Below, piece after piece: positions 1-64,000 of a DNA stretch of 64,000 bases (its first letter is position 1; the number at the start of each line of letters is the position of its first letter). The DNA is from Chloroflexota bacterium (GTDB taxonomy: Bacteria; Chloroflexota; UBA11872; JBHOQS01), in contig JBHOQS010000025.1 in NCBI GenBank assembly GCA_042408875.1, positions 41,391-105,390 of the forward strand, in the 5' to 3' direction. Both the position numbers and the translations under genes were made by a program. Under the pieces are notes generated by a model that had not been told where the DNA came from, made no database searches, and saw only the letters and a list, made by a program, of their open reading frames with translations.

Positions 1-1292
1 TTCGGCGCGTGGAACTGCTCGTCCTCCAGGCCGAAGCCGAAGCTTACGGTATACGCGCCTAATGTTTCCAAGAACATGGCGCTCACCGGCAAGGTGGCGC
101 CGGTGCGTACATAGAACGGCGGCTTGCCGTAGAGCTCTTCGAGCACAGCATGCGCAGCGCGGTTGCCGGGATGGTCCGCCGGCATGAGGTACGGCTTGGC
201 GCTGCCAGGCAGCCGTCGAGCGATCGTCTGTACCCCGCGCGCCCGGTGCTTCTCCACATGCGCGATGAGAGCCGCGACCACGCGGTCGGGGTCCTGGTGC
301 GCGGCGAGCCGGCAGGTGATCTTCGCATGCGCCTCCCGCGGCAACACGGTCTTGATGCCTTCTCCCTGGAAGCCGCCCCAGATGCCGTTGATCTCGAGCG
401 TAGGCCGCGCCCATAGACGCTCGTACGTGCTGTAGCCAGGCTCTCCGAAGAGCTCCTCAACACCGATCTGGGCCTTATATGCCTGCTCGTCAAAGGGCAC
501 CTGGGCGATCAACGCACGGTCGGCTTCGCTGAGCGGCGCCACATCATCATAGAAGCCCTCGACCAGGATCCGCCCATCGGGGCTGCGCATCGAGCCCAGC
601 ACCTGCACCAAGGCGTGGAGGGGGTTCTGCACGGCGCCACCGTACACACCGGAGTGCAGGTCGCTCGCCGGGCCGTAGACGTCAATCTGGAGCGCACACA
701 GGCCGCGGTTCCCCACCCAGAGCGCGGGCTGATCCTCTGCCCACTGCGTGCTGTCGCTGCTGATCACCATGTCACAGGCGAAGAGGTCGCGGTGCACAGC
801 GAGGAACCCAGGGATCTGCGGGCTACCGATCTCCTCCTGACCTTCAATAAAAAACTTCACGTTCACAGGCAGCGCGCCGGCGGTTTTGAGCAGGGCCTCC
901 ACAGCCACAATGGTGAGGAAGATATTGCCCTTGTTGTCCGATGCCCCACGAGCGTACACGCGGCCCTCGCGGATCGTCGGCTCGAAGGGTGGTGTGGTCC
1001 AGAGCTCGAGCGGATCAGCTGGCTGCGTGTCGACGTGCCCGTAGATCAGGATCGTCGGCTTGCCGGGGGCATGGAGCCAGTCGCCATACACGACCGGGTG
1101 CCCACCGGTAGGGAGCACGCGCACATGCTCGATGCCCGCCGCGATCAGGCGGCGCGCTGCCCACTCGGCAGCGCGTTGCACATCTGCGGCATGCTGTGGC
1201 AGGGCTGAGATGCTGGGGATACGCAGGAACTCGAGCAGCTCGTCTACGAAGCGAGGTTGCTGCGTCTGCAGATATGTTTCCCACACAGCCAT
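1..1292 (-). CDS. M20 family metallopeptidase (dipeptidase/ArgE/DapE-like); start codon at 1292, C-terminus runs off the window
   Basis: Own translation of the minus strand: MAVWETYLQTQQPRFVDELLEFLRIPSISA...HVDTQPA...GASDNKGN...; M20 signature motifs present. The ORF has no stop inside the window, so it is absent from the ORF track. Confidence 0.75.
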   Translation of the reverse strand, partial: MAVWETYLQTQQPRFVDELLEFLRIPSISALPQHAADVQRAAEWAARRLIAAGIEHVRVLPTGGHPVVYGDWLHAPGKPTILIYGHVDTQPADPLELWTTPPFEPTIREGRVYARGASDNKGNIFLTIVAVEALLKTAGALPVNVKFFIEGQEEIGSPQIPGFLAVHRDLFACDMVISSDSTQWAEDQPALWVGNRGLCALQIDVYGPASDLHSGVYGGAVQNPLHALVQVLGSMRSPDGRILVEGFYDDVAPLSEADRALIAQVPFDEQAYKAQIGVEELFGEPGYSTYERLWARPTLEINGIWGGFQGEGIKTVLPREAHAKITCRLAAHQDPDRVVAALIAHVEKHRARGVQTIARRLPGSAKPYLMPADHPGNRAAHAVLEELYGKPPFYVRTGATLPVSAMFLETLGAYTVSFGFGLEDEQFHAP

Positions 1293-1397
1293 GGCGGGTA
1301 CCTTCTCCTCACCACCACGAATCTTGCTGCACCGATCTCACCGTACAGGGTATCACTGCCTGCTGTGCGCTGCTAGCAGGCTGCTCTCTCATCGGGG

Positions 1398-2507
1398 TCA
1401 ACCCAGCGACAAGGTGTCGTCACGCTCCCAGGCCGTGCGGAGCCAGTTGTCCCTGGTGTCGGGCGCGGGCAGCCAGGAAGGCAAAGGCATCAGCAGATGC
1501 GCGGCTAGGGCATTGACGTATGACTCGTACATGCGGCGCAGCCCCGCCAGTTGTGTATCTGCAGCAAGCCCCTCGCGCAGGGGCGCGCCGGCTGCCTTCA
1601 GCGTGGCGCGCAGGCGCGCGAGTTCATCCGGCGGCAGCCGGTCGTGTGCAGGCGGGCGCGGCGGCGTCGCCAGGACATGGCTCAGGTCGGCAATGGCATG
1701 GCGGGCCATGGCAAACGTCAGAGAGGCGGGCCGCCGGGGCACGCCGTCGACCCCGACAATAGCGAGCGCACTTACGTCAAGAATAGTCGTGAGCGCTGAG
1801 ACCCACGACTGGGTATCGTGCTGCGAGCGAAAGTAAGCCAGGATCGGATACGACAGATGGATCTCCATGAGTTCGGCAGCCCATACTTCCCAACTGGCCA
1901 GATAGGGCCCGAGGTCGGCCAAGCTCCCGTACCGTGCCAGGCGGGTCAGCAACTCAGCAGCGCTGGGCGGTGTGCCAGCCCATTCATCGAGCATCGAGAT
2001 GTGGACCTCGCGGCGAGAGAATTCCTGGAACAGGACCGGCAGATAGGCCAGGACGAGCGCCAGAAAGCCGAAGCCGATCCCAGCCTCGACGACCGTCAGC
2101 GCACGCGCCAGACCGGAGCGCGGGGCCACATCGCCGAGACCAAGGGTGAAGAACGTTGTCCCGCTGACATACAGGTCGGTGCCGAAGTCGGGCTTCTGCT
2201 CTGGAGCAGTGAACTGGGACCCTAACGCCCACTGGAGCAGCGCGAAGCCACTGATGAGACAGCCGGCCCAGAATGCCAGCACCAAGATCAACGAGAGCGG
2301 CCCGTAGATGCTGAGGAACGTTTCACGCCGGCTGCTCTCCCGCACAAGCCGGGCGGCGCTGCGCCAGAGTCTCCACAGCCCGCCGAGCAGCAGGCGCGCC
2401 GGGCCCGCCCGGCGGGTCACCCGTCGGGGCAGGACCACGGTCTCGAAGACATCCCACAGAATACCAGTGACCAGAAGAACGCCGCCGACGCCTGCCACGA
2501 TGCTCAT
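1398..2507 (-). CDS. ion-transport (two-TM pore-loop, K+-channel-like) family protein; atypical filter TLGLGD
   Basis: 369 aa ORF with TM helices and a pore-loop motif, FFTLGLGDVAP, resembling the K+ channel TxGxGD signature. Its start overlaps the stop of the upstream gene (operon-like). Confidence 0.55.
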   Translation of the reverse strand: MSIVAGVGGVLLVTGILWDVFETVVLPRRVTRRAGPARLLLGGLWRLWRSAARLVRESSRRETFLSIYGPLSLILVLAFWAGCLISGFALLQWALGSQFTAPEQKPDFGTDLYVSGTTFFTLGLGDVAPRSGLARALTVVEAGIGFGFLALVLAYLPVLFQEFSRREVHISMLDEWAGTPPSAAELLTRLARYGSLADLGPYLASWEVWAAELMEIHLSYPILAYFRSQHDTQSWVSALTTILDVSALAIVGVDGVPRRPASLTFAMARHAIADLSHVLATPPRPPAHDRLPPDELARLRATLKAAGAPLREGLAADTQLAGLRRMYESYVNALAAHLLMPLPSWLPAPDTRDNWLRTAWERDDTLSLG

Positions 2508-5431
2508 CGCCCCTGCTCCGGCTTTCGCTCCAGGCCAGACATGGACGTGACCGGCGACTGTGTCTGGCGCTCCCGCATCTTGTTCCGTACCACGATACCG
2601 CGCTCTTTACCGCGCTCTTTACCGCGATCTTTTGCGAGGAGCGCTGCACTTGCACACAGCGTTGTGGCGGTGATCAGCCCTCCCAGCAGGAGCGACGCCG
2701 GCCGGTACGCCAGCGTCACGGTGTGCTCGCCGGCAGGTACCGGGACGGCACGGAAGATGGCATTGGCCCGGTAGATCGGCGCAGGCGTGCTGTCAACCCA
2801 GGCCTGCCAGCCAGGATAGTACGCGTCGCTCAGAACCACGAGCCCTGAGCGCTCCGCGGCGACCCGCACAGTGATGCGGCCGTTGCCGAAACTGCGCACC
2901 TGCGCCTCCCTGCCTCGCTCGACCGCTGCATCTGCATCTGCCGCTACCGGTGCGCTCTCGGGGATGCGCTCCTCGAGGAGAACTCGCGCCAGAGGATCGA
3001 AATCTGCCGCGCGCAGGCGGTCATAGATGTGCTCGCGCTTCTCTAGGACTTCGTAGGCGTACACGATCCACGCCCGTGGCAGCGCCTGCGTATTCTCCAG
3101 GACGCGCAGGCTGCCCTCACGGTATACCTCACGCCAGCGCGGCTCAAGCGGTACCTCGAGGCTGATATCGTCAATCAGGATCGTGATGCCCGGATACCGC
3201 TGGGCAAGGGTAATGGACGCCACCCGGGCGGGCAGGTGCAAGGCATACTCAGCGAGATAGCTGTTCGCTACAGTCCCATCGGGGCGCTGCTGCTGGCGCG
3301 CTACAGGGGCGCGGCGGTGCCGCACCCGGGGGGTCACGTCCGGCCGCTCATAGGCCCACTCGGCTGCCTCGAAGCCGGCACGTACTGGGAGCACCTGCCG
3401 GTTGCCGGCCAGATCGGTGACGGTCAGCTCCGCTACTACCGTGCCATCCTCTACATCAAGCGAGTCGCCCAGGCTCGAGAGAAGACGCAGGCGACGCGCT
3501 GGGGCGGGCTCGCGGAGCATGATCTCAAGCGGCGCCTGGCCGGGGCGAATGATCATCCCGCGCAGGATCGGCAGGTGGTAAGCGGTGCCGACATCCGTCA
3601 GTAGATAGCGCACGTTGAGTAGGTCCACTAGGCGCGAATGCGGGGCATAGGCGTTCAGCCTGCGAGCGCCCCGGCCCAGCGGATTGATATACTCCATGTA
3701 CTCCCCCAGGCTTTCCAGCCGGATGGGGAGATAGCCCTGCGCTGCCTGGAGCCCCGGCACCAGCAAGTGCGTATTTGCCGGAAGCAGCGCCAGGCGGCGC
3801 GCATACGGGCTGTCCCCTAGCTGGCTCTCGCTTGGATCGAGCTCCACAGAGATGATCCGGAATGGCTGCCCAGCAGCTGCTGCTTCTGCCTGTCTACTTT
3901 GGAGCCAGGTGACAACGCCAGCCACTCGGTGCATCACGGCAGGATCGAAGAACGTGCCGACGGAGCGAGGGAGGTTAAAGGCGAGCAGGTCGAGCGCGAC
4001 GATCCCCGGCAGCGCACAGCTCCACGCCCGGCCACGAGTAGCCAGGGCAAGGGCAAGGAGCGTCGGCAGCGTCACCCCACTGGTGTGCACGAGCGCGAAG
4101 TCTTGCGAGCGTGGAGCCTGAGGGCCATAGGCCGCGCCTGCTGCCAGGTACACCAGGAGCAGAGCACAGGCGGTCAGCGGAGCCATCCAGCGCAGGACTT
4201 GCCGGACGGGCATGCGGAGTAGATGCTCAGCCCCGAAAGCCGCCAGCATGGCCAGTCCCAGCGCGGGCACGAAGAAGAACCGGCTGGGTGCGTGCCACAG
4301 GGCAAAGCCGGGCACAGTCTGGTAGAGTATGCCGTACACAGGCGTGGCATTTCCCACACTGACGAGCAGGCCAGTCATAGCGAGGGCGAGGAAGAACCGG
4401 GCGTGCGCCTGCCGCGTTCCTAGGCCAAGGGCGGCGAGCAGAAGCACGGCCAGGCCAGGGTAGACGCCGCGGAGCTCGACATCGGGCCCGCCCCGGCCGA
4501 GGAGGGTGGCGAAGGAGACGCTGCTACGGTCGGCTGCATCAGCGAGGCTGAACCCTCCTGCCCGATGCGAAGCGGTGAAGAGCTCCAGGGTCGGACCGAG
4601 CTGCACTGCGGCGGTCCCAGCCGCGCTCAGCGCGCAGCACGCGGCCACGCCGGCACGCAGCGCCAGCGTCCGGTCCAGCGTGCGCCGTGTGGCAATGTTG
4701 TGGCTGAGCCACCAGGCGCAGTAGCACGCCACAACCAGCGCAGTCGCATAGGAGATTTGCGGGGAGCCCCGAAAGAACTGGAGCGCCCACAGTATCCCAG
4801 CCAGGAGTCCCCAGCGCGGCGCGGCTCGCTGCATGCCTCGCTCGCAGCAGAGCAGGATAGCCGGCAGCCAGAACGCGCTCATCACCGGGAAGATTTGGCC
4901 CGGCCGCGCCACGAAGTGTTGGCCGAAGGGGTAGGCCAGCGCGGCGACCAGCGCAGCGGCGCGGCCCAGGCCGAGCACGCGGGCGAGGCCGTACGTCGCG
5001 ATGGCGGCCAGGAAGTAGTGCCCCAAGATGAGCAGCCGGTCGGCCAGCGCAGCAGGCAGCAGCAGCGCTGCCAGGGTCTGCGGGAGATAGAAGAGGCTCG
5101 ACTGGGGATCGGCCACGTACGGCACCCCCGCGACCAGATAAGGGTTCCAGAAGGGGATGTCCCCGTGCCGGAGGCTCCGCCGCAGGAACTCCAGGGCCGG
5201 GTAATCCTGGACCCAGTGATCGCCTTCGTCTGGGATCTTGCCCAACACCGCGATCTGGGGCAGGAAGAGCACCGTCACCAGCAACAGCGCAAGCGGCACG
5301 CCCCAGCGCTCCGCGACCCGATCGGCAGTGAGCCGCGCTATAGTAGCGGTCCAGAGGCGGGCCGCTGTGACACGTAGATCGACCGGGAGGCGAACTAGCG
5401 CCCTGCGCCGAGAGAGCATTGATGCCTCCAA
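2504..5431 (-). CDS. YfhO-family large polytopic membrane protein
   Basis: 975 aa with many TM segments. The N-terminal motif GDIPFWNPYLVAGVPYVADPQSS matches the YfhO family hallmark. Confidence 0.6.
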   Translation of the reverse strand: MEASMLSRRRALVRLPVDLRVTAARLWTATIARLTADRVAERWGVPLALLLVTVLFLPQIAVLGKIPDEGDHWVQDYPALEFLRRSLRHGDIPFWNPYLVAGVPYVADPQSSLFYLPQTLAALLLPAALADRLLILGHYFLAAIATYGLARVLGLGRAAALVAALAYPFGQHFVARPGQIFPVMSAFWLPAILLCCERGMQRAAPRWGLLAGILWALQFFRGSPQISYATALVVACYCAWWLSHNIATRRTLDRTLALRAGVAACCALSAAGTAAVQLGPTLELFTASHRAGGFSLADAADRSSVSFATLLGRGGPDVELRGVYPGLAVLLLAALGLGTRQAHARFFLALAMTGLLVSVGNATPVYGILYQTVPGFALWHAPSRFFFVPALGLAMLAAFGAEHLLRMPVRQVLRWMAPLTACALLLVYLAAGAAYGPQAPRSQDFALVHTSGVTLPTLLALALATRGRAWSCALPGIVALDLLAFNLPRSVGTFFDPAVMHRVAGVVTWLQSRQAEAAAAGQPFRIISVELDPSESQLGDSPYARRLALLPANTHLLVPGLQAAQGYLPIRLESLGEYMEYINPLGRGARRLNAYAPHSRLVDLLNVRYLLTDVGTAYHLPILRGMIIRPGQAPLEIMLREPAPARRLRLLSSLGDSLDVEDGTVVAELTVTDLAGNRQVLPVRAGFEAAEWAYERPDVTPRVRHRRAPVARQQQRPDGTVANSYLAEYALHLPARVASITLAQRYPGITILIDDISLEVPLEPRWREVYREGSLRVLENTQALPRAWIVYAYEVLEKREHIYDRLRAADFDPLARVLLEERIPESAPVAADADAAVERGREAQVRSFGNGRITVRVAAERSGLVVLSDAYYPGWQAWVDSTPAPIYRANAIFRAVPVPAGEHTVTLAYRPASLLLGGLITATTLCASAALLAKDRGKERGKERGIVVRNKMRERQTQSPVTSMSGLERKPEQGR

Positions 5432-5749
5432 TAACGCGCTACGCGTTCATGCCAGGGAGAGATAACACAGTCTCCGCGTCGGCACAAGCCGTCGCAGCAG
5501 CAGGTCAAGGTGTAAGTGTGCGTCACCCGCGTTCGTTGCTGCTGCATGATACACGCGATACGCCCTGGCTTGGAGCGGGTACGGCAGGACCATTGCCGGA
5601 CCTGGCTGCACTGGGGTTGTGCTACTGGAGCGCGATGCTGAACGCATTGGACACCTTGTCGTCGCGCAGGCACTACCATGGTGTGCCTGGAGCCAATGGT
5701 CCTGTGGAGCTCGCCGGGGCGTTCCGGAAAGCTGCGGTTCCTGACAACT

Positions 5750-5815
5750 TCTTTAATTTAAAATCTTTAATAATATTAAATTTAAAAATATTAAATCTAA
5801 AGAAGAGCAGAAAGG
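5750..5815 (+). promoter_or_regulatory. AT-rich island (below 20 % GC) with a 10-bp direct repeat aatattaaat x2, immediately upstream of ynfA
   Basis: ctttaatttaaaatctttaataatattaaatttaaaaatattaaatctaaag sits in an otherwise 67 % GC context. Likely a promoter/UP element. Confidence 0.4.
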
Positions 5816-5823
5816 ATAGAGCG

Positions 5824-6174
5824 TTGAGCATCACTGTGCTGGAGGTTCTGCGCGCCCTGGGGCTGTTCGGTCTAGCCGGTCTGGCGGAGATCGGCGGAGG
5901 CTGGCTGGTGTGGCAGTGGCTGCGCGAAGGTCGGCCCTGGCCGTACGGGCTGGCCGGTGCGCTGGTGCTGGTCACCTACGGCGTGATCCCCACCTGGCAG
6001 GCCAGCCCGTACTTTGGCCGGGTGTATGCCGCCTACGGCGGCATGTTCATCGTGCTGTCCCTGCTCTGGGGGCGGATCTTCGACGGCTTCCAGGCCGACC
6101 GCTGGGATGTGCTTGGTGCGGCCATCTGCCTAATAGGGGTCTTCGTGATCTACTTTGGTCCGCGCGGCGCCTAA
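5824..6174 (+). CDS. ynfA: YnfA-family (UPF0060) small inner-membrane protein
   Basis: C-terminal 116 aa of ORF 5419..6174: ...LAEIGGGWLVWQWLREGR...VYAAYGGMFIV...GAAICLIGVFVIYFGPRG matches E. coli YnfA (EIIGCFLPWLWLK...GRVYAAYGG...). The likely start is TTG at 5824; the upstream part of the ORF reads as non-coding. Confidence 0.7.
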   Translation: MSITVLEVLRALGLFGLAGLAEIGGGWLVWQWLREGRPWPYGLAGALVLVTYGVIPTWQASPYFGRVYAAYGGMFIVLSLLWGRIFDGFQADRWDVLGAAICLIGVFVIYFGPRGA

Positions 6175-6262
6175 GCTGCGCAAGCACGGAGGCAGGGCCA
6201 GTCCGCAAGCGCTCATTTCCGGCAGCCCCTTCCGGGGTGCCAGCGCGGCCAGGGCTATAGAC

Positions 6263-6292
6263 TTGACGCGCGGCGGGCTGCCGGTATACAAT
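6263..6292 (+). promoter_or_regulatory. sigma70-like promoter (TTGACG-N16/18-TATACAAT) for the Fur-family gene
   Basis: acTTGACGcgcggcgggctgccggTATACAATg lies about 100 bp upstream of the 6392 start. Confidence 0.5.
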
Positions 6293-6310
6293 GCTCCTGG
6301 CGCTATTTTA

Positions 6311-6339
6311 GAATTAGTCTAATTTTTAGGTTATCCTAA
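6311..6339 (+). promoter_or_regulatory. Fur-family-type operator: 7-1-7 inverted repeat GAATTAG-t-CTAATTt followed by palindrome TTAGGtt-atCCTAA
   Basis: AT-rich dyad symmetry immediately downstream of the -10 element and upstream of the Fur-family CDS. Consistent with autoregulation. Confidence 0.45.
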
Positions 6340-6391
6340 GGGGTTTCGCTGGCCCTTACGGGGTTGGGGCCGCCGAAGATAGTGGGTATCT

Positions 6392-6799
6392 ATGGTGCAA
6401 GAGGGCAAAATCCGGCTTACTCCACAGCGACAGGCTGTGCTGGACGCGGTGCGGGCCAGCGGGGATCATCCGCGCGCCATCGACATCTATGAGCGAGTAC
6501 GCCGCCAGCATCCCGGCATCGCCTTCGCCACGATCTACAACGCGTTGCGCTATCTGGCCGAGCATGGCCTCATCGGAGAGATCACCTTTGGCGATGCAGC
6601 GAGCCGGTTCGATGGGCGCACCGAGCGTCACGACCACGCCGTGTGCGAGCGATGCGGCACCCTGTGCGATGTGAACGTGCCTCTTCCAGAGGATGTGCGC
6701 GCCTTAGCCGCTGCCCAGAGCGGCTTTCAGATCACCCGATATCGCGTGGAGTTTCGCGGCCTCTGCCCAGCGTGCGCGGCGGGCAGCAAGGATCCATAG
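6392..6799 (+). CDS. Fur-family metalloregulator (Fur/Zur/PerR type)
   Basis: 135 aa. Contains LTPQRQAVLDAV...HDHAVCERCG...C-terminal CPAC; winged-helix plus metal-site motifs. Confidence 0.8.
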   Translation: MVQEGKIRLTPQRQAVLDAVRASGDHPRAIDIYERVRRQHPGIAFATIYNALRYLAEHGLIGEITFGDAASRFDGRTERHDHAVCERCGTLCDVNVPLPEDVRALAAAQSGFQITRYRVEFRGLCPACAAGSKDP

Positions 6800-6940
6800 C
6801 CATCGGGCGCAAACACCGGCACGTGCACAGCCTCAGAGGAGCACGGCACCGGACAGCGCAGCGGGCGATTCTTCGCCCGCTGCGCGCTGCCATTAGCTCA
6901 TATCATCGTTTGCAATCTTAATTACCCTATTTAGCTATTT

Positions 6941-6961
6941 AACTATCAACTATCAACTATC
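6941..6961 (+). repeat. 3x tandem heptamer AACTATC in the AT-rich spacer upstream of the ATPase gene (candidate operator)
   Basis: ttaACTATCAACTATCAACTATCtaatatt lies 45-65 bp upstream of the ATG at 7006. Confidence 0.4.
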
Positions 6962-7005
6962 TAATATTATTTAGCATACTCCTCACAGACCAGGGGGGAA
7001 GAACA

Positions 7006-9039
7006 ATGCAGCAGGTAGCTACAGCGACGGTCCCAGACCGCGCTGCTCTACCGCCGACGACGGACGAGACCCACCGCCTGGCGCGGCGCCAAGCCCAAGA
7101 GCGTGCTGCGGAGCACCGCACGCGCCTGCTCCACGCCGGGCTTACGCTTGTCTGCCTTGCCTCGCTGCTTGCCGGTGCAGCGCTTCAGGGAATGGCGATC
7201 GGGCCCCGATGGCTCTGGTGGGGCCTTGCCGCGATGTGCTTTGTGAGCGGGGGCGCCGTGGCCGCCAGGAACGCCATCACGGATCTCCTGGCAGCCAGGT
7301 TCAACGTCGACTTGCTCATGCTCTCGGCCGCACTGGGTGCTGCGGCCATCGGGCACTGGCAGGAAGGTGGGGTGCTTCTATTTCTCTTCTCGCTCAGCAA
7401 CACGCTTGAGGAGTTCGCAATGGGCCGTACACGCCAGGCCATTCGGGCCCTGATGAGCCTGGTGCCGGAAGATGCCCTGGTGCGCCGCGACGGCGTCGAA
7501 CACCACATCCCGGTCGAACAGTTACAGGTCGGCGACACCATTATTGTCAAGCCGGGCGAACGCATTGCCGCCGACGGGGTCGTGCTCTCCGGCGCATCTG
7601 CCGTGGACCAGTCAGCGATCACCGGCGAGTCGATGCCGGTTGAGGTGCAAGCAGGGTCATTCGTGCACGCCGGTACGATCAACCTCCAGGGCTCGCTCGA
7701 GATCCGCGCCACGCGCCGCGCCGGCGAGACTACACTGGCGAAGATCATTCACCTGGTGGAAGAGGCACAGCAGCAGAAATCGCACATGCAGCGCTTCACC
7801 GAGTGGTTCGGCCAGCGCTACACCATTGGCGTAATCATGGCCGCACTGGCGATGGGTACGCTCCCGCCGTTTGTCCTGGGATGGCCATGGGACACAACGA
7901 TCTACCGCGCCATGACGCTCCTGGTGGTCGCGTCGCCCTGCGCCTTGGTGATCTCGACGCCGGCGTCGATCCTCTCCGCTATCGCCAATGCAGCGCGCAA
8001 TGGCATTTTATTCAAGGGCGGTGCCCATCTGGAGAACACGGGCCGTTGCCGTGCCGTCGTCTTCGACAAGACTGGCACGCTCACCCTTGGACAAGCACAG
8101 GTGACCGATGTTCTTCCTCTTCAGCCAGGGCACCAGGAAGCGGAGGTGCTAGGGCTCGCCGCGGCGGTAGAGCAGCGCTCCGATCATCCCCTGGCGCAGG
8201 CCATTGTCGCGGAGGCTCGCCGCCGCGGCCTGAAGATCCCGCAAGGATCGAACTTGCAGGCGGCCCACGGCAAGGGTGTGCGCGCTGAGGTGGACGGCTC
8301 AGACGTGCTGGTCGGCAACGAGCGGTTCTTCGAAGAGTACTGCCTGTCCGTGCCCCCAGAAGTCCAGCAGCAACTCGCCGCGCTGCGCGCTGCTGGCAAG
8401 ACAGCTGTGCTGGTTGGGGTGCGCTGCACGGATGGCCAGCACCCAGGCGCGTCGGGCCAGTGCTGTGCCCTGCGTGGCATCATCGCGCTGGCAGATACAC
8501 TGCGTCCTGAGGCGCGCGCTGCGGTCACAGCGCTGCGCGCCGTCGGTATCGAACACATCGTGATGCTGACCGGCGACAACGAGGTCGTCGCGCGGGCCAT
8601 CGCTGCCCAGCTTGACATCGAGTACCGCGCTGAACTGCTCCCTGAAGACAAGGTCGAGGTCGTACGCGAGCTCGCTGAGCGCTACGGGGGAGCGATCATG
8701 GTCGGCGACGGGGTAAACGATGCCCCGGCCCTGGCCGCGGCGACCGTCGGCATGGCCGTAGGTGCGGGGGGGACCGATGTGGCCCTGGAAACCGCCGATG
8801 TCGTGCTGATGGCCGGTGATCTCTCCAAAGTGGCCTACGCGATTGAGCTAAGCAGGCGGGCGAACCGGGTGGTGCGGCAGAACCTGGCCTTTGCCCTCGG
8901 CGTGATCGCCACGCTGGTGCTGTCGAACCTGGCCGGTGTGCTCCCGCTTCCGGCTGGCGTGGTGGGCCATGAAGGCAGCACGTTAGTGGTCGTACTGAAC
9001 GGACTCCGTCTGCTGGGCGGGCGCCAGCGCCTCGCGTGA
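7006..9039 (+). CDS. P1B-4-type heavy-metal (Co2+/Fe2+/Zn2+-type) exporting P-type ATPase
   Basis: 677 aa. DKTGTLT phosphorylation site and GDGVNDAPAL present. TM4 has SPC (not CPC) and TM6 has HEGSTLVV. No N-terminal CxxC metal-binding domain. These are hallmarks of the P1B-4 subgroup (CtpD/PfeT-like). Confidence 0.8.
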   Translation: MQQVATATVPDRAALPPTTDETHRLARRQAQERAAEHRTRLLHAGLTLVCLASLLAGAALQGMAIGPRWLWWGLAAMCFVSGGAVAARNAITDLLAARFNVDLLMLSAALGAAAIGHWQEGGVLLFLFSLSNTLEEFAMGRTRQAIRALMSLVPEDALVRRDGVEHHIPVEQLQVGDTIIVKPGERIAADGVVLSGASAVDQSAITGESMPVEVQAGSFVHAGTINLQGSLEIRATRRAGETTLAKIIHLVEEAQQQKSHMQRFTEWFGQRYTIGVIMAALAMGTLPPFVLGWPWDTTIYRAMTLLVVASPCALVISTPASILSAIANAARNGILFKGGAHLENTGRCRAVVFDKTGTLTLGQAQVTDVLPLQPGHQEAEVLGLAAAVEQRSDHPLAQAIVAEARRRGLKIPQGSNLQAAHGKGVRAEVDGSDVLVGNERFFEEYCLSVPPEVQQQLAALRAAGKTAVLVGVRCTDGQHPGASGQCCALRGIIALADTLRPEARAAVTALRAVGIEHIVMLTGDNEVVARAIAAQLDIEYRAELLPEDKVEVVRELAERYGGAIMVGDGVNDAPALAAATVGMAVGAGGTDVALETADVVLMAGDLSKVAYAIELSRRANRVVRQNLAFALGVIATLVLSNLAGVLPLPAGVVGHEGSTLVVVLNGLRLLGGRQRLA

Positions 9040-9831
9040 GGGGAGATATGCCCCTAGCAGGCGCGGTGTAGTTGGCCCCGGGCTACCGCCCTCCGGCTCC
9101 TCGGTAACCCCGATGCCGCTGTACGTCGCCAGCCGGCCCGGGGCCCGGAAGAGCAGCGAGCCAGAGCCCCACTGGTCGACCTTGAACGTCCCGCCACTGA
9201 TGCGTTCCCCGTTGAAGAGCAGCCAGAGCTGGTAGACCCGGCCGGCGGGGAGCGGCCGCAGGTTTTCGACGTAGAGCCAGCCCATCCCGAGCTGCGGGCT
9301 GACATAGCAGCGACCGCGCGCCTGCTGCGCCGCCTCCGTGCCTTGCATCTCAAAGACGCGTGTATCAGGCGCCGCGACCAGCTCCACCACCCGATCCATC
9401 TCAGCGACGCGGGCCTGAAGCGCAGCCGCCACCGCCTGTTGCTCCCGCAACTGCGCGGCAAGCTGAGCGTTCGAGCGCAGGAGTACACCGCTCATGAGTC
9501 CGGCGAGCGCCAGGGCAGCCGCGGCCAGCGCCAGGCTGAGCCGATTACTCCAGCGCTGGAACGCGCGCCACGCAGCGTGGCGGGCCCGGGCGGCGATGCG
9601 CGGCTGTGGCGCGCCGGTCGCAGCCCGCAAGACACGCTGTTCGAGATGCGGTGGTAGCGGCACCTGCGGTGCGAGCAGGGCCAGCATGCTCACCTGGGAG
9701 AGGAGGTGCTCAAACTCGGCGCGGCAGGGCGGGCACGCCTGGAGATGGCGCGCCACCGCGCTGCGCTCAGGCTCGTCGAGTGCACCAATTGAGTAGGCGG
9801 GTAGCTCGTCTGCGACAGTTCGGCAATCCAT
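8983..9831 (-). CDS. anti-sigma factor (zf-HC2 N-terminus, single TM, RskA-like C-terminal domain)
   Basis: N-terminus has HLQACPPCRAEFEHL (HxxxCxxC zinc finger), then a TM helix LALAAAALALAGLM, then a periplasmic domain. It is adjacent downstream of an ECF sigma gene. Confidence 0.65.
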   Translation of the reverse strand: MDCRTVADELPAYSIGALDEPERSAVARHLQACPPCRAEFEHLLSQVSMLALLAPQVPLPPHLEQRVLRAATGAPQPRIAARARHAAWRAFQRWSNRLSLALAAAALALAGLMSGVLLRSNAQLAAQLREQQAVAAALQARVAEMDRVVELVAAPDTRVFEMQGTEAAQQARGRCYVSPQLGMGWLYVENLRPLPAGRVYQLWLLFNGERISGGTFKVDQWGSGSLLFRAPGRLATYSGIGVTEEPEGGSPGPTTPRLLGAYLPSREALAPAQQTESVQYDH

Positions 9832-9978
9832 CGATCAGCTAGAGCTCAGCCAGAGAGTACTGGGGGTATCCGTGGCAGCCGCCTGGTCCTGGGTGCGACG
9901 GCTGCCTGAGCAGCGCCGTACACGGCATGCGTAGGCAGACCGGCCACGCCAGGCCCAGTGGCGCACAGTGCACTCCCT

Positions 9979-10578
9979 CTACCATTTTGCCAGCCCCTGC
10001 GCCTCCAGCAACGCGCGCAGCTTCTGAATGCCCAACCGGATACGGGTCTTGATCGTACCGAGTGGCTGGTGCAGCGCGGCGGCGATCTCACTCTGCGTGT
10101 AGCCGCCGAAGTAGGCCAGCTCCAGGGCTTCCCGCTGCTCCGGCGGCAGCGCTAGGAGCGCTGCTCGGACTGCCTGCCGCTGGATGTTCAGCCACGCCTG
10201 CTCCCCTAGATCCGGGGCATGATCGGGCAGCTCCGCGAGGACGGGAGCACCCTCCGAGCCGGCCTGATCTGCTTCGGTGACCTGGTGGATCTGATGGCGT
10301 TTCCGGCTGCGTAGCTCGTCGATAGCGCGGTGATGTGTCACTCCCAGGAGCCAGTTAATGAAGCGACCGCGGCTTGCATCATAGCTCTGGGGCTGCCGCC
10401 AGAGCTTCACAAAGACGTCTTGCACGACCTCTTCCGCTTGCTGCTGGTTGCCGAGCATGCGGAGCGCCAGTGAGTACACTACCGGCGCGTATCGGCGGTA
10501 GAGCAGGTCAGCGCCCCCGGGATCGCCGTCAGCCAGCCGGGCAAGCAGGTCGGCATCGCTAGGCTGTGGGTCCGCCAC
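9979..10578 (-). CDS. ECF (sigma-70 family group 4) RNA polymerase sigma factor
   Basis: Region 2 YRRYAPVVYSLALRMLGNQQQAEEVVQDVFVKLW and region 4 LELAYFGGYTQSEIAAALHQPLGTIKTRIRLG are both present. Confidence 0.8.
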   Translation of the reverse strand: MADPQPSDADLLARLADGDPGGADLLYRRYAPVVYSLALRMLGNQQQAEEVVQDVFVKLWRQPQSYDASRGRFINWLLGVTHHRAIDELRSRKRHQIHQVTEADQAGSEGAPVLAELPDHAPDLGEQAWLNIQRQAVRAALLALPPEQREALELAYFGGYTQSEIAAALHQPLGTIKTRIRLGIQKLRALLEAQGLAKW

Positions 10579-10700
10579 GGGCCCACGCTCCCATCCTCGT
10601 AGAGTATACGCCGCGCAGAGGACAAACGGTTCTGTAACCAGGGGATACCCGTTAGTACTACACTACGTCACTGGAGGGGGGCTGTCAAAGACATCGGGGC

Positions 10701-12080
10701 TCAGCCGGTGAAGTTGTCGAGATAGCGTTCCCACGTGCCATTGTAATAATAAACGTAGATAATCCGCTGGTAGCTCCAGAGCATGACCCCATGTTCGAAG
10801 TTTTGGGCGATGCCCATGAACGTGCGCTGCTCGGCAATGGCCCAGCCGAGCAGCTCATGGACCGCTGGCTGTTCCCGCCACAGCTTGCCGAAGTTCCGCT
10901 GGGGCTCCAGACCACCCTGCGGCGGGCGCAAGCCCATAGCGACCGGATCGCCCTCTCGCCACGTGTCGGCATACACCTGGGCCTTGCCGTTATACAGGAA
11001 CACGTAAATCTGCCGCTTATCGCTACGCAGCAGCATAATTCCATTCTGGAAGACCTGCTCGGCCATACGCACGCTGACTTCTGGATCGGTGGGCTTGCCC
11101 AGTTGCTGCCGCACGCGTGCGTTCTGTGCATAGAGGTAGCCGAAATTGCGCACCGGTCCGAGCCCAGGGAAGCTCACCTGGGGCGTTGCAGTTGGCTGTG
11201 GCGTGGCCGTCGGCTGTACCGTTGCCGTCGGTTGTGAGGGACGTGTCGGCGCCTGCGCCGGAGCAGGCGTACTGGTTGGCTGTGGCTGTGCCGGGGTCGC
11301 CGCCGGCTGGACCGGTGCAGGCGCGCGTGGGGCGGGCGCTGCTTGCGTCGGCGTCGCGGCCGACGCCGCGGCGATGGCAGCAGGCGGCGTCTGCGTTGGT
11401 GCCACCTCCAGTGCCGGCGCGACGGTGCCCGCTTGTTCCGCGGCGACCGCTGACCCCGGCCCGGTGGCGAAACTGAAGCTGAAGAGCGGGCGCCCGGCCG
11501 AGCCGTCCGTGTTTGTCCCGACTGGATTGAGGATGATCGTGTACCACGTCTGGGGCTTGAGCGGCTCGCGGGGCCAGATGGTCACCTTGCGTTCCTGCCA
11601 CTCCAGGTCGTACGCGACTGGGGGCACAATGTAGAGCGAGCGCTCGATCACCGCTCGATCGACTGCGCCGCGAAACTGGAGGGTAATGGGGGCAGTCACG
11701 CTTACGTTAGCGGCGCGATCGGCCGGCTGCGTTGCCTGGACGAGGCTTCCCGGGCGCAGCCCCTGGAACAGGAAGATCAGCGCGACGGCAAAGACCGTCA
11801 ACATGCTCCCGGCTACCGCCCACCGCGCCAACCTACCTGGCGACGTGTGGGCGACCAGCCGACGGCGCTCTGCAGCGAGGCGTGTGTACAGACTGTGCTG
11901 GAGAGAGGGCGGGGGGTAGGGGCGGGGAAGCTGGCCGATCAGCGCTCGCTGCACACGATAGGTCTGCTCGAGAGCACGGCAGGCTGCGCACCGTGCCAGA
12001 TGCTCCTCGACCTGTGTCCGCTCTGCCGGCGGCAGCTCATCGTCAACGTATGCCGAAATGCGCTCGGGCCTACACTTCAC
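10701..12080 (-). CDS. anti-sigma factor with zf-HC2 domain, TM helix, Ig-like domain, Pro/Thr/Ala-rich linker and conserved C-terminal domain
   Basis: N-terminus has HLARCAACRALEQ, then TM AVAGSMLTVFAVALIFLF. There is a long PTAP-rich low-complexity stretch. The gene is immediately downstream of an ECF sigma gene. Confidence 0.6.
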   Translation of the reverse strand: MKCRPERISAYVDDELPPAERTQVEEHLARCAACRALEQTYRVQRALIGQLPRPYPPPSLQHSLYTRLAAERRRLVAHTSPGRLARWAVAGSMLTVFAVALIFLFQGLRPGSLVQATQPADRAANVSVTAPITLQFRGAVDRAVIERSLYIVPPVAYDLEWQERKVTIWPREPLKPQTWYTIILNPVGTNTDGSAGRPLFSFSFATGPGSAVAAEQAGTVAPALEVAPTQTPPAAIAAASAATPTQAAPAPRAPAPVQPAATPAQPQPTSTPAPAQAPTRPSQPTATVQPTATPQPTATPQVSFPGLGPVRNFGYLYAQNARVRQQLGKPTDPEVSVRMAEQVFQNGIMLLRSDKRQIYVFLYNGKAQVYADTWREGDPVAMGLRPPQGGLEPQRNFGKLWREQPAVHELLGWAIAEQRTFMGIAQNFEHGVMLWSYQRIIYVYYYNGTWERYLDNFTG

Positions 12081-12140
12081 CGCCGGTGTGCTCCTCCGGC
12101 ACTGTGTGTAGCGCCGGAGCGTTGGGGAAGGCTGCCTCTG

Positions 12141-12824
12141 CTACGGCGCTTCGCCCCCGATGGAGGCGTAGATTTTTCGAAATTCCTCGCGCGCGCGGAA
12201 AAGCAGCGACTTGACTGCGCCACGGGTCGTGCCCAGGATCTCGGCGATCTCCTCGCAGGAGAGGTCCTGGTATTCCCGCAGCACCAGACATGTCCGATAC
12301 TTAGGGTTGAGCCGGTCCAGCGTTTTCTGTACCAGCTCCGCCGTCTCTTTGCGAATAGTTTCGCGCTCCGGATTCTCGCGCGCCACCTGGCTGGGATGGA
12401 ACACCGAGATGAACGTATCTAGCGGCTGCCAGCGAATGATCCGGCGCCTGCGGAGCTGATCAAGACAGGCGTTCGTTGCGATCCGGTACAACCACGCTGA
12501 GACGTTCAGGTCAGGCGTGGTGCGGTCGATCGCGCGAAACGCCTTCACAAACACGTCCTGCGTCAGGTCGTAGGCCTCCTCCGGGTTCCCCATCAGGCGC
12601 AAGACGTAATTGTAGATGGGATGCTGGTACTGCCGGAAGATCTCATCGAACGTCTGTGAGGGGGCGACGGCAGCCTGCTCTGCGGTTGGCGCAAGGCTAG
12701 CCTCGGTACTCGCGCCCTCCACCGCGGGGACCGAGCTCCCCGCCGCTCCTGAAGGAACGCCCAGTGCGCCGACACTTGCGGCACTCCCTGACCTGCCCAG
12801 CTTGAGTCCCGCTTTCGTGAACAC
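12141..12824 (-). CDS. ECF RNA polymerase sigma factor (N-terminus probably shorter than the ORF)
   Basis: YQHPIYNYVLRLMGNPEEAYDLTQDVFVKAFRA (region 2) and LVLREYQDLSCEEIAEILGTTRGAVKSLLFRAR (region 4). The first 40-50 residues are low-complexity and probably not translated. Confidence 0.75.
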   Translation of the reverse strand: MFTKAGLKLGRSGSAASVGALGVPSGAAGSSVPAVEGASTEASLAPTAEQAAVAPSQTFDEIFRQYQHPIYNYVLRLMGNPEEAYDLTQDVFVKAFRAIDRTTPDLNVSAWLYRIATNACLDQLRRRRIIRWQPLDTFISVFHPSQVARENPERETIRKETAELVQKTLDRLNPKYRTCLVLREYQDLSCEEIAEILGTTRGAVKSLLFRAREEFRKIYASIGGEAP

Positions 12825-13130
12825 GCTCGCTGCGCTCCTCTGCCGCCTACAACGAGTTGGGGCGGCGGTGGTTGCATGGGCATACGTATGGGGCTCTGGC
12901 CAGACACGCGCGACCTGCTGACTGGCAGCGCCGCGCGGCCAGCCGGCCGCGCTGGACGGCAGTGTACCATACCTGCCCGCGGAACAGAAGCCCTGCGGCT
13001 TCGTTCTTGGTGGACGGGCTGGTTTACTGCATGCCGCGCGCGGGCATGCCTACGTGTGTCGGCGGCTGGGCGCACACCTGTCGGTGCACGGCCAGCGCTT
13101 CGGACCAGGCATGCGAATCAGGAATCAGGT

Positions 13131-14021
13131 ATGATAGCTGCGTATCCGCCAACGAGTTCGCCGCCGATGTCGCCGTTTCTCGAGAAGCTGCGCCACGCCT
13201 CGCGTGTACGCCGGAGCCTGCTGTGTGTGGGCCTTGATCCTGATCCGGCGCTGCTGCCGCCATCCCTGTTGCATGGCCGGGCAGTGCCGGACGCGGTCGT
13301 CGCGTTCAATCGCGCCATCATCGAGGCGACTGCTGACCTGGTCTGTGCCTTTAAGCCGAACCTGGCGTTCTACGAAGCCCTGGGCCGGCGCGCGTTCGAG
13401 GTCCTGGCGGAAACGCTGGCCGCCATCCCCCGGGATGTAGTAACAATCGCTGACGCCAAGCGCGGGGATATCGGCAACACGGCGCGCATGTATGCCCGCG
13501 CCCTGTTCGAGACCTTCGGGTGCGACGCGGTCACCGCCAATCCCTATCTTGGCCGCGATGCCCTCGAGCCATTCCTTGCCTACGAGGACCGCGGCGTGTT
13601 CATCCTGTGCCGCACCTCGAACCCCGGCGCTGCCGACGTGCAGGACCTGCACGTTGTTTCTGCGGGTGAGGCTCCGCGCCCGCTCTACGAGCATGTGGCT
13701 GTACTGGTCAACCGCTGGAACGTGCGGGGCAACTGTGGGCTGGTAGTGGGTGCGACCTATCCGCGCGAGCTTCGTCGCGTGCGCGAGATCTGTCCGGGCA
13801 TGCCGATCCTGATCCCGGGCATCGGTGCGCAGGCCGGCGATCTGGAGGCTGCCGTCCAGGCAGGCGTGGATGCCTCCGGAGAGCTTGCTGTGATCAACGC
13901 ATCACGCAGCGTGCTCTACGCCTCGCGCGGCGAGGACTTCGCGGCGGCCGCTCGCTCGGCCGCCCAGGCGCTCCGAGATGCGATCAATGCCGCACGGCGC
14001 GGCGCAGGCACGTGGCAGTAG
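13131..14021 (+). CDS. pyrF: orotidine-5'-phosphate decarboxylase (type 2)
   Basis: MIAAYPP...LLCVGLDPDP...AFKPNLAFYEALG...IADAKRGDIGNTA... are type-2 OMP decarboxylase motifs. The ATG at 13131 is in frame within the longer ORF 12876..14021. Confidence 0.8.
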   Translation: MIAAYPPTSSPPMSPFLEKLRHASRVRRSLLCVGLDPDPALLPPSLLHGRAVPDAVVAFNRAIIEATADLVCAFKPNLAFYEALGRRAFEVLAETLAAIPRDVVTIADAKRGDIGNTARMYARALFETFGCDAVTANPYLGRDALEPFLAYEDRGVFILCRTSNPGAADVQDLHVVSAGEAPRPLYEHVAVLVNRWNVRGNCGLVVGATYPRELRRVREICPGMPILIPGIGAQAGDLEAAVQAGVDASGELAVINASRSVLYASRGEDFAAAARSAAQALRDAINAARRGAGTWQ

Positions 14022-14090
14022 TGACGCAGCCCCTGTGCCCGACGAGCTGAAAGGCTCCCAGACGACGCGGGCAGGCTCCTGGCGCAGCGC

Positions 14091-15065
14091 CTACTGGCCG
14101 GGACGGCCATCGAGCACGCGGTGGACGCCCATGGCCTGGGCCTCCCTGTCCGCGTCGGGTATAATCGCCTCTCCCCCGACCGCGGCGACCACGGGCAGAC
14201 CGGAGATCCGTTCGAGCACACGCGCTCGTTCCACAGCGCGATGCACGTCACGGGGGTCGATCACCGCAGAGACTTCCGCTACCAGGTAAGCTTCGACCCC
14301 GGTGTCACGCAGTCTCCCACGGGCGACCACGTCAGCGTCCAGCACCGCGCGCCGTTGCTGACGAGTGATCAGCCCGCGCTCCTCCGCGTCGTCGAGCAGT
14401 GCGGCCAACTCGTGGCCGGGCACGACACGCAGGCGCAAGAGGAGGTCGTCGAAGTATGCATGAGCCTTCTCGCGATAGCGCGCCTCGAGAATGTAGCCGC
14501 GCATCGCGTCGAAGCGATCGACGCGGACCGCCAGCACCGCGAGCTGCTCCGCGGTGCGCTTCTGCGCCTCCGCCAGCTCATCCATCCGGGCGGCGAGCTG
14601 GCGCACTGTGGCGTCAGTCTGGCGCTGGGCCTCGGCTAGTTGGTCTATGCGAACAACCAGCTGGCGTACCGTGGCGTCAGTCTGGTGCTGGGCCTCGGCT
14701 AGTTGGTCTATGCGAACAACCAGTTGGCGTACTGTGACGTCAGTCTGGCGCTGCGCCTCCGCCAGCGCAGCCAGCGTGGCGCTAGTCTCACGCTGGGCCT
14801 CGGCGAGTTGATCCATCCGTCCAGCAAGCTGGTCCAGGCGCTGCTCCGTACGTGCCTGGGCTTCGGCCAGTCGGGTAAGCGCTGCTTCGAGCCGGTCTAC
14901 GCGCGCGTCCAGCACGGTCACTGCTCCTCGAACAATAGCTCCGATCGCGCTGGCTACTACCGTGGACACGTGCCAGGGATACGGGGGAACCAGACAGGCG
15001 TGTCGCGGTGGTGCACAGCGCCTCGTGACACTATCGTGCCACACTATCGTACCATAGATGACCAT
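14091..15065 (-). CDS. hypothetical protein: N-terminal coiled coil built from 21-aa tandem repeats plus C-terminal PD-(D/E)XK-like domain (speculative)
   Basis: RQLVVRIDQLAEAQ(R/H)QTDATV repeated about 3 times. The C-terminus has ...DADVV...EAYLVAEVSAVID..., a possible nuclease-like motif. No recognisable named family. Confidence 0.45.
   Translation of the reverse strand: MVIYGTIVWHDSVTRRCAPPRHACLVPPYPWHVSTVVASAIGAIVRGAVTVLDARVDRLEAALTRLAEAQARTEQRLDQLAGRMDQLAEAQRETSATLAALAEAQRQTDVTVRQLVVRIDQLAEAQHQTDATVRQLVVRIDQLAEAQRQTDATVRQLAARMDELAEAQKRTAEQLAVLAVRVDRFDAMRGYILEARYREKAHAYFDDLLLRLRVVPGHELAALLDDAEERGLITRQQRRAVLDADVVARGRLRDTGVEAYLVAEVSAVIDPRDVHRAVERARVLERISGLPVVAAVGGEAIIPDADREAQAMGVHRVLDGRPGQ
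14596..14754 (-). repeat. 63-bp near-perfect tandem repeats (about 2.5 copies) inside the coiled-coil CDS
   Basis: cagctggcg(c/t)ac(t/c)gtggcgtcagtctgg(c/t)gctgggcctcggctagttggtctatgcgaacaac repeated head-to-tail. Confidence 0.85.
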
Positions 15066-15363
15066 GGCGCTGCGCCTGTTGGCGATGTCCTGCTGTGATC
15101 ACCTTTGCATGCTTTTGCATCCCTCCCTACCCAGCCCGGCATTCCGGGGGCGCTTCCCTGCTTTGTAGAGCAGGGGCATAACCGACTCCACACGGTGAGC
15201 GGGCGGGGGATCAGCACAGGCGGGTTGTAACAGGTATAAGTAGTTTATAAGATAGTTAAAATAGTATAGTTACCTGTGGTCTTCAGTCTGGTGGTTCCCG
15301 GTTCGAATGGAGTTGCCTGCTCAGGACAGCCGCAGACCAGTGATGAGTGCACAGGAGGTACAC

Positions 15364-15720
15364 ATGGCGAATCTTGTTGCAATGAAGTGTACCGCCTGCC
15401 GAGGCGGTGAGCCCACGCTGACGGATCCCGAGATCGCGGAGCTCCACCCACAGGTGCCGGACTGGCAGGTCGTGGAGCGGGACGGAATCAAGCGTTTGGA
15501 GCGTGTCTTCACGTTTAAGAATTTCGCGCAGGCGCTGGCATTTACGAACGCTGTTGGCGCCATTGCGGAGGAGGAGGGCCACCATCCTGCCATCCTCACG
15601 GAGTGGGGGAAGGTCACGGTGACCTGGTGGACCCACAAGATCAAGGGCCTCCACCGCAACGACTTCATCATGGCCGCGAAGACCGACCGGCTTTACGACG
15701 AGCAGTTTAAGCAGCCGTAG
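15364..15720 (+). CDS. phhB: pterin-4a-carbinolamine dehydratase
   Basis: [20 protein letters not shown]...[58 protein letters not shown] is a close match to the PCD/DCoH family. AGGAGG lies 8 nt upstream of this ATG. Confidence 0.85.
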
Positions 15721-16124
15721 TGACGCGCTGGCCCGCCGGCGTTCGAGGCCGGGCGGGCACGTTGCTACACTCCATGCTTCCCCCTCGTAGGGCTCGGCTC
15801 GCACACGAGCGAGGCATCATAGAGCGCCTGCTCCAGCCAGGATCCCCGCTCGGAGGACGCGCCCCGCGCCTTTCCAGGCGCAGCCATACGTCAGATATGC
15901 TACTGCCGCGGTTGACAACCCGGGCATGAACCCCATAGGATACATCCACGAGCGCCGGTGTTTTCGTATTGGGTAATGGCATTGCAAGAATCGGCATAGC
16001 CAGCGCAGAAGTCTAGAAGGTCGATCGGCATCAAGAGATAGGCGATCGACGGCGAGCACCGGCTGCGTTCATTGCCGCGGGTGCTGCGCATCCCGCGGCG
16101 CAGGCCCCGAGTTCGGGCGAGGAG

Positions 16125-17102
16125 GTGGCTATGGGCGTCTGGACCATCGCATGCACACGCCGCCGCGCGGCCGCTATCGCGCTGGGCACACCGCTTGCGA
16201 CAGCCCTGGCATGCGCCGTGCCGGCCGGGGGTGGCGCTCCGGGCGGCCGGGCCGAGGGCGAGAAGAGCACAGTGGTGATTGCCCCTCCGGCGACAAGCCT
16301 GGAGGGCTTCTCCGCCAACTACCAGCGCATGAAGCCGATCACCGACTTTCTTTCACGGCAGGCCGGCATCACCTTCGAGACCTGGTCGCCCACGGACTAC
16401 GCCAGCACGATGCTGGAGCTCGCTCGCGGCAAGCTCGACCTAGCCTGGCTCCCCCCGCTCCTCTATGCGAAGTCAAACGAAGAGGGCGTTGCCACCGCGG
16501 CCCTCAAGATGCTGAAGAAAGACCCCTCCGGGCGACTGCGCGATACGGCTGAGGCGCTGATCGTCGTGCGCGCCGATGGCCCGCAGTCGCTGGCCGAGCT
16601 GAAAGGCAAGACCATTGCCGCGACCGATCCGGCCGACGCCGTGGGCTGGCTCTTCCCTGCTGAACGCATGGCGAGAGAAGGCATCAATCCGCTCAAAGAG
16701 GCCAAGATCGACTATCGCAGCACGCCACACGGGACATTGGTCCGGCTGCTGCAGAAAGGTGCCGATGCGGCGTTTACGACGCCCGCCGCGTTGTCACATC
16801 CCGACGTGCTACGGGTCGAGAAGGAGCCGGACAAGGCAACGCGAGTGCTGGCCAGGATTGAAGGCATCCCACTTGATCTGATCGTGCTCCGCCGCTCGCT
16901 TAACCCGAAGACGGCTGAGAAGGTGCGCACTGCCCTGCGTGCCCTCACGGACACGAGCACGGCTGTGGTGCAGGAGCAGGGGCAGACGCGCTATCTCCTG
17001 GCTGTCTTTGGCTACGATGGTGCCCAGGAAGCCCGCGATAGCGACTATACACGGGTCAAGGAAGCTGCCAAGGCACTGGGCATCGCGCTCAAGTCAAGAT
17101 AG
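16125..17102 (+). CDS. PhnD/SsuA-type (phosphonate-like) ABC transporter substrate-binding protein, orphan
   Basis: Signal/lipoprotein-like N-terminus and periplasmic-binding fold motifs (LAWLPPLLYAK, GKTIAATDP). No permease or ATPase adjacent. Confidence 0.55.
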   Translation: MAMGVWTIACTRRRAAAIALGTPLATALACAVPAGGGAPGGRAEGEKSTVVIAPPATSLEGFSANYQRMKPITDFLSRQAGITFETWSPTDYASTMLELARGKLDLAWLPPLLYAKSNEEGVATAALKMLKKDPSGRLRDTAEALIVVRADGPQSLAELKGKTIAATDPADAVGWLFPAERMAREGINPLKEAKIDYRSTPHGTLVRLLQKGADAAFTTPAALSHPDVLRVEKEPDKATRVLARIEGIPLDLIVLRRSLNPKTAEKVRTALRALTDTSTAVVQEQGQTRYLLAVFGYDGAQEARDSDYTRVKEAAKALGIALKSR

Positions 17103-17120
17103 CAAGACCTGCGCTTCTGT

Positions 17121-17167
17121 GAGATCACGAGCGTCTGAGATCACGAGCGTCTAAGATCACGAGCGTC
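17121..17167 (+). repeat. 3x tandem 16-bp repeat GAGATCACGAGCGTCT in an intergenic region
   Basis: gagatcacgagcgtct gagatcacgagcgtct aagatcacgagcgtc. Confidence 0.85.
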
Positions 17168-17357
17168 AAAAAGACGCGAACACGTTCGAGCGAGATTAGT
17201 GAGCAGCGAGCGCAGAATCCGGGCCTAGGCCACGCTCGGTTCTCCGCTCCGGCCCTGGCTACCCGGCTATATGTAAAGAATACGGTTATATGAAAGATTA
17301 ATAAAAGAATAAAAAGAATAAAAGGATAAACGGATATACGTATCGGGAGGACTAGCC

Positions 17358-18665
17358 ATGAGGATGCCCGCGCTGACCCGCCGTGAGGTGCTCGCTGTGC
17401 CACTGGCCAGCTGGGCAGGGGCCCTGCTGGCGGCCTGCCGCCCGCAGCAGCCTGCCGGGGGGCCTGGCGAGCAGGTCGTGGAGTTCATGAACTGGAGCGA
17501 CATTCAGAACACTACCCTGGAAGTGGTGATCAACAACTTCCAAGCCAAGTTCCCGCGCATAAAAGTCGACGTGCAGCCTACCCCGGCTGACTATGAAGAC
17601 AAGATGCGCGCCATGCTGGCAGCGGGTGTGGCGCCAGACATCATGCGCGTTAACGATGATTATGTACGCGGCTACACCCTTAAAGGGCAGCTTACCGATC
17701 TCACGCCCTACATTCGGAAGAGCGGCTTCAAACGCGAGGACTTTTTCGAGACCCACTGGGACTTCCCGATCTACCAGGGCAAGTACTGGGCGTGGCAGAT
17801 CGGCAATAATCCGCGCCTCTTCTTCGCGAACGTTGACCTCTTCAACAAGATGGGTGTGCCACTCCCACCCAACGACCGGTGGGATCCGCCGGGATGGACC
17901 TGGGATGACCTGCTGGTGACCGCACGCCGCCTGACCGATCCGGCCAACGATCAGTTCGGCGTGCTGATTGTGGACGACACGGGCTATGAAGAGACCTTCG
18001 CGCGGAATAACGGCGGCGTGGGTATTTACGACAAGGACGGCCTCAAGTTCACGCTTGCGGACGAAGCCGGTATCCAGGCCGTGCAGTGGGTTGTGGACCT
18101 GACCTGCGCGCACCAGGTGCAGCCGGGCCCGGCTGACCGCAGCCGGCTTGGCGGCGCGGATGCGATGTTCCGCAACGGCAAGCTGGGCATGATCTTCCGC
18201 ACGATGGGCTATACCAACACCCTCTGGCGCACAGCACGGGACCTGAACTTCGATCTCGTCCCGGTGCCGAAGAAGGTCCATCGTGTCACCGAAGGTAGCC
18301 TGATCGTGTTCTGCATCCCGCGCATCGCCAAGAACCCGGACGGCGCCTGGGAGCTGCTGGCCTATTTCGTCCAGGACGAGGCCGCCAAGATCTTCGCGGA
18401 GAACCTGGATTGGGTGCCGGCGCGCAAGGCTCCGGCGCAGCAGTACATCAAGCCGCGCCCGGGCCAGCCGCCGGCCCATCTGAGCCTGCTCGTCGAGGCC
18501 CAGGCGAACTCGGTGAACGTGAACTACGCCGCCGGTACAGAGCGCGCCCGCCAGATCTACCGGCCTATTCTCAGCCGCGACGTCTACACCTGCCAGAAGA
18601 GCGCGCGTGAAGTGCTCAGCAGCTTGCGCAGTGAGATCGAGGCAACGCTACGGCTGGAGATTTAA
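17358..18665 (+). CDS. ABC transporter substrate-binding lipoprotein (family 1, carbohydrate-type), Tat/lipobox signal; orphan
   Basis: N-terminus has RREVLAV...LLAAC. Family-1 SBP size and motifs. Preceded by an AT-rich promoter-like island at 17266-17345. Confidence 0.6.
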   Translation: MRMPALTRREVLAVPLASWAGALLAACRPQQPAGGPGEQVVEFMNWSDIQNTTLEVVINNFQAKFPRIKVDVQPTPADYEDKMRAMLAAGVAPDIMRVNDDYVRGYTLKGQLTDLTPYIRKSGFKREDFFETHWDFPIYQGKYWAWQIGNNPRLFFANVDLFNKMGVPLPPNDRWDPPGWTWDDLLVTARRLTDPANDQFGVLIVDDTGYEETFARNNGGVGIYDKDGLKFTLADEAGIQAVQWVVDLTCAHQVQPGPADRSRLGGADAMFRNGKLGMIFRTMGYTNTLWRTARDLNFDLVPVPKKVHRVTEGSLIVFCIPRIAKNPDGAWELLAYFVQDEAAKIFAENLDWVPARKAPAQQYIKPRPGQPPAHLSLLVEAQANSVNVNYAAGTERARQIYRPILSRDVYTCQKSAREVLSSLRSEIEATLRLEI

Positions 18666-18743
18666 GTGAAGCGTTCAGGGCTTCTATACTGTCTGGTCTA
18701 TACGGTCTGGAAGTCCTGAAGAGACCCCTGCGGAAGGTGGAGC

Positions 18744-20078
18744 GTGGCCACAGTGGCGAGCACCTCTTTCGAAGAGCAGGTGAGCGGATTACCGTATACA
18801 GCACCGCTCCCACTCATGTATCGCGTCCGGCAGCATTTTCGTGCCCCCGTGCTGGCAGACCTCGAAGCGGCCATAGCCGAGCAGTGCCGCCTCCTGGACG
18901 GCCGCATCCACCCGGGCATGCGCGTCGGCCTCACCGCGGGCAGCCGTGGCATCGCCAACATTGCCCGCATCCTGCGCGCCGTTGGGCGCGAAGTGCGCGC
19001 CCGCGGGGGTGAGCCGTTCATCATCCCGGCGATGGGCAGCCACGGTGGTGCTACAGCTGAGGGACAGCATGCCATGCTGGCCGACCTCGGCATCACCGAG
19101 GCCAGCGTGGAGATGCCTATCGTCTCCTCCATGGAGGTGCGCGAGGTCGATCGCCTGGACGGGGGACCGCGCGTCTTCGTCAGCGTTACCGCCCTCGAGG
19201 CCGATGGCGTGATCGTCATCGGCCGCGTCAAGCCGCACACTGACTTTCGCAGCACGATCGAGAGCGGCCTGGCGAAGATGTGCGCGATTGGCTTGGGCAA
19301 GCATCGTGGGGCCCAGGAGATTCACTCATACGGCACCCAGGGCCTGGCGTACTGGCTTCCTCGGGCGGCTCGCCTGATCGTGCGCCATGCCCGCGTGCTG
19401 TTGGGCCTGGCCATTCTGGAGAATGCCTACGACCAGACCGCTCGTATCGTGGCCGTTACGCCGGAAGACATCGGCGGGCCGGGTGAAGAAGCGCTCCTTG
19501 AGGAGGCCCGTGGCCTGATGGCCTCTCTGCCCTTCGATCAGTTCGATGTCTTGGTCGTTGACGAGATGGGCAAGAACATCAGCGGCACCGGCATGGATAC
19601 GAACATCATCGGCCGCATGATGATCCAGGGCGTGCCGGAGTTCGACCGCCCGCGCATTAAGACGATTGCTGTCCTAGACCTGACCGACGCCGCACACGGG
19701 AACGCTGCCGGCATTGGCCTTGCGGACGTCACGACGCTGCGAGTCTACCGCAAGATCGACTTCCGCGCCACCTACATCAACGGCCTGACTTCAGGCATCG
19801 GCGGGGTGCAACGGGTGAAGCTCCCCATTGTCGCTCCCACCGACCGCGATGCCATTGCCGCAGCAATTCTCACCTGCGGGCGCGCCGACGCTACACAGGT
19901 GCAGCTGGTGCGCATCAAGAACACCCTTGAGCTGCATGAGATCCTGATCTCCGAAGCGCTCGTGCCGCAGGCGCGCCAGATCCCTCATCTGGAGATTGTC
20001 AGCGGCCCGGAGCCATTCGAATTCGATGCCCAGGGGCAGATCCGGCCGTTCCGCCTTCAGCCGGTTGCACACAGCTAG
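18744..20078 (+). CDS. DUF2088/LarA-like (lactate racemase N-terminal domain) protein
   Basis: 444 aa. GLTAGSRGIANIARIL...IPAMGSHGG... is typical of the LarA N-domain family. Confidence 0.5.
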   Translation: MATVASTSFEEQVSGLPYTAPLPLMYRVRQHFRAPVLADLEAAIAEQCRLLDGRIHPGMRVGLTAGSRGIANIARILRAVGREVRARGGEPFIIPAMGSHGGATAEGQHAMLADLGITEASVEMPIVSSMEVREVDRLDGGPRVFVSVTALEADGVIVIGRVKPHTDFRSTIESGLAKMCAIGLGKHRGAQEIHSYGTQGLAYWLPRAARLIVRHARVLLGLAILENAYDQTARIVAVTPEDIGGPGEEALLEEARGLMASLPFDQFDVLVVDEMGKNISGTGMDTNIIGRMMIQGVPEFDRPRIKTIAVLDLTDAAHGNAAGIGLADVTTLRVYRKIDFRATYINGLTSGIGGVQRVKLPIVAPTDRDAIAAAILTCGRADATQVQLVRIKNTLELHEILISEALVPQARQIPHLEIVSGPEPFEFDAQGQIRPFRLQPVAHS

Positions 20079-20098
20079 GGGACAGGCTGCTCCCAGTC

Positions 20099-21565
20099 TC
20101 ACAGCCTGCGCAGGAACTCTGTCGTCTCCTGATCGTAGGAGTCGAAGGGATCGCGTAGCGCCAGCCGCCGCCCTTCATCCACGTACACCATATCCCAGTC
20201 GATGACATAGGTGCGCACACCGCGGGCAAGCAGTGCGGCGACAGCGCGGCTGCGCGCACGGGCGCGGGTGTGCTGCGGAGCGAGCCGGGTAGCCAGCTCG
20301 ATCTCTGTCTCATCCACGAGCCGGCGCATCTGACCAGTCTGCTCCAGACCGTAGTACAGCCCGCGCGCTGGATCGATGTTGTGGTACTCGAGATCGAGGC
20401 TGACGAGGATATCCGCGCCCCAGGAGACGTTCTCCTCCTGCATGTACAGCTCCAGCAGCCGGCGCTTGGCTACCCAGTCGAGCCGGTCGGCCAGCGCCAT
20501 GGGATCACGCTCAAGCCCATCGAGCACGCTCTCCCATTCCACCAGTACCCAGTCGGTTTCGTGATCACGGCCGCGCACCAGGCGCTGCGCCTCTGCCAGG
20601 TACAGACGCTGTAGATCGATCGCAGAGATCGTGCTCCCGTCGGCGCGCTCGACCAGCCAGCGCAGGGTCGTGTCGCGCGACACCCGCCGCAGGGCAGACA
20701 AGGGATCGCGCAGACAGACCGCCTCACCTACTACACCCTGCTCGACAAGATCCAGCACCAGGCAGGTCGTGCCCACTTTGAGTGCCAGCGCGTACTCGCT
20801 CATGTTCCCTTCGCCGAACAGCAGGTGCAGCCGGCGCAGGTCATTGAACGAGGTACGCATGCTGCGCTTCGGATTGATGATCGCCCGGTTGAAGCGCACC
20901 CGCGGTGAGACAGTGTGCAGGATGTGGTCTGCCCGCTGGGAAAGCTGGTATGTCACCGTCGGGTCTGGCTCGACGGCGTAGACATCGGTCAGCCATACCT
21001 GGCCGGCGTCCCGGCGCAGGAGGCCTGCCCAGCCAAAATCCGGGCGTCTGATGCGATGGCCGCCTACCCGTCCGGCGCCGGCGAAGATCTGGCGGGTGAC
21101 CAGGAAGGGCAGGAGGTAAGGGAGTTCCTCGCGAAAGAAGCGATCGCCCAACGCGACGAGGTAGTTTTCGTGGCATCCGAAGGTATGCCCGGCGAAGTGA
21201 TCGACCGAGTTATTGTGGAAGCTTACCGCGCCGGCAAGTCCCATCTCTTCGAGGGCGCGCTGCAGGATACGCTGTCCGGCCCGCTCATGGGCTACCAGCT
21301 CACGCAGGCTGGAACACTCCGGCGTAGCATACTCCTCGTGGCTGCCGACCTCGTCTACATAGAGCCGCGCGCCATTGACCAGGAAGCCTCCACAACCGGC
21401 CGGCTCGAAGGAGTAGTCGCGGGAATGGAGATCGATCAAGCCCAGACGGCCCTCAAGGAAAACGTGGTCCTTGACCGCCTCGACGATGTTCTCGGCGCGC
21501 CCAAGCGCCGGGTCACGCACTAGACACCCGAACTCGGTTTCGATGCCGAACACGCGGGGCAGCAT
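20099..21565 (-). CDS. pafA: Pup/UBact--protein ligase (PafA-type)
   Basis: The N-terminal GIETEFG motif and ...NGARLYVDEVGSHEEYATPECS match PafA (LYLDVGSHPEYATAEC) and lack the long Dop loop. It is the last gene of the proteasome cluster. Confidence 0.8.
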   Translation of the reverse strand: MLPRVFGIETEFGCLVRDPALGRAENIVEAVKDHVFLEGRLGLIDLHSRDYSFEPAGCGGFLVNGARLYVDEVGSHEEYATPECSSLRELVAHERAGQRILQRALEEMGLAGAVSFHNNSVDHFAGHTFGCHENYLVALGDRFFREELPYLLPFLVTRQIFAGAGRVGGHRIRRPDFGWAGLLRRDAGQVWLTDVYAVEPDPTVTYQLSQRADHILHTVSPRVRFNRAIINPKRSMRTSFNDLRRLHLLFGEGNMSEYALALKVGTTCLVLDLVEQGVVGEAVCLRDPLSALRRVSRDTTLRWLVERADGSTISAIDLQRLYLAEAQRLVRGRDHETDWVLVEWESVLDGLERDPMALADRLDWVAKRRLLELYMQEENVSWGADILVSLDLEYHNIDPARGLYYGLEQTGQMRRLVDETEIELATRLAPQHTRARARSRAVAALLARGVRTYVIDWDMVYVDEGRRLALRDPFDSYDQETTEFLRRL

Positions 21566-21579
21566 ACACGCCCCCGTTG

Positions 21580-22383
21580 CTACCGCTCCATGCGGCGGTA
21601 CGGCGCCATCAGCGGCTCAAGCTCCCGCACGCCCAGGAGGCGGAACTTGCTCTCGCGCTGGGTGTTCCGCTGCAAGATAGCCGCTTCGACGGTCCCCTCG
21701 GCCAGCGCCTGGCGCAGCGTGCGGTCAATGAACTCCTCGTCCCCTTCCTCGGCGCGCCGGCCCTCCGCATCCTCCTCGTCCTCCCCACGAGCAGCGGGCT
21801 CGTCGCGGCTGCCCAGCGCCCAGATGCGCAGCGCATGCTCCAACGCTGCCTGGAGGCTCAGCGAGTCTCCCTCAAGGGTCTCGAGCTGGCGACGCATCAG
21901 CTCCTCACCGTAGCGACTGCCGGCGATAGCGCCGTAGCCGTAGGTGACGGTGAACTCCCCATCGTAGTTGAGGACGTAGTAGGCATCTGCCCCCGGCGCT
22001 CGCCCAAGCTCGGCGAAGATGCCCCGCAGCACGAAGGGGGCAGTAAATGTGTCGCCGAAGGACCGCTTGAGCGGCGGGGAGAGCGCGAAGCCGACCAGCC
22101 GCTGAGCCGACACGTCGTCTGGGCTGCGCTGGTACCCCTCCTGATGGCAGAAGTCGATTGCAGCAATGCGGAAGGTCTCGATATCGCCTTGATGCCCGAT
22201 CGCGGAGAACATCAGGCGATCATAGATCTCGTAGATCTTGCGCTGTGATCGCCGCACCGACAGCAGAAGCGCCCCATCGCGGTACGACAGGCCAACTACT
22301 GGGCTGCCGGCACGCAGCCGCTCTTCGACGTACTCCGCGCGATGCCTGATTGCCTCGTTAAAGTCATACGGCGTATACACCAT
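21580..22383 (-). CDS. prcA: 20S proteasome alpha subunit
   Basis: 267 aa. YDRLMFSAIGHQGD..., a typical alpha-subunit fold sequence directly downstream of the beta subunit. Confidence 0.8.
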   Translation of the reverse strand: MVYTPYDFNEAIRHRAEYVEERLRAGSPVVGLSYRDGALLLSVRRSQRKIYEIYDRLMFSAIGHQGDIETFRIAAIDFCHQEGYQRSPDDVSAQRLVGFALSPPLKRSFGDTFTAPFVLRGIFAELGRAPGADAYYVLNYDGEFTVTYGYGAIAGSRYGEELMRRQLETLEGDSLSLQAALEHALRIWALGSRDEPAARGEDEEDAEGRRAEEGDEEFIDRTLRQALAEGTVEAAILQRNTQRESKFRLLGVRELEPLMAPYRRMER

Positions 22384-22464
22384 CGGGTTGTACTACCCTC
22401 TCTCCAGCACCCCGCTTACACCACGCGCTTTTGTATCCAGCCAAACGTGTACCAGCACCGCGCG

Positions 22465-23343
22465 TTACCGCACCGTGACCGGGCCTGCACCGATGCGCTG
22501 GAGTGTTTCGCGCAGCTTCTCCTCTGGCACGTCCTGAATGCCCTCGGCGTCGATGAACTTCGCCAGTGGCAGATGCTTGTACGAGCCGCCGGTTGCCGTA
22601 TCGAGCTCCGCGGCGATCTCCAAGAGCAAGAGCGCCTCGTACAAGGCGTCATCAAAGGACATTTCGTGGAACGGTCCCTTGGTGCGCATGATGTACTCGA
22701 AGCAGCCGCGGATGCGCTCGGACCCGCTGCCCGCTGCGCCATACTCCGCCGTCTCGAAGCGGGCACCCATGCCATCGTAGAAGAAAATACGACCTTCGTT
22801 GCGATCGAGGTCGAACGTAGACAGCACCGGAATGAACGCCCCAATGCCGTTGATGAGGTTCGGCACGTTCGCCGCGATGACCCGTGCCAGCTCCGAGAGC
22901 TTGCCGTCCAAGCTCATACGCTGGAGCTGCGAGCGCTCGAAGTACTTGAAGGCGTGGCGCAGATACCGCACGACCTCGATCGCCTTGGCGTAGGAGCCCG
23001 AGATAGCGATGAGAGTGTAGTCGTCCAGCGCCAGCACCTTCTCGGCACGATCATACATCACCGCGAACGCGGCCGTGGCACGGCGGTCACCCACGTTGAG
23101 CACGCCACCTTTGTACTTGAGGGCAATGACCGTGGTGCCGTGCGTGTCCACCGCCGAGGCGGCCGGGCCTGGCGGCACCGGGACGACCTGCGGGATCGAC
23201 GGCGCGAACCGCGGCGGGAACCACGCTTCGCGGTCCCCCCTCCCGGGGCCGGCGTGGTCAGACAGGCTCTCTCTTGCAGGTAAGATCTCTATCCCAGAAC
23301 GCTGGAGTAGACGCGCGAAATCCCCACAAGCGTTTCCAAACAT
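22465..23343 (-). CDS. prcB: 20S proteasome beta subunit with propeptide (active-site Thr in ...DTHG|TTVIAL)
   Basis: A propeptide is followed by the TTVIALKYKGGVL Ntn-hydrolase motif. Confidence 0.85.
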   Translation of the reverse strand: MFGNACGDFARLLQRSGIEILPARESLSDHAGPGRGDREAWFPPRFAPSIPQVVPVPPGPAASAVDTHGTTVIALKYKGGVLNVGDRRATAAFAVMYDRAEKVLALDDYTLIAISGSYAKAIEVVRYLRHAFKYFERSQLQRMSLDGKLSELARVIAANVPNLINGIGAFIPVLSTFDLDRNEGRIFFYDGMGARFETAEYGAAGSGSERIRGCFEYIMRTKGPFHEMSFDDALYEALLLLEIAAELDTATGGSYKHLPLAKFIDAEGIQDVPEEKLRETLQRIGAGPVTVR

Positions 23344-23596
23344 GCGTTGTCTTTCTACTACCTACTGCTACCTTACTGCACACCCGCGCCCGGCCTCCCC
23401 TGTTGGCCAGGAGAGCACACGGTAACGCAAGGCGCCAGGGCGGTGCCATACCTTTCCTGCCGGCGGGCCTCGATCGTCATGCCTCGCCTGACCAGCCTGG
23501 TAAGCGAGCTACGCGATCAGGCCACGCCGGCGCGCCAGCGCCGGCCTGTGCCTCGCCGGTAGCAGGGAAGGCTGGGAAGAGAACCGCTATCGTCCC

Positions 23597-23782
23597 CTAC
23601 TCACCACTGCGCTGGCGGTAGCGGCGCGCCGTCTCTGGATCGACGCGGCGCATACGCCGCAGCAGTTCCTTCGTATCCGGCCGGCTCACATCCGGCCGGG
23701 TCGGCCCACCTTCGTCGCCCGGCTTGGTGATCGGGTCTTGCGGCAGCGGCCGGCGCAGACGCTCCTCCATCTTCACAATCAT
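23597..23782 (-). CDS. small ubiquitin-like prokaryotic modifier, UBact-type Pup homologue (61 aa from the ATG after the GGAGGAGG SD; ORF-track start 23818)
   Basis: Own reverse-complement translation: MIVKMEERLRRPLPQDPITKPGDEGGPTRPDVSRPDTKELLRRMRRVDPETARRYRQRSGE*. It sits between dop and prcB. The C-terminus LL..M..VDP..A.RYRQRSGE parallels the Pup LL..I..V....A...YVQKGGQ helix but ends SGE and is net basic. Confidence 0.65.
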   Translation of the reverse strand: MIVKMEERLRRPLPQDPITKPGDEGGPTRPDVSRPDTKELLRRMRRVDPETARRYRQRSGE

Positions 23783-23830
23783 CTCGACCTTGCCTCCTCC
23801 CATCAGACTGGGCATCACACCAACAGAGCC

Positions 23831-25441
23831 TTATTGGACGGCGCTCCGAAGTCGCTTGCGCTCCTCCCGCAGGATGTGCAAGAACTCGTCCAGGTCGCCG
23901 GCCCCGGCCAAGCGCTGGTTGAGCCCGGCGATCTCGCCGTCTACGAGCCTGGAGAGATCGATCGTGGCAGTGTGTCCGTCACGCTCCAGGCTGATCCGGC
24001 TCCATCCTACCAGGCAGATCGCCTCGTGGAAGCGCTCCACACACAGGCCACGCACAAAAGCGCGCGTCGAGGCCGGCGGATGGAGCATAGCCGCCTGGAT
24101 CTCGGCCTCGGTCACGATCCGGCGCACCTGGCCAGCCTGCTCCAGCCCATAGTACAGCCCGCGCTCCGGGTCGACGTTGTGGTATTCCAGGTCCAGTGCG
24201 AGCATCACTGGGTCGTCCCAGTGAACGCCTTCCTCGCGCTGATACGTCTCCAGGAGCAGGCGTTTAGCAACCCAGTCCAGGCGATCGGCCAGTTCCAGCG
24301 GGTCCCGCCCCAGCGCTTCTAGCGTAGCAGCCCATTCAACAAGTGTCCAGTCAGCATCCGGGCTCAGTCCGGCCAGCGTGCGCCGGGCAGCGTCCAGATA
24401 GGCATACTGGATGTCTAACGCCGTGGTCTTGCGCCCATCCTCTAGCTCGACCACCCAGCGCTGCGACGGATCACGCGAGATCGCCTTGATAGCCTCGACC
24501 GGGTTGCGCAGGCGCAGGTCCGGCAGCCACCCATCTTCAGCCAGCGCCAGCACGAGCGCGGTAGCCCCGACCCGCAAGGCCGTAGCGTACTCCGACATGT
24601 TCGCATCGCCAACGATCACATGAAAGCGCCGGTACAGCCGCGGGTCAGCGTGCGGCTCATCACGGGTATTGATGATCGGCCGGCGGTAGAGCGTCTCCAC
24701 GCTCGCTAGCTCGGTGACGTAGTCCGCCCGCTGGGAGAGCTGGTAGACCATCCCGGCGAAGGCGCTGCTGTCCTGTTCGATCCCCACCTTGCCGGCCCCG
24801 GCATAGATCTGCCGGGTCACCAGGAACGGTGTGAGCACCTGGATCAGGCGCTCGAACGGCACGTCGCGGCGCACCAGGTAGTCCTCATGGCAACCGTAGG
24901 AGATGCCGTGATAATCGGTGTTGTTCTTGTAGATCGCAAAGCTGCCGCCAGCCTGCTCCGCATAGAGCCTGGCGCACTCCAGCACGATGCGTTCACCGGC
25001 TTTATCGTGCGCCACGAGTTCGCGCAGCGTGGAGCACTCGGGCGTCGAGTACTCCGGATGGCCGTGGTCGTTGTACAGCCGCGCGCCATTGGCGAGCACA
25101 TGATCGGCGCGCACCTGGTCCGGCGGCATCTGCGGCTCGCCGGGCTTCTCCCATTTCGCATCTTCAGGATTCGGCGTCAGGTGTGCCACCCGGAAGCCGC
25201 GTGCGTCGGCGCGGGGGTCTTCGCGCCGGTAATCCCAGCGCCCGGCCCAGACCCGCGGGTAGGCATTCACGCAGGCCGTCGCCTCGCGGATGAGGTCGCC
25301 CGGATCCCGCCCCTCGATATGGAAGCCGTACTCGGTCTCGATGCCGAAGATGCGCGAGACCAGGTGTCCCGGCGGGAGCGTCGGGATCGGGCTCTGGAGC
25401 TGCTCCGCCTGTGGGGAGCCAGACTGCTGAGCGCTAGTCAT
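23831..25441 (-). CDS. dop: Pup/UBact deamidase-depupylase (Dop-type)
   Basis: GIETEYG is followed by a long insertion (RWDYRREDPRADARGF...) and ...NGARLYNDHGHPEYSTPECS, matching the Dop-specific loop and DHxHPEYSxPEC motif. Confidence 0.8.
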   Translation of the reverse strand: MTSAQQSGSPQAEQLQSPIPTLPPGHLVSRIFGIETEYGFHIEGRDPGDLIREATACVNAYPRVWAGRWDYRREDPRADARGFRVAHLTPNPEDAKWEKPGEPQMPPDQVRADHVLANGARLYNDHGHPEYSTPECSTLRELVAHDKAGERIVLECARLYAEQAGGSFAIYKNNTDYHGISYGCHEDYLVRRDVPFERLIQVLTPFLVTRQIYAGAGKVGIEQDSSAFAGMVYQLSQRADYVTELASVETLYRRPIINTRDEPHADPRLYRRFHVIVGDANMSEYATALRVGATALVLALAEDGWLPDLRLRNPVEAIKAISRDPSQRWVVELEDGRKTTALDIQYAYLDAARRTLAGLSPDADWTLVEWAATLEALGRDPLELADRLDWVAKRLLLETYQREEGVHWDDPVMLALDLEYHNVDPERGLYYGLEQAGQVRRIVTEAEIQAAMLHPPASTRAFVRGLCVERFHEAICLVGWSRISLERDGHTATIDLSRLVDGEIAGLNQRLAGAGDLDEFLHILREERKRLRSAVQ

Positions 25442-25534
25442 CGCGGATCACAGACCTCACCCCCGGCCCCTCCGCAGCAGCACGTGCAAGAAGGCCGGCC
25501 CGCCGCCTGCGGGCAGGGAGGAGCCGGGGCAGAG

Positions 25535-27289
25535 TTAGATGACACTTCGCCGCGACGCCGCAGCGGCGGCCAGGCGCTCCGGCCGGATCGGCCGCACGTT
25601 AACGACCTCCTCCGGCTCGTAGTCGAGCAACTTCAGCCAGTCCTCCATGGCGTCGCTCTTGGGGAAGATCTCGTTCTCTTTGTACTCCAGCCGGATCGCC
25701 CGCTCCAGGTCCTCGATGGAGAGCCCTTCGTCGAGCGAGTTCCGCTCGATTGAGCGCTTGATGGCGAAGTCCTTCGCTCGCTCGACGACCGACTTGATCA
25801 GCGCACCGGACACGAGATCACGCCAGTGCAGGATCTCTGTCCCGCCGTTGCGCATGTACACCTCGAGGAAGCGGGTATCCTCGTCGCGGCGCCACATGTA
25901 GGTGAGCGCCCGCTCGATCAGCTCCTCGCGGGCGGCCCGCTCATCACCGCCATGCTTTGCCACCAGCGCCGGATCGACCGGCACCCGCTCGTTCAGGTAG
26001 ATGCGGAAGATATCGCGCGAGGCACGGCGGTCAGGCCGGCCCACCTTCACCTTCCGGTCGATGCGCTCCGGCCGCAGGATCGCCGGGTCGATGTAGTCTG
26101 GACGGTTCGAGGTGAGCATCACCACTACGTTGTGCAGCGACACCAGGCCGTCCATCTCCGCGGCGAACTGCGGCACGACCGTGTTCGCGATGTTCAGCCA
26201 GCGACCTGATGAGCGCACGCGCAGGATGCTCTCCGCCTCGTCGATGAAGATGAAGACCAGGTAGCCCTCTTTGGCCTTCTCACGCGCCTGGGCGAAGATC
26301 TCGCGCACCATGCGCTCGGACTCACCCAGCCACATATTCAGGATCTTCGGGCCGCTGATGTACATGAAGTACTCCTTCACGTCGCGGCCCATCCGCTTCT
26401 TGTACTCCTGGGTGAGGTTGTAGGCAGTGGCCTTCCCGATGAGCGTCTTGCCACAGCCCGGCGGGCCGTAGAGCAGAATGCCCTTGAGCGGCCGCTTCTC
26501 GAAGCGCTCGAACAGCTCCGGGTGCAGCAGCGGCAGCTCGATGGCATCACGGATGACCTGGATAGCCTCCTCCTGGCCGCCGATGGCGCTCCAGGGGATC
26601 TCGGGCACCTCCTCCAGGTAGTAGTCGCGCACTTCCTTCTGGGCAAAGTGCTCCAGCGCGACCTTCATGTTCGGCTCCAGGCGCACTTCGTCGCCGGGCT
26701 TGAGCACCGCGCCTTCCAGGTCGCTACAGCGCAAGATCACCCGCCCGGAGAGGCCCTGCGGATCGGTGGACACACGCAGGCGGCCATCAGGCAGGACCTC
26801 GCTGATCTTCACAATCGGCCCGGTGGGATGGTAGCCCAGGTCACCGATGACGGCGAAGGCCTCATTGACCTTCACCCGCGTCCCGATCTTGAAGTTCTGC
26901 TCCTTGAGCTTCGGATCGACGTTGGAATAGTATTCGCTCTCGCCGACTGCGACGAGGGCGATGCCCTCGTCCGGCTTGCCCAGGTAGGTGGCAATTCGGT
27001 TCGCTGGCGACGTCAGCTTCTCGTACGCCTCTTCATACTCGGCCAGCGCTTCCATCGCCTCCTGGAACTGCCGCTCGTCTACCTCGAGCTGGTGGCGCAG
27101 CAGTAGGAGGTACTGCATCAGGCGCCCGTCTTTGATATCGAAGCGGTTGAGGATCTCGTCCAGCAGTGCCGAGGCCTTGAGCTGGGTCTCCGGAAAGACG
27201 CGCTCTTGGAACCGCTCGCGCTCGGGTTCTCGATTGCTGCGCCGGTTGCGCTCCAGATCGCGTCCACCATTGCGGGAATCGCGGCTCAT
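25535..27289 (-). CDS. proteasome-associated AAA+ ATPase (Mpa/ARC-like)
   Basis: 584 aa. N-terminal coiled coil, an OB-like region, Walker A GPPGCGKT, Walker B FIFIDEAES. The C-terminus ends ...SRRSVI (no GQYL). Confidence 0.8.
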   Translation of the reverse strand: MSRDSRNGGRDLERNRRSNREPERERFQERVFPETQLKASALLDEILNRFDIKDGRLMQYLLLLRHQLEVDERQFQEAMEALAEYEEAYEKLTSPANRIATYLGKPDEGIALVAVGESEYYSNVDPKLKEQNFKIGTRVKVNEAFAVIGDLGYHPTGPIVKISEVLPDGRLRVSTDPQGLSGRVILRCSDLEGAVLKPGDEVRLEPNMKVALEHFAQKEVRDYYLEEVPEIPWSAIGGQEEAIQVIRDAIELPLLHPELFERFEKRPLKGILLYGPPGCGKTLIGKATAYNLTQEYKKRMGRDVKEYFMYISGPKILNMWLGESERMVREIFAQAREKAKEGYLVFIFIDEAESILRVRSSGRWLNIANTVVPQFAAEMDGLVSLHNVVVMLTSNRPDYIDPAILRPERIDRKVKVGRPDRRASRDIFRIYLNERVPVDPALVAKHGGDERAAREELIERALTYMWRRDEDTRFLEVYMRNGGTEILHWRDLVSGALIKSVVERAKDFAIKRSIERNSLDEGLSIEDLERAIRLEYKENEIFPKSDAMEDWLKLLDYEPEEVVNVRPIRPERLAAAAASRRSVI

Positions 27290-27503
27290 GCTTCCCTCTC
27301 GTTACGCTACAGACCCCACCGAGACAGGCGGCGCGTACAGCTGTAGCGCCGCAGCTACGCTAATGAGTATACCCCGTGGACGCGACAGGCGCCACGCCCG
27401 ACAGCCTACCCATCCGGCTAGCCTCGCCGGCGCTTGCATTCGCGGCATCGGCTCAGGTATCCTAGCCAACCGCGGGACCCAAACACCACCGGAGCATACC
27501 ACG

Positions 27504-28442
27504 ATGGACAGACACTGGAACGCCTACATGCACGTGGGTATCGTGCACTTCATGCTCTGGCCGCAGGTACAGGGCGGCACTGGCCCGATCCTGGAGACCG
27601 CCGCGCAGATCGCACAGGACCCCTTCTTCAATGTCCTGGAGGTCACGCGGGTCGAAGATCCGGAAACACGCCGCAAACTGCGCGAGCTTATGGACGCAGC
27701 ACATATGGAGCTCGGCTTCGGCGCTCAGCCTGGCCTGCTCCGCAACCGCCTCAACCTTGCCGATCTCGACGAGGACGGCCGCCGGCGCGCGGTGGACGAG
27801 GTGAAAGGCGCCATCGACCAGGCCTACGAGCTGGGCTGTCGCCTGCTCGCGTTCATGGATGGCCCGCAGTCCTACCCTGGCCCTGAGAAGGCTGGCGCGG
27901 CCACAGACCAGCTCGTCAGATCGATCGTCGAACTGTGCCGCTATGCGTCTGATCGGGGGAAGGAGTACGAGCTAGCGCTCTCCCTGGAGACCTTCGACCG
28001 CGAGGTGGAAAAGAAGTCGCTGATCGGCCCCACTAGAGAAGCTGTGGAGCTCGCACGTCGCGTGCGCGAACAGGTCTCCAACTTCGGACTGACCCTCGAT
28101 CTATCGCACCTGCCCCTGCTGGGCGAGGCGCCGGAGGAGGCGCTGACGCTGGCCAGGGACTTCCTCATCCACGCGCATGCCGGCAACTGCGCCATGCGCG
28201 ACCGCGGCCATCCGGCCTACGGAGACCAGCACCCCCGCTTCGGCGTGCTGGGCGGAGAAAACGACGTGGCGGAGCTGGCCACCTACCTGCGGGCGTTGCT
28301 GAAGAGTGGCTTTTTCGACAAGCGGCTGCCCACGAAACGGCCGGTGCTCACGTTCGAGGTCAAGCCGATGCCGGGCGAGAGCGCCGAAGTCATCATCGCT
28401 AATACGAAGCGTACCTTCATCGAGGCGTGGGCGCTGGTCTGA
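27504..28442 (+). CDS. sugar phosphate isomerase/epimerase (xylose-isomerase-like TIM barrel)
   Basis: 312 aa from an in-frame ATG. ...LSLETFDREVEKKSLIGP...LTLDLSHL...HAHAGNC... is a TIM-barrel AP-endonuclease-2 family pattern. Confidence 0.55.
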   Translation: MDRHWNAYMHVGIVHFMLWPQVQGGTGPILETAAQIAQDPFFNVLEVTRVEDPETRRKLRELMDAAHMELGFGAQPGLLRNRLNLADLDEDGRRRAVDEVKGAIDQAYELGCRLLAFMDGPQSYPGPEKAGAATDQLVRSIVELCRYASDRGKEYELALSLETFDREVEKKSLIGPTREAVELARRVREQVSNFGLTLDLSHLPLLGEAPEEALTLARDFLIHAHAGNCAMRDRGHPAYGDQHPRFGVLGGENDVAELATYLRALLKSGFFDKRLPTKRPVLTFEVKPMPGESAEVIIANTKRTFIEAWALV

Positions 28443-28614
28443 GCGGCTCTACCGTGCGAGCAGGGCCAGGCGCATCGTGCGAAGCCATCTGCGCCTTACG
28501 CGCATGGCAATGGCTACCGCCATCATCCGGGCGTGGGCTGGGGTATGCGAGAGCATTCACGAAGAAGTACTTGGCAAAGGCACATCTTGAGACACGACAG
28601 AGGAGACAGGGCAG

Positions 28615-29607
28615 ATGCCAGAGAAACCTCGGGTCTACGTTACCCGTCGCATCCCGGAGATCGGGATTAACCTCCTGCGTGAGCATTTCGACGTGCGGGT
28701 CTGGGATAGTGACGACGTAGTACCGCGCGAGGTGCTGCTGGAGGAGCTGAAAGAGGCCGACGGTGTGCTGGCGCTGCTGACCGAGCGCTTCGACGGGCCC
28801 ACTATGGATGCGGCCCCGAAGCTCAAGGTGATCGCCAACATGGCCGTTGGCTTCGATAACATCGACGTCGCCGCAGCCACCGAGCGCGGGATCGTGGTGT
28901 GCAACACGCCCGGCGTGCTCACCGACACGACGGCCGACTTCGCCTGGACGCTGCTGATGGCTGCGGCGCGCCGCGTGGTCGAGGGCTATAAGTACGTCCA
29001 GGAGGGCAAGTGGAAGACGTGGGGGCCGCTGCTGCTGCTCGGCCAGGACGTGCACCACGCTACCCTGGGCTTGATCGGTCTAGGCCGCATTGGCAGCGCC
29101 GTGGCCCAGCGCGCCAAGGGGTTCTCCATGCGCGTGCTGTATTACGATGCCATCCGCCGGCAGGACCTGGAGCAGAGCCTGGGCATCGAGTATGCACCGA
29201 TGGAGCAGGTGCTGCGCGAGGCTGACTTCGTCAGCCTACACGTCCCGCTGACGCCGGAGACGCGGCACCTGATCAACGCCGAGCGGCTGCGCATGATGAA
29301 GAAGACGGCGGTGTTGGTCAACACGTCCCGCGGCCCGGTAGTGGACCAGAAGGCGCTCTACGAAGCCCTGCGCGACGGCGTGATCTGGGCTGCCGCGCTC
29401 GACGTGACCGATCCTGAGCCAATTCCGATGGACGACCCGCTCCTCAAGCTGGACAACTGCCTGATCGTGCCGCACATCGCCAGCGCCAGCTTCAAGACGC
29501 GGGACGCTATGGCTGCCCTGGCTGCGCGCAACATCATCGCCGTGCTGAGCGGCCAGCCGCCAGAGACCCCGGTCAATCCTGAGGTGTGGGAGCGCCGCAG
29601 GAAGTAG
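28615..29607 (+). CDS. D-isomer-specific 2-hydroxyacid dehydrogenase (glyoxylate/hydroxypyruvate reductase-like)
   Basis: [19 protein letters not shown] (NAD Rossmann), catalytic HVPLT...NTSRG...ALDV...PH. SD GAGGAG upstream. Confidence 0.8.
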
Positions 29608-29620
29608 CGGGAGGGGAAAA

Positions 29621-29662
29621 GCGCCGAGGGCTCGGCAGATGGTGCCGCTCCGCCCTCGGCGC
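29621..29662. terminator. dyad-symmetry element (11-bp arms GCGCCGAGGGC/GCCCTCGGCGC) between convergent genes; no U-tract
   Basis: Located 14 bp after the stop of the dehydrogenase (+) and 180 bp after recA (-). Confidence 0.35.
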
Positions 29663-29843
29663 GTCGCCTGATGCCCCTCTACGCCGTAGCAGCTTCGGCG
29701 CGCAGAGGATGGTGCCCTGAGAGGTTCCTGTCCCGGTCGCAGCATCCCGCCATCCGCAGGTGCGCGCCCGGTGGCGTCGCGCTGTCGGCGTGCACCTGCG
29801 GAGCACTCTCGCACGCGTGTGCAAGACGGGTCGGCACTGCCCA

Positions 29844-30884
29844 TCAGTCATCCGCAGCGGAGACGACCGTGCCCTGGTACTGGCTGGCGTGGGCGCGGAT
29901 CTCACTTTCGATCTGGGCGGCGATGTGGGGGTTCTGGCGCAGGAACTCCTTGGCGTTCTCGCGGCCCATGCCCAGCTTGGTCTCGCCATAGGTGAAGTGC
30001 GCCCCGCTCTTGCGGATGATCCCCATATCCACCCCCACATCCAGGAGACCGCCCTCTTTGGAGATACCGCCCTGGAACATGAGATCGAACTCGCAGGTAC
30101 GGAACGGCGGGGCGACCTTGTTCTTGACCACCTTTACCTTCGTGCGCGCGCCGATCACCTCGGTGCCGTTCTTGATCTGGTCCACACGGCGGATCTCCAG
30201 CCGCACGGAGGAGTAGAACTTCAGCGCCCGGCCGCCGGGGGTTGTCTCGGGGTTGCCGAACATGATGCCGATCTTCTCGCGAAGCTGGTTGATGAAGATC
30301 ACCACCGCGTGGGACTTGCTGATGGCCGCGGTCAGCTTGCGCAGCGCCTGCGACATCAGCCGCGCCTGGAGGCCCACATGGGCATCGCCCATCTCCCCGT
30401 CAATCTCCGCGCGAGGAACCAGCGCCGCCACCGAGTCGATCACCACCACGTCGATGGCGCCGCTCCGCACCAGCATCTCGGCGACCTCGAGCGCCTGCTC
30501 GCCTGAGTCCGGCTGCGAGATCAGCAGCGCATCGGTGCGGACACCGCAGTTACGCGCCCACTGCTCGTCAAAGGCGTGCTCGGCATCGATGAAGGCCGCC
30601 ATGCCGCCCATCCGCTGGGCCTCGGCCATGATGTGGTACGCCAGCGTCGTCTTGCCAGAAGACTCCGGCCCATAGATCTCGATCACGCGACCGCGCGGGA
30701 CGCCTCCCACGCCCAGGGCCAGGTCCAGGGCAATGGAGCCCGTAGGGATGACCTCCACCGCTAGGCGCGGTGTGGAGTCATCTAGCCGCATGATCGTGCC
30801 TTTGCCGTACTTCTTTTCGATAGCTGCAACGGCGATCTCAATCGCCTTCTGCCGGTCGGTGAGCGTGCTCGTTCGTTCGATCAT
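29844..30884 (-). CDS. recA: recombinase A
   Basis: [29 protein letters not shown]...[13 protein letters not shown] (Walker A)...; near full-length identity pattern to RecA. The internal ATG at 30884 gives a canonical 346-aa RecA; the ORF-track N-extension is unlikely. Confidence 0.9.
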
Positions 30885-31107
30885 TGGGCCCTGCTCATCT
30901 GCTCTGGGAGAGCGCCCCGTCTGCACTGGCCGTGCGCTGCGCGCCGGGAGTTCCTCCACTGGCGCTCCGTTCACTGGAGTGACCTCTACTATCGCCATTA
31001 TACTACCCGTTCCTTCCTCCGGCACTGGCCGGGATGTACCCCTACTACACAGCACTGCACACCTGCCGGGGCCTGCTCTACCGGCGTGTACGCCGAGTAT
31101 ACTGCAC

Positions 31108-31151
31108 AAATGAATACCTGTCAATAAGAGAGTGCTGCCAGGTATTCATTT
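31108..31151. promoter_or_regulatory. perfect 13-bp inverted repeat AAATGAATACCTG-N18-CAGGTATTCATTT in the recA/VOC divergent intergenic region
   Basis: Seen directly. About 225 bp upstream of the recA start and 180 bp upstream of the VOC gene. Confidence 0.5.
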
Positions 31152-31328
31152 GGACCCAGAGACCATTGACGGCGCTGCGACCAGGATGCCAGAATGCACT
31201 CCGGCGCGTGCACCCGGTTTCTGTGCATGTGCCGTCTCTACGCAATATCTCGACGCAATATCTCTACGTATCTACAGCACGAGCGCGCCGGGCACTGCGC
31301 CCGGCCGAGACGGCATGAGGTTCCGGCT

Positions 31329-31703
31329 ATGCGCATGCATCACATCGCCATCACCACATCGGATATGGACGCGTCAGTTGCGTTCTACACTCGCCACCTG
31401 GGTCTGCACGTGGTCGCCCGCTACCCCAGTGCTATCTTTCTGAGCGATGGCCAGGGCATGCATCTTGAGCTCCTCCCCCGCCAGCCCGGCGTGGCCGCGG
31501 AGGATGGCACCGTCGTCAATCACCTGGCCTTCCTCGTCGAGGATGTCGCGGCTGCCGCGGCGCGCCTGCGCGAGGCAGGCATCAGCTTCCACACCGGCCC
31601 GCTCACCGCGGCCAACGGCGCGGTCATCGCCAACTGCCGTGCCCCGGAAGGCACGGTGATCCAGCTCTGGCAGGCACCGCCGGATTTCCCGCACGAGCGT
31701 TGA
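31329..31703 (+). CDS. VOC-family (glyoxalase I/bleomycin-resistance fold) protein
   Basis: MRMHHIAITTSDMDASVAFYTRHLGL...NHLAFLVEDV...; in-frame ATG inside the longer ORF. Confidence 0.65.
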   Translation: MRMHHIAITTSDMDASVAFYTRHLGLHVVARYPSAIFLSDGQGMHLELLPRQPGVAAEDGTVVNHLAFLVEDVAAAAARLREAGISFHTGPLTAANGAVIANCRAPEGTVIQLWQAPPDFPHER

Positions 31704-31784
31704 AGTTGATATAATTGCTCTACAATATAGGCTATTAAGCTAGGCTATTGAGCCGGCCTCAGGCCGGAAGAGGGGCGGTGCGCC

Positions 31785-32510
31785 GTGCCATCTGAACCAG
31801 GGCCTTCTCCCAGCGTAGCAGCGTCCCAAGTACTAGCCCCCGCGGCCCTGCCGCCGGTCCTCCCGATCTGTCTGAACGTCGCCGGACGCCATTGCATGGT
31901 GTTCGGCGGCGGTGAGGTGGCCGAACGAAAAGTGCTCTCGCTCCTGGAGTGCGGGGCACGCGTCACCGTCGTGGCGCCCGCCGTGCAAGCGCGCCTGCGG
32001 GAGCTAGCAGCGCGCGGCCGCATCGTGCTGGAATTGCGCCCCTACCGCCGCGGCGAGCTGGCAGCCAGCAAGCCCTTCCTGGTCTTCGCCGCAACCGACG
32101 ACCCGGAGGTGCACCGCCAGCTCTGGGAAGAGGCCGAGGCGAACAGCATCTTGATTAACGTCGTCGACGTCCCGCAGCTCTGCAACTTTATCATGCCGTC
32201 GATCCTGCGTCGCGGCGATCTCTGCATCGCGGTCTCGACCGGCGGGCGAAGCCCGGCGCTGGCGCGGCGCATCCGCCTCGAGCTCGAAGAGCGCTTCCCG
32301 CCGGATTTTGGCGAGCTGCTGCTGCGGGTCAGCGAGGTCCGTGAGTTCGTCAAGGAGCGGATGCAGCCCGGCCACGCCCGCGAGGCTATGCTGAGCACGA
32401 TCGCCGAGCCTGAGGTGCTGGAACTGTTGCGCCAAGGGCGGGTCGAAGAGGTCAAGCAGCGCTACCTGGAGCGGCTGGCCGGGCACCCGGCGAGGAAGGC
32501 AGATCTATGA
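31785..32510 (+). CDS. precorrin-2 dehydrogenase / sirohydrochlorin ferrochelatase (SirC / CysG N-domain-like); true start uncertain
   Basis: LPICLNVAGRHCMVFGGGEVAERKVLSLLECGARVTVVAP matches the SirC N-terminal Rossmann motif. It is adjacent to a SUMT gene, with a 4-bp overlap to the next gene. Confidence 0.65.
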   Translation: MPSEPGPSPSVAASQVLAPAALPPVLPICLNVAGRHCMVFGGGEVAERKVLSLLECGARVTVVAPAVQARLRELAARGRIVLELRPYRRGELAASKPFLVFAATDDPEVHRQLWEEAEANSILINVVDVPQLCNFIMPSILRRGDLCIAVSTGGRSPALARRIRLELEERFPPDFGELLLRVSEVREFVKERMQPGHAREAMLSTIAEPEVLELLRQGRVEEVKQRYLERLAGHPARKADL

Positions 32511-33724
32511 CCATGGCCGGCTCGGGCAAGGTCTACCTCGTGGGCGCCGGTCCGGGCGACCCAAAGCTGTTGACCCTGCGCGGTCTGGAGTGCCTGCAGC
32601 GGGCTGAGGTGGTGGTCTACGACCGCCTGGTTGATCCAGCGCTTCTGCTGTATGCGCCGCTCCAGGCCGAGTGCATCTATGCGGGCAAAGAGCGCGGCCA
32701 TCACACCCTTCCTCAGGAGGAGATCAACGCGCTCTTGATCGACCGGGCACGGCAGGGCAAGGTGGTCGTGCGCCTCAAGGGTGGCGACCCCTTTGTGTTC
32801 GGCCGCGGCGGGGAAGAAGCCGAGGCGCTGGCCGCGGCGGGGATACCCTTTGAGGTGGTGCCGGGGGTGAGCTCGGCCGTTGCTGTGCCGGCCGCGGCCG
32901 GTATCCCGGTGACCCATCGCGCCCTGGCCTCGAGCTTCACCGTCGTCGCTGGCCACGAAGGCGCCGGAAGTGCCACGCCGCAGCTCGACTGGGCAGCTCT
33001 GGCCCGCAGCGGGGGCACGCTCGTCTTCCTGATGGGTGTGACGAACCTCCCTGAGATTGTGACACAGCTCGTCAGCCATGGGCGCTCGCCACAGACGCCG
33101 GTGGCGCTCGTCCGCTGGGGAACCTGGCCAGAGCAAGAGACCATCACCGGCACCCTCGCTGATATCACCGCGCGCGCCGCGGCGCGCCACTTCGGGCCGC
33201 CGGCGGTGATCGTTGTCGGCGAGGTCGTTGCCCTGCGCGAGCGGCTGGGCAGGGCGGAGCAGCTCCCACTCTTCGGCCGGCGCGTCGTCATCCCCTATAC
33301 CGAGCCTGTACCCGCCGGCCTGGTTGAGATGCTCGAAGATGCCGGAGCGCGCGTCGTAGCCGTGCCCCTCTCCGGGGGCACGGACCAGACCGGGGATGCG
33401 GTCCCGCAGGGCAGCGCCATTGACGTGTGTTGCTCTCCGGTGGCACAGGCTGGCCGATTGTGCGAGGTGCTGGAGCGTTATCCTCGGACTGTCCTGCTCT
33501 TGCCGGCACCGGCGGCCGCGCAGGCGCTGGCTGGGGTGGCTGGCCTGGCTAGCATGGCGCCAGAGCGACTGGCTGTGGTCTGCCTTGGAGCAGACACTGC
33601 GCAGGAAGCCCTCCGTACGGGCTTGCCGGTACACCGCTGGGTCTCCTCGCCCACTGGCCTCGTCGAGGCCCTCTGCGAGCACACCCTCCCGCAGGAACTC
33701 CTGGGTCTCGGCACAGCTGGGTAA
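32507..33724 (+). CDS. cobA: uroporphyrinogen-III C-methyltransferase (SUMT) with C-terminal HemD-like extension
   Basis: VYLVGAGPGDPKLLTLRG...VVRLKGGDPFVFGRGGEE are SUMT motifs. About 150 extra C-terminal residues resemble half of a uroporphyrinogen-III synthase. Confidence 0.75.
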   Translation: MTMAGSGKVYLVGAGPGDPKLLTLRGLECLQRAEVVVYDRLVDPALLLYAPLQAECIYAGKERGHHTLPQEEINALLIDRARQGKVVVRLKGGDPFVFGRGGEEAEALAAAGIPFEVVPGVSSAVAVPAAAGIPVTHRALASSFTVVAGHEGAGSATPQLDWAALARSGGTLVFLMGVTNLPEIVTQLVSHGRSPQTPVALVRWGTWPEQETITGTLADITARAAARHFGPPAVIVVGEVVALRERLGRAEQLPLFGRRVVIPYTEPVPAGLVEMLEDAGARVVAVPLSGGTDQTGDAVPQGSAIDVCCSPVAQAGRLCEVLERYPRTVLLLPAPAAAQALAGVAGLASMAPERLAVVCLGADTAQEALRTGLPVHRWVSSPTGLVEALCEHTLPQELLGLGTAG

Positions 33725-33752
33725 GCCGCTGGGCGGATATTGGCCCGGCTCG

Positions 33753-34034
33753 CTACTCGGCCGGCTCGCTACAGCGCGGACAGGGAATGCTGTACCAGAC
33801 GCCTGTGACGTCCATGATGCTCCATTCGCCGCTGCCGGCGCAGGTCGCGCAGGCGTCCGGCCTGCGGACGTCAACCGTGATCCGCCAGTGCACTGCCGTG
33901 TCGTCTGGTCCAAGGCGGACGCCCAGCGCGGCGAGCAACTGTCGCAACGCCGGGGTCAGTCCGACGCCTTCCGCCACATGAACTAACGGCAGCCGTGCAA
34001 AGTCCTGCGCCTGGGAGATTGCCTCTCCGGACAC
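33753..34034 (-). CDS. small hypothetical protein with DnaJ-type CxxCxGxG zinc-finger motif
   Basis: 93 aa from a GTG start; ...CATCAGSGEW...CPRC. Coding-like composition. Confidence 0.35.
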   Translation of the reverse strand: MSGEAISQAQDFARLPLVHVAEGVGLTPALRQLLAALGVRLGPDDTAVHWRITVDVRRPDACATCAGSGEWSIMDVTGVWYSIPCPRCSEPAE

Positions 34035-34355
34035 CTACCTGGCCTCCATCCTGCCCCTGGCCTCTCGTGCGCTTCGGGGTCCCGTGCATCCGGCAGTGCT
34101 CAACGCAGCAACGTCGCCGGCAAGCCGGACCGAACAGCGATCTACCTGGTCACCCTTCGCACCTTAGCCGGTCCGCGGCCGAAACAGAAATTCGGGCGAC
34201 GAAAGGGCTAGCAGCTTCGGGCGCGCATCCAGGCTACTTCGCTACACACATGTGCATTGACCAGCACGCGCGCCGCCACCTACACTGCATCTAGGCATCA
34301 CCGGCTACTCCGGGAGCCCGGTATGCCGTGCGCCACCAGGGAGGTCACGCGAGAC

Positions 34356-36032
34356 ATGCGGGTACAGCGGCTGCGCTCTATCGTACTGCTTGCCATTGCC
34401 GTCCTTGGACTGGCCATAGCGCCTGCACCAGGTGCGACAGGAAGGGTACCGGCACGGGCGCTGGCGGCAGGCCCGCCGCTGGACTGGGAGGTGCCGCGCG
34501 GCCGCTACTTCACGCAGGCAGGCGAGGGCCAGGGCGGGTACACCATCAGCGACGCCGGCGGGATCGGCCTGTGGAGCGCCTTTCGCAGCCTCGGCGGCGT
34601 GGAGGTCCTCGGCGTGCCCGTATCCAGGCGCTTTGAGCTTGACGGAGCGATCTACCAGGCCACGCAGCGTGCGTTGCTGCGCTGGGACCCTGAGGCGGTG
34701 ACAGCGGTGCGCGCTCCGGTGTTCGACATGCTCTCCCAGGCCGGGCTGGATGGCTGGCTAGCGGCGGAATGGGGCATCCCGGCGCCGGCTCCGGGCTCCG
34801 CACCCGCGACACCTGAGGAGCGCCTGGCTCTGCTGGATAGCGCGCCGGCACTCCGGGAGTACTTCCTGGCAGCGACCGACTGGGCGGACCGGTATGGCCT
34901 GCCGGTCGCGCTGGAGGCTGGCGAGACAGTGATCACACTGCGTGCACAGAAGGCGGCCCTCCAGCTCTGGCGCGCGGCCACGCCCTGGGCCCAGGCCGGG
35001 CAGATCACGCTGGCGAACGCCGGCGACATCGCCAAAGCCGCCGGGCTGGTGCCACTTGAGGCGCGCTTGCCGGAGCCATTCCCGCCGGTCGTGCTGGTCG
35101 GCCCGACGTCGATCCTCGTGCCCGGCCAGCCCAGCGAGGCCGCCCCCAGACCGTCTGTAACACCTGCACCTGCGCCGCGAGATGCTGAGCCCGTTCCTGC
35201 CGGCCTCGTGCAGCCGGATGGCCCGCCGGCGGTGTTTCTGACCGGGACGCGCGGGCTCCAGCTCGTCGGGGCGATCACCAACCGACACAGCCGCGCCGTG
35301 GCAGTTGACGTCTCGGCGGTGTTCCTCGATGAGGAGGACGGGCTGGCCGCTAAGGTGGGCTCATCCGGCAGTGATCTCTTCCTGCTCCCGGGGGAAAGCC
35401 GGCCGGTCCTGCTGACCACCGCAGCACGGCCGGCGAGCTGGAGAGAGGTACGGCTTCAGGTCGAGCGCGCGGTGGCGGTGGATGGCGAGCCACTGCGGTC
35501 GCTGGCGTTCGTCGGGCGGCCGCGTATCGTGCCGGGTGAGCGCCCGCGCCTCCAGGCCCAGGTGCAGAACGCGGGCGCCCGGGCAGTGCGTCCCTCGGCC
35601 TTGGCCGTCTTCTACGATGCTCAGGGGAGCGTGCTAGGAGCTGTGCCACTCTCAGGGCCAGCGGTCCCGCCCGGCCACACCTCTACCCTGGCTGGCACGG
35701 CCACGCGCACGATCCCGACCTGGGCGCACATCGGGCTCTACCTTACCCGCTACACGACGCCGTCGAGCGCCCCGCCGGTCTTGTCGTTCACAGACGTACG
35801 CGTCGTGCCACTGGCACAGGAGAGTGAAGTGCGCGGCGTCGTCGCCAACGGCGGAGCGCGGCCGGTGACAGTTGCCCTGTCAGCCACGCTCCTCGATGCC
35901 GAGGGCAGCATCCTCGCCTATGGCGCGTCATCGCAGCGCCTTGATCTTGCGCCTGGCGAGCGCAAGCTGTTCACGCTCCGTACGGACGCCCGTGTCGAGC
36001 TCTTCGCCGCGCTGCGATTAGAACCCCGCTGA
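34356..36032 (+). CDS. secreted hypothetical protein with three C-terminal beta-sandwich-like repeats
   Basis: Signal peptide MRVQRLRSIVLLAIAVLGLAIAPAPGA. Three roughly 110-aa related segments. No known catalytic motifs. Confidence 0.5.
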   Translation: MRVQRLRSIVLLAIAVLGLAIAPAPGATGRVPARALAAGPPLDWEVPRGRYFTQAGEGQGGYTISDAGGIGLWSAFRSLGGVEVLGVPVSRRFELDGAIYQATQRALLRWDPEAVTAVRAPVFDMLSQAGLDGWLAAEWGIPAPAPGSAPATPEERLALLDSAPALREYFLAATDWADRYGLPVALEAGETVITLRAQKAALQLWRAATPWAQAGQITLANAGDIAKAAGLVPLEARLPEPFPPVVLVGPTSILVPGQPSEAAPRPSVTPAPAPRDAEPVPAGLVQPDGPPAVFLTGTRGLQLVGAITNRHSRAVAVDVSAVFLDEEDGLAAKVGSSGSDLFLLPGESRPVLLTTAARPASWREVRLQVERAVAVDGEPLRSLAFVGRPRIVPGERPRLQAQVQNAGARAVRPSALAVFYDAQGSVLGAVPLSGPAVPPGHTSTLAGTATRTIPTWAHIGLYLTRYTTPSSAPPVLSFTDVRVVPLAQESEVRGVVANGGARPVTVALSATLLDAEGSILAYGASSQRLDLAPGERKLFTLRTDARVELFAALRLEPR

Positions 36033-36224
36033 TGAGAGGTGAGGCTGCCCATCCCACGGCGGGGAAGCGCCCCCCAGAGCATGGGGTACGCCACCTTGCA
36101 TCGGCATGCCGGTGTGCGATGCTAGAGCCGTCTCAAGCCCGAATCTCAGAGAAGATGCGAGCATCGCGCGATGACACGTGCAGTAACCACTGGGCTGCCC
36201 TCTGTTGCTCCCCAGCGCCGGCGC

Positions 36225-36479
36225 ATGCAGCGGGGTGCCGGCACCGTCGAGTACGCGCTGGTCCTGCTCCTTCTCGTGCTTGCAGCCTTGCTGGCCGTGC
36301 AGGACACCGGCAAGGCGACGAACGAAGCGCTCAACAGGGTCAACGAGTGGGTAGAGTGGGCGACGGCGGATGCGCTACCCCTGCCCACCGCGCCACCAGG
36401 AGTGACACCGACGCCGGTGGATTGCTCGCCCCGTGGCCAAGGCCGGCCGCCCAAGTGCCCGCGCGGCTGGATGAAGTAG
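36225..36479 (+). CDS. Flp-family type IVb pilin (orphan), with Cys-containing C-terminal tail
   Basis: MQRGAG|TVEYALVLLLLVLAALLAV is the Flp prepilin motif (G/xxxxEY plus hydrophobic helix). In-frame ATG at 36225. Confidence 0.55.
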   Translation: MQRGAGTVEYALVLLLLVLAALLAVQDTGKATNEALNRVNEWVEWATADALPLPTAPPGVTPTPVDCSPRGQGRPPKCPRGWMK

Positions 36480-36533
36480 AGCGAACATCAAGCCGGCCGC
36501 AGACGTACCAGGCGCCTCGGTGCCCACTCGCGC

Positions 36534-37817
36534 TCAGCGCTCGATCGTCGCCCGGCGCTCCGGCCCTACACCGATGAGGCGCACTGGCACGCCGACCAGC
36601 TCCTCGATGCGCTGGATATAGCGCTGCGCCTCCGCCGGAAGCTCCTCAAAACGTCGAGCACTGCCGGTGCAGCACCGCCAGCCCGGCAGCGTCTCATACA
36701 CCGGCTCCGCCCGGGCCAGGACCCGCGCCGGCGGCATTGTGGTGATCTCGCCGGCCGGGAGCAGTTCGCCATCGATGCGGTAGGCCGTGCAGATGCGGAC
36801 CCGCTCGAAGCCATCCAGGACATCGAGCTTCATCACCGCCAGGTCGGTGAAACCGTTCAACTCCGCAGCGAAGCGCGCGGCCACGGCGTCGAACCAGCCG
36901 CACCGCCGCGGCCGCCCGGTGGCTGCGCCGTACTCGTTGCCGAGCTCACGGAGCTGGACGGCCTGATCGGGCGGCATCTCAGTGGGCAGTGGGCCCTCGC
37001 CCACCGCAGTAGTATAGGCCTTGGTCACGCCGGTGACCTGGCGGATGCGATGGGGGGGCACACCGGCCCCGGCGGCCGCTCCACCGGCTAGCGTGCAGGA
37101 CGACGTCACGAACGGATAGATGCCCCAGTCCAAGTCACGCATGACGCCGAGCTGGCCTTCCAGGAGGACCGTGCGATCCTCGCGCAGCGCGCGCTGTACA
37201 ACGACGTGAGAGTTCACGATACGGTCCTTCAGGCGTCTGCCCCAGTCCAGGCACCGAGTGAGCAGCTCCCCAGCGTCAAGTGGAGGCGCGCCGTAGCCGG
37301 CCAGAATGCGGTTCTCAGCTTCGACGACGGCAGGGATATACTCGCGCAGGTACGGCTCGTCCAGCAGGTCGCCCATCTGCAAGCCGATGCGCGCGGCTTT
37401 GTCCGTATAGGCAGGCCCGACGCCGCGGCGCGTCGTGCCCTGGCGGTGCTCGCCACGAGCATCCTCCTCCAGCCCGTCACGCTGGATGTGATACGGCATC
37501 ACGACGTGCGCGCGCTCAGCAACGATGAGCTGCGCCGTGGAGACCCTGCGCTGCTCTAGGTCGTCGATCTCCGCCAGGAGCGCGTCGGGGTCCACGACCG
37601 TGCCCGGTCCTATCAGGCACTGCACATGGGGATGGAAGATGCCTGACGGCACAAGGTGCAGGCGGAACTCGCCCCGCTCATCAGGGACAACGGTGTGTCC
37701 AGCGTTCGCTCCGCCATTGTAGCGGATCACCAGGTCCGCCTGGGCAGCCAGGTAATCCACTACCTTCCCCTTGCCCTCGTCCCCCCAATGAGCACCCACA
37801 ATAGCGCGCACGCCCAT
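36534..37817 (-). CDS. purA: adenylosuccinate synthetase
   Basis: MGVRAIVGAHWGDEGKGKVVDYLA...GGANAGHTV... is canonical PurA. The start is taken at an internal ATG (427 aa). Confidence 0.9.
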   Translation of the reverse strand: MGVRAIVGAHWGDEGKGKVVDYLAAQADLVIRYNGGANAGHTVVPDERGEFRLHLVPSGIFHPHVQCLIGPGTVVDPDALLAEIDDLEQRRVSTAQLIVAERAHVVMPYHIQRDGLEEDARGEHRQGTTRRGVGPAYTDKAARIGLQMGDLLDEPYLREYIPAVVEAENRILAGYGAPPLDAGELLTRCLDWGRRLKDRIVNSHVVVQRALREDRTVLLEGQLGVMRDLDWGIYPFVTSSCTLAGGAAAGAGVPPHRIRQVTGVTKAYTTAVGEGPLPTEMPPDQAVQLRELGNEYGAATGRPRRCGWFDAVAARFAAELNGFTDLAVMKLDVLDGFERVRICTAYRIDGELLPAGEITTMPPARVLARAEPVYETLPGWRCCTGSARRFEELPAEAQRYIQRIEELVGVPVRLIGVGPERRATIER

Positions 37818-37904
37818 CGCGCGGTCCTCCTCGAGAAAGCGTAAAAAACTTAAAAAACTCAAAAACTCAAAATTGTTCAAAACTTGTAGACTCGAAGGGC
37901 ATAG

Positions 37905-37947
37905 GTCAAAAGGGAGGAAGACTCTCCGCACATGAATGTGCGGAGAG
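37905..37947 (-). terminator. rho-independent terminator of the trmB-like gene (12-bp perfect stem CTCTCCGCACAT/ATGTGCGGAGAG plus UCUUCCUCCCUUUUG)
   Basis: Hairpin begins 31 nt after the stop. The U-rich tract is on the minus strand. Confidence 0.7.
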
Positions 37948-37977
37948 TGCCCGCCCGGCCTCAGCCGGTGAGCGCGC

Positions 37978-38859
37978 TCACCGGCGCGGCGTGACCTGCC
38001 CTGCTGCCCATACCTCTGCATCTACCCGGCCGGGGTCGCTGGAGCCGAACGAGATGATGGTGATCAGACGCTCGGCTTGCTCGCGCGGGAGCAGGCGGCG
38101 GCGCAGTGCCACGAGGTGCGGGCCGTAGCGCGCCTCAAGCTGGTCGCGGAAGGCAGCGTAAATCTCCGCCAGGTAGGACTCATCACGGATCAGCTTCTCC
38201 ACGAGCTGCACCAGCGTGGCGTTCTGGGTGTACACGCCGCCCCCCGGCGGGTCGAGCGAGCCAGTCAAGGCGCTGGTGAAATCCACCGCCAGCGTGATCA
38301 GCCTGCCACTGACCACCTTCGAGCTATCCTCATGCTGGTAGACCTGGGCGAAGTCCGCCTCGCCCTCGCCGAACAGGTTAATGATAACGGTAGCGCCGCG
38401 GGAGTGGGCAGCGCGCAGCTCCTCGCGGAAGTCGGGCAGGTCCTCGGCCCACAGGGACATCACCACCCGCTCGCGCGCGGTGCCGATGAGCTCAAGTGCG
38501 CGGCGGCGTACCGCCTCGGCGCTGCGTAGCGTCCAGAAGTGCTCGACCGTATGATCGTGCCGGGCGAGCGCATCCAGCTCACGGGCGACCAGCTCGCAGC
38601 GCGCCTCCGTCTCCCGGCGGATGCGCGCCAGGAGCTGGTCATGAGGCACAGCAACGTAGCGGGTAGGGCTGGCGCCGTCGGCAGTGACGGCCTGCTTCAC
38701 CAAGAGGTTCTCCAGCGCCTGGTAGACGTTCGCCCGAGGCAGCCCGGCGCCCTTGGCGATCTCATAGCCCGTCGCCATAGGCCGGCGGAGCAGGTACACA
38801 TACACGGTGGCCTCGTGCTGCGTGAAGCCGAGCTTCCGCAGCTCGTCCACTACGTCCAC
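37978..38859 (-). CDS. TrmB-family transcriptional regulator
   Basis: N-terminal wHTH LGFTQHEATVYVYLLRRPMATGYEIAKGAGLPRANVYQALENL plus C-terminal TrmB-type domain. Confidence 0.7.
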   Translation of the reverse strand: MDVVDELRKLGFTQHEATVYVYLLRRPMATGYEIAKGAGLPRANVYQALENLLVKQAVTADGASPTRYVAVPHDQLLARIRRETEARCELVARELDALARHDHTVEHFWTLRSAEAVRRRALELIGTARERVVMSLWAEDLPDFREELRAAHSRGATVIINLFGEGEADFAQVYQHEDSSKVVSGRLITLAVDFTSALTGSLDPPGGGVYTQNATLVQLVEKLIRDESYLAEIYAAFRDQLEARYGPHLVALRRRLLPREQAERLITIISFGSSDPGRVDAEVWAAGQVTPRR

Positions 38860-39080
38860 CCGACCCCTCCTCAGACGAGCGTAGTAGCAGCGGCAACTAC
38901 TCTAGCATGCCTGAGAAGACAGGTCAAGCCCGGAGGTGCCTTCGTGGGGTGGCGTTCCACCCTGAACGCCACCCCACGAAGACCAGTGGTGCCTGTGGTA
39001 CGCGCTCAAGATGAGCGCGCTGCCCGCTGGGGGGGGCAGCTCTACCCCGCAGGGCTCCTGACTAGCCGGCTCAGGACCAC

Positions 39081-40532
39081 TCACGCTGGCGGTTGATCCA
39101 TGATGGTCTGGACTGTGCGGAAGGCCTCCTCAGCGGCCTCCTTGGGCGACTTCGTCCCAATCCAGACATCACGTAGGATCGTGTTCATCGCCGCGTCGGT
39201 CTCAAAGTACCGGCCATTCGCCGGATAGGACCAGGGCCGCAGCGGTGGCGCAGTGCGTGGATTAATGAGGGTATCGTAAATAATGGTTGCGAGGAGGGGC
39301 TGCTCGCGCTTGAACCGCTCATCGGTCCACACATCGTAGCGGCTGCCCGGGCTCCCCAGGCCAGCGAAGTGGCGCTCCAGCCCGTGCTCCTTGCTCACAT
39401 ACGCTTTGATAACCTCCCAGGCCTCTTCCGGGTACTTCGTCGTCCGAGACATGCCAATGCCATCGGAGGACACCTGCGTCTCCGGCTTCCCAGATGGGCC
39501 GATCGGCGGCGGCGCGATACTCCACCTGAAGCTCTCCTTGACCAGGTTCTTGATCGTGCCGGCGACCGCGGTCAGCACAACTACCGCGACCTGTCCTCCG
39601 GGGAAAGTCTGCTGGTAATTTGGGTTCATCTCCACCGGGATGGCTACGCGGTACTTGTGCCACAGATCGGCCAGCCAGGAGATGCCGGCGATCGATTCCG
39701 GCGTGTTAATAAGACACCTGGTGCCGTCATCACTGTAGTAGTTGCCACCGAACGCCCGCAGCACTGCTACAGTGCCTTCGCCGCCCAGGCAGGGCTGTAC
39801 GCCATAGGTGACGACCTGGCCATCGGTACCGCGAACCATGGCGCCGGTGAAGGTTTCGACAGCGTCTTCCAGCCGCCACCTCCTAATATCGAAGGTGAGC
39901 CGGTCGAGATCGGCGGGTGGAAGCTTCGCGCCATACCTCGAGAGGTGGTCGACGTTGTAGTAGTAGTGAATGCACCCGGGGTGTCCCACGATCGGATAGC
40001 CCCATTGCTGGCCCTGAATAGTGTAGGTCGCAATATTTCCCGGCCAGAACTGCTTGTGATCGTGATCAGCCCAGGCCTTGTCTTTCTTGATGAATGGATC
40101 TAGCGGCTGGATAACGCCCTTGATCTTCAGTTCAGCCGTCAGCGGCGCCACGTTAATCCGGATCGTGTCACCAACCTGGTTCGCCGCAGCGAGCACGAGG
40201 ATCTTTGTGTGCATCTCACCACGGGGGAACCATTCGCGCTTGATCCGAATGTTTGGGTGCCGCTCCTCGAAGCGCTTCCAGAACGGTCCGTAGAACTGGT
40301 CGCCTGGATCCTGCTCCCAGTCATGTGTGACGATCTCCACGACGCGGCTGACTCGCGGCGCCGTCTCAGACGGTCCTTCGCGGGTTAGCGGTTTGCAGGC
40401 TGCCAGCACGGCCGTGGCCGCGCCTGTCTGAATGGCCAGCAGCTCGCGGCGGGTCAAGGTCCTGCCAGAGGTAGCCTGGGAGGGTCCGGCGCTGTTGGTA
40501 CATCGCTCCATAGGTGTAGCACTCCCTTCCAT
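39081..40532 (-). CDS. ABC transporter substrate-binding lipoprotein (family 1), Tat/lipobox signal; orphan
   Basis: TRRELLAIQTGAATAVLAAC at the N-terminus. 483 aa SBP-like. No cognate permease nearby. Confidence 0.55.
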   Translation of the reverse strand: MEGSATPMERCTNSAGPSQATSGRTLTRRELLAIQTGAATAVLAACKPLTREGPSETAPRVSRVVEIVTHDWEQDPGDQFYGPFWKRFEERHPNIRIKREWFPRGEMHTKILVLAAANQVGDTIRINVAPLTAELKIKGVIQPLDPFIKKDKAWADHDHKQFWPGNIATYTIQGQQWGYPIVGHPGCIHYYYNVDHLSRYGAKLPPADLDRLTFDIRRWRLEDAVETFTGAMVRGTDGQVVTYGVQPCLGGEGTVAVLRAFGGNYYSDDGTRCLINTPESIAGISWLADLWHKYRVAIPVEMNPNYQQTFPGGQVAVVVLTAVAGTIKNLVKESFRWSIAPPPIGPSGKPETQVSSDGIGMSRTTKYPEEAWEVIKAYVSKEHGLERHFAGLGSPGSRYDVWTDERFKREQPLLATIIYDTLINPRTAPPLRPWSYPANGRYFETDAAMNTILRDVWIGTKSPKEAAEEAFRTVQTIMDQPPA

Positions 40533-40639
40533 GGATCAGTCTCGTGGCTGCGAAACGGCCCCCAGCGTTTCCGGTGTTCGCGAGCCTTGCTCAACCAGGG
40601 CGAACTCGGTAGACTGCTCGCTGGAACGCAGTCAATAAA

Positions 40640-40687
40640 GACCGGGAAGACCAGGAAGACCGGGAAAGACCAGGAAGACCAGGGCAT
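40640..40687 (+). repeat. 5x tandem 9-bp repeat GACC(A/G)GGAA in an intergenic region
   Basis: gaccgggaa gaccaggaa gaccgggaaa gaccaggaa gaccaggg. Confidence 0.85.
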
Positions 40688-40829
40688 GAGCGGTCGCTGG
40701 CTAACTGCCAGTCTAGAGCAGCAACATACCATGGTCAAGATGATGCGTTGTATTGAGCGATCGTAGCCAAGCGAGCAGGCGCCGGGCAAGGGGTGCCCGG
40801 CGCTGAGCAGTGCGCAGGAGGGAGGGCGG

Positions 40830-41501
40830 ATGCAGGTGCGTGCCCGGGTGCGCTACCAGACCAGTCAGCCGCAGCCGAACGGGCTCCAGGCGACCGATGA
40901 GGGGCTGTGGGTGATCGACCAGCGGAACGGCAACATGTATCGCCTGCGCTATGAGGACGGAGAGATCCTCGAGCTGGTGTCCACACGCGCGGTCCACGCC
41001 AGCGGGATTACCGTGGACGTCGATGGCAGCCTCTGGGTCGCCTCCACCTTCAGCCTGGAGCTCCTTAAGATCGACCGGCGCACCGGGCGGGTGCTGCGGC
41101 GCCTGCCCACTCCTGGCGCGGGGCGCTCCGGCGCCCACGGGCTCGAGTTCATCGATGGCCGGCTCTGGGTCGCAGTGCCCCCTTCAGCCACCATCTATGC
41201 CCTTGATCCGGCCACCGGCCGGGTGTTGCACTCCTTCCCAGCCCCGGGGAACCGCCCGCACGGGCTGGCCTGGGATGGTGCGACCCTGTGGGTGGCGGAG
41301 ACCAACCACCAGGCTCTCTACCGCTACGATCCAAGGGATGGGCGGCTGCTGGAAAAGGTCACCGTAGAAGGGCCTGAGATCCACGGGATGACCATGCGCC
41401 AGGGCATCATCTGGTACTGCGATGCCACCACGCGGTCTGTTTGTACCGTTGATCTAGGCGAGGCCGAGCGCCAGGCGGTGGATTCCAAATCAACACGTTA
41501 A
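40830..41501 (+). CDS. beta-propeller protein (Vgb/NHL/SMP-30-like repeats)
   Basis: Repeated ...G.LWVA... blades (LWVAS, LWVAV, LWVAE, IWYCD). Confidence 0.45.
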   Translation: MQVRARVRYQTSQPQPNGLQATDEGLWVIDQRNGNMYRLRYEDGEILELVSTRAVHASGITVDVDGSLWVASTFSLELLKIDRRTGRVLRRLPTPGAGRSGAHGLEFIDGRLWVAVPPSATIYALDPATGRVLHSFPAPGNRPHGLAWDGATLWVAETNHQALYRYDPRDGRLLEKVTVEGPEIHGMTMRQGIIWYCDATTRSVCTVDLGEAERQAVDSKSTR

Positions 41502-41512
41502 GACCGGCTGGC

Positions 41513-41734
41513 TTAATCTGGTCTCGCAGAGAGGAGGTCGATGAGGCGGCTCCGGCGTGCTGCAACGGCGGTATCAATCGCGGCGATATCGCTCTCGACG
41601 CCGGGGCTGCGGCGCAGCTCGTAGTCGCAGGCGGCGCAGTTCCGCAGGTGCTGGAGCAGCCGCGCCTCTGCCACCTCGTCGAGCGCACCGTTCAGGTAAT
41701 CTGTCAGCAGCTCGCGCGCCTCATCACACTTCAT
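41513..41734 (-). CDS. small zf-HC2 (anti-sigma-type zinc-finger) protein
   Basis: MKCDEARELLTDYLNGALDE...HLRNCAACDYEL contains the HxxxCxxC motif. About 73 aa from the internal ATG. Confidence 0.45.
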   Translation of the reverse strand: MKCDEARELLTDYLNGALDEVAEARLLQHLRNCAACDYELRRSPGVESDIAAIDTAVAARRSRLIDLLSARPD

Positions 41735-41890
41735 CGTGGGTGTTCCCTCCTTGCGTACGTCCCCCTCCGGGAGGTTCCAAAGGGAGGCTCGGTCTTCATT
41801 GTCGCCTGTTCGGGGGCGCCACCGCAAGTGGCCCGGCGGGCGCGTACAGGTCCGATGTTGGCGCTGGATAACAAGCGTAAAACGACAGAG

Positions 41891-42811
41891 CTACTCGGCA
41901 CGACCGGAGCCCGGGCCGCGCCGGCGCCGCAAGAAGTCCTCCAGGTCTTTGATCAGGGCATCCCCGCTAGGGAGCTCGCTCGACCGCGCCGTGTCCTCCT
42001 CTTCGTCCTCTGCCTCCTCATCGCCCGGGAGTGTGCCGGCCTCGAGCTGGCGGACGTAGTCCGCGGCCTCGGGGTTCTGCGCTACGGCCTCAGCAACCTG
42101 GGCATCGAAGCGGATCGCCACGCGCTCTAGCTCCTGGAGATCGAGCGCCAGATCGAGCAGGCGGCTCAACCGCTGCAAGAGAGCCAGCGCGATGCGGGGG
42201 TTCTGCATGCCCTGGAGGTAATGCGGCACGTGGCCCCACAGGCTGGCGGTGCGAAACCCTGCCTGCCCGGCCAGCGTATTCAGCACGCCGACGATTCCCG
42301 TCGGGCCCTGGTAAGGCCGCCCGCCCGCCATGCCCAGCACGCGCAGGCGTTCTAGCCACACGGCGTCGTTTGACGAGCCGCTGACGCGCGGCGGCCGGGT
42401 ATGCGGCACGTCCGCCAGCAGCGCGCCAAGGGTGATGATGCTCGAGACCTGTACCTCGCGGCAGAGCGCCAGAATGTCGCTCACATAGGTCTTCCAGCGG
42501 AGCTGCGGCTCAATGCCGACGAGAATGACGAAGTCGGTCGCGCTCTCCGGCACCTCGGCCGCGAAGAACGTGTTCGCCGGCCATTCAATGCGACGCTGCG
42601 ACCGACCCACGACCCGCACTGTCGGGCGCGTCTCGGTGAAGTCGTAAAACTCCTCTGGATCGAGGTCCGCAAATGGCCTGGCGCGCCAGCGCTGGACCAG
42701 CACCTCGGCAGCTGACGTGGCGGCAAGGGCAGCGTCATTCCAGCCGGCAAAGGCGGCGATCAGGATCGGGGTACGTAACCGCGGGCGCTCACGCAGCGCA
42801 ATGTACTGCAT
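41891..42811 (-). CDS. PAC2-family (proteasome assembly chaperone-like) protein
   Basis: LIAAFAGWNDAALAATSAAEVL...VILVGIEPQLRWK... is typical of the bacterial PAC2 family. Acidic C-terminal tail. Confidence 0.55.
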   Translation of the reverse strand: MQYIALRERPRLRTPILIAAFAGWNDAALAATSAAEVLVQRWRARPFADLDPEEFYDFTETRPTVRVVGRSQRRIEWPANTFFAAEVPESATDFVILVGIEPQLRWKTYVSDILALCREVQVSSIITLGALLADVPHTRPPRVSGSSNDAVWLERLRVLGMAGGRPYQGPTGIVGVLNTLAGQAGFRTASLWGHVPHYLQGMQNPRIALALLQRLSRLLDLALDLQELERVAIRFDAQVAEAVAQNPEAADYVRQLEAGTLPGDEEAEDEEEDTARSSELPSGDALIKDLEDFLRRRRGPGSGRAE

Positions 42812-43138
42812 TGATCGTTTCTCTCCCTGACGGTGTAACCGTCTGTGAGCACGACCGTCTCCCACCATGACCGCGGGCACAGGCACGGCCGGGAACCATC
42901 GCGGTCATTCTACTAGGATTCAGCCAGCGATGCCTACCCGGCGTTGACACGGTCTATGCCGCTGCCTAGAATGCACGGGCAGCCGGGCTTGCCGAAGCTC
43001 CTGCGCTGGCCGGCACGTTGCATAGGGGATGCGGCAAGCCTGTGCGCCCGAGAGCCCTCTATTCTATACTCCCTACACTTCGGAGCTACCGTAGAACCTC
43101 ACTACTATGTACGTATGTACGATGGAGGAGCAAGACGA

Positions 43139-43930
43139 ATGGCGAAATTCGGCGCACGTGACGGCGTGCTGCGCCAGCCACCCGATACGATCCTAGAGGA
43201 GGCAGCACGCCTGGGGTTCGATGGCATCGAGACCGAGCCCCCCGCGCGGGACCCCTACAACTGGAAGCCCTGGGATGCGGCGTATCGGGCAGAGATGAAG
43301 GCGAAGTGCGCCAGACTTGGCGTAGTTATCGCCTCGCTGTGCGCTGGGGTGCTGTGGCAGCGCAGCCCCGCCAGCGACGACCCGGCCGTGCGAGAAGAGG
43401 CTCGTCGCCTGGTCGAACGGCTGATCGATGTAGCCAACGACTTCGGGGCCCGCGTGCTGCTGGTGCCGTTGACGCCAGCGCAGGGTGTCCCGCCGGACGT
43501 GGAATGGCAGCGCTGGCGTGAGGGCGTGCGCGCTGTCGCTGACTACGCGCAGGCGCGTGGGGTGACCCTGGCGTTGGAGAACGTCGGCAACGACTTCTGC
43601 AAGAGCGCGGCGGAGATTCTCGAGCTCGTGCAGGCGATCGACCATCCGGCTGTGGGCGTGTACTACGACCCTGGCAACGCGGTGGCGTTTGGTTTCGATC
43701 CCTTCGAAGAAGTGCGCCTGCTCGGCAGGCACATCGCGCAGATGCATGCCAAGGGACCGCGCGGGGCGGCGCTGGCCGAGGCCGGGATCGACTACGGGGG
43801 CCTGGCCAGGCTCCTGCGTGAGGAGTTCGGCTACGACGGCTGGTGGGTGCTTGAGACGCAGGCCGGGGACGATCCGGCGAAGAACGCCCGGGCCAACCTC
43901 GCATACCTTATCCAGCACATTGGACGTTGA
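43139..43930 (+). CDS. sugar phosphate isomerase/epimerase (xylose-isomerase-like TIM barrel)
   Basis: ...LALENVGNDFCKSAAEILELV...GVYYDPGNAVAFG...WVLETQ. GGAGGAG lies 8 nt upstream of the ATG at 43139. Confidence 0.6.
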   Translation: MAKFGARDGVLRQPPDTILEEAARLGFDGIETEPPARDPYNWKPWDAAYRAEMKAKCARLGVVIASLCAGVLWQRSPASDDPAVREEARRLVERLIDVANDFGARVLLVPLTPAQGVPPDVEWQRWREGVRAVADYAQARGVTLALENVGNDFCKSAAEILELVQAIDHPAVGVYYDPGNAVAFGFDPFEEVRLLGRHIAQMHAKGPRGAALAEAGIDYGGLARLLREEFGYDGWWVLETQAGDDPAKNARANLAYLIQHIGR

Positions 43931-44058
43931 GAGGTAGACGTTGAGAGGTAGGAGGAATGCCTACTGCATAGTACGTGAGGACCGGGGAAGCCAGTCAGAT
44001 ATGCTCCGGCGGCCGTAGAGCGGCGGGATAGTAACCAGATAGTAACCGCACAATGCGT

Positions 44059-44088
44059 CGCAGGGGTAGCGTATGGGCTACCCCTGCG
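44059..44088. terminator. perfect 12-bp stem hairpin CGCAGGGGTAGC-gtatgg-GCTACCCCTGCG between convergent genes (no U-tract)
   Basis: Seen directly. 130 bp after the + gene stop and 90 bp after the - gene stop. Confidence 0.4.
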
Positions 44089-44174
44089 CGCCAGGTAGCT
44101 TGAGGGAGCACAAAGGACGAACGATATCAAGGAGGCCTGAAGGGCAAGCGCTCCTTCAGGCCTCACCGCGTTCG

Positions 44175-44492
44175 TTAGCGGTATGCAGCGCGGCTGCGGT
44201 CCGGGCGGCGCTGAGCGTAGCACTCGCTACAATAGACCGGCCGGTCGCCGCGTGGCTGGAAGGGAACCTGGGTCTCCCGCCCGCAGGCATCACAAACAAC
44301 GGGGTAGAACTGACGCTGAGCGGTATACCCCAGCCCACCACCCTGAGAAGCCTTGCGCTGAGCTCGGCAATCCGGGCAGCGCTTCGGCTCGTTGGTAAAC
44401 CCGCGCTCAGCGTAGAAAGCCTGCTCGCCGGCAGTGAAAACGAAAGTAGCCCCACACTCCACGCAGGTCAGCGTTCGATCCTGGAAACTCAC
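44175..44492 (-). CDS. double zinc-ribbon protein (CxxC-x17-CxxC ... CxxC-x16-CxxC)
   Basis: VSFQDRTLTCVECG...CPDCR...CDACG...CSECY. The likely GTG start has GGAGGA 6 nt upstream. Confidence 0.5.
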   Translation of the reverse strand: MSFQDRTLTCVECGATFVFTAGEQAFYAERGFTNEPKRCPDCRAQRKASQGGGLGYTAQRQFYPVVCDACGRETQVPFQPRGDRPVYCSECYAQRRPDRSRAAYR

Positions 44493-44697
44493 GAGACGTC
44501 CTCCGATGGTACAACGGGTACAACAAGGATGAAAACACATCACCAAGGTTCTGGGGGTTCCGTCTTCGCGAGCACCAGAGATGACCAACGATGACCGTTG
44601 TGGAGCCCAAGAGCGAATCCGAGAAACCCAGCCCACGGTAGTATAGCAGGTCCTGCCTGCCGCGCCAAGGGCCGGAACTCCTGGAAGCGGGCCAGCG

Positions 44698-45153
44698 CTA
44701 GCCAGTCCCTCCCGAGGTGCCCGGGTTCAATCTGGCCTGCCCCACCGCGGCGTTGGCAGCCATGATCTGGAGCGTGTTGTCCTGCACCCACCCCTCCACG
44801 ATCTTGCCGCCGGCAATGCGGTACATGCTCAGGCCAGAGATCTCCAGGCGTTGTCCGGTAGGTGCAAAGGGCCCGAGCTGGCCCAGATGGGTGCCATACA
44901 CCGTCCAGCGCGACGCCACCAGGTCACCCTGCGCGATGGTGGCATGGTCGACCAGTTTGAAGTCCGGCAGGGCGGCGTGCACAGCGCCGAGCATGTCCAG
45001 GAAACGTTCGCGGTCGCGCGTGGGCGCCGGGGTGTAGGGGCTGGTGAAGACGAGATCAGGGGCAACGAGCTGTTCCGCGGCTGCCCGATCGACACGGTTC
45101 ACGACCTCTTCAAAATAGCGGTGAAGTAGGGCGATGCTCTCTGCAGAGTCCAT
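44698..45153 (-). CDS. SnoaL-like / NTF2-fold (ester cyclase family) protein
   Basis: IALLHRYFEEVVNRVDRAAAEQLVAPDLVF...GKIVEGWVQDNTLQIM is a typical SnoaL_2 pattern. Confidence 0.55.
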   Translation of the reverse strand: MDSAESIALLHRYFEEVVNRVDRAAAEQLVAPDLVFTSPYTPAPTRDRERFLDMLGAVHAALPDFKLVDHATIAQGDLVASRWTVYGTHLGQLGPFAPTGQRLEISGLSMYRIAGGKIVEGWVQDNTLQIMAANAAVGQARLNPGTSGGTG

Positions 45154-45287
45154 ACGTGTACTGCTCCTCGATGCTTTCTCTTCGCGCTCTCACGCGCTCG
45201 GCTCCATCCCGCTCCCTGGCCACATGCTGCCCTGAAGCTCACAGCTATTTACCCACCTCGTCCAGGCGGTCGCATCGTCTGTTCTGA

Positions 45288-46874
45288 CTATATTTCTGCC
45301 CTGTCCGCGAGCTCCTCCATCGGCTCGAGTAAAGCATGCTGCATCGCAAAGAGCGTCGCTGCAGCGCGGGTACTCACGCCGATCTTGGCATACAGATGCT
45401 GTATGTGGTGCGCGACAGTCGGTTCTGCGATGACGAGCCGGCGCGCGATCTGGCGGTTCGAGCAGCCGCGAGCGACTAGACGGAGCACCTCGACCTCGCG
45501 CGCACTCAACCCGGCCGGCCAGGCGCGCTGCCGGCGCACGCGGTGCCCCGCTGCCCCCAAGATGGCATCGACCGCCTCACCATCCAGGCGGCCGCGGCGC
45601 ACCTCATCCCGGAGCTCGCGGGCTGCGACCTCCGGCGCCAGCGCAGGCCGGTGCGGCCGGGGCTCGGTCATAGCACTGTACACATCGGCTGCAGCCAGGA
45701 TCCGTGCCCCCGGTGCGAGCATACTCGCGGGAACGCCCCGATAGTACCCTGAGCCATCCAACCGCTCGTGATGCAGCCCGGCCAGCGCGCCGAGCCGTGC
45801 CAGGACGGCCGAGCGGCTCAGCGCGCGCTCGGTATAGTACGGATGCAGGCGGACGAGTTCCCACTCACTGGGGGTCAACGGCCCGTGTTTATCCCAGATC
45901 CGATTGGGCACGCCCGCTCGTCCTAGATCATGGACGAGCCCGGCTCGACGCACAAGAATGGCATCGGCCTCGGGCAGGCCAGCGCGGACCGCTGCGCGGC
46001 TAGCCAGCTCGGCCACGCGCGTGGAATGGCCAGTGGTGAACGGTGACTTCAGGTCGGCGAACCAGGCGATCGCCTCGAGGACGGAGTCGAGGCGCGCCGG
46101 CGAAAGTACGTGGTGCGGACGTGGCTCGGCGGCCAGCGCAGCTTCCCAGACCGATACTGCCTCCAGGTCCTGGAACAGCCGGCCTGTGTCCTGGCACAGG
46201 CGCGCCGCGATGGCCGGGTCATGGCCGGCCCCGGCGCGCTGCCGGGCCATTGCGACCACAGCGTCGCTGCCGCCGAGCCGGTGAAAGACCTCGGCGTCTT
46301 CCGCGACCTGGACGATGCGTGCCGGGAGTGCGATCTCCTCGCCTCGTAGCCGGTGGGGAAACCCCCGCCCATCCCAGCGTTCGAACGTCTGGCCGAGCGC
46401 TTCCTGTACTGGAGGGCCAAAGCCCAGGTGCGCGGCCAGGCTGCGGGCAACCTCACAGCTTGCCCGAAAGAGCGCCTCGGGCACCCGCCGCCCAGCCGCC
46501 AGCGCTGTGACCATCGCTCTGACGCGGTCCCAGGGCGGCTGGCCGGCACCGGCGTGGCGCAGCATGTCGGCGAGTAGGTCCAGAGGACGGCCAAAGTCAA
46601 GGGTGTAGCTCCGCGTGTGCGCCGCGAGATCGTCGCCGAAGAGCAGCCCTAGCTCATAAGAGTCGCTTGTGCAACCAATCCGTCGCAGCAGAGCGATGTA
46701 ATAGAGCTCACTGAGCGCGTGATCGCTCAGCCCTATGTCGTCGCCCAGCCGGACCGCGAGTAGGCCGGTGCGCAGCGTATGCTCCATTGGCTGGCCCATA
46801 CCGAGGTCGGTAGCGAGCGAGAGCGCGGCGATCACCTCGGCGACACGCAGGCCGGTCTCATCAGCATCACTCAT
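45288..46874 (-). CDS. HD/HD-GYP-domain protein fused to C-terminal LuxR-type HTH (start approximate)
   Basis: Two HD-like segments (...LATDLGMGQP..., ...HSTRVAELAS...GLVHDLGRAG...) plus REVEVLRLVARGCSNRQIARRLVIAEPTVAHHIQHLYAKIG. Confidence 0.55.
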   Translation of the reverse strand: MSDADETGLRVAEVIAALSLATDLGMGQPMEHTLRTGLLAVRLGDDIGLSDHALSELYYIALLRRIGCTSDSYELGLLFGDDLAAHTRSYTLDFGRPLDLLADMLRHAGAGQPPWDRVRAMVTALAAGRRVPEALFRASCEVARSLAAHLGFGPPVQEALGQTFERWDGRGFPHRLRGEEIALPARIVQVAEDAEVFHRLGGSDAVVAMARQRAGAGHDPAIAARLCQDTGRLFQDLEAVSVWEAALAAEPRPHHVLSPARLDSVLEAIAWFADLKSPFTTGHSTRVAELASRAAVRAGLPEADAILVRRAGLVHDLGRAGVPNRIWDKHGPLTPSEWELVRLHPYYTERALSRSAVLARLGALAGLHHERLDGSGYYRGVPASMLAPGARILAAADVYSAMTEPRPHRPALAPEVAARELRDEVRRGRLDGEAVDAILGAAGHRVRRQRAWPAGLSAREVEVLRLVARGCSNRQIARRLVIAEPTVAHHIQHLYAKIGVSTRAAATLFAMQHALLEPMEELADRAEI

Positions 46875-48588
46875 CGACGTGTGCCCAGAGTGTGTAGAGC
46901 CCAAACGTGACGATCGGATCATAGTACCCCTCGATGGCGCGGCGCAACACCTCACCTTCGAAGGGATCAAGCGTTAGCAGGATCACGTACTTAATGCGAT
47001 GGCCCAGCAGTTCACCTTCCAAACGCTCTCCCCTGAGCCCCAGGTGCCAGAGCACGTCCAGGTCGATGAAGTTACGGTTGCGCGAATAGAAGGCCACGTC
47101 TTTTGCGCCGACGTAGAACTGCTCGGCGCTATCGTTTAAAGAGTCAAAGAAGCGCGCCATCTCCACCTGGCCGGAGAGGCCGTAGAAATAGTGCGTCGAG
47201 CCGCGGGCGGCGAACTGGCGATCCAGCACGCCACCCGCCCAGGCCAGGGCGATCATGGCAAGCAGCAAGGCGAACTGACGGCCGAGATGCTGACGGCCGA
47301 GCACTGCCCCGGCCAGCAACAGTCCCAGCAGCAGCGCGGCCGGTTTAACTACCAGGGAGTCAAGGAAGGGCGGGGGCGGCATGACCAGGTGTCGGTCGCC
47401 CACACTCATGAAGAAGTACCAGCCGGAGGCAGCCAGCGCGAGTCCCCCCAGGGCCACGTCCCGCCAATCCAGGCAGCTGGCTAGACGGCTGAGGAGATAG
47501 GCTGCTCCCACAGCGACGAACGGCATCATAGTGATATGGTATTTCGGGAAGTTCGCCGCCAGCTTGACAAGGTAGAGAAGGAAGATGCCGCCGCCGTACA
47601 GCAACACGATATCCACTGGCTCTGCCCGGCCGCCGGTAAGATAGTCGCGTGCCCGCAGCAAGCAGGCCCAGCCGAAGAGGACGAGCAGGTACGGCGAGGC
47701 CCACAGTACTACATGCCCGGCCACGCGTGCTAGCGCCTCCGGCGAGGCTAGCGATCGGCTGCCCGCTGCCGCATCCAGGAACTCCGCGGCCAGCACCTCG
47801 AACGGCATCTCGAACGGCATGCCCTGCCAGGTGCTGATGCCCCACCATGAGCCCAGGAAGAGCGCTCCGCCGCCCAGCGCAATCGCCAGGGGTTCCACCA
47901 GCGCAGCGATGAGCTTGCCCTGCTGGAGGCGGTACAGCGCGAGTGCGACGACGATACCGAGCGGCGTCGTCATCTTCGCCCAGAGCGCCAGCGCCAGCGC
48001 CGGCATGAGGAGCCACAGCCATACGACGCGCCCGCTCGTCACCAGACGCACTCCCAGGAGCGCCAGCACGGTGACGAGCAGCACAAGCACTGTGCCGTCG
48101 ATATCTAACAGGCGCGCGCTCTGCACCGTCAGCGGATTGACCCAGAAAAGACAGGCTGCCAGCAGCGCCAGGGGCATCCGTGCCGGCGCGCGCGGGAGTA
48201 CGGCAAGCGCCAGCAGGTAGACCAGAATGCCGGTGAGGGCACCGCAGACGATGCCCAGCCAGCGGGCGCTGGCCTCCGAGAGGCCGCCGAGCTTGAGGAA
48301 GAGACCCAGCGTGTAGACGTACAGTGGCGGATGCCAGAGGGCCCACTGATACTGCGGCCCTGGCTCGCCGTTGTGGGTGAGAAAGCCGGCGTTAGCCAGC
48401 GGACGGCCGGTCTCGGCTACGGCCTGTCCGGCGAAGAAGAAGTTGACCTCATCGTAGACCAGCGGCTTCTGCAGGCCGCGCGTGGCCAGCACCAGAAAGC
48501 CGGCGAGAGCGCCCAGGAGCAGCAGCAACCACAGACGATGCCGGTGTTCCGGCTGCTCTGCGACGCCGGCAGGCCATGGGGCGTGCAT
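46867..48588 (-). CDS. GT39/GT83-type lipid-carrier-dependent glycosyltransferase (PMT/ArnT-like), polytopic
   Basis: The N-terminal loop motif YDEVNFFFAGQ (DE motif). 573 aa with more than 10 TM helices. Confidence 0.65.
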   Translation of the reverse strand: MHAPWPAGVAEQPEHRHRLWLLLLLGALAGFLVLATRGLQKPLVYDEVNFFFAGQAVAETGRPLANAGFLTHNGEPGPQYQWALWHPPLYVYTLGLFLKLGGLSEASARWLGIVCGALTGILVYLLALAVLPRAPARMPLALLAACLFWVNPLTVQSARLLDIDGTVLVLLVTVLALLGVRLVTSGRVVWLWLLMPALALALWAKMTTPLGIVVALALYRLQQGKLIAALVEPLAIALGGGALFLGSWWGISTWQGMPFEMPFEVLAAEFLDAAAGSRSLASPEALARVAGHVVLWASPYLLVLFGWACLLRARDYLTGGRAEPVDIVLLYGGGIFLLYLVKLAANFPKYHITMMPFVAVGAAYLLSRLASCLDWRDVALGGLALAASGWYFFMSVGDRHLVMPPPPFLDSLVVKPAALLLGLLLAGAVLGRQHLGRQFALLLAMIALAWAGGVLDRQFAARGSTHYFYGLSGQVEMARFFDSLNDSAEQFYVGAKDVAFYSRNRNFIDLDVLWHLGLRGERLEGELLGHRIKYVILLTLDPFEGEVLRRAIEGYYDPIVTFGLYTLWAHVDE

Positions 48589-48597
48589 CGGGATTAA

Positions 48598-49362
48598 TTA
48601 GTCAGCGTAATCTACAGAGTCCGCCGGCCGTCCTGGGCGCGGCAGACCGGCGCCGACAAGGGTTATGAGCCGGTAGCGCAGGATCAAGCCGATCATACGC
48701 AGGCCCACTCCTACCGCCGTCGGCAGCGAGCCAGTGATCTTGGACTGTCCTACGCGACCGCGGTAGTTCACCGGCACCTCGATGACGCGCAAGCCGTGGA
48801 GCAAGGCCAGGATCACCATCTCCGGCAGGAAGTGGGAGCCGCCGACAGTGAAGCGGTCCAGGATACGCGCCAGCGCCTCACGACGGATCAAGCGCATGGT
48901 GCAGCCACAGTCGGAGAGCGAGGGGCCGTCGAAGAGCACCTGGAGCAGCTTGGCCACGAGCACGTTGCCGAAGCGCAGGAACCAGCCCATGTTTGCTTCG
49001 TGCCAGATCAGCTCACGCGTCGTGCGCGTGCCCATGACCATGTCGAAGTCATCGGCGAAGCTGAGCAGCTTGAGCACATCCTTGCCCATGAAGGTGCCGT
49101 CGGGCTCGGCCAGGATGATGTAGTCGCCGCTGGCCTCGCGCAGCCCGCGCTGGAGCGCATAGCCGTAGCCCTGCCGCGTCTCGGTCACGACGCGTGCTCC
49201 CGCCGCCAGCGCCAGCGCCGCCGTGTCATCGGACGAGTTGTTGTCCACCACCAGCACTTCATCCACCGCCGGACAGGCAAGGAAGTCTGCCACTGCCCGC
49301 GCGATACCAGTGGCCTCGTTGTATGCCGGAAAGACGACGCTGACGCTCTTGCCCAGCCACAT
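48598..49362 (-). CDS. GT2 polyprenyl-phosphate glycosyltransferase (DPM1/ArnC-like)
   Basis: VSVVFPAYNEATGI...VVDNNSSDDT...ILAEPDG are GT2 DxD-type motifs. C-terminal TM anchor. Confidence 0.7.
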   Translation of the reverse strand: MWLGKSVSVVFPAYNEATGIARAVADFLACPAVDEVLVVDNNSSDDTAALALAAGARVVTETRQGYGYALQRGLREASGDYIILAEPDGTFMGKDVLKLLSFADDFDMVMGTRTTRELIWHEANMGWFLRFGNVLVAKLLQVLFDGPSLSDCGCTMRLIRREALARILDRFTVGGSHFLPEMVILALLHGLRVIEVPVNYRGRVGQSKITGSLPTAVGVGLRMIGLILRYRLITLVGAGLPRPGRPADSVDYAD

Positions 49363-49694
49363 CGTGGCGCTCTCTGGTGCTTCAAGAAAAAGTTAGCAGG
49401 AGTATAGCAGCCCGATCACGTGCGAGACAACTGCTGCCAGCGGATTAGGGGAACGGATTGAGCGGATACTCCGTTATGCGTTCTGGCTACATATGTAGCG
49501 TAGGCCTCGTCCTTCGTCGTCCGGTTCACGTAGGGCAGGGGCTCGTCCCCCGCCGCCCAGCGCCCATGACAGGGGACGAACCCGCCCCACTTAAGCGCAA
49601 GCGCTCATCAATCCACCTATGACTGTGCCCTGCCGTACCCCCGCCGCAGCACAGATTGCATTATCCAGGTAGATGCTTTGCATCGGGCATCCGC

Positions 49695-50153
49695 TCAATC
49701 CGTTCCCCCAATCCGTTGACAGCTATCCACGCAGGCGGGCTGGCGGCCGAACAACCGGTAGCGGTTGCGCGCCACCCAGACGTAGAGCCGATCGGCCAGC
49801 GGGCGTATGAGAGGAACCTCGTACAGATGCGCCAGCAGACCGACGATGGGGACGGTCTTGAGGATGCGCGCCACGGCTGCTGCGCCGGCCGTATAGCGGC
49901 CATCCGGCTCGATCACGTGCATCTGCGCGCGCAGGCGCTCGGGCGTCAGCGCCGGTGGAAGGATCTCTCGCAGCCCTGGCGATTGCAGGGGCACGAACAG
50001 AAAGGCGCGCCGCGGCGTGATGCGCTGCAGCAACGTTGCCTGCCGCGTACAGAACGGGCATTCGGCGTCGTAGAGCACCAGCGGCGCCTTCGGGGCTACG
50101 CTACGTTCGTACACTGCGGATGCGTCTGGTCTATCAAGCATGCTGTCGGCCAT
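49695..50153 (-). CDS. DCC-family thiol-disulfide oxidoreductase (DUF393)
   Basis: LVLYDAECPFCTRQATLL is the N-terminal CxxC motif of DUF393. Confidence 0.6.
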   Translation of the reverse strand: MADSMLDRPDASAVYERSVAPKAPLVLYDAECPFCTRQATLLQRITPRRAFLFVPLQSPGLREILPPALTPERLRAQMHVIEPDGRYTAGAAAVARILKTVPIVGLLAHLYEVPLIRPLADRLYVWVARNRYRLFGRQPACVDSCQRIGGTD

Positions 50154-50363
50154 CGTGCGTTCGTGCCTCGCCGCTCCACTTAGCTATAGTGTACCCCCAA
50201 TGAGCGCGCGACTGCCGCACCGGACGACCTTGCCGGGATTGCCTCCGCTCAGTTGTGGGAACAGGCGGCCCTGGCGGGCGCTGCTCCAGCATGCGGCGAG
50301 CCAATTCTGCCGGACTGAGCGGTTGTTCTCGCTTCTGCTGCTTGTGTAGCTCTCTGACTCTAG

Positions 50364-50413
50364 AACAATTGAGACGCTTCAGACCGGACAGACGCGCTGC
50401 GGGAGCTCAGGGG
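50364..50413 (-). repeat. copy A of a 50-bp conserved element (AACAATTGAGACGC...CGGACA.AC.CGCTGCGGGAG.TCA.GG) upstream of the DCC gene
   Basis: 80 % identical (40/50) to 52914..52963. Both copies share orientation relative to downstream minus-strand genes. Confidence 0.7.
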
Positions 50414-50610
50414 ATCGCCGCGACCACCGCGGCGAGCGCCTGGATATCCAACCCATCGCACCCCGGCCAGTGCTTTCTGTGCCGCGGCCACACAGGCGCG
50501 GCGTGGTGGCTGAAGCGCGGGAAGTACTACGCGGGCCCGCGCAGCTAGCTATGTAGCCTGCAGATAGGCGTTTATCATGGCAGTTCGGGCGAGACCGTCG
50601 CCGAGAATTA

Positions 50611-51135
50611 CTATCTCGGCGGGTTCTGTTGTTGCCTTGCTAAGCGCACGCGGAGCCTGTTCACCGTATCCACGGCGAACTGATGGGGGGCGACTCCAGC
50701 GTCGTCAGCCAGACCAACTGCGTACTGTACACCATCATTCGAAGTAGGTTGTTTCGGCTGCCAGAGTTCCACCACCAAGACCCCGAGAAACCGACCACCG
50801 CCCTGATCATCCAGCCGACCCAGAGTGGGGCTGACGCGGTGGCTAAGTGTAGGGGGCGCCGATTGCTGTCGCGCCAGGAGCGGGCCAAGCTTGGTAACCG
50901 CTTGCCTGGCAAAGTTATTTGCTTGGTCTATTGCGTTTGCAGCATCCACGGGCGACACCGCGAACCACAACCCGTCCGTCATCGTCGGGTCATATGGCTG
51001 CCAAGCTTCTACGACCAAGCGACCAAGATACGTGCCATCCAAGCGACCAAGCACCGGATTCTGTCCCCAGATAGGCGAGACTGGTTCCCGAGGCGGGCCG
51101 CTTTGTTGCAAGGTTAGTCGCCATCTGTTTGCCAT
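50611..51135 (-). CDS. hypothetical 174-aa protein made of two roughly 80-aa internal repeats; no signal peptide
   Basis: MANRWRL...VSPIWGQNPVLGRLDGTYLGRLVVEAWQPYDP... and ...VSPTLGRLDDQGGGRFLGVLVVELWQPKQP.... GAGGAGG lies 9 nt upstream of the ATG at 51135. The upstream part of ORF 50611..51372 overlaps the Cys-rich gene in another frame and is rejected. Confidence 0.5.
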   Translation of the reverse strand: MANRWRLTLQQSGPPREPVSPIWGQNPVLGRLDGTYLGRLVVEAWQPYDPTMTDGLWFAVSPVDAANAIDQANNFARQAVTKLGPLLARQQSAPPTLSHRVSPTLGRLDDQGGGRFLGVLVVELWQPKQPTSNDGVQYAVGLADDAGVAPHQFAVDTVNRLRVRLARQQQNPPR

Positions 51136-51169
51136 CGTGACACCTGCCTCCTCGTTTTCGCCGATGCTG

Positions 51170-51535
51170 TTAACATGCGGTCGGATCGGAACACCATCCA
51201 TACCCACCACAGCAGGCGATTGAATACACCAGAGCCCTGGGAGGATTGCACGGTTGTCCTGCCCGTTCCCATGCATCGCAATGAATGCAGCACGATATCT
51301 GGATGTCACTGCATGGACTGGAGCAGTTCCACGCACAGCTGACGCAGGAGCTACAATTACCCGGACAAGCACGGCACTCAGCAGCGTATGCTGCCGGCGG
51401 TATGCGTATTCCCAGGCTCAAGAGTACAGCTCCTACCGAGGTAGCAGCAATACGTCCGATGCCTCCTAAGTAGCCCCGGCGGGAAAACGCACGAGTCAGC
51501 AGAACAAAGGGCGGGCTGGTGTCATAATCGTTCAT
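51170..51535 (-). CDS. Tat-signal cysteine-rich small protein (15 Cys in a 70-aa predicted mature part)
   Basis: MNDYDTSPPFVLLTRAFSRRGYLGGIGRIAATSVGAVLLSLGIRIPPAAYA|AECRACPGNCSSCVSCAWNCSSPCSDIQISCCIHCDAWERAGQPCNPPRALVYSIACCGGYGWCSDPTAC. It has a twin-arginine motif SRRGYL, an h-region, an AxA site, then CxxCxxCxxxC spacing and CC pairs. The start overlaps the upstream stop (ATGA). Confidence 0.6.
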   Translation of the reverse strand: MNDYDTSPPFVLLTRAFSRRGYLGGIGRIAATSVGAVLLSLGIRIPPAAYAAECRACPGNCSSCVSCAWNCSSPCSDIQISCCIHCDAWERAGQPCNPPRALVYSIACCGGYGWCSDPTAC

Positions 51536-52194
51536 GCTCCATTTCCCCTTCCTTGGAACGTCACTTCCGGTTCACGTGGCCGCCCATCACCAGCAGTGAT
51601 AGGCCCAACTTGCCCTGCGGGTGGAGCTTTGAGGATGCCACGGAGATGCTCCACCGTCACAGGAAACAGCTTTCGCTGGATCCGCCCAGCGGGATCCACT
51701 ACTAAGCCAAACGGCGTAGCCGTGACACCCCAGAGCCGTGCCGTCCCACTTGACGGGTCCGCAACGACCTTCACATCGTCACCAAGCTGGTGGTCATCCC
51801 ACCACCTGCTAGTTGCTGCAGTATCGCTACGGAGAATAAGCAGCAGGCGCCAGCCTACCAGACCAGCCTGTTCGATTTCGGCTCTTGCGCCCCGCACTAT
51901 GTTCTCACATGGTTGGCAGCCTGGCTCGATCACCAGAATGAACAGGAAGGACCCCAAGAAGCGCTGCAGAGCGACAACACCGTGACCAGGCTCCTCAAAC
52001 GATAAATGTGGCACGAGTTCACCCACACGCAGTTCTGCCGCGTTCGTTCCAAATCGGAGAATCGGGCCGACCGCTTCAAACAGCAGACCAAGGTGCCGTA
52101 GCACTGCCACCATCATGACGCACAGGCCCAACGCGATGATCCACAACAACGCGTAGGATACGAGGAAGGCACTGGTCAGTGCGGACTCGTTCAC
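51532..52194 (-). CDS. membrane-anchored thioredoxin-fold thiol:disulfide oxidoreductase (TlpA/ResA/MauD-like), active site GCQPC
   Basis: N-terminal TM LVSYALLWIIALGLCVMMVAVL, then a thioredoxin-like domain with CQPC. Confidence 0.65.
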   Translation of the reverse strand: MNESALTSAFLVSYALLWIIALGLCVMMVAVLRHLGLLFEAVGPILRFGTNAAELRVGELVPHLSFEEPGHGVVALQRFLGSFLFILVIEPGCQPCENIVRGARAEIEQAGLVGWRLLLILRSDTAATSRWWDDHQLGDDVKVVADPSSGTARLWGVTATPFGLVVDPAGRIQRKLFPVTVEHLRGILKAPPAGQVGPITAGDGRPREPEVTFQGRGNGA

Positions 52195-52206
52195 GTGACC
52201 CCCTCC

Positions 52207-52821
52207 TCAGTGCGAGCGGGCCGTCTCTGCGCGCAGGAGACGGTGAGTTCGAGCAACCTTCGACTGTAGGACTATCACCTCGTCGAGCAACAACACTATG
52301 AACAGCAGCAACATTGCAGCTGTGAAAGTGAGCAGCGCCGTGTCTAGCTTCAGCAACACACCCAGATCTTGTTCCAGCGCTTTCATCAGTGCGGCTCTGG
52401 GGGAATACCGACTCACAATCACTGGGATGAGCACAATCGCACCTAATCCACAGTTGCGCGCGATAGAGTTCCAGCCGACCGTTGCCGATCGGAATAGACC
52501 AGTGCATCCGCATGGAACTGCCCGTCCACGCCGCATGGCAACTGCTATCACGCCTGTGAAGACGGCCAGTAGACCGAGCGTAGCCGCGGACGCGGTCGTC
52601 AGAAATTGCCCACTGAGCCAAAGTAGACCCAAAGCAATCTCAACGATGGGGAGCACCAGCACGACCGGGCGCCGCAGCGCAGCAGGTCCGACATCGTACG
52701 TCTTGATGGCATCCCAGAAGTCTTGCGGGTGGCGCAGCTTGTCGACTCCCGACAAGAGGAACACTGCCGCCAAGACCAATCGACCAGCTATGCCGAATGC
52801 GTGAGAAATCATGGGATCCAA
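52207..52821 (-). CDS. MauE/DoxX-family membrane protein
   Basis: Four TM helices and the conserved PCGCTGLF (CGC) motif typical of MauE. Confidence 0.65.
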   Translation of the reverse strand: MDPMISHAFGIAGRLVLAAVFLLSGVDKLRHPQDFWDAIKTYDVGPAALRRPVVLVLPIVEIALGLLWLSGQFLTTASAATLGLLAVFTGVIAVAMRRGRAVPCGCTGLFRSATVGWNSIARNCGLGAIVLIPVIVSRYSPRAALMKALEQDLGVLLKLDTALLTFTAAMLLLFIVLLLDEVIVLQSKVARTHRLLRAETARSH

Positions 52822-52913
52822 TTTGCCAACTCCGGCTTGCTGCTGTTAGCCTCTGTCGCTGCGCCCGAAGTGTGCGCCGAGCCTGACGCCTCCCGCTTAC
52901 CCTGCTAATTTAA

Positions 52914-52963
52914 AACAATTGAGACGCCGCAAATCGGACACACTCGCTGCGGGAGTTCACGGC
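52914..52963 (-). repeat. copy B of the 50-bp conserved element, about 90 nt upstream of the MauE-like gene start
   Basis: See copy A. AACAATTGAGACGCCGCAAATCGGACACACTCGCTGCGGGAGTTCACGGC. Confidence 0.7.
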
Positions 52964-53153
52964 TTTAGGCTGCATAAGTACGCTACCACTGGCTCATACG
53001 ACTGAGAAGGCGCGACCGGGCCATTTTGCCTGGCTTCTCCGGGCCATTTTCTCTGGCCCAAGAGGGCCATGCGCAGGGCTCGCTCGAGCCGGCCAGCCTC
53101 AACGAACATCGCCGGTGTTCTGTGGGGACAGGGGCAACCTGAGCCGGCCGGGC

Positions 53154-53873
53154 TCACCTACCGGACGTGTCTTGCCTCTCCGCCCTCTCTGCATCCGGCA
53201 GCCGATCGAAGCCATGCCGCACCGCCCAGGCTGCCAGGGCAATGCGGTTGCTGACGCCCGCAGTCTTACACAGACGCTTCACGTGATGATCGATCGTGTG
53301 CTCGCTGCGGTGCAAGCGCTGCCCGATCTCGCGATCAGACAGGCCCTGCGCCACCAGCGCCAGGACCTCGATGTCGCTTTCGCGGGGCAGAACGATGCCT
53401 CCAGCCCCCGGCGTCCACCTGCGCTCACCCATCAGGCCCTGCAGAAGCGCCTCCTGCTCAGGGCTCAGGTCCAGATGGATGACCCGACTGCCCTGTGCGG
53501 CGCGTCGTAGGAGGTGGGGGATCTGCTGGGGCTCCACGGATGCGTCCACGAAGCTGCGCACCCCTGCAGCGACCAGGCGCTGGAACGTCCGGACGCGGTG
53601 CAGGTGCGTACAGCACACCAGAGCCAGGAGCGGGAGCTCCGACTGCCGCTCCCGGACCGCCCGGCAGAACTGCACAGCAGCATCCGGGTCGTGGTACACG
53701 TCAACCGCCACTAGGCTCGCCGTGGCAAGGTCCCCAGCATGTTGCGCCAGGGCCTCGACGGCGACCGGAAGGTGGATGACGGCGAAGGGAGCCGAGGCGC
53801 TGCATGCCAGATGGGTGAAGAAGTCGCAGGTGGCCTGCCGAGATGTGGCGAGCAGCAGACGCATGGGCTCCAT
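53154..53873 (-). CDS. LuxR-family regulator (degenerate receiver-like N-domain plus C-terminal LuxR HTH)
   Basis: EVLALVAQGLSDREIGQRLHRSEHTIDHHVKRLCKTAGVSNRIALAAWAV is a LuxR-type HTH. Confidence 0.65.
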   Translation of the reverse strand: MEPMRLLLATSRQATCDFFTHLACSASAPFAVIHLPVAVEALAQHAGDLATASLVAVDVYHDPDAAVQFCRAVRERQSELPLLALVCCTHLHRVRTFQRLVAAGVRSFVDASVEPQQIPHLLRRAAQGSRVIHLDLSPEQEALLQGLMGERRWTPGAGGIVLPRESDIEVLALVAQGLSDREIGQRLHRSEHTIDHHVKRLCKTAGVSNRIALAAWAVRHGFDRLPDAERAERQDTSGR

Positions 53874-54023
53874 AGCGCCCCCTATCTAGCACAGCCCCGA
53901 CAAGGCCGGCAGGGAATGGGCATCGTGCGGTACACCGACACCTAGCGCGCCGGTCCCGTCCTCGGTGGGGCGTGGCGGAGCGGTTCGTCGTGGGCGCTGC
54001 AGCGCCCGTGCTCGCCTGAAGAA

Positions 54024-54108
54024 TGCACTTATGAAAGTTGAAAACTTGATCGGGTAATCACGCTGAGGCGTGATTACCCGATCAAGCTGTTAAAGTTCAT
54101 TAGTGCAC
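54024..54108. repeat. 85-bp AT-rich imperfect palindrome with a perfect 19-bp inner stem CTTGATCGGGTAATCACGC-tgag-GCGTGATTACCCGATCAAG; on the minus strand it is followed by UUUUCAACUUUCAU (terminator-like or MITE-like)
   Basis: Seen directly. It lies 240 bp downstream of the APH-like gene on the minus strand. Confidence 0.55.
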
Positions 54109-54325
54109 ACTACCAACAGGCGCTACACGACTGGACCGGCGCTCTAGCAGGCCACAGCGTACAAATCCGAGTCTGTTTGCCGCCTATTGTAGCGTTATGT
54201 CACGAAGGTGACGAGCAGGTCTTCAACCAGACGGTGACATACATGTTCGGCCTGCGCAGGGCGAAAAGATCGTGTACTTTCGCAGAGCAGCGTCGCGGCA
54301 CTCAGCAGCGCCGCTGTGCGCCGGC

Positions 54326-55267
54326 CTAGAGGATCGCGAGCGCGCGCTGTATGTGGTGCGCTAGCTCTCCGCCGTGTACCCAGCGCTGCAGGGCGGGATG
54401 CACCCAGGCGGGCAGGCGCGGACGCGCGGCGGCGAGATGGAGCGCATACAGGATCGCGATCGGGGCGTCCAGCAGCACCTCCCGCTCATCGACCGGGCCA
54501 TAGCGTTCGCGGAACGCCGCCTGTGCCCGAGGACCTAGCGCCCCCACGACGTTGCGGTAGTCGCTGGCGGCCGGTCCGATGCCGAGCGCGTGATAATCAT
54601 AGACGATAGCGCGTCGCACCGGCTCATCCGGCGCGCGCCGGCGCGCCAGCGCCAGGTTAGTCCAGTGGAAATCATCGTAGATGAGCGTCTCAGGGAGGGA
54701 CCGCAGCGCGGCTTTCAGAGGCTCGATGCAGTCGGCGGCGAGCGTCCACACCGGATGGCCGACCAGGCCGAGCCGCTTCCCCAGATCCAGGATAGTGTGG
54801 GCGTCCAGCACATCCCCCTCCCGGCGCAGATAGGTCGGCGGCCCCTCCGACGCTGCGAGCACTTCCCGACCGGCCGCATGCAGTGCCCGGTACCATGTCG
54901 CCACAGCCGCCCCGGTCTCGGGCTGCTGCATATCTGTTTCGGTGGCCAGCCGCCACACCGCACTCGTGGCCAGATCCTCAAGCAGCAGCGCCTGCTCCGT
55001 GCGCGCGTACACCGGCAGGGTCGGGACGCCGTGTGCTGCCAGCAGCGCGTAGATGCGCACCTCCATGGCCTGTGCCGGCTCCGGGAACCATTTCAGCACG
55101 AACGACCGCGCGCCGCATTCTAGACGATACACGGCATGGCCGTGCCGTTGATGCAGACACGCCACGCGGGTGATCTCCCGCGGGTCCAGGCCGATCCGGC
55201 GCGGGTCGCATGTCCTGGGCAGTGCACTCAGCGGCTCTATGTGGATCTTGCTGCCCCTGTCGGTCAT
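54326..55267 (-). CDS. phosphotransferase-family (APH/choline-kinase-like) protein
   Basis: The Brenner-like motif ...LIYDDFHWTNLAL... and ...VYDYHALG... (HxDxxxxN / D-motif pattern) of APH-fold kinases. Confidence 0.55.
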   Translation of the reverse strand: MTDRGSKIHIEPLSALPRTCDPRRIGLDPREITRVACLHQRHGHAVYRLECGARSFVLKWFPEPAQAMEVRIYALLAAHGVPTLPVYARTEQALLLEDLATSAVWRLATETDMQQPETGAAVATWYRALHAAGREVLAASEGPPTYLRREGDVLDAHTILDLGKRLGLVGHPVWTLAADCIEPLKAALRSLPETLIYDDFHWTNLALARRRAPDEPVRRAIVYDYHALGIGPAASDYRNVVGALGPRAQAAFRERYGPVDEREVLLDAPIAILYALHLAAARPRLPAWVHPALQRWVHGGELAHHIQRALAIL

Positions 55268-55327
55268 CGCTCTTCAGGGTCGGAGCCTCCTCCCTGTAGC
55301 AATGACCACTCTATGAGGATGACCATT

Positions 55328-55681
55328 CTATGGGATGACCACCGTCACCTTCTCGCCCTCGACCTCGACAGGGTACGTCACCACCTTCACCTCGGGATCG
55401 AACACCGACTGCCCGGTGGTGATGTCGTACTCCCAGCCGTGCCAGGGACAGCGCAGGATGCGTCCTTGCATGCCGTATTGAAACTGGTATACGTTCGAGG
55501 GCAGCGTCGTCCCGCTGACCTTGCCCAGGCAGACGCGCGCGCACTGGTGGGGACAGACGTTTTTCAGGGCGTAGAACCGCCCGTCCAGGTTGAAGATGCC
55601 CACCTCGCGGCGCTCGACTTTGACGATCTTGCGCCCGCCAGGCGGAATCTCGTCGACGGTGGCGACCACATGGCGGCCCAT
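55328..55681 (-). CDS. Rieske [2Fe-2S] domain protein (small ferredoxin/NirD-like)
   Basis: CPHQCARV...CPWHGWEYD is the Rieske CxH...CxxH motif. Confidence 0.75.
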   Translation of the reverse strand: MGRHVVATVDEIPPGGRKIVKVERREVGIFNLDGRFYALKNVCPHQCARVCLGKVSGTTLPSNVYQFQYGMQGRILRCPWHGWEYDITTGQSVFDPEVKVVTYPVEVEGEKVTVVIP

Positions 55682-55732
55682 GGCTCCCCCCGATCGAGCA
55701 GGCTGGGGGCGTATGCGTATACGCCCTCCGTC

Positions 55733-56860
55733 CTAGGCATTCGGTTTCAGCAGGCGCTCTCCGTAGACCTCGAGCGCCGACTCGACGAAAACACGGCGGT
55801 GGAGCCCCACGGGGAGCTCCTGCACCATGTCGAACGGGCTGCCGAATTCCCAGTGGGGGAAGTTGCCGGAGAACAGCAGCGTGCGCGGCGCCTCGATCAT
55901 CTCCAGCACCTGGTGCAGGTACTTGGCCTGAGGGGCTCGCTCCAGCGGATAGGTGGTGTGGTAGAAATGGCCCAGGATGTACTCGCTGGGCGGCCGCACC
56001 ACCCACGGCGTCTCAGCGCGCTGTGCCTTCCAGTTCTTATCGAAGCGCCACATCACATGCGGCACCCAGAACACCCCGCCTTCGTACAGCACGACTTTAA
56101 GCCCCGGGAACTTCTGGAACACGCCCTCCGTGATCATGCTCATGATGTGCGCCATGTAGCTCTGCGGGAGGGACACGTAGTACTCATAGTATGTCGAAGG
56201 ATAGCCCACCGCAGTGGGCGGCATGGAGGTGCCGGCGCCCTCGCCGCCGATGTGCAAGGCGAGCGGCAGGCTGTGTCGCACGCACGCTTCGTAGACAGGA
56301 TGAAAGTGCCGGCGACCGAAGGGAAACTCCCCGGCGCTGCCCATCAGCACCTGCACGAACCCCGGCTCGTTGCCCAGGCGATCGATCTCCGCGGCTGCCT
56401 TGAGCGGATCCTGGGGCGCAACCAGGATCGAGCCCTTGAAGCAGTCGTACGGCTTCAGCCAGCGGTGTAACGTCCAGTCATTGTAAGCGCTGGCGATGGC
56501 AGCGGCGAAATCCGGGTTCGGCTGCACGCCGATCGCCAGCATCTGGGGCTGCGCCGTCAGGATGGCGAGGTCCACGCCGTAGCGCTCAAGATAGTGCTCC
56601 TTCACCCAGGCCGGGTCGGAGGCCGGATGCGCGCCGCTTGGCGGGCGCGGTGCTGCGCCAAAGGGCGCGCCCACCGGCTTGTAGCCGTGCCGGGCCATCG
56701 CCGGACCGCCGCGCTTGACGATGCGGTGCCGGAAGTTCGGGTCGGCGAACGGCGCGACTTCCTCCCAGTTCATAAGCTGGTGGTGTAGGTCGGTATCGAT
56801 GATCCGCAGCGCGGCCGGATCGCGGCCGACCGCGCGCTGCTCGGGCGCTGTGGCGATCAT
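55733..56860 (-). CDS. amidohydrolase-2 family (ACMSD/LigJ-like metal-dependent hydrolase), paralog B
   Basis: IIDTDLHHQ... metal-binding HxH-type motif. 375 aa from the internal ATG that overlaps the upstream stop (ATGA). Confidence 0.6.
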   Translation of the reverse strand: MIATAPEQRAVGRDPAALRIIDTDLHHQLMNWEEVAPFADPNFRHRIVKRGGPAMARHGYKPVGAPFGAAPRPPSGAHPASDPAWVKEHYLERYGVDLAILTAQPQMLAIGVQPNPDFAAAIASAYNDWTLHRWLKPYDCFKGSILVAPQDPLKAAAEIDRLGNEPGFVQVLMGSAGEFPFGRRHFHPVYEACVRHSLPLALHIGGEGAGTSMPPTAVGYPSTYYEYYVSLPQSYMAHIMSMITEGVFQKFPGLKVVLYEGGVFWVPHVMWRFDKNWKAQRAETPWVVRPPSEYILGHFYHTTYPLERAPQAKYLHQVLEMIEAPRTLLFSGNFPHWEFGSPFDMVQELPVGLHRRVFVESALEVYGERLLKPNA

Positions 56861-57987
56861 CACTTCCTCCGGTTCGGCGCCAAGAGGCGCGGGCCATACA
56901 TCTCCAGCGCGTTCTCGACGAAGATCCGTCGCTTCAGGTCGGGCGGGAAGAACGAGAAGGCAGTCAGCGGATTGTCGAAGTCCCAATGCGGGTAGTCGCT
57001 GCTGAAGATGACCGTCTTCTCAGCGTGCAGCATCTCAAACATCTGGAGGAGATGCTTGGGGTTCTTCGGCTCCTCGATCGGCTGCGTGCTGTAGTAGACG
57101 TGCCCGACGAAATACTCGCTCGGAAGCTGTTTCAGGTACGGCACCTCGGCCTTGAGCGCGTCGTAGCAGCGGTCGAGCCGCCACATCACGTACGGCGCCC
57201 AGCAGATGCCGCCTTCGATGAAGGCGAACTTCAGCGTAGGAAAGCGCTCGAACACTCCTTCGGTAATAAGGCTGACGCAGTGCGCCATCATGGTTTGGGA
57301 GTGGTCGGTGTGGAACTCCAGGTACGTGCTTGGATAGCCGACCGATGTCGGCGGATTGCCGATGCCGGTGCCTTCGGCGCCGACGTGAATGGCCACCGGC
57401 AGGTCGTGCTCACAGGCGGCCTCGTAGATAGGCCAGTAGTAGTGCTGGCCGTACGGGATGCGGGCGGCGCTGGACATGAGCACCTGCACCATGCCGGGAT
57501 CGTCGCCCAGGCGGTGGATCTCCCGCACGGCGGCCGACGCGTCGTGGGGCGTGATCAAGATCGACCCCTTGAAGCAATCGTACGGACGCACCCACTTCTC
57601 TAGCACCCAGTCGTTATAAGCGCTGGTGAGAGCGGCCAGAAAGCGCGTGTCGTGCTGGATGCCTACGCTGATGAGGGTGCCAGTGAGCACGCCGATGTCG
57701 ATGCGGTACCTGGTCATGAGCTGCTGGATCACCCAGTCGGGATCACCAGCACACAGGCCATCCTGCTCGCGCACGACATCGTCCATCCGGCCGCTGCCCA
57801 TGTTGGCATAGGCCCGCGCCGCGAAGCCAGGCCCGCCGTGCTCTAGCCAGGCGTGCCAACGCCTGTCCAAGAAGGGGAGGAGCTCGCGATAGCTCGGCAG
57901 GTCCTGGTGAACGTCGGTATCGATGAGGAAGAGTGAGCGCGCCCGCTCCTGAACGTCGTGGGGCGTTGCCGTTGTTGCGACCGCCAT
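56860..57987 (-). CDS. amidohydrolase-2 family (ACMSD/LigJ-like metal-dependent hydrolase), paralog A
   Basis: LIDTDVHQD.... 375 aa. Clear paralogue of the downstream gene. Confidence 0.6.
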   Translation of the reverse strand: MAVATTATPHDVQERARSLFLIDTDVHQDLPSYRELLPFLDRRWHAWLEHGGPGFAARAYANMGSGRMDDVVREQDGLCAGDPDWVIQQLMTRYRIDIGVLTGTLISVGIQHDTRFLAALTSAYNDWVLEKWVRPYDCFKGSILITPHDASAAVREIHRLGDDPGMVQVLMSSAARIPYGQHYYWPIYEAACEHDLPVAIHVGAEGTGIGNPPTSVGYPSTYLEFHTDHSQTMMAHCVSLITEGVFERFPTLKFAFIEGGICWAPYVMWRLDRCYDALKAEVPYLKQLPSEYFVGHVYYSTQPIEEPKNPKHLLQMFEMLHAEKTVIFSSDYPHWDFDNPLTAFSFFPPDLKRRIFVENALEMYGPRLLAPNRRK

Positions 57988-58134
57988 GAGGGCCTCCTAG
58001 TATGCTGCAATGGCCGGTCCCGGTGCTCGTCCAAGAACATCGAGCGAATGTGCGCTGATTATACGCGATGCGGAGACAGGCTGTCTGCGCGTTTTAGGGT
58101 TTTAGGTTGGTGGAGGCATGCCATATGCCATCCA

Positions 58135-58300
58135 TCATGGGGCCGGGCTTGCTGCGCCTGCGGTTGAGGCAGCACGGAGCCCGCCGGTAAACTCGGCCCC
58201 GCCGCCCGCCCGGTTCGCGGCTACCAGATCGCCGCCCTGCGCCCGCAGGATGCGCCTGACAATGGTCAGACCGAGGCCTGGAGAGCCGCTCATGCCGGCG
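58135..58300 (-). pseudogene. remnant of a sensor histidine kinase C-terminus (HATPase_c G2/G3 boxes only)
   Basis: ...GSPGLGLTIVRRILRAQGGDLVAANRAGGGAEFTGGL... has no DHp/H-box or N-terminal part in any frame upstream. Confidence 0.35.
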
Positions 58301-58823
58301 CCGGGCTTTACGCGAGGCAGGGTTCTCGTCAGTGGATAGCGCAGGCACGACCAGGTTGCCGGCCTGATCGTGCCGAGCCAGGCCCAGGGGTCGCCGTGGC
58401 TCCAGCGACGATGCCTCCTGCTGGACACGCGGCGCCAAGGTTCCCCTTACTGGCATCACCTGGGCCTTGCGTGAAGCGCTGCATGCACGAGGGAACGCCC
58501 GGCTCACTACCACATCCCCCGGCCGGGCTTATGATGGCGTGCCTTCCTGCCTTCCTGCGCGACGCTCCGCCCAATAGGCGGGGGCTGGCAGATAGCACTG
58601 CTATCTGAGCCCTGACCGGGCCTGCGGGCTGCCCTGCCTGCGTGGAGCAGAGCCGGCGCAGGTGGAGCGGGGCAGGCCCAGAGGGCGCTCTACCCCGCTC
58701 CTGCCTGGGCAGCCTCTGTCCAGGCAGTTCGGAACGGGTACTCACGCGCCGGGCCGGCAGAGATCATGCCCCCCTGGGCGGCGCGACTTCTGGAGAGAGC
58801 GCACCAGCGCTCTCTCCGACGCT

Positions 58824-59117
58824 CTAGCTCTCCCGCGCGGCCAGCCGCTGCCGCGCAACGGCCACGCAGGTCACACTGGTGGGCATATCGCCGGCACGGT
58901 ACGAGGCCACGAGACACCCGTCGATCCATACGGCGAAGTCGAGTTCTTCCACCGGGGCGAGCGTGAGCGTGCCGATCTGAAGGTCAAGCTCAGCGAAGAG
59001 GCGGCGCGCCAGTTGCAGCGCCTGGTCCTCGAACTCGCCCGGATGATACGTAATAACGATATCAACTACCGGCCCGTCGTAGGCTGGCAGATGCGGTGCA
59101 TCGAGAGGGGCGGCCAC
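58824..59117 (-). CDS. hypothetical small protein
   Basis: 97-aa ORF with balanced composition. Followed by an 11-bp stem hairpin GGAGAGAGCGC-acca-GCGCTCTCTCC at 58791-58816. Confidence 0.3.
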   Translation of the reverse strand: MAAPLDAPHLPAYDGPVVDIVITYHPGEFEDQALQLARRLFAELDLQIGTLTLAPVEELDFAVWIDGCLVASYRAGDMPTSVTCVAVARQRLAARES

Positions 59118-59510
59118 TGCCTTATAGGTTAGCTTATAGCTGCGAGTGCCTCAACGTGCTCCTCGGAACGCTTGCTGCACGCCAGGGCTAGTGTAGTCGA
59201 GCAAAGGGCAGCCTGCAACCCCCGGTGCATCCAGGCATCGTGTGTCTGGTCCACTGGCGCTGTTACTCTGCAGTACCGTTGCACAGTCCGCCCCCCGGAA
59301 CCGGGACCTCCCCTGGCTCTGGGAAAGCACCTCTTGGAGCCCCGCCACCGTTTCGGGTTAGAATACAGAAGCTGTGCCCCAGCATTTTTCTGGTTAATAA
59401 GCGCAGTGCTGTTCAACGGGAGGCGTAGAGCTGATACAGCGCTCTGTCTATGTCCATGCTGCCTATACCACGACAGGGCACAGCGCTGGTCGACGAGAGG
59501 CGTAGAGCTC

Positions 59511-60431
59511 ATGCAACGATACCTGATTCGGCGCCTTGTGTGGATGGTTCCGGTGCTGTTCTTTGTGGCTCTAGCGACCTTCAGCCTGATGCACGCGGTG
59601 CCGGGCGGCCCCTTCGATCGGGAGAACCGCTCGCTGCCGCCGGCAACGATCGAGAACCTCAGGCGCCGCTACGGTCTCGACCGGCCTCTCCCGGAGCAGT
59701 TCCTGCGCTTCCTGGGCAATGCGCTGCGTGGCGATCTCGGCGTCAGCTATCAGTACCAGGATCGCCCGGTCACACAGGTGCTGCTGCAGGGCCTGCCGCG
59801 CACAGCGACGCTTGGCCTGATTGCGCTGGCCATTGCCCTCTGCATCGGGATCCCGCTGGGCACGCTTGCGGCGCTGCGCCAGAATAGCTGGGTGGACTAC
59901 TTGAGCCTCTTTCTCGCCACCGCGGGCGCAAGTGTTCCCAACTTCGTCGTCGCCATCGTCCTGGTGATTATCTTTTCTGTGTGGCTGCACCAGCTCCCTA
60001 CGGGTGGGTGGGGTACGCCGAAGCATCTGCTCATGCCGGCCATCGCGCTGGCCTTTGGCCCGACGGCCTATATCGCCCGCATGACGCGGGCGAGCATGCT
60101 GGACGCCATCCGGCAGGATTACGTGCGCACCGCCCGCGCCAAGGGGCTGCCGGAGCGCACGGTGATCACGCGCCACGCCTTGCCGAACGCGCTGATCCCC
60201 GTGCTGACGGTTGTGGGGCCGATCACGGCCAATCTGCTCCTGGGTTCCTTCATTATCGAGAGCATCTTCTCGATCCCAGGGATTGGCCGGGAGTACGTGC
60301 AGTCGATTGGGGCGCGCGACTATGCCATGATCATGGGCACGACGCTTTTCTACGCTATGGCGATTGCCGTTGCCAACCTGATCGTGGACCTGTTGTACGG
60401 GGTGGTAGATCCGCGTATCCGGTACAGTTGA
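59511..60431 (+). CDS. ABC transporter permease, Opp/Dpp/Nik family (B-type subunit)
   Basis: MQRYLIRRLVWMVPVLFFVALATFSLMHAVPGGPFD is the OppB/DppB/NikB N-terminal signature; 6 TM. Confidence 0.8.
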   Translation: MQRYLIRRLVWMVPVLFFVALATFSLMHAVPGGPFDRENRSLPPATIENLRRRYGLDRPLPEQFLRFLGNALRGDLGVSYQYQDRPVTQVLLQGLPRTATLGLIALAIALCIGIPLGTLAALRQNSWVDYLSLFLATAGASVPNFVVAIVLVIIFSVWLHQLPTGGWGTPKHLLMPAIALAFGPTAYIARMTRASMLDAIRQDYVRTARAKGLPERTVITRHALPNALIPVLTVVGPITANLLLGSFIIESIFSIPGIGREYVQSIGARDYAMIMGTTLFYAMAIAVANLIVDLLYGVVDPRIRYS

Positions 60432-60462
60432 GACCGGCGAGACCTGCCGGCAAGGACCGAAG

Positions 60463-61482
60463 GTGGCAACGATGAGCTCGCAGGACTCTCCACGCTCTCC
60501 GACTTCCGAGCAGGCGGTGCCGCAGCTCGGCGACGCCAGCGCTGCCGCACCAGCGGTCCCGGCTGCCGCGGCCGTGCCGCTGCCCGGGCCCGGCGTAGCC
60601 GGCATCGGCGCACGGCGGCATGCCAGTCTGTGGGGGGACGCCTGGCGACGGCTGCTACGGAACCGGCTGGCCGTCTTGGGCGGCGCCGCCGTTCTGGTCT
60701 TGATCCTGGTAGCGCTCTTCGCCGACCGGCTGGCGCCGTATGACCCGGCGCAGCAGCATTATGAGTTCGTGCAGCAGGGCCCGTCGGCGCGCTTTCTGCT
60801 AGGCACCGATCTGCTCGGCCGTGACGTGCTGTCCCGGTTGATTTACGGGGCCCGTGTGTCGGTCACCGTCGGCATCTTCAGCCAGCTCATCGTCCTGTTG
60901 ATCGGAGTGCCGGTGGGCGCCGTGGCGGCACTGGCCGGGGGGCGCATCGATAATTTGCTGATGCGCTTCACCGATATCGTGTATGCGTTCCCTGACCTCT
61001 TGTTCATCATCCTGTTGAGTACGGTGCTGAGCCAGCACCCCATCAAGCAGGTAATGGGAGGGATGCTGGTGATCTTCTTCGCCATCGGCATCGTGGCGTG
61101 GGTCGGTATGGCGCGCCTGGTGCGCGGGCAGATGCTCTCGCTGCGGGAGAAGGAGTTCGTCGAGGCGGCGCGGGCCCTGGGCGCCAGCGAGGCGCGCATC
61201 CTGTGGAAGCATCTCCTGCCGAACGCACTGGGCCCGATCATCGTCGCGCTCACCTTCGGCATCCCCGGCGCGATCTTCGCCGAGGCAGCCCTCTCGTATA
61301 TCGGTATCGGCATTACGCCGCCGATGCCGAGCTGGGGGGCGATGGTCCACGACGGCTACGGGGCGATCTTTGGCTCGACCCACCTTGTGGTGGCGCCTGC
61401 CGCCGCCATCGCCATGACCATGATGGCGTTCACCTTCTTAGGCGACGGCCTGCGCGATGCCCTGGACCCGCGCATGAAGTGA
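60463..61482 (+). CDS. ABC transporter permease, Opp/Dpp/Nik family (C-type subunit)
   Basis: ...LLGTDLLGRDVLSRLIYGARVS... is the OppC/DppC/NikC signature. Confidence 0.8.
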   Translation: MATMSSQDSPRSPTSEQAVPQLGDASAAAPAVPAAAAVPLPGPGVAGIGARRHASLWGDAWRRLLRNRLAVLGGAAVLVLILVALFADRLAPYDPAQQHYEFVQQGPSARFLLGTDLLGRDVLSRLIYGARVSVTVGIFSQLIVLLIGVPVGAVAALAGGRIDNLLMRFTDIVYAFPDLLFIILLSTVLSQHPIKQVMGGMLVIFFAIGIVAWVGMARLVRGQMLSLREKEFVEAARALGASEARILWKHLLPNALGPIIVALTFGIPGAIFAEAALSYIGIGITPPMPSWGAMVHDGYGAIFGSTHLVVAPAAAIAMTMMAFTFLGDGLRDALDPRMK

Positions 61483-61507
61483 CCGGACGAGCGAGGCAGG
61501 TAGAGCG

Positions 61508-63076
61508 ATGACAGCGGCGCCCCTGGGACGGGTGCTGATGGTGCAGGGCACAGCGTCTTCTGTGGGGAAAAGCGTGCTCGTCACCGCCCTCTGCCGCATC
61601 TTCTATCAAGACGGCTACCGCGTCGCGCCGTTCAAAGCGCAGAATATGTCAAATAATTCGTACGTTACCGCTGATGGTGGCGAGATCGGGCGTGCCCAGG
61701 TGGCCCAGGCAGAGGCCTGTGGCGTCCCCCCGGAAGTCGCCATGAACCCTGTGCTGCTTAAGCCATCTGCGGACCACACCTCCCAGGTGATCGTGCTGGG
61801 CAGGCCCGTGGCGACCATGCACGCCCGCGATTATTTCAGCGGTAGGCGCCGGCGGGAGCTTCTGCCGGTGGTGGCGGCGGCGCTAGACAGTCTGCGCCGC
61901 CGCTTCGATATCGTGGTGATCGAGGGCGCGGGCAGCCCGGTGGAGATGAACCTAAAAGACCGCGACATCGCCAACATGGCGGTGGCGAAGCTGGCGCAGG
62001 CGCCAGTGCTGCTGGTCGGAGACATCGACCGCGGTGGGGTAATGGCTGCGCTGGTCGGCACGCTGGAGCTGCTGGAGCCCGACGAGCGGGAGTTGGTAGC
62101 CGGCCTAGTGATCAATCGCTTCCGCGGCGATGTGGCACTGTTCCAGAGCGGTGTCGAGTTCCTGGAGCGTCGCACGGGCAAGCCGGTGCTCGGCATCATC
62201 CCCTACTTCCACGACATCTACATCAGCGACGAGGACGCCGTAGCCTTAGAGCGGCCAGAGCTGCGCGCGGGCGCAGGTACCGATGCTCTCAAACCAGAGA
62301 GAGCACTAGACATTGCCATCATTCACCTCCCGCGCATCTCCAACTTCGACGAGTTCGCGCCGCTGGGCCGCGAGCCCGGCGTGCGCGTGCGTTATGTCGA
62401 TCGTGCGGCGGTGTTCGGCCGTCCCGATCTGGTGATCATCCCCGGCACGAAGGCGACCATTGCCGACCTGGCCTGGCTGCGCGCCAGCGGCCTGGCCGAG
62501 CTGATCATCGCACACGCTCACCGCGGCGGACATGTGGCTGGTATCTGCGGCGGCTACCAGATGCTCGGCCGCCGCATCATCGACCCCGACGGCACGGAGT
62601 CGCCGCAGCCTGAAGCCGAGGGCCTGGGCCTGCTGGATGTGGAGACAGCCTTTGCTGGTGAGAAGGTCCTGTATCAGGTCGAGGGCGAGATTACCGCCGG
62701 CAGCGGTCCCTTCGCCGGGCTCATTGGGTGCACAGTCGAAGGCTACGAGATCCACCACGGGCGCAGCCGGGCGGCCGGGCCTCCTCTCCTGCGTCTGCGC
62801 CGCCGCGGCGGCAGGCCGGTTGCCGAACCGGACGGCACATGGAGCGTAGACGGACGTATCTGGGGCAGCTACCTGCACGGCCTCTTCGAGAATGCCGCCT
62901 TCCGCCGCAGATATCTGACCGCCCTGCGCGGTGCGCTTCCGCCGGAACCCGCAGTACAGGATGAGCCACCGGGCGAGTCAGAGCGGCGTTTTCGCCAGCA
63001 GCAGTACGACCGGCTGGCTGATCTGGTGCGCCGGAGCCTGGATATCCCGCGGATCTACCGCATTATCGGGCTCTGA
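61508..63076 (+). CDS. cobQ: cobyric acid synthase
   Basis: N-terminal ATPase domain GTASSVGKSVLVTALCRIF and C-terminal glutamine amidotransferase GICGGYQMLG...HHG (Cys-His triad). Confidence 0.85.
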   Translation: MTAAPLGRVLMVQGTASSVGKSVLVTALCRIFYQDGYRVAPFKAQNMSNNSYVTADGGEIGRAQVAQAEACGVPPEVAMNPVLLKPSADHTSQVIVLGRPVATMHARDYFSGRRRRELLPVVAAALDSLRRRFDIVVIEGAGSPVEMNLKDRDIANMAVAKLAQAPVLLVGDIDRGGVMAALVGTLELLEPDERELVAGLVINRFRGDVALFQSGVEFLERRTGKPVLGIIPYFHDIYISDEDAVALERPELRAGAGTDALKPERALDIAIIHLPRISNFDEFAPLGREPGVRVRYVDRAAVFGRPDLVIIPGTKATIADLAWLRASGLAELIIAHAHRGGHVAGICGGYQMLGRRIIDPDGTESPQPEAEGLGLLDVETAFAGEKVLYQVEGEITAGSGPFAGLIGCTVEGYEIHHGRSRAAGPPLLRLRRRGGRPVAEPDGTWSVDGRIWGSYLHGLFENAAFRRRYLTALRGALPPEPAVQDEPPGESERRFRQQQYDRLADLVRRSLDIPRIYRIIGL

Positions 63077-63147
63077 GCACGCCGCGGCGGCTGTCCGAGA
63101 CAGCCGCCGCGTGAAGACACCCACGGGAAGGTATACAGCCAGAAGCC

Positions 63148-63963
63148 CTATCGCTGCTGGAGCGCGAGGTCGAACTCCATCGCCGCGCCCATCTGGCGTT
63201 GGCCGGCCGGATCAGTCAGCCGCACTCCGCCGCGGCCCTGGGCGCCGAGCAGACGTCCCTGCGGGATATGGAAGCCAGAGTGGGTTTCCAGATACTGCTG
63301 CCCCCGCCACGTCTCCTGCTGGTCCCCAGCCCGCACGACCCGCTCGATTGGCACCGTGACGTTGGAGATCACATGGATCACCTGGTCGCCAGAGCCTTCC
63401 TCGTAGTGCTCGAATGTATGGTTGCTCAGCACCGCAACGGTGCCCTGGCCGGGGAGCTCCAGCGAGGCGCGCCCGCCCCATTTCATCTGGAGGCGCGGGC
63501 GCTGCGGCGGGAACACAGGCATGGCTGCCTGCAAGATGCGGGCTGCGTCAAACCCGACCGGCAGCCCGGCCGCGATCACGTCGGCTATGCCATCCATGCG
63601 CGTGATCCGCCCATCAGGGCGTACACGCAGCTCAAGCGACTTGCCCTGCACCGGATCCAGGGGCATCGGACGAGCATCCTGGGCGCCCTGAATGCGCTCG
63701 TAGGTGATCTTGAGGCGCGCCGTGCCGTCTGCGGCGACCTCTGGCACATCCACACGGAGGATCTGGCGGATCTGGAGCGTCGAAGGCGAGGCCTGTCCCG
63801 GGGCAGGCGGCGCCGCAGCGCGGATCTCCAGGGCGTACCGGAGGGTCTCGCCACGCCGAAAGCGATAGCGGAAGCCGCGCGGCCGAGCGCATGAGGCCAC
63901 CACTGGCGCAGCAAGCAGCAGGAAGAGGCGGCGAGAGAGCAGCGGCGGGAACTCGGTGTGCAT
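63148..63963 (-). CDS. hypothetical lipoprotein
   Basis: MHTEFPPLLSRRLFLLLAAPVVASC is a Tat-like/lipobox signal. No known domain. Confidence 0.4.
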   Translation of the reverse strand: MHTEFPPLLSRRLFLLLAAPVVASCARPRGFRYRFRRGETLRYALEIRAAAPPAPGQASPSTLQIRQILRVDVPEVAADGTARLKITYERIQGAQDARPMPLDPVQGKSLELRVRPDGRITRMDGIADVIAAGLPVGFDAARILQAAMPVFPPQRPRLQMKWGGRASLELPGQGTVAVLSNHTFEHYEEGSGDQVIHVISNVTVPIERVVRAGDQQETWRGQQYLETHSGFHIPQGRLLGAQGRGGVRLTDPAGQRQMGAAMEFDLALQQR

Positions 63964-64000
63964 AGGCGGCCTCCCGGCGCAGGGCATCATAGGTACAGTG

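What the first reader, a model, noticed from the sequence alone, without database searches (positions are those of the whole stretch)
20099..27289. Complete compact UBact-type Pup-proteasome locus (Mpa-Dop-UBact-PrcB-PrcA-PafA) with a basic modifier ending RYRQRSGE
All six genes are contiguous on one strand, including pafA. In actinobacteria pafA and pafBC are usually separated from mpa-dop-pup-prcBA. The modifier (23782>23597) ends ...LLRRMRRVDPETARRYRQRSGE. It is net basic, whereas actinobacterial Pup is acidic and ends GGQ or GGE. My recollection is that the UBact clade of Pup homologues (found in several Gram-negative and candidate phyla) ends R(T/S)G(E/Q) and shows exactly this gene order. 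That recollection should be confirmed. The terminal residue is Glu, so no Dop deamidation is needed before ligation, yet Dop is retained (depupylase role). The Mpa C-terminus is ...SRRSVI, without the GQYL proteasome-docking motif known from Mycobacterium.
Basis: partly seen in the sequence, partly recalled or inferred. Interest (0 to 1): 0.6.

Follow-up and report, generated by a model that had tools for sequence, protein, structure and literature searches.

The report
UBact-type Pup-proteasome gene cluster
This is a complete bacterial "tag and shred" protein-degradation operon of the already described UBact type, so it is ordinary as a system, though two of its parts lack motifs that are essential in the tuberculosis bacterium's version.

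Summary
Six contiguous minus-strand genes (20099-27289) encode an Mpa-like AAA ATPase, a Dop-like depupylase/deamidase, a 61-aa UBact modifier, proteasome beta and alpha subunits, and a PafA-like ligase.

- **Modifier:** it passes the curated UBact models (Pfam PF20513, NCBIfam NF033388). It is basic (+5, pI 10.7) and ends YRQRSGE.
- **Conservation:** in the 84 related loci fetched (80 with a recognisable modifier gene) the tail is always RQR[S/T]G[E/Q]. Most of the fully covered loci, from Armatimonadota, Bipolaricaulota/Acetothermia and Poribacteria, show the same six-gene order.
- **Selection:** all six genes are under strong purifying selection (dN/dS 0.035-0.066 against a roughly 85%-identical relative).
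- **Rival modifier:** no other ORF in the locus ends in GG[Q/E].

The kind has been known since 2008/2017, and public annotation already names the relatives.

Two details appear undescribed:
- The ATPase tail is a conserved, tyrosine-free RR[N/S][I/V][I/V] instead of GQYL.
- The PafA-like enzyme replaces the canonical NTRDEPH phosphate-binding motif with NPK(R/W)..., accompanied by a clade-specific insertion.

The ATPase coiled coil is acidic, which would complement the basic tag. Conjugation and degradation are inferred, not shown.

The parts
25535..27289 (-). Mpa/ARC-like proteasomal AAA ATPase (584 aa). It has an acidic N-terminal coiled coil, a double OB domain, an AAA module, a C-terminal domain and a Tyr-less tail ...SRRSVI.
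   Evidence: Pfam domains: Prot_ATP_ID_OB_N, Prot_ATP_ID_OB_C and AAA. TIGR03689 pup_AAA scores 453 bits, below the 504.75 cut-off. The best solved relatives are M. tuberculosis Mpa chains at 342-347 bits, aligned through to residue 575. The tail consensus RR[NS][IV][IV] holds in 57 syntenic homologues. The coiled coil, residues 55-95, has net charge -5. dN/dS 0.052.
23831..25441 (-). Dop-like depupylase/deamidase (536 aa), with a Dop-loop insertion and the canonical active site (E35/E37, D125, R260, H274).
   Evidence: Pfam Pup_ligase 547 bits. TIGR03688 Dop scores 481 bits against 390 for PafA. PDB: A. cellulolyticus Dop 411.6 bits against C. glutamicum PafA 261.6. It carries D-H-G-H-P-E-Y-S-T-P and NTRDEPHAD, which match the Dop-specific positions of PMC7947786 Table 1.
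23597..23782 (-). UBact modifier (61 aa). It is basic and ends YRQRSGE. The N-terminal 37 residues have no predicted structure, followed by two short C-terminal helices.
   Evidence: PF20513 79.2 bits and NF033388 77.2 bits. A ribosome-binding site, GGGAGGAGG, lies upstream of the ATG. An alignment of 27 homologues shows a YRQRSG[E/Q] ending that is essentially invariant (invariant Y-R-Q-R-S; one ends RSVE). Net charge +5, pI 10.7. dN/dS 0.035. AlphaFold2: pTM 0.26, helices at 38-44 and 49-59.
23344..23596 (-). 253-nt G+C-rich non-coding spacer between UBact and prcB. It may be a structured attenuator or processing element. Its function is not established.
   Evidence: PrcB cannot start upstream of 23343, because that is the first start codon after a stop. 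MFE -129.9 kcal/mol, z -2.87. No Rfam match. Poorly conserved against L081.
22465..23343 (-). 20S proteasome beta subunit PrcB (292 aa). A 69-aa propeptide precedes the G69|T70 cleavage site. The catalytic residues Thr1, Asp17 and Lys33 correspond to T70, D86 and K102.
   Evidence: Pfam Proteasome 80 bits. TIGR03690 137.9 bits. The alignment to the mature Rhodococcus and M. tuberculosis beta chains starts at query residue 70, and GSGS is present.
21580..22383 (-). 20S proteasome alpha subunit PrcA (267 aa). It is divergent, carries an acidic low-complexity insertion near residues 195-215, and keeps the pocket lysine (RKIYEIYDR).
   Evidence: Pfam Proteasome scores only 20.9 bits, below the 22.4 cut-off. 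TIGR03691 70.6 bits. Rhodococcus alpha 53.7 bits and M. tuberculosis PrcA 40.6 bits. dN/dS 0.063.
20099..21565 (-). PafA-like candidate UBact ligase (488 aa). It has no Dop loop and carries a PafA-type D71-E-V-G-S-H segment. The canonical NTRDEPHAD motif is replaced by NPK233R234SMRTSFND. It also has a clade-specific insertion of about 25 aa (residues ~169-204).
   Evidence: Pfam Pup_ligase 423 bits. TIGR03686 PafA scores 321 bits against 300 for Dop. PDB: Dop 249 bits against PafA 209 for the full length, and 100.9 against 100.7 for the N-terminal half. The motif is identical in the relative that is 89% identical. dN/dS 0.061. NCBI names relatives 'proteasome accessory factor PafA2 family protein'.
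41891..42886 (-). PAC2-family protein (331 aa), a candidate proteasome assembly chaperone. It is encoded 14.6 kb from the cluster and is not part of it.
   Evidence: Pfam PF09754 PAC2, E 2.4e-52. The proposed chaperone role comes from PMC2588565. It is not found within about 8 kb of the cluster in any of the 84 related loci.

Best explanation
This is a functional UBact-type Pup-proteasome system, expressed from one strand as one or a few transcription units.

Inferred mechanism, by analogy with the mycobacterial pathway:
1. UBact is a 61-aa, largely unstructured, basic tag whose C-terminal residue is already Glu.
2. The PafA-like carboxylate-amine ligase phosphorylates the gamma-carboxylate of that Glu using ATP. 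It then joins the tag by an isopeptide bond to lysines of target proteins.
3. The hexameric Mpa-like ATPase captures the tag on its acidic N-terminal coiled coils, threads it through the OB ring and unfolds the substrate.
4. The substrate passes into the PrcA/PrcB 20S core, where the Thr1 nucleophile becomes active after removal of a 69-residue propeptide.
5. The Dop-like enzyme removes the tag (depupylation). In sister lineages whose tag ends in Gln, it also deamidates the tag.

What is shown here: gene content, order, family membership, catalytic residues, conservation and purifying selection.

What is inferred: conjugation, tag capture, docking and degradation.

Two steps must differ in detail from Mycobacterium:
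- Docking of the ATPase on the alpha ring uses a conserved Tyr-less RR[N/S][I/V][I/V] tail.
- Phosphate binding in the ligase uses Lys/Arg in an NPK(R/W) motif in place of NTRDEPH.
For: - **Family hits for all six products:**
- **UBact:** it exceeds both curated cut-offs.
- **Synteny:** the same six-gene order occurs in most of the 80 loci from species-representative genomes, covering Armatimonadota, Bipolaricaulota/Acetothermia and Poribacteria. It also occurs in metagenomic relatives L081, L083 and L084.
- **Selection:** dN/dS is 0.035-0.066 for all six genes against L081.
- **Dop-like enzyme:** GIETE, D125, R260 and H274 are intact, and a Dop loop carries the conserved RWDY..E.P..DARGF sequence.
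- **PafA-like enzyme:** GIETE, D71 with a PafA-type V-G-S insertion, GCHENY, SQRAD and RLH247 are intact.
- **PrcB:** Thr1, Asp17, Lys33 and GSGS are present.
- **PrcA:** the activator-binding lysine is conserved (its role is described in PMC12288473).
- **Tag structure:** two predicted C-terminal helices and no globular fold.
- **Charge pairing:** the tag is basic (+1 to +7 in 80 loci). The Mpa coiled coil is acidic, at -5 here with a median of -4 in 55 relatives.
- **E/Q alternation:** the tag's last residue alternates between close relatives, which explains why Dop is retained.
Against: - I found no experimental demonstration of UBact conjugation in the searchable literature. Every biochemical step is therefore by analogy.
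- Mpa, Dop, PafA, PrcB and PrcA all score below the NCBIfam equivalog cut-offs, which were trained on actinobacteria.
- The GQYL motif, described as essential for proteasome activation in mycobacteria (PMC12288473), is absent.
- The Arg-containing NTRDEPH motif is replaced in the PafA-like enzyme. Its Arg binds the catalytic phosphate in Dop (PMC8599861), and PafA is inactive when that Arg is mutated (PMC7947786).
- UBact shows no statistically significant similarity to Pup.
Confidence: 0.82

Rival explanations
1. The tagging machinery works, but the Mpa-like ATPase does not dock on the 20S core through its C-terminus. It would act as a free-standing unfoldase or need another adaptor. UBact tagging would then be mainly regulatory, or only loosely coupled to proteolysis.
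For: The tail lacks the penultimate Tyr of GQYL/HbYX in all 57 syntenic homologues. That motif is reported as essential in mycobacteria. Fimbriimonadales-type loci keep Dop-UBact-PrcB-PrcA without an adjacent Mpa or PafA.
Against: - The tail is itself strongly conserved (RR[NS][IV][IV], always at the extreme C-terminus). That argues for a docking function rather than loss of one.
- The alpha-subunit pocket lysine is conserved.
- The ATPase gene is contiguous with the proteasome genes across phyla.
- The ATPase gene is under the second-strongest constraint in the cluster (dN/dS 0.052; only UBact is lower).
Confidence: 0.1
2. The downstream Pup-ligase-family protein (20099-21565) is not the ligase. 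With its NTRDEPH motif replaced, it would be a second hydrolase, a regulator or a pseudo-enzyme. Ligation would be done by the Dop-like protein or by an enzyme encoded elsewhere.
For: Global similarity is a tie, or slightly favours Dop: PDB Dop 249 bits against PafA 209, and NCBIfam PafA 321 against Dop 300. The canonical Arg/DEPH motif is lost. Several PafA-specific alpha-loop positions of PMC7947786 (W176, E177, T183, T184) are not kept.
Against: - It lacks the Dop loop.
- It has the PafA-specific V-G-S insertion after the catalytic Asp, plus Ala-Thr in EYAT (against Table 1).
- It keeps His at the PafA His174 position.
- A basic residue (K233/R234) persists at the phosphate-binding site.
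- All other nucleotide- and metal-binding motifs are intact.
- dN/dS is 0.061.
- The variant motif is conserved across hundreds of Armatimonadota and Bipolaricaulota sequences, together with a co-occurring GGHR-containing insertion.
- The Dop-like partner has every Dop-specific residue.
Confidence: 0.07
3. The 61-aa ORF is a chance ORF, or the true modifier is another small ORF with a GGQ/GGE end.
For: None beyond its small size. Its profile does not detect Pup.
Against: - The curated HMM hits are far above their cut-offs.
- It is conserved at the same position in 80 loci.
- It has 20 synonymous against 3 non-synonymous changes.
- It has a strong ribosome-binding site.
- No GG[Q/E]-ending ORF exists in the locus.
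Confidence: 0.01

Closest known systems
UBact-proteasome loci of Gram-negative and candidate phyla (Lehmann, Udasin, Livneh and Ciechanover 2017, BBRC 483:946, cited in PMC5751360). Non-actinobacterial Pup loci were first noted by Iyer, Burroughs and Aravind 2008 (PMC2588565).
   Same: The modifier family is the same (PF20513/NF033388). The R[S/T]G[E/Q] C-terminus is the same. The locus has the same six components on one strand with PafA contiguous. The closest named relatives are from Armatimonadota, and NCBI already labels them 'ubiquitin-like protein UBact' and 'PafA2 family protein'.
   Different: Nothing differs at the level of the system. This lineage is only 57-58% (Dop) to 71-73% (Mpa) identical to the nearest species-representative genomes. 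Its PafA-like enzyme carries a private variant, NPKRSMRT, of the clade's NPKWDSYY motif.
Actinobacterial Pup-proteasome system (Mycobacterium tuberculosis Mpa-Dop-Pup-PrcB-PrcA plus a distant PafA-PafBC).
   Same: The enzyme families and folds are the same: Dop with its Dop loop and R227/H241 equivalents, a PafA-type V-G-S insertion, and an Mpa with coiled coil, double OB, AAA and C-terminal domains. The beta subunit is a Thr1 protease with a long propeptide. The tag ends in G[E/Q] and has a helical C-terminal half.
   Different: - The tag is basic and ends SGE, not acidic ending GGQ/GGE. It is not recognised by Pup models.
- pafA is contiguous with the other genes.
- The Mpa tail is RRSVI, not GQYL.
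- The ligase lacks NTRDEPH and has an extra insertion.
- No PafBC, Bpa/PafE or Cpa gene is present in the window.
- All products fall below the actinobacteria-trained equivalog cut-offs.
HbYX-motif proteasome activators (archaeal PAN, eukaryotic Rpt subunits, mycobacterial Mpa and PafE/Bpa).
   Same: A ring ATPase with a flexible C-terminal tail that ends in hydrophobic residues, paired with an alpha subunit that keeps the pocket lysine.
   Different: The penultimate residue is Ile/Val instead of the defining Tyr. The tail is preceded by conserved Arg-Arg-[Asn/Ser]. Among representatives clustered at 50% identity, the G[Q/H]Y[L/F] and N/S-[IV]-I tails form two separate classes.

Membership tests
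UBact (Pfam PF20513; NCBIfam NF033388) | Scores above the curated HMM cut-offs | tested here: met
   79.2 bits against a cut-off of 27.8, and 77.2 bits against a cut-off of 35. All 27 database homologues carry PF20513.
UBact (Pfam PF20513; NCBIfam NF033388) | C-terminus R-[S/T]-G-[E/Q], with the terminal residue available for gamma-carboxylate ligation | tested here: met
   The tag ends RQRSGE. Across 80 loci the endings are RQRSGE 47, RQRSGQ 28 and RQRTGE 5.
UBact (Pfam PF20513; NCBIfam NF033388) | Encoded next to Pup-ligase-family and proteasome genes | tested here: met
   It lies between the Dop-like gene and prcB. The same position is found in the related loci.
UBact (Pfam PF20513; NCBIfam NF033388) | Small protein without a globular fold | tested here: met
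   61 aa. The AlphaFold2 pTM is 0.26. Residues 1-37 have no secondary structure, followed by two short helices.
UBact (Pfam PF20513; NCBIfam NF033388) | Covalent conjugation to substrate lysines | not testable with these tools
   This needs biochemistry or proteomics. No experimental paper was found in the library.
Pup sensu stricto (actinobacterial) | Recognised by Pup sequence models, acidic, and ending GGQ/GGE | tested here: not met
   No Pup family hit even at E<=10 for 28 UBact sequences. The UBact profile finds no Pup chain in the PDB. The tag is basic and ends SGE.
Dop (TIGR03688 depupylase/deamidase) | Equivalog HMM cut-off | tested here: inconclusive
   481 bits against a cut-off of 492.3, so just below. 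It is still 91 bits above its PafA score.
Dop (TIGR03688 depupylase/deamidase) | Dop loop, Dop-specific residues around the catalytic Asp (D-H-A/G-H...S-T-P with no insertion), and R227/H241 equivalents | tested here: met
   The loop aligns with A. cellulolyticus Dop residues 40-82. The sequence reads D125-H-G-H-P-E-Y-S-T-P, with R260 and H274 present. The criteria come from PMC7947786 Table 1 and PMC8599861.
PafA (TIGR03686 Pup-protein ligase) | Equivalog HMM cut-off, and a better match to PafA than to Dop | tested here: not met
   321 bits against a cut-off of 551.3. The PafA-Dop margin is only 21 bits. PDB chains favour Dop, 249 against 209 bits.
PafA (TIGR03686 Pup-protein ligase) | No Dop loop, the PafA-specific Val-Gly-Ser segment after the catalytic Asp, and Ala-Thr in EYAT | tested here: met
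   The sequence is D71-E-V-G-S-H-E-E-Y-A-T-P, aligned to C. glutamicum PafA D-V-G-S-H-P-E-Y-A-T-A. 43 residues sit where Dop has 67. The pattern is conserved in 49 homologues.
PafA (TIGR03686 Pup-protein ligase) | Conserved alpha-loop Thr-Thr and the Arg of N-T-R-D-E-P-H (M. smegmatis PafA R193, essential) | tested here: not met
   The sequence reads ...SPRVRFNRAIINPKRSMRTSFND. The Thr-Thr pair is absent and NTRDEPH is replaced, with K233/R234 as the only basic candidates. The essentiality of R193 comes from PMC7947786.
Mpa/ARC proteasomal ATPase (TIGR03689) | Coiled coil, double OB domain and AAA module | tested here: met
   Pfam Prot_ATP_ID_OB_N, Prot_ATP_ID_OB_C and AAA are present. It scores 342-347 bits to M. 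tuberculosis Mpa structures. The equivalog score of 453 is below the 504.75 cut-off.
Mpa/ARC proteasomal ATPase (TIGR03689) | C-terminal GQYL (HbYX-type) proteasome-docking motif | tested here: not met
   The protein ends SRRSVI. None of the 57 syntenic homologues has a penultimate Tyr.
Bacterial 20S proteasome (TIGR03690 beta, TIGR03691 alpha) | Beta subunit with propeptide, Thr1, Asp17 and Lys33. Alpha subunit with the activator-pocket Lys. | tested here: met
   Beta: G69|T70, D86 and K102. Alpha: the alignment to Rhodococcus and M. tuberculosis PrcA keeps the Lys of (Q/H/R)K(I/V)xE(L/I)YDR. My numbering of that Lys as M. tuberculosis K52 is from memory. Both subunits fall below the equivalog cut-offs.

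The most novel reading that the evidence does not exclude
UBact-type systems would be a charge-inverted, re-wired version of the Pup-proteasome system, not merely a divergent copy. Three linked differences would make up this version:
- The basic tag is read by an acidic Mpa coiled coil.
- The ATPase docks on the 20S alpha ring through a conserved tyrosine-free RR[N/S][I/V][I/V] tail. That would be a docking code distinct from HbYX/GQYL.
- In the Armatimonadota/Bipolaricaulota clade, the ligase binds the acyl-phosphate with a Lys (or a residue from a clade-specific GGHR-containing insertion) in place of the canonical NTRDEPH arginine.
Probability: 0.35. Interest if true: 0.45.

Novelty: new member of a known kind. 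Interest (0 to 1): 0.25.

Why it matters
As a system it adds little. UBact loci with this gene order are already catalogued and are annotated automatically.

Its value is as a clean, complete example from a lineage that is poorly represented among reference genomes. The comparative details raise testable questions about a pathway studied almost only in Mycobacterium:
- How does an Mpa-type ATPase open a 20S gate without the supposedly essential GQYL motif?
- How does a PafA-type ligase work without the NTRDEPH arginine motif?
- Does recognition between tag and receptor rely on inverted electrostatics?

A cultured relative, Chthonomonas calidirosea, carries the same type of PafA-like enzyme, so these questions are experimentally accessible.

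Tried and rejected
- **Alternative modifier ORF.** I scanned all six frames of 19800-27700 for ORFs ending in G[Q/E]. Only UBact and an out-of-frame read inside mpa were found, and none ended GG[Q/E]. Rejected.
- **UBact-Pup homology by statistics.** The UBact profile against PDB chains found no Pup. Pfam at E<=10 gave no Pup hit for 28 members. Homology is therefore not demonstrable here. Only positional resemblance of the last ~27 residues remains.
- **Promoter and terminator consensus scan of the locus.** Counts did not exceed the shuffled controls, so it was uninformative.
- **Rfam on the locus and on the whole window.** No match. No tRNAs were found.
- **The 253-nt spacer as a conserved RNA.** It folds somewhat better than shuffles (z -2.87) but is poorly conserved in the nearest relative. 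Not pursued.
- **PAC2 as a linked accessory gene.** No homologue was found in any of the 84 related loci, so it is not part of the cluster.
- **Search for PafBC/WYL, Bpa or Cpa genes.** Pfam scans of about 40 other ORFs in the window found none.
- **One wasted PDB search.** In one search I set the E-value filter too tight and excluded PafA. I repeated it on the N-terminal half.
- **Organism identity.** It could not be fixed. The best species-representative matches are Armatimonadota MAGs at only 57-73% identity. The exact sequence occurs in SRA run SRR24490439.
- **Literature.** The original UBact paper (PubMed 28087277) is not held in the library. Its existence and title are taken from the reference list of PMC5751360.

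Full report
**Observation**

- a 584-aa AAA ATPase (25535-27289)
- a 536-aa Pup-ligase-family protein (23831-25441)
- a 61-aa ORF (23597-23782)
- two proteasome-family proteins (22465-23343 and 21580-22383)
- a second Pup-ligase-family protein of 488 aa (20099-21565)

The cluster is bounded by a divergent gene upstream, an AP_endonuc_2 family gene at about 27504-28442 on the plus strand. Downstream it is bounded by a convergent gene, 18744-20078 on the plus strand, with weak Lar_N and DUF362 hits.

The small ORF starts at an ATG preceded by GGGAGGAGG. It reads MIVKMEERLRRPLPQDPITKPGDEGGPTRPDVSRPDTKELLRRMRRVDPETARRYRQRSGE. It has 16 K/R and 11 D/E, which gives a net charge of +5 and a pI of 10.7. 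The ATPase ends ...AAAAASRRSVI.

**What the genes are**

- **ATPase.** Pfam finds AAA plus both proteasomal-ATPase OB domains. Its best solved relatives are M. tuberculosis Mpa chains (342-347 bits). The alignment runs through the C-terminal domain to residue 575 of 584.
- **Pup-ligase family proteins.** The Pfam Pup_ligase scores are 547 and 423 bits.
- **Small ORF.** It scores 79.2 bits on Pfam UBact and 77.2 bits on NCBIfam ubiq_like_UBact, whose cut-off is 35.
- **Beta subunit.** It aligns to mature Rhodococcus and M. tuberculosis PrcB from residue 70 onward. That implies a 69-residue propeptide cleaved at G69|T70, with Asp17 (D86), Lys33 (K102) and GSGS in place.
- **Alpha subunit.** It is divergent: below the Pfam cut-off, 53.7 bits to Rhodococcus alpha and 40.6 bits to M. 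tuberculosis PrcA. It keeps the lysine of the RKIYEIYDR segment. That lysine corresponds to the pocket lysine that binds activator C-termini (review PMC12288473). My numbering of it as M. tuberculosis K52 is from memory.

All five larger proteins fall below the NCBIfam equivalog cut-offs, which were trained on actinobacteria.

**Conservation**

A database search with the 61-aa protein returned 27 homologues, all carrying PF20513. P, G, L, R, M and the YRQRSG[E/Q] end are invariant or nearly so.

A scan of species-representative genomes with the Dop-like protein returned 80 loci. The best were Armatimonadota MAGs at 57-58% identity. In most loci whose contig covers the region, the order Mpa-Dop-UBact-PrcB-PrcA-PafA is the same. 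These include Acetothermia/Bipolaricaulia and Poribacteria.

In 80 of the loci (including the metagenomic relatives) the modifier ends RQRSGE (47), RQRSGQ (28) or RQRTGE (5, mostly Poribacteria). Its net charge is always positive, from +1 to +7.

A metagenomic relative, L081, is about 84-87% identical in DNA and shares the flanking genes. It carries the same cluster. Against it, dN/dS values are:

| Gene | dN/dS |
|---|---|
| Mpa | 0.052 |
| Dop | 0.066 |
| UBact | 0.035 (20 synonymous, 3 non-synonymous differences) |
| PrcB | 0.057 |
| PrcA | 0.063 |
| PafA-like | 0.061 |

The tag of that relative ends in Gln rather than Glu. The window's exact ATPase sequence also occurs on a contig assembled from SRA run SRR24490439. 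No other ORF in the locus ends in GG[Q/E].

**Dop versus PafA**

The upstream enzyme is unambiguously Dop-like:
- TIGR03688 scores 481 bits against 390 for PafA.
- A. cellulolyticus Dop scores 411.6 bits against 261.6 for C. glutamicum PafA.
- Its loop insertion aligns with the Dop loop, including the RWDY..E.P..DARGF sequence.
- It carries D125-H-G-H-P-E-Y-S-T-P and the canonical N-T-R260-D-E-P-H...R-F-H274.
- These match the Dop-specific positions tabulated by Hecht et al. (PMC7947786). They also match the phosphate-binding R227 and H241 of Dop (PMC8599861).

The downstream enzyme is globally equidistant from the two classes. NCBIfam gives PafA 321 against Dop 300 bits. PDB gives Dop 249 against PafA 209 bits over the full length, and 100.9 against 100.7 bits over the N-terminal half.

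Several diagnostic features nevertheless point to PafA:
- It lacks the Dop loop.
- It has D71-E-V-G-S-H-E-E-Y-A-T, which includes the PafA-specific Val-Gly-Ser segment and Ala-Thr.
- It keeps His at the PafA His174 position.

However, the N-T-R-D-E-P-H-A-D motif shared by all characterised Dop and PafA enzymes is replaced:
- In the window and its close relatives (>=71% identity) it reads N-P-K233-R234-S-M-R-T-S-F-N-D (N-P-K-R-G-A-R... in the 71%-identical relative).
- In most other Armatimonadota and Bipolaricaulota homologues it reads N-P-[K/R]-[W/R]-[D/E]-[S/T]-[Y/F].
- Poribacteria keep N-[T/A]-R-D-E-P-L.

The variant motif co-occurs with a conserved insertion of about 25 residues that begins GGHR. 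The Arg of this motif holds the catalytic phosphate in Dop, and PafA R193A is inactive. The ligase of this clade must therefore bind the acyl-phosphate somewhat differently, probably through K233/R234. Strong purifying selection, and the intact GIETE, catalytic Asp, GCHENY, SQRAD and RLH motifs, argue that it is an active enzyme. NCBI annotation calls its relatives 'proteasome accessory factor PafA2 family protein'. One of those relatives is from the cultured Chthonomonas calidirosea.

**The ATPase tail**

In 57 syntenic Mpa homologues the C-terminus is ...RR[N/S][I/V][I/V]. The most common endings are RNVI (18), RNII (9), RNIV (4) and RSVI (3). None has a penultimate Tyr.

An exhaustive search of representatives clustered at 50% identity shows two tail classes among Mpa-like proteins of normal length. 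G[Q/H]Y[L/F] occurs in the more distant hits (35-42% identity). N/S/G-[I/V]-I occurs in several, including two of the closest full-length ones (P0029 ...PRNVI, P0036 ...NRSII).

GQYL is described as essential for gate opening in mycobacteria (PMC12288473). The conserved alternative tail therefore suggests a different docking solution, not the absence of docking.

**Relation to Pup, and how the tag is probably read**

The UBact profile does not detect Pup chains in the PDB. No UBact member hits Pfam's Pup model even at E<=10. hhalign against M. tuberculosis Pup aligns only the last 27 columns, KELLRRMRRVDPETA----RRYRQRSGE against DDLLDEIDDVLEENAEDFVRAYVQKGGQ. The score is weak (E 0.031, probability 1.6%).

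AlphaFold2 predicts no globular fold for UBact (pTM 0.26). Residues 1-37 are unstructured and helices form at 38-44 and 49-59. This resembles the two-helix conformation reported for Pup bound to PafA, which I cite from established knowledge and did not test.

The acidic residues of Pup's helical region are replaced by Arg/Lys in UBact. Correspondingly, the coiled-coil segment of the Mpa-like protein (residues 55-95) has net charge -5, with a median of -4 in 55 relatives. The M. tuberculosis segment, recalled from memory, is about neutral. Electrostatic complementarity between a basic tag and an acidic receptor is therefore a reasonable inference, but an untested one.

**Mechanism**

The best-supported reading is a working tag-and-degrade pathway:
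1. The PafA-like ligase activates the C-terminal Glu of UBact with ATP and attaches it to substrate lysines.
2. The Mpa-like hexamer binds the tag, unfolds the substrate and feeds it to the PrcA/PrcB core.
3. The Dop-like enzyme removes tags. In lineages whose tag ends in Gln it also deamidates the tag.

The shown parts are gene content, order, motifs, conservation and selection. The chemistry is inferred from the actinobacterial system. I found no experimental paper on UBact in the searchable library.

**Context in the window**

- No PafBC-like (WYL), Bpa/PafE or Cpa gene was found among about 40 other ORFs scanned.
- A PAC2-family protein (41891-42886, E 2.4e-52) is a candidate proteasome assembly chaperone of the kind Iyer et al. 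noted near actinobacterial loci. It is 14.6 kb away and is not linked to the cluster in any related locus.
- A 253-nt G+C-rich spacer separates UBact from prcB. It folds moderately better than shuffles (z -2.87), has no Rfam match and is poorly conserved.

**Novelty**

Pup-like loci outside actinobacteria were described in 2008 (PMC2588565). The UBact name and family date from 2017 (reference in PMC5751360). Armatimonadetes were listed among carriers of Dop/PafA homologues in 2020 (PMC7947786). Curated HMMs and public annotation recognise these genes.

The locus is therefore a new member of a known kind. The Tyr-less Mpa tail, the NPK(R/W) ligase motif with its insertion, and the tag/receptor charge inversion are lineage-level details that I did not find described. 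They are modestly interesting, and they are testable because a cultured relative exists.

**Limits**

- The organism is not identified beyond 'closest to Armatimonadota'.
- No phylogeny with actinobacterial references was built.
- No complex structure could be predicted.

Noticed in passing
window 23344-23596 (-): A 253-nt G+C-rich non-coding spacer separates the UBact stop from the prcB start. MFE is -129.9 kcal/mol with z -2.87. It has no Rfam match and is poorly conserved in the nearest relative. It could set different expression levels for the tag and the proteasome subunits.
   Followed up: partly
window 41891-42886 (-): A PAC2-family protein (PF09754, E 2.4e-52), a candidate proteasome assembly chaperone, lies 14.6 kb from the cluster. 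No homologue was found within the flanks of 84 related loci.
   Followed up: yes
window 20099-21565 (-), residues ~169-204 and 231-242: The PafA-like enzyme has a clade-specific insertion of about 25 aa beginning GGHR. This insertion co-occurs with replacement of NTRDEPH by NPK(W/R)... in Armatimonadota and Bipolaricaulota. Poribacteria lack both changes. It may represent compensatory re-wiring of the phosphate-binding site.
   Followed up: partly
L081:10001-10186 compared with window 23597-23782: The tag's last residue switches between Glu (window) and Gln (L081) in relatives that are 95% identical in the tag. Across 80 loci, 52 end in E and 28 in Q.
   Followed up: yes
L026, L027, L030, L031, L034, L048, L050, L055, L057, L060, L061, L063 (Fimbriimonadales-type loci): These loci have Dop-UBact-PrcB-PrcA but no recognisable Mpa where upstream flank was fetched, nor PafA in the fetched flanks (up to 8 kb). 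The six-gene cluster is therefore split in that order.
   Followed up: no
L024 and L036 (Armatimonadota MAGs), around 9488-9650: No UBact hit was found between the Dop and PrcB genes. The gap of about 140 nt is too short for the gene, so the tag may be encoded elsewhere or lost. L075 and L079 (Verrucomicrobiota) show only Mpa-Dop at this site.
   Followed up: no
window 8983-12824 (-) and 41513-41827 (-): Two ECF sigma factor and zf-HC2 anti-sigma pairs are present (9979-10578 with 8983-9831, and 12141-12824 with 10701-12080). A third lone zf-HC2 protein lies next to the PAC2 gene.
   Followed up: no
window 14596-14759, inside ORF 14091-15065 (-): A 63-nt tandem repeat of 2.6 copies (92% matches) lies inside a 324-aa ORF that has no Pfam match.
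   Followed up: no
window 21580-22383 (-), residues ~195-215: PrcA carries an acidic low-complexity insertion (RGEDEEDAEGRRAEEGDEEF). It is so divergent that it misses the Pfam Proteasome cut-off (20.9 against 22.4 bits).
   Followed up: partly
window 34257-36032 (+), 615-1208 (+), 63148-63990 (-): Three sizeable ORFs with coding-like GC3 bias (591, 197 and 280 aa) have no Pfam match at E<=1e-4.
   Followed up: no
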